Shown: positions 1 to 15,538 of the stretch, in pieces
How positions within the stretch are numbered: position 1 is the first letter of the stretch
Layout of the letters: each line of letters starts with the position of its first letter
NCBI GenBank assembly: GCA_013375475.1
Contig: JABXKD010000083.1
Span: forward strand, 1 to 15,538
Source of the DNA: Promethearchaeota archaeon
Lineage (GTDB): Archaea > Asgardarchaeota > Lokiarchaeia > Sigyniarchaeales > SOKP01
Length of the DNA: 15,538 bases
Reading direction: 5' to 3'
Notes under the pieces: model-generated
Databases searched by the model: none
What the model was told of the DNA's origin: nothing
The model's input: the letters and a program-made list of their open reading frames with translations, nothing else
Program-made: the position numbers and the translations under genes

Positions 1-549
1 AGCCCTCCCAGCAGGTAAAAAAGTCTCATGAAACTCAGGAAATCTCCGTGATTTATACATTACCGCTAATTGATTCCATAATTTTGCTGTTATTGGTGAC
101 ACTAAAAAACCTTTTTCAGCATAATGAATTGCTGGTTCAAACAACTCTTTAAAATTTAATTGCCCATATCTTTTGGACAGAGCAACCCAGGCGGAAACAG
201 CCCCGGGAATCGTCACAGAATCCCATCCCAATAATGGCATAGCTTTATATTTAGAAAAATGTTCTACGGTCCAACCTGAAGGAGATTTACCTGAAGCATT
301 TATCCCTACTATTTTTTTTCCATCAAAAACGATTGCAAATGCGTCGCTTCCAATCCCATTATTAACGGGTTCAACCACAGTAAGCGTTATTGCAGTTGCT
401 ATAGCCGCATCTATGGCATTTCCTCCCTTTCTAAGCATACTTAATCCAGCTTGGCAGGCAAGAGGTTGAGATGTAGAAACTATATTTTTGGCTAATACTG
501 GCATTCTTCTAGAGGGATATGGGAACTCCCATTTAAAATTTTCATCCAA
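1..549 (-). CDS. ggt: Gamma-glutamyltransferase family protein (YwrD-like), N-terminal part; runs off the left edge
   Basis: Not in the ORF track; translated by hand from TTG at 549: MDENFKWEFPYPSRRMPVLAKNIVSTSQPLACQAGLSMLRKGGNAIDAAIATAITLTVVEPVNNGIGSDAFAIVFDG...GINASGKSP...GWDSVTIPGAVSAW. These are the GGT N-terminal motifs (GGNAxDAAIA, VVEP..GIGxD, VTxPG). Confidence 0.93.
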   Translation of the reverse strand, partial: MDENFKWEFPYPSRRMPVLAKNIVSTSQPLACQAGLSMLRKGGNAIDAAIATAITLTVVEPVNNGIGSDAFAIVFDGKKIVGINASGKSPSGWTVEHFSKYKAMPLLGWDSVTIPGAVSAWVALSKRYGQLNFKELFEPAIHYAEKGFLVSPITAKLWNQLAVMYKSRRFPEFHETFLPAGRA

Positions 550-617
550 AATTTAAGTTACACTTTTAATTATGAATTTTTTTAATGATTAAATTTCTAA
601 AGCTATTTATAATTTTA

Positions 618-1133
618 TTATTCGCCTTGATAATTAATCAATTCTTTTTCAATCATTTTTATCAATTCGAGAGAAAAAGGTATGGAATTCGCCAGTACAT
701 TGACTAATTGATAGACCTTGTCAAAACCATGCATATCTTCTATAGAAACCTTTTCCTTATCAATATCTTCCTTAATTGTATTTATTTTTTTAGCGAATTT
801 TGAGATGTCGCTTGTAAGGTCTCTGAACGAATGAATAAAGGCTACAATTGGATTTCTCATTGAATAAGTAATTTCCCCAGTGTTAGACACACCAGTCTTT
901 TCGATTAGATCCATAGAAATTAATTTTTTAACTTCTTGTGATATTGTTCCTCGCGAGAATCCAGTAAGCTCTTGCAATTTTTCTTGAGTTAAGGATTTTC
1001 GGGTAATAAAATAAATTTTAATTGTTATAAAAGTAGTTTTTTGCCCGATAAAAAGGGAATAGGACGTGAGGAATTTAAAGATGTCCTTTTCAATCACTCG
1101 TATTTCGTCATCAAATTCTTCGATTGTATTCAA
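618..1133 (-). CDS. Winged-HTH transcriptional regulator, GbsR/MarR-like (subtype B, copy 1)
   Basis: HTH segment LTQEKLQELTGFSRGTISQEVKKLISMDLIEK followed by a helical C-terminus. GGAGG site upstream of the TTG start. The start overlaps the upstream stop by 4 nt (TTGA). Confidence 0.8.
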   Translation of the reverse strand: MNTIEEFDDEIRVIEKDIFKFLTSYSLFIGQKTTFITIKIYFITRKSLTQEKLQELTGFSRGTISQEVKKLISMDLIEKTGVSNTGEITYSMRNPIVAFIHSFRDLTSDISKFAKKINTIKEDIDKEKVSIEDMHGFDKVYQLVNVLANSIPFSLELIKMIEKELINYQGE

Positions 1134-1912
1134 GTCTTATCCTCCCTAAGCTCTTTTATAAAAGTTGATTCATTAATCTTTTCTAGCAATTTTACATTAT
1201 ATTCAAAAAAGTTAATCATTTCAGTTACTCTTTTTGAGAGTATATTATAGCCGTTTTTATCTTTATTTTTGTCTAATTCTTGAACCTTACTTAATAAGAA
1301 TTCAATTGCGCGTTCATTAGATTCAGATTTATAAGATCCAATGTTAGAGGCAATATCAGCCATATTAGTTCCTAAGGTATAGAGATATTCGCGTTTTCCT
1401 TCTAAAGGTTCTTTTTTTATTGCAGGAGCACTCGATAAGATCTTTAAACTCTGAGAGATAGCGCCTTTTGAAAACCCTGTTAATTCTTTAAGTTGTGTTT
1501 GAGTTAAACTTTCATGGAGTAGTAAATAACCAACAATAGAGCCAAAAACAGCGTTCTGACCTTTGATTTTACCAGCATCAACCAGAATTTCTATTAAACG
1601 CTTTTCATAAACCCTAACTTTCCCTTCATATATGTGTGATTTGCTTTTTAGATGTTGTGCATAGCAGAGATCAAATGTTTCTTCCATGGCATTCCATAAT
1701 GCCTCGGTTTCTTCATCGTTAACCTCAAGGTCTTTAAAACTTGTTTTTAATTGATACAATGAATCATTTTCCCAAATTGGATTTGTGAGGAAATCTTTTA
1801 TTGTTTCTTTTAAGTAATTAATATTTCTACCTTTGTTTTGACTTAAATAACTTTGAATTATAGCCTTAGTTAATTCCAAAATATGCTTAAATTTTTCTGA
1901 ATTAGTTTGCAT
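1130..1912 (-). CDS. Winged-HTH transcriptional regulator, GbsR/MarR-like (subtype A, copy 1), with ~90-aa N-terminal extension
   Basis: IVGYLLLHESLTQTQLKELTGFSKGAISQSLKIL...KREYLY matches a GbsR-like HTH and wing. The C-terminal ~170 aa align by eye with ORF 4414..4929. Confidence 0.8.
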   Translation of the reverse strand: MQTNSEKFKHILELTKAIIQSYLSQNKGRNINYLKETIKDFLTNPIWENDSLYQLKTSFKDLEVNDEETEALWNAMEETFDLCYAQHLKSKSHIYEGKVRVYEKRLIEILVDAGKIKGQNAVFGSIVGYLLLHESLTQTQLKELTGFSKGAISQSLKILSSAPAIKKEPLEGKREYLYTLGTNMADIASNIGSYKSESNERAIEFLLSKVQELDKNKDKNGYNILSKRVTEMINFFEYNVKLLEKINESTFIKELREDKT

Positions 1913-1989
1913 CTATAAAGGTTATGAAATCTGGCTACGATATTTAATATTCCTTAGATATAATATGGGAATACTTATTATTAAGTATT

Positions 1990-2099
1990 TTCAAAATTCA
2001 TGAACTTTTTATGTTTCATTTTCACTAAAAATGAAAATGTTTATAAGTGTAAAAAATATTTAGTATCATGGTAATAAAACAATTTTCAAAAAAGGTGAA
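1990..2099. promoter_or_regulatory. Three TTCA-N7-TGAA palindromic boxes (1990-2004, 2021-2035, 2085-2099) around the putative ABC promoter (TATA-like TTTATAAG at ~2040-2047)
   Basis: Read directly: TTCA-aaattca-TGAA, CATTTTCA-ctaaaaa-TGAAAATG (8-bp perfect arms, 2017-2039) and TTCA-aaaaagg-TGAA (overlaps the AGGTGA ribosome site). Operator role is inferred. Confidence 0.7.
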
Positions 2100-2105
2100 A
2101 GAAAA

Positions 2106-3062
2106 TTGAATGCGATCGAAATAAAAAATCTAAAAAAATATTATAACAAAGGAAAGATTAAAGCGGTTGACGGAATTTCACTCAAAGTTCCAAAAGGAGC
2201 AAGATATGGATTTTTAGGACCGAACGGTGCAGGAAAAACGACGACAATTAGATGTATTTTAGGTTTTCTTAATATCGACAGTGGAATAACTATGATCAAT
2301 GGCGAAGAAATTAACCCGAAAAAGGATGTTAAATTTAGAAACCAAATTGGGTACCTTCCAGGTGAGCTTGGGCTCTATAAATACATGACAGCAGAACAGT
2401 TAGTAAAATATTTTGCAAAACTCTTTGATATTGAAATCGACTGGAAATTCATTAAGGATGTCACAGAAAGACTTGAAATTGAAATGGATCGGAAAATGGG
2501 TGTGCTCAGTAAAGGAAACAAACAGAAAATAGGTGTTTTAACCGCCTTAATGGGTAAATACGACATTCTAGTTATGGATGAGCCAACCTCTGGTCTAGAT
2601 CCTTTAATGCAATCTGAATTTTATAGGATAATTGCTGAACGCCAAGAAGAGTCTAATTGTACCGTTTTTGTATCTAGTCATGTGCTTCCCGAAATTGAAA
2701 AATTTTGCGATCAAGTTGCCATTATTAAAAACGGTAAAATTGTAGAAGTCTCCAGTGTTCAGGAGCTTAAAAAGAAGAGTTTAAAACGAGTTGAGCTAGA
2801 TTTTGAAAACAATAAAGGTTTATTGGAATTTAAGTCGTTTCTACTATCAGAATTTCCTGAGGCGATCTTAAAGCAAAATTATCAAAAAAGAATCGAATTT
2901 CTTCTCCCTTATAACCAGTCTCGCGACATATTGCAGTATTTAAGTAAAAATAATTGGGCGGGAATGCCCATTAAAGACTTTACCATTACACACTCAACTT
3001 TGGACAATATCTTCCTGGAATATTATAAAGATTCTAATCAAAAAGGAGGTGAAATTGTTTGA
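2106..3062 (+). CDS. ABC-2 type (drug/peptide exporter family) ATP-binding protein
   Basis: Walker A GPNGAGKTT, signature LSKGNKQK, Walker B/D-loop ILVMDEPTSGLDP, H-loop SSH. Confidence 0.95.
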   Translation: MNAIEIKNLKKYYNKGKIKAVDGISLKVPKGARYGFLGPNGAGKTTTIRCILGFLNIDSGITMINGEEINPKKDVKFRNQIGYLPGELGLYKYMTAEQLVKYFAKLFDIEIDWKFIKDVTERLEIEMDRKMGVLSKGNKQKIGVLTALMGKYDILVMDEPTSGLDPLMQSEFYRIIAERQEESNCTVFVSSHVLPEIEKFCDQVAIIKNGKIVEVSSVQELKKKSLKRVELDFENNKGLLEFKSFLLSEFPEAILKQNYQKRIEFLLPYNQSRDILQYLSKNNWAGMPIKDFTITHSTLDNIFLEYYKDSNQKGGEIV

Positions 3063-3874
3063 AGGTGATTCAAACTACCTTAAAAGAGATAAGGTATAGC
3101 ATTAAAGGAATTATAATTCTTGCTTTATTATTTGGATTATTTTTTCTAGCATTCATGGCTATCTACGATCCTACGCTCTTTGAAGATATGGAAGCGTTAC
3201 TTGCAAGCTATCCTGAAGCAATTGTCGCAATGGTTGGAAAATATATCGCATTAACAACTTTTGGAGGTTTTTTGAACGTATATCTCTTTTCAATGACTTG
3301 GTTTTATTTTGGTTTCTATTTTATAATAAAAGCAGCGCAGGATATACCCAAAGAAATCGAGGATAAAACAGTTGATATTATTTTGTCAAAACCTATTAAG
3401 CGGTGGAAATTTGTAATAGGTAAATATGTGCGGCATGTAATAACTGCGTTTATTCTTGTTGCTTTTTCAAGTCTAGGAGTTCTTATTGGTGTTTTTGCTT
3501 TTCCAACTATAGTTCCGAGCGAAGTATACTTTAACGAGATATACGCGGTGTTCCTATGGCTTTTTGTATTTTTAGTTGCATTGATTAGTACATCGTTATT
3601 CTTTTCGACATTTCTCCGTCCACGGCGTGCACTTACCTTTAGCTTTGCTGTTATAGTTTTTTTTTATATTGTAGGGATATTCTGGGAAGCGTTTCCAGAA
3701 GCAGTCCAAGGCATGAAATTTTTGAGTATATTTTATTATTTTGAAACATCGAATTTGCTTGTAAACCATGTCTGGGATAATGTTCTCCTAAACATTTTAA
3801 TTCTAACGGGATATTCAGCATGTATGGTAGGCTTATCAGTGTTTATATTTAATAAGCGAGATATTCCCGTTTAA
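3059..3874 (+). CDS. ABC-2 type transporter permease
   Basis: About six hydrophobic segments and the motif EIEDKTVDIILSKPIKRWKFVIGK, ending in FNKRDI. GGAGGTGA at 3045-3052. Overlaps the ATPase stop by 4 nt. Confidence 0.9.
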   Translation: MKVIQTTLKEIRYSIKGIIILALLFGLFFLAFMAIYDPTLFEDMEALLASYPEAIVAMVGKYIALTTFGGFLNVYLFSMTWFYFGFYFIIKAAQDIPKEIEDKTVDIILSKPIKRWKFVIGKYVRHVITAFILVAFSSLGVLIGVFAFPTIVPSEVYFNEIYAVFLWLFVFLVALISTSLFFSTFLRPRRALTFSFAVIVFFYIVGIFWEAFPEAVQGMKFLSIFYYFETSNLLVNHVWDNVLLNILILTGYSACMVGLSVFIFNKRDIPV

Positions 3875-3883
3875 TTTTTTTTT
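3875..3883 (+). terminator. Oligo-T tract at a convergent gene junction (putative archaeal-type terminator)
   Basis: T-run directly after the permease TAA, abutting the stop of the convergent regulator. Confidence 0.4.
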
Positions 3884-4403
3884 ACTTTATTTCTAAACTT
3901 TCGGAAAATTTTTCATATATTTTAATTGCTGGTAGATAGAAGTCTATAACTTTCATGACATTATCGTAACCATTCATTGTTTCAAGTTTACTGCGCTTAG
4001 TTTCCATTTCATTTTTCATTTTATCAAGGTGATCTTGCCACTTAAGCATCGCAGCGATGATGTTTTTAATTCTAGCAGTAGAAATCTGTTCAACTGATTC
4101 GAAAGTATATACTTTTCTACGAATACCAGGGATTTTCTTTCTAATAATCATTCCTGAATCTACAAGATTATTTAGTTCTTGTGAGATTTTCCCAGACGAG
4201 TAACCAGTGAGATGTTTAAGGAGATGTTGGGTTATTTCCTTTCTTAACATTATATAGATTAAGATTTTAGTAGTAATTTCGTTTCTAGTAGAGTAAATTG
4301 GAGATTTAATCAGATGCTCTACGATTTCTTTCTCAATTTTTCTTACCTTATCGTCATAAGTATCTTCTTCATCTTCCATTTCCTTACACTTCCCTTTTTT
4401 CAA
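3882..4403 (-). CDS. Winged-HTH transcriptional regulator, GbsR/MarR-like (subtype B, copy 2); start may be ATG 4379
   Basis: ITQHLLKHLTGYSSGKISQELNNLVDSGMI. N-terminus YDDKVRKIEKEI parallels FDDEIRVIEKDI of 618..1133, and C-terminal MNGYDNV parallels MHGFDKV. Confidence 0.8.
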   Translation of the reverse strand: MKKGKCKEMEDEEDTYDDKVRKIEKEIVEHLIKSPIYSTRNEITTKILIYIMLRKEITQHLLKHLTGYSSGKISQELNNLVDSGMIIRKKIPGIRRKVYTFESVEQISTARIKNIIAAMLKWQDHLDKMKNEMETKRSKLETMNGYDNVMKVIDFYLPAIKIYEKFSESLEIK

Positions 4404-4422
4404 TTATCAATTATCAATTATC
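4400..4422. repeat. 7-bp tandem repeat (TCAATTA)x3
   Basis: tcaatta tcaatta tcaatta tc spans the junction between the two regulator genes. Confidence 0.8.
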
Positions 4423-4929
4423 GCTTAACATTTTAGTCATCGAAGGCGTAATCTTCATAACCTTTTTATATCCATCTAATAACACATTTAATTGAGTGCG
4501 AAGATTTTTGTAACCTTCTTTGCCTTTATATTCTTCCAATTCGTTCAATTTATTTTCCATAAATTTAGAAATTAAAGTAAACTGCTCAATTGAAACCTCG
4601 CTAGATGTTTCAAATATTTTTGGAAGATCTCCAATCTTTGAATATAGATTCATATTACTCGATGCTATTCTTTCTTTTTGTACTACGCCAAGCTCAACTA
4701 AATTTCCAAGTGTTGCTGAAATTGTACCAGAAGAATACCCAGTTAGTTCTTTCAAATTAGATTGAGATAACTTATCGTGAATGATTAAATATCCAAGAAT
4801 CTCTTGGATCTTTGCAGGTGTATCTTTGTTCTTACCAATATCTATAAAAAATTTAATAAGAGTTTTTTCGTAATCTTTGATTTTTCCTCTAAATCTAAAA
4901 TCGTAATCTGGCGCTTGGTTTGAATTCAT
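4414..4929 (-). CDS. Winged-HTH transcriptional regulator, GbsR/MarR-like (subtype A, copy 2)
   Basis: ILGYLIIHDKLSQSNLKELTGYSSGTISATLGNLVELGVVQK. GKIKDYEKTLI parallels GKVRVYEKRLI of 1130..1912, and KEGYKNL parallels KNGYNIL. Confidence 0.82.
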   Translation of the reverse strand: MNSNQAPDYDFRFRGKIKDYEKTLIKFFIDIGKNKDTPAKIQEILGYLIIHDKLSQSNLKELTGYSSGTISATLGNLVELGVVQKERIASSNMNLYSKIGDLPKIFETSSEVSIEQFTLISKFMENKLNELEEYKGKEGYKNLRTQLNVLLDGYKKVMKITPSMTKMLSDN

Positions 4930-4950
4930 TAATTCTATATTGTTTTTAGA

Positions 4951-5067
4951 GTTTTTAAACTTTTCATATCATGTGAAGTTTCATAAAAAATGAGGAACCT
5001 TTAAATAGGTAGTTTACTATTCATAATATGAACATTTCAAAACTCATGAAAGTTCATTAAAATTGAA
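4951..5067. promoter_or_regulatory. Divergent promoter region with TTCA-N7-TGAA boxes (4963-4977; 4980-4994 with one mismatch; 5036-5050; 5053-5067), an N5 variant (5020-5032) and TATA-like boxes (minus ~4952-4959, plus ~5000-5007)
   Basis: Read directly: TTCA-tatcatg-TGAA, TTCA-taaaaaa-TGAG, TTCA-aaactca-TGAA, TTCA-ttaaaat-TGAA and TTCATA-a-TATGAA. Function is inferred. Confidence 0.7.
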
Positions 5068-5108
5068 GAAATAAAATAATAAAAAAAAGAAAAGGGAGTG
5101 AAAAGAAA

Positions 5109-5363
5109 GTGATCTCAGAAAAAGAATTTAAAAATTACGAAGAAGTTCCCTATAATGAAGAGCCTGAAATGATAAAGAAGGAAAAAAAAGTTGAGAAAAT
5201 TTATGAAATGATTGAACAAGAAAGAATATATGATATTTTTCCTACCTATGATCTTCAAGACGAGAAATTGACTCAAGATATATTCGAGATTTATAAAGTT
5301 CTATTCTGGGGAGTAGCTGCCGTAGCTTCCACACTCCTATGGTTATACTTTTTCATAACCTAA
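5109..5363 (+). CDS. Small hypothetical protein with charged/acidic N-terminus and a single C-terminal transmembrane helix
   Basis: GTG start after GGGAGTG. Hydrophobic tail VLFWGVAAVASTLLWLYFFIT. Fills otherwise empty space and ends 1 nt from the convergent PHP stop. Confidence 0.7.
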   Translation: MISEKEFKNYEEVPYNEEPEMIKKEKKVEKIYEMIEQERIYDIFPTYDLQDEKLTQDIFEIYKVLFWGVAAVASTLLWLYFFIT

Positions 5364-5364
5364 T

Positions 5365-6141
5365 TTAAGATCTATGAAGACCTGGATCCAGATATGGTTT
5401 TTCAGAATATAAAATCTTAGTTTGTTTCTTTTTTAATTCTTCTAATAACGCTTCCTCGGTAAATTCTTTAAGCTTTAATAATGTCCAGCCGTGAACTCCC
5501 CCACTTAGCAATTTAACGGGACTATGCATATCTGTTCCGGTAAGCATTCCAATTTCTCTATTATGTTTCGTACAAAAATCATAGGATTCTTGATCAAAGA
5601 CATTTTCTGGGAGAGAATCGTCATTAACAATCTCGATATAATCAACTCCCCATTCCAATAAGGTTTCTCGAGTTGGATGGTTTTTGTATTTGGCTTCATA
5701 TAAACTCCATGGAATATGGTTACAGACAACTATGCCGCCTTGATCATGAACTTTGTTAATGGTTTCAATAATCTTTTCGTCTTTAGGTCTATAAGGTACT
5801 CTCGTATTCCATTTTGAGACGCCTAAGAAATTAAGATGAAGTCTATTAGTTGTCCATTCAATACCGCTAGTTATTAGAATGCCTTTTTTAATGTAATCCT
5901 CCTTAATTTTATTGATTTTCTCTAGGTGCCGCATATTATTATGATCGCTTATAGTTAAGGCATTATAACCCATAGCAATGTGCCACTCAACATTTTGTTT
6001 TATTGTAAGTTTTCCATCGCTGTAGTTTGTGTGCGAATGATGATCGTATATTAAATTATAAGCATTCATATCATATTTTGGAATTTTAAGAGGTTTAACA
6101 TTTTTCCAATCATCATCTGAGTAGACACTTGATAAAGGCAT
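5365..6141 (-). CDS. PHP-domain metal-dependent phosphoesterase
   Basis: Motifs DHHSHTNYSDG, ISDHN, GIEW...H, NHIP, IEIVN and GTDMHS. Confidence 0.9.
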   Translation of the reverse strand: MPLSSVYSDDDWKNVKPLKIPKYDMNAYNLIYDHHSHTNYSDGKLTIKQNVEWHIAMGYNALTISDHNNMRHLEKINKIKEDYIKKGILITSGIEWTTNRLHLNFLGVSKWNTRVPYRPKDEKIIETINKVHDQGGIVVCNHIPWSLYEAKYKNHPTRETLLEWGVDYIEIVNDDSLPENVFDQESYDFCTKHNREIGMLTGTDMHSPVKLLSGGVHGWTLLKLKEFTEEALLEELKKKQTKILYSEKPYLDPGLHRS

Positions 6142-6156
6142 GAAATTCTTTACATC

Positions 6157-6945
6157 TCAGATTGATTTTCTATTATAAAGTTCTTTTACAAAAAAAGTCG
6201 CAACATTCTCAGAAAATGTGTTAGGGCCAAAACCAGCATCATATCCTAATTCTTTCGCAAGTTCATTCGAAATTCTAGCACCACCACAGACTAAAACAAT
6301 TTTATCTCTTATCTCCTCAGCTTCCAGCAGATCGACAAGGTTGGTTAAATTTCTCACATGGATATCTTTCTGTGTTACAGTTTGGGAAACAAGAAGTACG
6401 TCAGCTTTTAGTTCTATAGCTTTTTTTACGAATGTTTCGTTTGATACTTGACTACCAAGATTATAAGCTTCAATCAGCTCATACCGCTCTAGTCCATAAT
6501 GCCCAGCAAAGCCCTTCATGTTCATAATCGCATCGATTCCTACCGTATGTGCATCAGTCCCAGTTGTAGCGCCAATAACAACCAACTTTCGTTTTATTTC
6601 GGTTTTAATGAAATCATTTATTTCTTCAATTGTCATCGCTTCAACTTCTACAGATTCTGCCTTTATTTTTGTATAGTCTATTGAGTGCTTTAAGCTTCCA
6701 TATAACACAAAATATGTGTATCCTTGATCTAAAGATACATGATATGCTATTGAAGGTTCTTCTATCCCCATCTTCTTACCAAGTTTTAATGCTGCAATTA
6801 TAGCTTTTTCTCCATCATCTACAGGAAGAGTAAAACTAACTTGTATTTTTCCGTCATTCATTGTGTCTCCATACGGTTTGATTTTTGTTAGATCTAAATT
6901 CTTGTCAAAATCTTTCTTTTCTGTAGAGTAGAGTCCCCCACCCAT
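6157..6945 (-). CDS. kamE: Lysine 5,6-aminomutase beta subunit (cobalamin-binding)
   Basis: KPYGDTMNDGKIQVSFTLP N-terminal domain, B12 base-off motif DAHTVG, PLP lysine in MNMKG, and LLVSQTVTQ. AGGAGGTGA ribosome site; TAATG overlap with kamD. Confidence 0.96.
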   Translation of the reverse strand: MGGGLYSTEKKDFDKNLDLTKIKPYGDTMNDGKIQVSFTLPVDDGEKAIIAALKLGKKMGIEEPSIAYHVSLDQGYTYFVLYGSLKHSIDYTKIKAESVEVEAMTIEEINDFIKTEIKRKLVVIGATTGTDAHTVGIDAIMNMKGFAGHYGLERYELIEAYNLGSQVSNETFVKKAIELKADVLLVSQTVTQKDIHVRNLTNLVDLLEAEEIRDKIVLVCGGARISNELAKELGYDAGFGPNTFSENVATFFVKELYNRKSI

Positions 6946-8513
6946 TAGTCTTCACCTCCTAAGTTCAATTCGCTCGACATTATTTCCAGGATAGGATTGA
7001 AATAATCTTTGCTTTTAGAGATTACACCATCTGATCCCTTCCCACCATCAATAGGTCTTTTTATTTGGGCAAATATCCCTTTTTCTATTGTCTTGAACAG
7101 ACCCTCTTTTTCTATCTTAGTTAAAAGCTCATTAGCTTTATATAATACTTCAGAAGCTCGCTTCTGTATTATCCCCCCTTCTTTAAAGATGATTTCATTT
7201 CCTAAATCTTTCATATTTTTAAAAATATATCTCGCGTTTTCAATGGATAAAGCCCTATCTGACATGAAAGGGGTATGAATTCCTTCTGTTAACATTCCAA
7301 GTAAATGAATTCTCTGATTTGTAAGAATTGTAATCATGTTAAATAATGCGTCTTGAACGTGACCTTTAAAAATGTTTCCAGTCATATATTTTGTAGGGGG
7401 CATGTATTTTAAAGGAACGTTAGGGAAAATCTCTCTTGCCATTTGCGCTTGAGCAAGTTCGTATACAAAACCATTCTCCAATTCGGGATTCATTTCGAAA
7501 GCATGCCCTAAACCCATTTGCTCTTCGCTTAAACCTGCTAATTTCGCAAATTGCTCGTTAATGAATTGCGATGCCAGCACAGTATGAGCTGCCTCATAAG
7601 CGTCATCCGTGGTAAGATAATTGTCCTCTCCAGTATTGATAATAACACCTGCATATGCATTTATCATCCTTGAAAAATGTTGGTCAATCATCGTTCTTTG
7701 CATGTTTATATCCCGAAATAAAATTCCATACAATGCGTCGTTTAGCATCATATCTACTCTCTCGAAAGCGCCCATAGCAGCAATTTCTGGCATACAAAGT
7801 CCTGAACAATAATTAGTAAGCCTCACATATCTTCCTTCTTCTTTGCTCACTTCATCTAAAGCGGACCTCATTAGACGGAAATTTTCTTGAGTTGCATAAG
7901 TCCCTCCAAAACCTTCTGTAGTGGAACCATAAGGCACATAATCCAATAAGCTTTGTCCAGTAGATCTAATTACTGCAATAACATCTGCACCTTGTCTTGC
8001 TGCAGCTTTTGCTTGAATTATGTCCTCAAAAATATTACCCGTCGCAACAATTAGATAAATTAACGGTTCACTTTTTTCCCCATAAGTATTAATTAATTCT
8101 TCTCTGTATTGCATGTTTCGTTTGATAATATTCAAATTCTTCTGAATTATGGAAGATAACGCATTTTTGATTTCAGTTATATTATTTAAAGAATACTCTG
8201 TTATGTTTAATTGTTCTTGAGAAACTATTTCTGCAATATTTTGAGGTGATTTACGAGTATGCAGAATGGTATTTCCAAGGTATAGAGCAATACCATTTTT
8301 AAGTAATCCTGATTGTTGAACGTGATCTACCACAACATTGGGTAATGGAACTCCAAATTCATTAACCCCATCGATCCCTAATAATCTACAAATAGTTCTT
8401 TCAATTGTAGTAGTCGTGTGCTTACCAATGAATTTTTGCGTGTCAATAGCTATATCCCTCGCTATTTTTCTCGCACTCTCTACTATTTTAAAATCCAAAT
8501 TTAATTTATTCAT
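6945..8513 (-). CDS. kamD: Lysine 5,6-aminomutase alpha subunit
   Basis: YLIVATGNIFEDI, IAVIRSTGQSLLDYVPYG, GFGGTYATQENFR, NYCSGLCMPEIA, NTGEDNYLTT and PLKYMPPTK. Confidence 0.96.
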   Translation of the reverse strand: MNKLNLDFKIVESARKIARDIAIDTQKFIGKHTTTTIERTICRLLGIDGVNEFGVPLPNVVVDHVQQSGLLKNGIALYLGNTILHTRKSPQNIAEIVSQEQLNITEYSLNNITEIKNALSSIIQKNLNIIKRNMQYREELINTYGEKSEPLIYLIVATGNIFEDIIQAKAAARQGADVIAVIRSTGQSLLDYVPYGSTTEGFGGTYATQENFRLMRSALDEVSKEEGRYVRLTNYCSGLCMPEIAAMGAFERVDMMLNDALYGILFRDINMQRTMIDQHFSRMINAYAGVIINTGEDNYLTTDDAYEAAHTVLASQFINEQFAKLAGLSEEQMGLGHAFEMNPELENGFVYELAQAQMAREIFPNVPLKYMPPTKYMTGNIFKGHVQDALFNMITILTNQRIHLLGMLTEGIHTPFMSDRALSIENARYIFKNMKDLGNEIIFKEGGIIQKRASEVLYKANELLTKIEKEGLFKTIEKGIFAQIKRPIDGGKGSDGVISKSKDYFNPILEIMSSELNLGGED

Positions 8514-8558
8514 GTGAACTACATCTCTAAAGATAATTTTAATAATTTAATGTCTAAA

Positions 8559-9611
8559 TTATAAGTTGTCACAAGGACCAAGATTGAATATAGGAACATC
8601 AATTCTCTCTTGTAATAATTTTATGAACTGGTTATTTTCAAATTCATATCCTAACGGTGAAGTATGATTAACTGTAATTGCAATTAAATTAATTCGATCT
8701 AGCACCTTTAAGCAGCCCCCCTTTTTTATAAATTTATAGAAAACTTGCTTGCTAATAAATAATTTAGTAGGATCTGTGGCGATTACAGTAAAGCCTTTTA
8801 CTTTTTTATTAGTGACAAATTCATCTAAAATGCTATCGGTTATCGCTCCCTTTATAACCAGATATTTAGCTTCTGTTGTCAAATGATTGAAAATTTCTTT
8901 TGATGATCCTAAAGCTGTAGACTCTTCTAATTTTTTTGATGAATAATCGCGATTTATAATTCCTATTTGAGCTGTGAGTAAAAGATCTCTACTGATTTTC
9001 CTAATTTTATCATCCTTAACTTTCTCTAAGTTAAATAAATCATAGATGTGGGATGTTAGATCAACAACGCTCTCCATATTTCTGGATACAGATGCTCCCG
9101 TGGACAATATGGTTGCATCAGAAATGATGGGCGTCGCGAAAGATCTCCTATCAAATGCACCATCAATAAAAATCACATCGCAACCGATCTTTAACATGTT
9201 ATTACATAATTCTTTTAACTGTTTATTCATTGAGGGCCCTGCTAGTTCAACATATCCGTTTTTATTTGCTTTGTAAATATTGATGTCTCCGAGTGGGGTG
9301 GTGAAATCAGTGCTTTTAATAATTTCGGTCTCAATTTCGCTATTCTTTAAAGAATCTTCAGCTGTAGCAAAAATGGTTCCTTTTTCAACTATAATCTTAG
9401 GTTTTGGAAGCTCAGTAATCGCGTCGTAAGATTCTCCATCTCGACCAATTGAAGTGACTCCAATTATCATATTATCTCTCAATATTTTTATTATGTGATT
9501 TAATGTGGTGGTTTTACTCACATTTTTAGCCAAACCAATAATTGATATAACCTTATACTTCTTTATAGCATCGATTAAGAGCGTCGGAAAGTCCTCATTA
9601 CCTTTCAACAT
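8559..9611 (-). CDS. kamB: KamB-like P-loop protein of lysine fermentation clusters (putative aminomutase reactivation component)
   Basis: SIIGLAKNVSKTTTLN, GVTSIGRDGE..D...LPKPKI, TPLG, VELAGPS, FIDGAFDR and ATILSTGA. Lies between kamA and kamD, as in bacterial clusters. Family assignment is from recall, not a search. Confidence 0.7.
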   Translation of the reverse strand: MLKGNEDFPTLLIDAIKKYKVISIIGLAKNVSKTTTLNHIIKILRDNMIIGVTSIGRDGESYDAITELPKPKIIVEKGTIFATAEDSLKNSEIETEIIKSTDFTTPLGDINIYKANKNGYVELAGPSMNKQLKELCNNMLKIGCDVIFIDGAFDRRSFATPIISDATILSTGASVSRNMESVVDLTSHIYDLFNLEKVKDDKIRKISRDLLLTAQIGIINRDYSSKKLEESTALGSSKEIFNHLTTEAKYLVIKGAITDSILDEFVTNKKVKGFTVIATDPTKLFISKQVFYKFIKKGGCLKVLDRINLIAITVNHTSPLGYEFENNQFIKLLQERIDVPIFNLGPCDNL

Positions 9612-9776
9612 CTATAGTTCAAATTATTAAAAGACTGTATGGTATTTTAATTTTTGAAGAAATACAAATGTAATTTCATAAAAGCTTTATTTATAAAAAC
9701 ACCTTAGTATAAAGTATAAACAAGTACAAAGGTTGATATTAAACTCAATTATAATTTAAATTTAACAAGAAAAAGA

Positions 9777-11855
9777 TTGGTGATTATGAAAATCGAACTC
9801 AAAAAGCATTTTAAAGCATTAATAATAGTTGCAATTCTACTCATTATCCCGTCTTTTATCTCAGCTCCATCAAAAATAAATCCAAGACGAAGATGGGTCA
9901 ATGATCTTCCAGAAAACTATGATTTCTTGAGAAATTCTTACAATGCCACAATGGGATATGAAGCACGGAAAAACATTTATTTAACTGATAGTAATACTAG
10001 TGATGGAATTTACGCGCAATCCTCACGAGTCTATTTAAACGAGTCAGTAAATGAAGCTTCTTTTCAAAGTTCTCTTGATAAGATAAACAATCGAGAGGAT
10101 ACAGCAGACTTTCGAATGGGTTCAATACTCCGAACGATGTATCTCGATAATAAAACTAATGTTTTGGAACCATCGTTCAAATTACAGTTAAAAAATGCTA
10201 TATTAGGTTTTAAATATTGGTTTACAGAGCCTAACGATGACGCTATGATTATGTGGACCGAAAATCATATGATTCTCTTTCATTCTTGCGAACTCCTCGC
10301 AGGACAACTGTATCCAAATGAAACCTTTACTAATTCAGGGATGAATGGTACTCAGCATGTAAAACATGCCTTACCATTGGTTAATAGATGGTTAAATTGG
10401 AGAGCGAGATTTGGATTTTCAGAATGGCATTCTGATATTTATTATGAAGAAGATCTAATGCCGTTACTGAATTTGGTTGAATTTGCTCAAGATAATGATA
10501 CTGCTACTAAGGCAGCGATGTTAGTAGATATTCTAGCATTTGATTTTGCGAATAATTATTTTAAAGGAATCTATGCTACTACGAATGGTAGAACGGATGA
10601 CCATAAAAAGGTTGGAACAAGCCTCACAGATCCTCCGTCACGCGCTTCTTTTGCCGAATTTGCTTGGATTCTACTCGGAGTTGGACATCATGAAGAAAGT
10701 GGGAGTAGTAGTATGTCAGCCGTAGCTCTATCCACAAGTGATAAATATAAACCACCTCCAATATTAGAAGCTATAGCTAACGCGACTTTAGATTACAACG
10801 AACATAGAGATAGGAACGGTATTAATATTGCAGACGGTCCAAGCTATGGTTTTGGATACGAAAGCGAAGATGATTTAATGTTTTGGTGGCCTATGTCTAC
10901 TTTAGTCGCGGGCCCTGTAATTGAACCTACTTTAGATCTCATGAATACTTATGATCTTGATCCTAATTTGATCTTTGAAGATGAACTATTAATAGACCTT
11001 TTAAAAATAGCTGCAGATTTTTATGGAAGCACATTAAGCGAACTTTGCACATTCCTTAAAGAAGCAACTCAAGGAGTCGCTCTTGAAGAGGCGAACACCT
11101 ACACTTATCGGACTCCTTACTATCAATTATCAGGAGCACAAGACCACCAAAAAGGGCTTATGGGGATGCAAGAACACATATGGCAAGCGAGTCTGGATGA
11201 ATACGCTACAGTTTTTACAAATTCACACGGAGGATTTAGAGGTGAAGACCATGTGGGCGGTTTTAAGCCCCGAGCTACGCTCTATAAGAATGTGGGCGTA
11301 ATCCAATATGATCGTCTTTCTCAGTCTTTAATATTAGAATTAGTTTACGCGATTCTTGAATTCAAAGACATTACCCAAGCTTACTTCCCTCGATGGGCTT
11401 TTAACGAAGTAGTACAACAAGATAAATGGACATTTGGAAGAAGGTTAGATAGTTATGTTGCTTTATATTCAAATGAACCACAAGAATGGGAAGATGGTAT
11501 ATTTCTTACATCACAAGGTAAAAAGAATGTATACATCGTCGAATTGGGTAGTGTAGAGGATTATGGGACTTTTGCTAATTTTACTTCCTCAATCTTAGCG
11601 ACAAAACTAGATGTGATACATTTGTCCGTCGGTTATGGTGTTAGATATGTTTCTCCTACTCAAGGAACAGTAAAGGTGAATTGGGATGGTCCGATGACGG
11701 TAAATGGTGCACAGGTTGATTTAGGCTCTTATGCAAGATTTGACAATGACTTTTGCTTTCAAGACTTTAACACTCAAAAAACAACGATTCAATATGGAAC
11801 GATGACATTAGAATTAGATTTTGAGAACGCTACAAGAACTTATACTGAACTATAA
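9777..11855 (+). CDS. Secreted or membrane-anchored hypothetical glycoprotein, possibly heparinase II/III-like fold; start may be ATG 9786
   Basis: N-terminal basic plus hydrophobic segment KKHFKALIIVAILLIIPSFISA. Conserved-looking WTENH and GFSEWHSDIYYEED motifs. Helical N-half and beta-rich C-half. Ten N-x-S/T sequons counted. The fold is an inference. Confidence 0.7.
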   Translation: MVIMKIELKKHFKALIIVAILLIIPSFISAPSKINPRRRWVNDLPENYDFLRNSYNATMGYEARKNIYLTDSNTSDGIYAQSSRVYLNESVNEASFQSSLDKINNREDTADFRMGSILRTMYLDNKTNVLEPSFKLQLKNAILGFKYWFTEPNDDAMIMWTENHMILFHSCELLAGQLYPNETFTNSGMNGTQHVKHALPLVNRWLNWRARFGFSEWHSDIYYEEDLMPLLNLVEFAQDNDTATKAAMLVDILAFDFANNYFKGIYATTNGRTDDHKKVGTSLTDPPSRASFAEFAWILLGVGHHEESGSSSMSAVALSTSDKYKPPPILEAIANATLDYNEHRDRNGINIADGPSYGFGYESEDDLMFWWPMSTLVAGPVIEPTLDLMNTYDLDPNLIFEDELLIDLLKIAADFYGSTLSELCTFLKEATQGVALEEANTYTYRTPYYQLSGAQDHQKGLMGMQEHIWQASLDEYATVFTNSHGGFRGEDHVGGFKPRATLYKNVGVIQYDRLSQSLILELVYAILEFKDITQAYFPRWAFNEVVQQDKWTFGRRLDSYVALYSNEPQEWEDGIFLTSQGKKNVYIVELGSVEDYGTFANFTSSILATKLDVIHLSVGYGVRYVSPTQGTVKVNWDGPMTVNGAQVDLGSYARFDNDFCFQDFNTQKTTIQYGTMTLELDFENATRTYTEL

Positions 11856-12756
11856 ATATGACAATTATAAAAAGGTGAGAATAATAACAATAAAAAACGA
11901 TATAATTGACCTGAGACCAGTAATATGGATTAAAGGCATTTTCATGGTAATTATTGGACTTGAGACCACTCGATTAGGCGTCGGTATAGGCAGAGTAAAT
12001 ACAAATATCTATTACGGTTCATTCATTTTCGCGTTAATCGCGATCTCAGGAATGTTAGTGATATTCATTTTAAAAGATAGGGATAGAGACGAGAAAACAA
12101 GAAGATTTAGCGATCATAAGTTAGTAATTACGTTTAGCGCTGTATTTTATGGTGTTGCGTTTGGTTTGGCAATTTACTATACGATTACTTATAACCTCGA
12201 ATCTTTAAACGTCTATTTATTAGCATTTATCGGTATCTCTTGGTTTCTTACGCTATATTACGGTAGAGATTGGAAGTATAAGGGAATTTTGAGAAATGTC
12301 ATTATTAGCATTTGTTTTTCGTTTGGATTAATTTATGGGGCGTCTCTCAATTACACTCTAATCCCCGCGATTATTTATTTATTTTTCGGAGCTGTTTTTT
12401 TACTCCAAATCTCCAAAGACTTAATGAATGACTGCAAACATATTGCTCGAGATGATACAGAAAATCCTATGTCAATCGCTACTATTCTTGGAGAAGAAAA
12501 AGCTCAAAAATTGTCAATGATTTTAGATATTTTAATAATTATCTTTTTAATTATTCCTATGTTCCCTGGATTTCCAAATATTTTCGCGCAATCAATTTAC
12601 ATTTATATAGCAATTATAACAATTGTTTTTGTAGGCATCGCTGCTTTCCTAAGCTTTAGAATGAACAAGGAGAAAACATATTATCGGATTGTAAAAATCT
12701 TTCTAAGATGTGGAATGTTTCTAGCTTTCACTGGGTTTATTTTAGCGAATTTTTAA
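11821..12756 (+). CDS. UbiA-family prenyltransferase-like membrane protein (DGGGP synthase-like, degenerate motifs); true start probably near GTG 11875
   Basis: DLRP at the N-terminus, LYY...WKYKGILRNVIIS, SKDLMNDCKHIARD...SIATILG, and roughly 8-9 hydrophobic segments. Confidence 0.72.
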   Translation: MRTLQELILNYKYDNYKKVRIITIKNDIIDLRPVIWIKGIFMVIIGLETTRLGVGIGRVNTNIYYGSFIFALIAISGMLVIFILKDRDRDEKTRRFSDHKLVITFSAVFYGVAFGLAIYYTITYNLESLNVYLLAFIGISWFLTLYYGRDWKYKGILRNVIISICFSFGLIYGASLNYTLIPAIIYLFFGAVFLLQISKDLMNDCKHIARDDTENPMSIATILGEEKAQKLSMILDILIIIFLIIPMFPGFPNIFAQSIYIYIAIITIVFVGIAAFLSFRMNKEKTYYRIVKIFLRCGMFLAFTGFILANF

Positions 12757-12757
12757 C

Positions 12758-12769
12758 TTTTTTTTTTGT
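12758..12769 (+). terminator. Oligo-T tract at the convergent UbiA/kamA junction
   Basis: Run of about ten T immediately after the TAA of 11821..12756. Confidence 0.45.
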
Positions 12770-14008
12770 TTATTTACTTAATTTTCTTTTTCTGAGGTTT
12801 CTCTCCAAATCTTCGGGTTCAATTGTCATTTTTTGACCACTCAGAAGGGCTGAAACACCGATTTGTTTTTCACAATCTTCGCAATGACACTCTGGTATGT
12901 AATTCGTAGGTTCTTCATAGGTAGTAATAACACCTTCAAAGTTCCTCAAAACAACTCGAGAGTTACCTTGAGAGATTGTGTAATCGGGCATAACGGGAAT
13001 CTTACCTCCTCCACCAGGTGCATCAACCACAAATGTAGGGACGCATAAACCAGATGTATGTCCTCTTAAACCTTCGATTATTTCAATCCCTTGCGCTACG
13101 CTCGTCCTAAAATGCCCTAGTCCAACTGATAAATCGCATTGATAGATATAATACGGACGAACACGAATTTTTACTAATTCATGAACTAATTTTTTCATCA
13201 CATGTATGCAATCATTTACTCCTCTTAATAAAACCGACTGGTTTCCAAGGGGAATACCAGCATTTGCGAGCATTTCACACGCTCTCTTAGAGTCTTCAGT
13301 GATTTCATTGGGATGATTGAAGTGAGTGTTAAACCATACGGGGTGATATTGCTTTAGCATCTCGCATAATTCAGGAGTAATTCTTTGTGGCATAACAACC
13401 GGACTTCTAGAACCTAACCGAACGATTTCCACATGCGAGATTTCCTTTAGGCTTATCAGTATGTCTTCTAATAATTTATCTGAGATGAGCATCGCATCTC
13501 CTCCTGATAATAAGACATCCCTAATTGAAGAGGTCTCTTGGATATATTCTAGGCATTTTTCTATTTGATCCTTTGGAGGTGCTTTATCGTGATGACCTGC
13601 GAATCGTCTTCGCGTACAGTGTCGACAATACATGGAGCAATTTTCTGTTACAAGGAATAAAACGCGATCGGGATACCTATGAGTTAAACCGGGAGTGGGA
13701 CTATCAACCTCTTCGTGAAGAGGATCCTCTAAATCACCGGGGTATCTAATGAGCTCATGTAATGTAGGAATTGCTTGTTTCCGTATTGGATCATAAGGAT
13801 CGTGAGGATCGATTAATGATAAATAATAGGGAGTGATAGCCATTCTCATCTTTTCCATGATACTCGGATCGTCTTCTTCCTTGGTTAAAGGAATGAACCC
13901 TTTGAGGTCTTCGATAGTAGTTATCCTATTTTTAAATTGCCATCTCCAATTGTTCCAATCTTCATCGATCACTTTTCCGAATAGTTCCATTCGTCTATTT
14001 ACTTTCAT
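12770..14008 (-). CDS. kamA: L-lysine 2,3-aminomutase (radical SAM, PLP)
   Basis: WNNWRWQ, GLTHRYPDRVL, CSMYCRHCTRRR (CxxxCxxC), DVLLSGGD, NQSVLLRGVND, DAPGGGGKIP (PLP Lys) and C-terminal CHCEDC zinc site. Confidence 0.97.
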   Translation of the reverse strand: MKVNRRMELFGKVIDEDWNNWRWQFKNRITTIEDLKGFIPLTKEEDDPSIMEKMRMAITPYYLSLIDPHDPYDPIRKQAIPTLHELIRYPGDLEDPLHEEVDSPTPGLTHRYPDRVLFLVTENCSMYCRHCTRRRFAGHHDKAPPKDQIEKCLEYIQETSSIRDVLLSGGDAMLISDKLLEDILISLKEISHVEIVRLGSRSPVVMPQRITPELCEMLKQYHPVWFNTHFNHPNEITEDSKRACEMLANAGIPLGNQSVLLRGVNDCIHVMKKLVHELVKIRVRPYYIYQCDLSVGLGHFRTSVAQGIEIIEGLRGHTSGLCVPTFVVDAPGGGGKIPVMPDYTISQGNSRVVLRNFEGVITTYEEPTNYIPECHCEDCEKQIGVSALLSGQKMTIEPEDLERNLRKRKLSK

Positions 14009-14120
14009 GATTGTTACCAGAAATCTTAATTTACTAATGTGATTAATTTTTTCTATTTGTTAAAGTTTAGGAGTTTGCGGGAGAATATCCCCATTATAAA
14101 ACTTATATGATTTCTTAAAC

Positions 14121-15233
14121 TTGAATTATTTAATTAACGAGATTATCTTTAGAATGAATTCAGCACAGAATAAAACAACTGCCAAAGGGTTGCAAGGAAA
14201 GGAAGAAATTCGGTTTTTAGATAAATGTCGTAGATTTCCTAGTTTAGTTATTGTTTCTCATCCTAATTCTCCACAAGAGGGTTTTGAGTATATTTTTGAA
14301 AAGCTTAGCGATCTAGAATCAGAGAGAAAAGGGCCTTCAATGATGCAGATAAGGGGAAAGCGCGGAATGCTTCGATTCTTTCGTGTTTTTATAAATTATG
14401 GACGCAAGTTGATGAGAGGAAGAAAGAAATCCTATGACGATTTGGAATCCTATCTCTTAGATTTAGAGCAAAATGGAAAGTATACTAGGAGAACTAATAT
14501 AGAAGAACTATTAAATTCTTATCCAAACAAAGATTTATGGTTCAAACTTCAAGAGTATGCAAAAAACAAATGGAATATCATAAAAATTGGTTTTACAGAA
14601 TTGCCTACAAAACTGATATTTAGAAACAAAATGGTTTTATTTCGATATGCTCTTGTTTTCATGCAAGAAATGAATAAAGATAAGATTGATAACGCTCCAG
14701 GAATAAAAGCGGGTGACGAAACTATACGAATTTATGCCGAATTGGGGGAAGCGGTTGCAGATATTGCAAATTGGCTTCGTTTGAAAGGAATAAGATCTCA
14801 AGCAGTTCATCCCTTAGGTGGACTTGTATGTACACCCCCTCTCGCGGGAAAAGCAGGAATGGGTGGACAGGGCATGCATGGGATCTTAGTTACCCATGAA
14901 TTTGGTCCGCGTCAACGATTGGCTCCCATATTCATTGAAGAAAAGTTGTTTGAGTATACTGACAATGATGAACATAACTGGATTGAGGAATATTGTAAAA
15001 CATGCCGGATTTGCCAAAAAGAATGCCCTGTTGATGCTATTCTTGACAAAAAGGTTATATCAGTTGAAAATATACCGGGAATCGGAGCATTAAAAAGTTG
15101 TATAGATAGGGAGAAATGCTTTCCATATTTTGCTAAGACATTGGGATGTTCAATTTGTATTAAGGTATGCCCATTTTCAAATGGTCCAGAAACTTATGAA
15201 AAACTGAAAAACACAATTTCTCAGAAGAAATAA
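14121..15233 (+). CDS. Reductive dehalogenase-like cobalamin / 2x[4Fe-4S] protein; start probably ATG 14154
   Basis: Y..LGEAVADIANWLRLKGIRSQA, PLAGKAGMGGQGMHGILVTHEFGPRQRL, CKTCRICQKECP and C-X9-CSICIKVCP. No twin-arginine leader evident. Confidence 0.8.
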   Translation: MNYLINEIIFRMNSAQNKTTAKGLQGKEEIRFLDKCRRFPSLVIVSHPNSPQEGFEYIFEKLSDLESERKGPSMMQIRGKRGMLRFFRVFINYGRKLMRGRKKSYDDLESYLLDLEQNGKYTRRTNIEELLNSYPNKDLWFKLQEYAKNKWNIIKIGFTELPTKLIFRNKMVLFRYALVFMQEMNKDKIDNAPGIKAGDETIRIYAELGEAVADIANWLRLKGIRSQAVHPLGGLVCTPPLAGKAGMGGQGMHGILVTHEFGPRQRLAPIFIEEKLFEYTDNDEHNWIEEYCKTCRICQKECPVDAILDKKVISVENIPGIGALKSCIDREKCFPYFAKTLGCSICIKVCPFSNGPETYEKLKNTISQKK

Positions 15234-15278
15234 CCATTATTTTAATTCAAAAAGTAAATTTAAGCTGAAGTTATCTGA

Positions 15279-15538
15279 TTAAACGTACTTCTCTTCAAAG
15301 ATTGCTCTTAATTTATTTGAATTTCGCAATAAATCCAAAGTAATCTCAGCATGGTTTTTAGTATAACCATTTCCTATTATCATAGTTACATCTTTACCTA
15401 CACCTTCAGCACCTAAAGCCGCTTTCGTAAAACTCGTAGCCATTGAGAAGAAATATACTATACCTTCATCTCTCACAGGAAGTATAGAGGATAATTCCGA
15501 GTTTGGGATGCTTAGGCAATTAATGGCGATATCCACTT
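15279..15538 (-). CDS. kdd: L-erythro-3,5-diaminohexanoate dehydrogenase, C-terminal part; begins beyond the right edge
   Basis: ELSSILPVRDEGIVYFFSMATSFTKAALGAEGVGKDVTMIIGNGY is the characteristic Kdd C-terminus, and the context next to kamA agrees. Confidence 0.9.
   Translation of the reverse strand, partial: VDIAINCLSIPNSELSSILPVRDEGIVYFFSMATSFTKAALGAEGVGKDVTMIIGNGYTKNHAEITLDLLRNSNKLRAIFEEKYV

Follow-up and report, generated by a model that had tools for sequence, protein, structure and literature searches.

Four paralogous genes for winged-helix proteins lie on the minus strand of a 15,538-nucleotide stretch of DNA (the window) from a Promethearchaeota archaeon, and they form two pairs, B1-A1 (1912..618) and B2-A2 (4929..3882). 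A first-pass annotation made from the sequence alone had described two pairs of the same order and orientation, and all four open reading frames (ORFs) are present in that arrangement. These are the only family copies in the 3.92-Mb genome (E<=1e-5). The genes and their divergent neighbours are as follows:

618..1133, minus strand: A1, second gene of pair 1, 171 aa; A-class module by its place in the tree
1130..1912, minus strand: B1, 260 aa, first gene of pair 1; winged-helix module of class B, Mj223/GbsR-like, with weak MarR_2 and HTH_34 matches
2106..3874, plus strand: presumed target operon of pair 1; DrrA-like ABC ATPase (2106-3062) and ABC-2 permease (3059-3874)
3882..4403, minus strand: A2, second gene of pair 2, A-class; 173 aa from a TTG start
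4414..4929, minus strand: B2, first gene of pair 2, 171 aa; B-class module by its place in the tree
5109..5363, plus strand: 84-aa protein, acidic in its N-terminal part and hydrophobic in a C-terminal stretch; presumed target of pair 2

The B1 stop codon (TGA) and the A1 start codon (TTG) overlap by 4 nt (TTGA), with a GGAGG 9 nt upstream, in line with the translational coupling proposed for pair 1. The gap between B2 and A2 is 10 nt as annotated; A2 probably starts at the internal ATG at 4379, because its orthologues start there, giving a protein of 165 aa and, probably, a gap of 34 nt. B1 carries an N-terminal extension of ~90 aa that is kept in 10 of 11 aligned relatives. All four proteins are mutually homologous by BLASTP, with identities of 26-32%, and the highest scores join genes of the same position (B1-B2, 75 bits; A1-A2, 66 bits; A-B combinations, 40-61 bits), so that the genes do group by position and not by neighbour, as the by-eye alignment had indicated.

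Each pair had also been described as divergent from a membrane-related target. Both pairs are divergent from their neighbours, and pair 2 faces the 84-aa putative membrane protein, whereas the target operon of pair 1 opens with the gene for a cytoplasmic ATPase and has its permease gene second. An ABC ATPase/ABC-2 system is divergent from 7 of the 14 split pairs found in the window and its relatives. The 84-aa protein is 67-88% identical in four relatives, in every one of which it is divergent from the pair-2 orthologue; a Pfam search returned no family for it, and a by-eye reading of its hydrophobic C-terminal stretch suggests a transmembrane helix.

Family assignment and two positional classes

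Profile and fold comparison place the four proteins in the MarR superfamily as Mj223/GbsR-like members, in line with the initial assignment. Their best solved relative is Mj223 (1KU9), the GbsR-family template, found by a profile search of the PDB at E 2.2e-10 (query residues 13-147 of 171 against chain residues 5-146 of 152). The Pfam MarR_2 cut-off (PF12802, 27 bits) is reached by B2 alone of the four (27.6 bits; A1 21.9, B1 19.3, A2 19.0), and precomputed PF12802 matches exist on some fused homologues in public records. Scores against the NCBIfam models CudC (NF047500; best 24.4 bits, cut-off 218) and Lrs14 (NF040939; ~16-20 bits, cut-off 90) are far lower than the cut-offs. At E<=1e-3 the clade comprises 908 representatives (50% identity), and every representative with a source-given name is called 'hypothetical protein'; the clade was seen only in archaea labelled Promethearchaeota or Thorarchaeota. 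In the literature searched, with subscription journals outside its coverage, neither this family nor any GbsR-type regulator of heterodimeric or fused form is described; the text of PMC6246914 contains neither 'heterodimer' nor 'homodimer'.

Relatives carry the family almost exclusively in two forms, either two neighbouring genes on one strand or a single fused chain of two modules, ~360 aa long. Among G000 and 18 relatives with matches there are 14 adjacent same-strand pairs, 15 two-module fusions and one internal singleton, together with three apparent singles and one fragment at contig ends and one more internal fragment of 81 aa; orthologous loci enter these family counts as non-independent observations. 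Within a phylum-wide sample (E<=2.9e-25), 76 of 81 matches have an adjoining partner or a partner module in the same open frame, by a by-eye count of the tabulated matches. Of the remaining five, four were examined further and proved to be two-module ORFs, one with a truncated first module and three that run into a contig end. Fifteen lone relatives without a partner occur in other families of the phylum.

A maximum-likelihood tree of 61 modules contains one branch (UFBoot 96, SH-aLRT 98) that divides the modules by position, with 14/14 second genes and 13/15 C-halves on the A side and 14/14 first genes and 14/15 N-halves on the B side. Thus position predicts class (first/N, B; second/C, A) for 28/28 split genes and 27/30 fused halves, and a perfect positional split is not rejected by the AU test (p 0.166). 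In a global library, class HMMs trained on split proteins only assign 89/89 fused N-halves to B and 87/89 C-halves to A. Natural B-A fusions make up 89 of the best 150 library representatives, and the 61 single-module proteins among these comprise 32 of class B and 29 of class A. Since most members are B-A fusions, this is classic gene-fusion evidence for two proteins working together. The phylogeny that had been suggested as a check therefore places A and B in separate classes, consistently adjacent and in the order B then A. Comparative support for the heteromeric, two-subunit reading of the pairs comes from these separate classes, from gene fusion, from an invariant gene order, from the 1:1 ratio of the classes and from translational coupling, seen as stop and start codons that overlap in several relatives too; pairs and fusions predominate over singletons.

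The helix-turn-helix recognition head is the best-conserved part of the proteins, equally so in both classes, and the recognition motif LTQ..L..LTG.S.G.IS is common to both winged-helix heads. An '11-residue insertion' of the A proteins, seen in a four-sequence MAFFT alignment and considered as a class marker, was refuted by profile alignment, in which the distance from the wing Tyr to the Gly is 47 in 98/118 A/C modules and 38 to 51 in B/N modules.

The AlphaFold2 (AF2) model of a fusion from the same genus has a mean pLDDT of 85.6, a pTM of 0.80 and a disordered linker at 185-200. Its C-half superposes on 1ku9_B (VIA) with Z 10.2 and rmsd 4.3 over 149/151 residues, its N-half on 4nb5_A with Z 9.1 over 144/145, and Foldseek matches the fusion model to Mj223 at TMt 0.65. 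The pseudo-dimer geometry of the model is read from the pTM, and AF2 may have placed the two homologous halves against each other because homodimers pack that way. The top Foldseek match by E-value, RPC62 of RNA polymerase III, was ruled out as a relative (TM 0.2-0.3, rmsd >19 Å).

Candidate operators in the divergent intergenic regions

The two regions between the pairs and their divergent neighbours, IG1 (pair 1) and IG2 (pair 2), had been said to share a palindrome, and this is the case: a 17-bp element, TTTCAY-N5-RTGAAA, occurs three times in each and flanks TATA-like boxes. The boxes and transcription starts were placed by eye, following the archaeal promoter consensus. The elements, with strand given for the boxes, are:

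1989..2005: candidate IG1 operator site 1, TTTCAAAATTCATGAAC; half-sites kept and spacer variable among 4 genomes
2014..2036: an extra TTTCAT half-site, then IG1 site 2 (TTTCACTAAAAATGAAA, 2020-2036), an exact palindrome match
2040..2047, plus strand: putative TATA-like box toward the ABC operon, TTTATAAG
2084..2100: candidate IG1 operator site 3, TTTCAAAAAAGGTGAAA, which follows the TATA-like box and precedes the start of the ABC ATPase gene
4952..4959, minus strand: putative TATA-like box of B2-A2, reading TTTAAAAA on that strand; the B2 start codon lies 22 nt downstream
4962..4995: two abutting 17-bp candidate operators of IG2, TTTCATATCATGTGAAG and TTTCATAAAAAATGAGG, filling the space between the divergent TATA-like boxes
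5000..5007, plus strand: putative TATA-like box toward the small membrane-protein gene, TTTAAATA; invariant in 5 genomes
5035..5051: candidate IG2 operator site 3, TTTCAAAACTCATGAAA, ~27 nt beyond the plus-strand TATA-like box and close to where transcription is expected to start

Site 2 of IG1 ends 3 nt before the TATA-like box, in which TTATA is conserved in 4 genomes, and site 3 overlaps a ribosome-binding-like GGTGA. The minus-strand box of IG2 is invariant in 5 genomes; its distance of only 22 nt from the B2 start codon suggests a leaderless or near-leaderless B2-A2 transcript. Half-sites of the 17-mers are conserved and spacers variable across 4-5 genomes, and in a five-genome alignment of the abutting IG2 sites, read by eye, 6/24 half-site columns vary versus 7/10 spacer columns.

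At one mismatch or fewer, TTTCAYN5RTGAA matches the window 10 times, at 6 sites that all fall in IG1 or IG2, against 3.4 matches expected for the whole window (10 were reached in 4/200 shuffles), and nowhere in the 3.9-Mb genome other than in IG1 and IG2 does the 17-mer form a cluster; since the motif was defined on these two regions and then counted in them, both counts are partly circular. The independent part of the testing lies in the relatives. Across 305,282 nt of loci, all 10 exact 17-mers fall within the 6,960 nt upstream of regulators, and two fused paralogues (L036, L038) have the same upstream layout of two abutting sites, TTTAAATA and then downstream sites, the context AAC(C/T)TTTAAATAG of the IG2 box recurring in L036. 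No such palindrome was found upstream of more distant fusions (L047-L049, L052-L055, L058, L059, L061). The three remaining exact 17-mers of the genome sit within ORFs, and 41/45 non-coding sites at one mismatch or fewer are isolated, several overlapping ATGAAA start codons; the genome-wide scan found no further regulon member. The operators are near-perfect palindromes and both winged-helix heads share a motif; DNA recognition itself needs no heterodimer.

A candidate two-subunit repressor, its relatives and the alternatives

The reading that we favour, and hold to be probable, is that the two proteins of each pair act together as one local repressor, an obligate B-A hetero(pseudo)dimer that represses its own operon as well as the exporter or small membrane-protein gene next to it. 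The subunits, B from the first gene and A from the second, would be ancient paralogues made in equal amounts from a single transcript, with overlapping stop and start codons in pair 1, and would assemble into a pseudo-symmetric heterodimer that corresponds, in split form, to the single-chain B-A fusion. With the same recognition motif in both heads, a single B-A unit would recognise a single 17-bp quasi-palindrome (TTTCAY-N5-RTGAAA; half-site centres 11 bp apart). The three sites of each intergenic region would bracket the TATA-like box of the divergent target, those of IG2 also abutting the TATA-like box of the regulator operon itself, so that protein bound at the sites would keep out TBP/TFB/RNA polymerase and repress the regulator as well as its presumed target (pair 1, the ABC-2 exporter; pair 2, the 84-aa putative membrane protein). 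Repression would be lifted by a ligand, probably one related to the exported substrate. One relative (G024) carries only pair 2 and another (G018) only a pair-1-type pair, and cross-pairing between the pairs therefore cannot be obligatory.

In PMC6207618, GbsR/MarR proteins including Mj223 are described as single genes forming homodimers, with long C-terminal helices as the dimerisation domain in GbsR-type models and an aromatic-cage inducer site in the choline-responsive GbsR group, the cage region being absent from Mj223. Mj223 of Methanocaldococcus jannaschii and the GbsR family (GbsR, OpuAR, OpcR, CudC) share with the clade described here an N-terminal winged-helix head and long C-terminal helices, and many gbsR-type genes lie beside transporter genes, as here; they differ from it in being single-gene homodimers, whereas the clade has two paralogous classes in fixed order, fused or adjacent. 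The GbsR-family target is an osmoprotectant importer, whereas the presumed target of pair 1 is an ABC-2 exporter.

Two MarR-superfamily parallels lie further away. The two-domain Sar proteins of Staphylococcus aureus (SarS, SarU, SarY) arose by internal duplication and carry two DNA-binding modules per chain, so that a monomer mimics a dimer. They are bacterial and without the Mj223-type long C-terminal helices, whereas the clade here is archaeal and has them; we know of no split two-gene form of the two-domain Sar proteins. Foldseek lists SarS (1P4X) at E 2.7e-3 (TMq 0.18, TMt 0.26, rmsd 17.9), and on model comparison the resemblance is one of analogous architecture, with no evidence of a specific relationship. 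Classical MarR-type efflux repressors (MarR, MepR, MexR) are small winged-helix proteins encoded divergently from an efflux or exporter system; they bind promoter-overlapping palindromes and regulate themselves, as the pairs here would, MepR being one such case. MarR, MepR and MexR are one-gene homodimers on bacterial sigma-70 promoters, whereas here there are two subunit classes and putative archaeal TATA/BRE-type promoters.

The homodimeric habit of the known GbsR/MarR proteins (PMC6207618) speaks for the strongest alternative, which we regard as unlikely though deserving of weight: B and A would be separate co-transcribed homodimeric regulators, with B2 and A2 dimers on neighbouring palindromes, and the fusions would dimerise between chains (B-B', A-A') in a 2+2 assembly bridging abutting operators. 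Palindromic operators in abutting pairs would suit such an assembly, one recognition motif is common to both heads, and lone relatives exist. Yet the strict B-then-A order, the near 1:1 class ratio and the overlapping stop and start codons are what is expected of one complex, the single-chain fusion model reaches a pTM of 0.80, and IG1 has single sites and not just abutting ones.

A B-A unit could also act as an activator or dual regulator that recruits TBP/TFB to the divergent promoter from the sites upstream of the TATA-like box, a reading to which we give little credence. Sites 1 and 2 do lie upstream of the boxes, and some archaeal regulators activate from a position just upstream of the TATA box. 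MarR-type factors include activators, according to PMC6207618. Against this, site 2 stops just 3-4 nt short of the TATA-like box, where a BRE would be expected, site 3 follows the box close to where transcription should start, and the IG2 sites also adjoin the regulator's own TATA-like box; such bracketing of a TATA-like box would be typical of repression. It is highly improbable that the proteins are instead scaffolds and not transcription factors (ScpB/MukE-type kite subunits or ESCRT-II-like tandem winged-helix proteins), as a weak match of A2 to Pfam SMC_ScpB (E 0.0099, below the cut-off) and Foldseek listings of multi-winged-helix proteins such as RPC62 and MukE/MukF might hint, for those Foldseek matches have TM 0.14-0.30 and rmsd >19 Å, each fusion half matches a whole Mj223 subunit, conserved palindromes cluster in the promoters of adjoining genes, and conservation is highest in the helix-turn-helix recognition motif.

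The textbook MarR/GbsR-type regulator is a homodimer. Throughout the present clade, comparative evidence indicates that two fixed paralogous subunits, fused or split, most likely replace the dimer, and the clade is a natural system for asking what asymmetry gives a symmetric repressor, which may be one ligand site, one contact with the basal machinery or insulation between paralogues. A wider and rather speculative extension, which we think improbable, is an Asgard network of obligate heterodimeric winged-helix regulators in which subunits of different pairs cross-pair (B1-A2, B2-A1) on shared TTTCAY half-sites for combinatorial control, with repeated fusion and fission acting as a switch between insulated (fused) and mixable (split) states; if real, it would be a prokaryotic counterpart of the heterodimerising transcription-factor families of eukaryotes. 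For the Asgard archaea this adds a family of candidate local regulators whose operator and target genes are defined, one that is testable without culturing the organism.

The four regulators of the window

The winged-helix regulators of the window lie in two pairs, in each of which the first gene is denoted B and the second A:

1912..1130, minus strand: B1, first ORF of pair 1, 260 aa
1133..618, minus strand: A1, second ORF of pair 1, 171 aa
4929..4414, minus strand: B2, first ORF of pair 2, 171 aa
4403..3882, minus strand: A2, second ORF of pair 2, 173 aa

The four proteins are mutually homologous (26-32% identity) and are the only copies at E<=1e-5 in the whole genome (3.92 Mb, 288 contigs). 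The first-pass annotation had grouped them by position within the pairs, and BLASTP agrees, with the highest scores between same-position proteins (B1-B2 75 bits, A1-A2 66 bits, versus 40-61 bits for A-B combinations). The translational coupling proposed for pair 1 fits its junction, where the B1 stop codon TGA is overlapped by the A1 start codon TTG, with GGAGG 9 nt upstream. The genes of pair 2 are 10 nt apart as listed. The true gap is probably 34 nt, the listed TTG start of A2 (window 4377-4403) being too far upstream, because A2 orthologues are 164-165 aa long and start from the Met encoded at 4379, as does the match of the genome search. The heptamer TCAATTA occurs three times head-to-tail at window 4400-4420, covering the listed A2 start, the spacer and the B2 stop, and may mark a slippage-prone junction.

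Matches to general family models are weak throughout: B2 reaches 27.6 bits against Pfam MarR_2 (cut-off 27) and B1, A1 and A2 reach 19-22 bits, and in an NCBIfam search of the four regulators the CudC, Lrs14 and Sta1 matches all fell far below threshold. The GbsR/MarR-type assignment is nevertheless sustained by a profile search against solved structures, led by Mj223 (1KU9; E 2.2e-10, almost full length), and both sequence and fold place the four regulators in the Mj223/GbsR branch of the MarR superfamily. According to the GbsR family paper (PMC6207618), Mj223 is the template for models of that family and its crystal is a homodimer. The recognition head, LTQ..L..LTG.S.G.IS..L followed by a wing Tyr, is equally conserved in A and B; the residues that tell the classes apart immediately precede it (YF.TR in A, YL.IH in B). 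B1-type proteins also carry a conserved N-terminal extension (~90 aa; window 1646-1912) with a DFLTNPLW-like motif, found in 10 of 11 aligned relatives (lengths 247-293 aa), which matches no Pfam family and could serve in sensing or in binding a partner.

Pairs, fusions and lone genes in relatives

Relatives were sought in 41 same-order genomes, including that of the window; 19 had matches, and 31 loci were taken. A profile search of their ORFs found 14 adjacent same-strand pairs (the window's two included) and 15 two-module single ORFs (352-397 aa in 14 cases, 300 aa in one), against one internal singleton (L060); a majority of singletons, named at first pass as counter-evidence, is not what these loci show. 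L062 and L063 are single-module ORFs lying at contig ends and are of a class compatible with a partner lost beyond the contig end, and two loci (L043, L064) hold family fragments. One of these, an 81-aa ORF (L043:6507-6752, genome G008) that matches the C-terminal part of a module only and adjoins URO-D-like genes, looks like the remnant of a decayed family member.

The separation of A and B by position is supported by a maximum-likelihood tree of 61 modules, from which only the two fragments were omitted. One branch (UFBoot 96, SH-aLRT 98; UFBoot values are rough because the bootstrap had not fully settled) places 14/14 second genes and 13/15 C-halves of fusions on one side, and 14/14 first genes and 14/15 N-halves on the other. 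Three halves fall on the wrong side (L054 C, L058 C and L059 N), all on long branches, and a perfect positional split is not rejected by the AU test (lnL difference 9.69, p-AU 0.166). The terminal clades are mirrored between the A and B classes, and the unit is therefore inherited as a whole.

On the global scale, a profile of the 28 split proteins matched 908 of 1.84 billion cluster representatives at E<=1e-3 (345 at <=1e-10, 155 at <=1e-30). The best 150 of the 908 comprise 89 two-module and 61 one-module proteins, a ranking that favours fusions because the scores of two modules are summed. Class HMMs trained on split proteins only assigned the N-half to B in 89/89 fusions and the C-half to A in 87/89, and divided the 61 single-module proteins into 32 B and 29 A. 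Named representatives are always a "hypothetical protein" from a Promethearchaeota archaeon; the ESM Atlas offers a further lead in unnamed fused clusters (~353-356 aa) in Promethearchaeota and Thorarchaeota.

An even phylum sample of 201 genomes gave a match at E<=1e-8 in 65; within the window's family 23 of 40 genomes had one. At E<=2.9e-25 there are 81 matches, and by-eye counting found a partner, adjacent or in the same open frame, for 76; four of the other five are two-module ORFs (three cut by contig ends, one with a truncated first module) and the fifth lies in a 375-aa frame. Weaker matches in other families include 15 true lone genes (L069-L081, L083, L084) of 160-225 aa with no partner, with domain E-values of 1e-13 to 1e-20 on re-scoring, which the A and B class models score almost equally. 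In a quick, unrooted tree of 68 rows (without the two fragments or either half of L049, L058, L059 and L061) they group as a single clade (SH-aLRT 96), which falls on the B side of the A|B split (89). Outside the duplicated clade there is therefore a lone form, presumably a homodimer, and this subfamily may be the unduplicated form, the unrooted tree giving no direction of change.

How the two modules may fit together is suggested by an AlphaFold2 model of a natural fusion (L038, same genus, 369 aa), built from a 14-sequence alignment (mean pLDDT 85.6, pTM 0.80). Each half is a complete subunit of four helices and a wing followed by long helices, and residues 185-200 are the sole disordered internal stretch. 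The C-half aligns to 1ku9_B (Z 10.2, 149/151 residues) and the N-half to 4nb5_A (Z 9.1, 144/145 residues), with Foldseek TMt of 0.62-0.67 for the 1ku9 and 4nb5 entries. In a chain of two equal modules, such a pTM would imply that the packing between them is confidently placed in the model.

Operators, promoters and neighbouring genes

Each pair is preceded by a divergent intergenic region (IG1 for pair 1, IG2 for pair 2), with the following genes and elements, the TATA-like boxes being putative:

1989: start of IG1 site 1
2020-2036: IG1 site 2, ending 3 nt before a TATA-like box
2040-2047: TATA-like box TTTATAAG, IG1
2084-2100: IG1 site 3, between the TTTATAAG box and the ABC start codon
2106-3062, plus strand: ABC ATPase, between the two pairs
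3059-3874, plus strand: ABC-2 permease, between the two pairs
4952-4959: TATA-like box on the B2 side, 22 nt from the B2 start codon, predicting a leaderless or near-leaderless B2 transcript
4962-4995: two abutting IG2 sites (starts 4962, 4979), filling the gap between two divergent TATA-like boxes
5000-5007: TATA-like box TTTAAATA, facing the 84-aa gene
5035-5051: third IG2 site, near the expected transcription start
5109-5363: 84-aa ORF, divergently oriented upstream of pair 2

With <=1 mismatch allowed, the palindrome TTTCAYN5RTGAA is matched 10 times, at 6 sites, where 3.4 matches would be expected window-wide. All six lie in IG1 or IG2, jointly 2.4% of the window, in keeping with the earlier claim of one palindrome in both divergent regions. 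Genome-wide there are 138 occurrences of the 17-mer TTTCAY-N5-RTGAAA with <=1 mismatch, and just two clusters (>=2 sites within 120 bp) exist, IG1 and IG2; the remaining three exact 17-mers of the genome are all within ORFs.

Independent support must come from relatives, because the motif was defined on IG1 and IG2. In the abutting IG2 sites of five genomes, 6/24 half-site columns vary versus 7/10 spacer columns (by-eye count), and the IG1 sites of four genomes likewise keep their half-sites with variable spacers. Of 305,282 nt in 29 regulator loci, the 6,960 nt that precede the first regulator gene hold all 10 exact 17-mers and 18 of the 34 one-mismatch sites, orthologous loci not being mutually independent. 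Two fused paralogues from same-genus genomes (L036, L038) have four sites each in an IG2-like arrangement: from the regulator, a TATA-like box, two abutting palindromes, 4 nt, a second TATA-like box (TTTAAATA in L036, TTTTTATA in L038), ~22-24 nt, and further sites before the divergent gene. Single-chain B-A and split B+A thus seem to serve the same cis layout.

ABC ATPase and ABC-2 permease genes are divergent from 7/14 split pairs; 5/14, those of pair-2 type, diverge from the small ORF, which four relatives share at 67-88% identity, and 2/14 have other neighbours. Fusion neighbours are varied, e.g. condensation-domain acyltransferase with radical-SAM, PEP/pyruvate dikinase-like, DUF998 and TatD genes. 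The fusions at L036:1917-5983 and L038:4567-8786 are divergent from a condensation-domain (PapA/AATase-like) acyltransferase, with their four exact or near-exact operators in between, and that of L036 is also upstream of a radical-SAM/SPASM gene.

In genome G024 (L040) an FGGY kinase gene comes straight after pair 2 and its small divergent ORF. On a G014 contig (L035) an FGGY kinase gene lies behind a gamma-glutamyltranspeptidase downstream of A1, so G024 seems to lack the ABC operon, pair 1 and the transpeptidase as one block. A metallohydrolase gene (window 5365-6141; PHP domain, CehA/McbA family) converges on the 84-aa gene of the putative small membrane protein, and one also adjoins the pair-2 unit in G002. 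Further along the window are lysine-fermentation-type genes (B12-binding beta subunit, 6157-6945; D-lysine 5,6-aminomutase alpha, 6945-8513; lysine 2,3-aminomutase, 12770-14008) and two ORFs, 8559-9611 (350 aa) and 9777-11855 (692 aa), with no Pfam family at E<=1e-4.

A probable two-subunit B-A regulator

In the proposed mechanism each 17-bp quasi-palindrome would be occupied by a single B-A unit, the half-site centres being 11 bp, or one helical turn, apart. Palindromic and abutting sites would also suit separate B and A homodimers, with fusions pairing between chains; this main alternative is less probable in view of the fixed B-then-A order, the 1:1 occurrence of the classes, the stop/start coupling and the single-chain fusion model. 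Under the two-subunit reading the target, and for pair 2 at least the regulator itself, would be repressed, since the operator sites bracket TATA-like boxes, and repression would be lifted by an exporter-linked ligand; promoter elements, direction of regulation and ligand are inferences. Activation instead of repression is distinctly unlikely, and a non-regulatory scaffold role barely credible. Cross-pairing between subunits of pairs 1 and 2 is possible because IG1 and IG2 have a half-site in common, and cannot be obligatory because G024 has pair 2 only and G018 a pair-1-type pair only.

Two-domain Sar proteins such as SarS are an analogous single-chain pseudo-dimer; SarS (1P4X) is a Foldseek match of the fusion model with poor superposition. 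A literature search found no description of a B-A winged-helix family, nor of any GbsR-type regulator that is heterodimeric or fused, and the word "heterodimer" does not occur in PMC6207618. The two-subunit reading is solid on comparative grounds and biochemically a proposal, and we favour it with moderate confidence. The rule in the Mj223/GbsR family is a homodimer from a single gene, and it is from this rule that the paired and fused B-A regulators would depart.

Follow-up and report, generated by a model that had tools for sequence, protein, structure and literature searches.

In the textbook arrangement, the palindromic operators of a MarR-family repressor lie in the DNA that separates the repressor gene from a divergently transcribed efflux or transport operon. 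MsvR of methanogens has TTCG-N7-9-CGAA boxes in a divergent promoter region, and some archaeal regulators with sites upstream of BRE/TATA recruit TBP/TFB. Asgard archaea are known mostly from assembled genomes. Our literature searches found no described operator for Asgard archaea and no paper with "TTCA-N7-TGAA", and among the matches listed, none of the titles or abstract openings concerned an operator of this type.

Within the GbsR family, GbsR acts as a roadblock from operators downstream of the transcription start and OpcR acts by promoter occlusion, according to the accessible part of one report, which describes the GbsR operator as an AT-rich inverted repeat whose halves are separated by 4 bp (PMC7396694). 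The accessible part of another gives GbsR an aromatic cage and assigns no function to the archaeal GbsR-like group (PMC6207618).

Here, we analyzed a 15,538-base stretch of Promethearchaeota DNA (the window), which encodes four winged-helix regulators in two tandem pairs, A and B (Table 1). Palindromic boxes of the form TTCA-N7-TGAA precede both pairs as well as fused relatives, making them candidate operators in the regulators' own promoter regions.

Table 1. Regulator genes, neighboring genes, boxes and putative promoter elements in the window
Feature	Position	Strand	Description
Winged-helix regulator P0004 (171 aa), pair A second gene	618..1133	-	Pfam MarR_2 21.9 bits (cutoff 27)
Winged-helix regulator P0003 (260 aa), pair A first gene	1130..1912	-	Pfam MarR_2 19.3 bits, below cutoff 27
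Box A1	1990..2004	none	TTCAAAATTCATGAA; exact match; -92 from P0003 start in 7/7 loci
Box A2	2021..2035	none	TTCACTAAAAATGAA; exact match; -123 in 7/7 loci
Putative TATA-like element TTTATAAG	2040..2047	+	TTTATATA in most orthologues
Box A3	2085..2099	none	TTCAAAAAAGGTGAA; exact match; -187 in 7/7 loci
ABC transporter ATPase, DrrA-like	2106..3062	+	Pfam ABC_tran 4.6e-25; NCBIfam drrA subfamily 7e-55, below its cutoff
ABC-2 type permease	3059..3874	+	Pfam ABC2_membrane_2 2.3e-19
Winged-helix regulator P0002 (173 aa, longest ORF), pair B second gene	3882..4403	-	Pfam MarR_2 19.0 bits, below cutoff 27
Winged-helix regulator P0001 (171 aa), pair B first gene	4414..4929	-	Pfam MarR_2 27.6 bits (cutoff 27)
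Putative proximal TATA-like element TTTAAAAA	4952..4959	-	Invariant in 16 distinct upstream regions
Box B4	4963..4977	none	TTCATATCATGTGAA; exact match
Box B3	4980..4994	none	TTCATAAAAAATGAG; one mismatch
Putative central TATA-like element TTTAAATA	5000..5007	+	Within conserved ACCTATTTAAAGG
Box B2	5036..5050	none	TTCAAAACTCATGAA; exact match; -121 in 18/18 upstream regions
Box B1	5053..5067	none	TTCATTAAAATTGAA; exact match; -138 in 16/18 upstream regions
Conserved 84-aa protein gene	5109..5363	+	Divergent from pair B; hydrophobic C-terminal helix

Results

Box clusters in the window and the genome

Exact matching across the window detected six copies of TTCA-N7-TGAA (A1, A2, A3, B4, B2 and B1), all confined to the intergenic regions 1913-2105 and 4930-5108. 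The initial annotation had listed these six copies, a single-mismatch copy at 4980 and a pair of copies identical at 15 of 16 bases (1989-2004 and 5035-5050), and all of them read as claimed. Exact boxes were also absent, as it had said, from the other intergenic regions that it named (550-617, 9612-9776 and 14009-14153). Its near-zero chance expectation held as well: at the genome rate, 0.018 boxes are expected in the 372 bp of both regions. Across 200 dinucleotide-preserving shuffles of the window, the mean was 0.83 boxes and the maximum was 4, so that none reached six. In an unbiased scan of all 3,328 inverted 4-mer dyads (N0-N12) over the same 372 bp, TTCA-N7-TGAA ranked first (6 observed; Poisson P = 4e-14 against the genome rate). 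One-mismatch copies as a class were not enriched in the window (22 versus a shuffle mean of 18.6), and box B3 is counted solely because its position is retained in orthologues.

In the 3.92-Mb genome, the N7 dyad was not commoner than the same dyad at other spacings (185 copies versus 148-249 for N0-N15), but its two triplets in the window were the only N7 clusters (at least two within 150 bp), and no other triplet was found at any spacing from N3 to N12. The annotation had said that equal frequency in unrelated intergenic DNA would count against its proposal; the clusters do not show this. Single N7 boxes showed no excess in non-ORF DNA outside the two regions (31 copies, compared with 25 for N6, 30 for N8 and 31 for N9). 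We also searched the genome for the double box TTCA-N7-TGAA-NN-TTCA-N7-TGAA; with at most one mismatch there was none outside 4963-5067, and two-mismatch matches were at the control level. With no other cluster, no near-exact double box elsewhere and no single-box excess, the suggestion of a wider regulon is not supported in this genome. With eight fixed bases, a single site holds too little information to specify a target.

Conservation of the boxes in orthologous loci

For pair B, 19 upstream regions were fetched and one of 31 bp (L035) was dropped. In the remaining 18, the boxes hold fixed positions at -138/-121/-65/-48 from the start codon. Box B4 was retained in 18/18 and box B3 in 17/18, the latter as YTCA-N7-TGAA (TTCA or CTCA), and box B1 was removed by a 10-bp deletion in L031 and L041. 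After removal of two duplicates, the 16 distinct rows gave a mean entropy of 0.051 for the half-sites (29/32 columns invariant), 0.658 for the spacers and 0.406 for other intergenic columns. All three pair A boxes likewise hold fixed positions (Table 1), with 24/24 half-site columns invariant and entropies of 0.287 for the spacers and 0.413 for other columns. As the alignment rows are kin, P values for this contrast between half-sites and spacers are overstated.

Close orthologues are 82-85% identical across the whole intergenic region, which makes conservation alone weak evidence; the argument for operators draws its strength from the difference between half-sites and spacers, together with the paralogous modules. 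The 17-bp spacing within box pairs is constant, and the same architecture is seen again in paralogous modules of otherwise different sequence. At least one exact upstream box was present in 13/13 family operons examined within the genus, and at least two in 12/13. Upstream of distant family members, no exact box was found in 7/10 loci (L007-L011, L015 and L016). Absence from orthologous loci, which the annotation had also named as a possible refutation, was not what we observed, as the boxes are retained at fixed positions upstream of both pairs.

We then ran the test in reverse, searching for the double box in 154 genomes of the order, with the pattern read backwards as the control. The double box occurred at 36 places in 26 of the 154 genomes, and the control at none. 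Thirty-one of the 36 places were directly upstream of a regulator-family gene, in split (paired) or fused (single) form; two were next to the usual partner gene where the contig ends, and three lay within unrelated ORFs. The partner genes beside the retained boxes varied, and included ABC transporters, condensation-domain proteins, methyltransferases, a B12-binding protein and an AsnC-type gene. Across these genomes, the double box is almost exclusively a mark of promoters belonging to this regulator family. The earlier proposal that the motif is the operator of the local HTH proteins thus gains strong comparative support, with positions and half-sites kept while spacers drift. The boxes, their conservation and their near-exclusive link to the gene family are seen directly.

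Family, fold and pairing of the regulators

The four regulators are probable members of the MarR superfamily, nearest to MJ223/GbsR. The best solved relative of P0001 by sequence was MJ223 (1ku9; E 6.7e-4), and a profile search of solved structures returned 1ku9 as the sole match (E 4e-4; residues 19-163 versus 6-142 of 152). Three of the four (P0002, P0003 and P0004) fall below the Pfam MarR_2 threshold. The predicted models show the order helix-helix-strand-helix-helix-strand-strand, and an S-x-G-x-I-S helix motif is common to all four proteins. P0004 is a paralogue of P0001. P0003 has about 95 additional residues at its N terminus, without a match to any family, and 3/11 aligned P0002 orthologues start at the ATG equivalent to window position 4379. 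One source labels relatives "GbsR (MarR family)". Equivalence to the choline-responsive GbsR/CudC was considered and rejected: against the NF047500 cutoff of 218 bits, P0003 scored 24.4 and P0004 13.8, and P0001 and P0002 gave no match. No osmoprotectant genes were found within the window.

Fused relatives (357-404 aa) contain two homologous winged-helix halves in one chain, where the window instead has four separate genes. They retain the gene order: P0001/P0003 are the closest counterparts of the N half, to which P0003 residues 89-250 align, and P0002/P0004 are those of the C half. In the predicted model of a fused relative (pLDDT 86.5), each half matched 4nb5 (TM by target 0.64-0.66) and MJ223 1ku9 (0.61; 21% identity), with modest margins. 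The fold search of this model also gave weak matches to 1p4x and 2qlz (E 8.5e-3 and 4.8e-2, with low TM). Split genes occur as adjacent pairs, and the only unpaired match was on a contig cut short.

The predicted P0001-P0002 complex scored 0.72, and the best of three controls scored 0.01. This mark was attained by 116/157 solved complexes and 2/215 mismatched pairs, a calibration that holds roughly, as our own alignments were used. At least 94% of contacts agreed between runs, with a partner pLDDT of at least 82, and the predicted interface comprised residues 10-52 and 102-168. The complex prediction may pass through likeness to solved MarR-type dimers.

Boxes and putative promoter elements

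The annotation had described the boxes as adjoining a ribosome site and TATA/BRE-like elements. In agreement with this, the distance between half-sites and TATA-like elements is 3-5 nt, and other boxes fall 7-38 nt past the transcription starts predicted from sequence. In the pair A region, 4 nt separate the end of box A2 from the TATA-like element at 2040-2047, presumed to be the promoter of the ABC operon. Box A3 overlaps a Shine-Dalgarno-like GGTGA (2094-2098), with 7 nt between this word and the TTG start at 2106; such words peak genome-wide at -16 to -9. The entire stretch around box A3 is conserved, so the box and the ribosome site are indistinguishable there, and A3 may not be an operator. 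One RNA-library contig extends to 2058, upstream of the transcription start placed near 2070.

In the pair B region, the outer half-site of box B4 lies 3 nt from the proximal TATA, and that of box B3 lies 5 nt from the central TATA, presumed to be the promoter of the 84-aa gene. TATA-like octamers peak genome-wide at -32 to -29 from start codons. The start of the proximal element, 30 nt upstream of the P0001 ATG, implies an mRNA that is leaderless or nearly so. The 84-aa protein had no match in Pfam or NCBIfam and showed 83% mean column identity across an alignment of five orthologues. Four of the five were translated from an in-frame internal start aligned with the GTG of the window; the longest ORF was 99 aa in L021 and 101 aa in L024.

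Discussion

We consider it likely that the four MarR-superfamily (MJ223/GbsR-like) winged-helix proteins encoded next to the TTCA-N7-TGAA boxes use them as operators; heterodimers of these proteins would repress regulator, exporter and small-membrane-protein genes. Each tandem pair (P0003 with P0004, P0001 with P0002) would form a heterodimer, and its two recognition helices, bearing S-x-G-x-I-S, would read half-sites separated by one helical turn (11 bp). The double box B4-B3 (4963-4994) would be filled by two adjacent dimers; as it sits exactly between back-to-back TATA-like elements, it would cover the BRE positions of both the regulator and the 84-aa promoters. The second double box, B2-B1 (5036-5067), would lie just downstream of the putative start of the 84-aa gene. 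Box A2 would act where it abuts the TATA of the ABC-2 exporter operon, A3 in the leader of that operon, over the ribosome site, and A1 upstream of the pair A genes. We infer binding, pairing into heterodimers, promoter positions, a ligand and the sign of regulation: both regulator operons (autoregulation), the exporter operon and the small membrane-protein gene would be repressed, probably via BRE/TATA elements and sites downstream of the transcription start, with relief by a ligand.

The operator assignment could be right and the pairing different, with each paralogue homodimerizing and four homodimers sharing or dividing the seven boxes. Characterized GbsR-type proteins and MJ223 are homodimers according to the accessible part of PMC6207618, the half-sites are symmetric, and the helix motif is present in all four proteins. 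We nevertheless regard homodimers as rather unlikely, given the adjacency of split genes in pairs, the gene order retained in fused relatives and the predicted P0001-P0002 heterodimer, the only form modeled, which passed its controls. Activation by the same proteins on the same boxes, recruiting TBP/TFB from just upstream of TATA, would suit boxes B4, B3 and A2, all of which are on the upstream side of a TATA-like element. However, the gap of only 3-5 nt between half-site and TATA falls where TFB is expected to contact the BRE, and B2/B1 and A3 would lie downstream of the transcription starts, both being arguments from position. MarR/GbsR relatives of known function are repressors in the accessible parts of the reports (PMC7396694, PMC6207618), and we judge activation to be improbable.

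A factor encoded elsewhere might bind the boxes, the neighboring regulators being merely its targets. This is very unlikely, as the double box accompanies the family across the 154 genomes, whether the regulator is split or fused and beside five or more kinds of partner gene, and is found nowhere else in this genome. That the boxes are not binding sites at all, and reflect shared ancestry of duplicated promoters, general promoter words or AT-rich chance, is conceivable with just eight fixed bases, a motif scattered through the genome and two regions that both flank paralogous gene pairs. Against this stand half-sites that are invariant while spacers and flanks vary, a fixed pair spacing that recurs in otherwise differing modules, the shuffles, and the empty reversed control. 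Moreover, TGAA was found in only 8/171 TATA-bearing upstream regions, and this rarity indicates that it is not a general promoter or BRE word here. We consider such an origin exceedingly unlikely.

Operators bound by the adjacent regulators thus remain our preferred reading. The locus very probably represents an ordinary kind of gene switch, here in little-studied archaea, with the boxes as the docking sites of the regulators. The controlled biology is probably small-molecule export or modification, in view of the ABC-2 exporter and small membrane protein here and the condensation-domain enzymes in relatives. A bolder extension, possible but doubtful, is that a Promethearchaeia clade of MJ223/GbsR-like regulators consists of obligate heterodimers or fused pseudo-dimers. 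Their array in the double box would switch both divergent BRE/TATA promoters at once and the second double box would block the divergent transcript, the whole being a portable cassette attached to exporters, condensation-domain acyltransferases and methyltransferases. If true, the cassette would offer a defined cis/trans pair for rebuilding regulated Asgard transcription in vitro. The locus is a precise, testable pair: the proteins, of about 170 residues, can be produced in E. coli, and the 15-bp boxes suggest obvious mutations. With the natural split and fused forms, one can readily ask if two different chains can make up a MarR-type dimer.

Compared with textbook MarR repressors, the locus shares a predicted winged-helix dimer, palindromic boxes in which one helical turn separates the half-sites, probable autoregulation and a divergent ABC-2 exporter operon. 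It differs in its archaeal host and BRE/TATA promoters, in having two adjacent paralogous genes (one fused gene in relatives), in boxes arranged in 17-bp-spaced pairs and in proteins that mostly score below the MarR_2 threshold. MJ223, the structural template of the GbsR family (B. subtilis GbsR/OpcR and B. infantis OpuAR), matches by profile and fold, and both the roadblock of GbsR and the promoter occlusion of OpcR are proposed here; unlike these homodimeric proteins, a heterodimer is predicted, and the TTCA-N7-TGAA boxes differ from the GbsR operator. The CudC score and the lack of nearby osmoprotectant genes separate it from choline GbsR/CudC. Like S. aureus SarS (1p4x) and P. furiosus PF0095 (2qlz), the fused relatives have two homologous halves that would substitute for a dimer, whereas the window regulators are in split form. 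Shared with MsvR are probable autoregulation in an archaeon and a set of similar boxes that would cover BRE/TATA and the transcription start between divergent genes; unlike MsvR, the proteins here reach 16 bits against the MsvR model (cutoff 220), carry no V4R domain and are paired with a different half-site.

Clustering of the TTCA-N7-TGAA box

The palindrome TTCA-N7-TGAA (the box) was counted in the window and in the genome that contains it (3.92 Mb, 32.5% G+C). The window holds exactly the six exact copies reported in the initial annotation, at 1990, 2021, 2085, 4963, 5036 and 5053, and all six lie, as had also been claimed, within the intergenic regions 1913-2105 and 4930-5108. Shuffled versions of the window contained 0.83 matches on average, and none of 200 shuffles reached six. 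The proposed single-mismatch copy at 4980 is present, but one-mismatch copies as a class were not enriched (22 against a shuffle mean of 18.6). When both regions (372 bp) were scanned for 3,328 inverted 4-mer dyads, TTCA-N7-TGAA ranked first, with six boxes seen against 0.018 expected (P = 4e-14), and the runner-up dyads were shifted versions of the same box. Genome-wide, the N7 spacing was not above the N0-N15 spacings (185 copies; range 148-249), but its clustering was unique: the two triplets of the window were the sole N7 clusters, and no other triplet occurred in the genome at any spacing from N3 to N12. The box pattern is real and highly non-random.

The suggestion that the box defines a wider regulon was rejected for this genome, which contained no other box cluster. 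Cluster, double-box and single-box counts across the genome gave no sign of targets outside the four local transcription units, and single boxes in other non-ORF DNA stood at the level of the N6, N8 and N9 counts. Double boxes (two boxes at 17-bp spacing) with two mismatches were considered as extra targets and discarded: three were found, as against five with the reversed pattern and 3-12 when the gap differed. The two-mismatch match C222:97758 lies inside a 348-aa ORF. Across 88 distinct clustered boxes, the logo added almost nothing beyond tTTCA and TGAAa. With ~15 bits of information per box, chance alone should yield single sites; specificity must come from the box arrays.

Genes of the window

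Genes and promoter elements of the window
Feature	Position	Strand	Remarks
Gamma-glutamyltranspeptidase gene, N-terminal part	1-549		runs past the window end
P0004, winged-helix regulator	618-1133	-	adjacent to P0003
P0003, winged-helix regulator	1130-1912	-	first gene of the pair downstream of region 1913-2105
P0003 promoter, two TATA-like candidates	near 1974-1985 and 1940-1950
TATA-like TTTATAAG	2040-2047		box at 2021 ends 4 nt before
ABC ATPase	2106-3062		divergent from P0003/P0004 pair
ABC-2 permease	3059-3874		with ABC ATPase, divergent from P0003/P0004 pair
P0002, winged-helix regulator	3882-4403	-	adjacent to P0001
P0001, winged-helix regulator	4414-4929	-	first gene of the pair downstream of region 4930-5108
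Proximal TATA-like TTTAAAAA	4952-4959	-	starts 30 nt before P0001 ATG; invariant
Central TATA-like TTTAAATA	5000-5007		facing the 84-aa gene
Conserved 84-residue protein	5109-5363		divergent from P0001/P0002 pair; hydrophobic C-terminal helix
PHP-domain protein	5365-6141
Lysine 5,6-aminomutase B12-binding subunit	6157-6945
Lysine 5,6-aminomutase alpha	6945-8513
Lysine 2,3-aminomutase	12770-14008
350-aa ORF	within 5365-9611/12770-14008		in the lysine gene set; no family

P0001-P0004 are mutually paralogous; their MarR_2 matches are weak, with the threshold met by P0001 only, and one source labels relatives 'GbsR (MarR family)'. The sole solved structure returned by a sequence-profile search was MJ223 (1ku9; E 4e-4, nearly full length). 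In P0003 and its orthologues, the winged-helix part is preceded by ~95 extra N-terminal residues (residues 1-95, window 1630-1912); this extension matched no family and is lacking in P0001, P0002 and P0004. No family matched the 84-residue protein, whose N-terminal part is acidic and whose C-terminal helix reads LFWGxSALVSTLLWLYFF; the start-codon columns of its gene read GTG or ATG depending on the locus.

This Asgard genome carries, at positions 5365-9611 and 12770-14008, a gene set typical of lysine fermentation. An exact-pattern scan of the window found no box upstream of these genes. In three related loci (L021, L024 and L025), the regulator module is flanked by ORFs matching the lysine set in length and order. 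Within 9777-12756, a UbiA-type prenyltransferase gene (11821-12756) begins inside a 692-aa ORF that has no Pfam match.

Conservation of the boxes

Nineteen regions upstream of P0001 orthologues (proteins 69-98% identical) were collected from related genomes and metagenome contigs, and 18 were scored for boxes after one 31-bp region was left out. YTCA-N7-TGAR boxes were found upstream of the ATG at -138 (16/18), -121 (18/18), -65 (17/18) and -48 (18/18). Removal of two duplicates left 16 distinct rows, in which mean column entropy was 0.051 for half-sites (29/32 invariant), 0.658 for the N7 spacers (5/28 invariant) and 0.406 for the other intergenic columns (51/118 invariant). In two loci, L031 and L041, the box corresponding to 5053 is lost to a 10-bp deletion, and the two boxes left at -128 and -121 overlap; this natural variant has three boxes in place of four. 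The stretch between the central TATA-like element and the box at 5036 contains a TTCA-N5-TGAA palindrome, TTCATAATATGAA (5020-5032), which is only partly conserved and is missing in L038, L039 and L040.

Upstream of P0003, boxes stood at -187, -123 and -92 from its start in 7/7 loci. All 24 half-site columns of region 1913-2105 were invariant, with entropies of 0.287 in spacers and 0.413 in other columns. Rank tests on these entropies overstate significance because the aligned rows are kin, and whole intergenic regions are 82-85% conserved in the closest species; the informative signal in such alignments is the contrast between half-sites and spacers.

Double boxes across genomes

We searched for TTCA-N7-TGAA-NN-TTCA-N7-TGAA first within the genus (42 genomes) and afterwards across the order (154 genomes). 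The latter search found this double box at 36 places in 26 genomes, and the control pattern, the double box read backwards, gave no match in the same genomes. Most places (31/36) are intergenic and directly upstream of a regulator-family gene, which is either the head of a split pair or a fused gene combining both halves (357-404 residues). Two lie at contig ends (L059, L062), beside a condensation-domain gene of the kind that usually accompanies the fused form. The remaining three fall inside ORFs unrelated to the family, in L067 and in the GH35 orthologues of L071 and L072. Divergent partners include ABC transporters, condensation-domain proteins, SAM methyltransferases, a B12-binding protein and an AsnC-type gene. 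As the partner genes differ between loci, the boxes accompany the regulator rather than a target. Among the family operons examined in the genus, 13/13 had at least one exact upstream box and 12/13 at least two. ORFs in all loci were called with our own script (first ATG/GTG/TTG, longest kept) and no gene finder.

The largest array seen is in L078 (G130:C60), where three consecutive double boxes (six boxes) at 1501-1696 separate a 131-aa family member from an ABC ATPase gene. The gene divergent from a fused regulator (L050, L052-L054, L061, L066, L069, L073-L075 and L079) usually encodes a 440-496-aa protein that combines a condensation/PapA5-like domain with an HHxxxDG motif. In L053 the homologous ORF was called at 347 aa, and in L052 none was seen. 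The protein may be an enzyme that forms esters or amides and shares this control.

Boxes were present in three of ten loci of distant family members (L012, L013, L014); the other seven (L007-L011, L015, L016) had no exact box and no common alternative palindrome. The motif S-x-G-x-I-S occurs in the presumed recognition helix of all four window proteins and of both halves of box-bearing fused forms, and its sharing fits the identical half-sites. In the seven box-free loci, the N-half recognition helices depart from this motif. The match between helix difference and box absence is suggestive, although confounded by phylogeny.

Predicted promoter geometry

TATA-like octamers in the genome are commonest at -32 to -29 relative to start codons (49 per bin, against ~23), a position that would fit leaderless mRNAs. 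The double box at 4963-4994 occupies the gap between back-to-back TATA-like elements; its outer half-sites are 3 and 5 nt from them and should coincide with the expected BRE positions. The double box at 5036-5067 would lie ~7-38 nt past the inferred start of the 84-aa gene. On this geometry, transcription would begin near 4929 (- strand), at ~5030 (+) and at ~2070 (+). Fused modules share the layout: the first double box is separated by a central TATTTAAA from the second, in which the final box is degenerate at several loci; then come a proximal TATA and, ~30 nt further on, the ATG. The box at 2085 covers a GGTGA ribosome site lying 7 nt upstream of the TTG with which the ABC ATPase gene starts. 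In this genome, TGAA is no general word upstream of TATA (8/171 TATA-bearing upstream regions).

Of four candidate RNA runs, none containing more than 0.07 of the sampled words, three were compared with the window, all as contigs. An RNA-seq library yielded a 246-nt piece over 2058-2296, pieces 3622-3841 and 4023-4190 came from a run that is probably DNA, and the third run (X4) gave two 33-39-nt matches (90-95% identity) continuing into unlike sequence. These five short pieces show no transcription start, strand or level over the window.

Regulator pairs and predicted fold

Split regulator genes occur as adjacent pairs. The N half of fused relatives is closest to P0001/P0003 and the C half clearly closest to P0002/P0004 (domain E 1e-17 to 1e-23, against 1e-5 to 1e-8 for the N half), which indicates that gene order was kept in the fusion. 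The predicted P0001+P0002 complex scored 0.72, against 0.01 for the best of three controls; 116/157 solved complexes and 2/215 mismatched pairs attained that mark, rates that apply roughly because the prediction used our own alignments. Runs shared at least 94% of contacts, with partner pLDDT of at least 82. The prediction supports a dimer of the modelled shape, and MarR-type dimers are already solved; covering heterodimers only, it is no proof that the heterodimer is preferred. The P0001 monomer model (pLDDT 57.7) was too poor for a fold search. In the model of a fused relative (pLDDT 86.5), each half resembled 4nb5 and 1ku9 (TM by target 0.61-0.66), and the two-domain regulators SarS and PF0095 stood lower down the list of fold matches. 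A literature search on fused MarR forms (pseudo-dimer, tandem) gave nothing relevant among the matches listed.

Proposed mechanism

The initial reading of the boxes as operators of the local HTH proteins is well supported by comparison, as predicted binding sites. Autoregulated repression by these regulators is the most likely mode; activation from the same boxes is the less likely alternative. Under autoregulated repression, the regulators would occlude TFB/TBP at both divergent promoters and also block downstream of the transcription starts, and a ligand would relieve repression; first guesses for this ligand are a substrate of the ABC-2 exporter or a product of the condensation-domain enzymes found in relatives. 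The proposed occlusion and downstream block match the behaviour of relatives: in the pertinent passages of PMC7396694, GbsR is described as a roadblock whose operators lie past the start, and OpcR as hindering polymerase access. According to passages of PMC6207618, no function has been assigned to archaeal GbsR-like proteins. The arrangement is in kind an ordinary MarR-type one. Its distinguishing traits are subunits that are split or fused, box pairs that bridge archaeal promoters set back to back, and an Asgard host.
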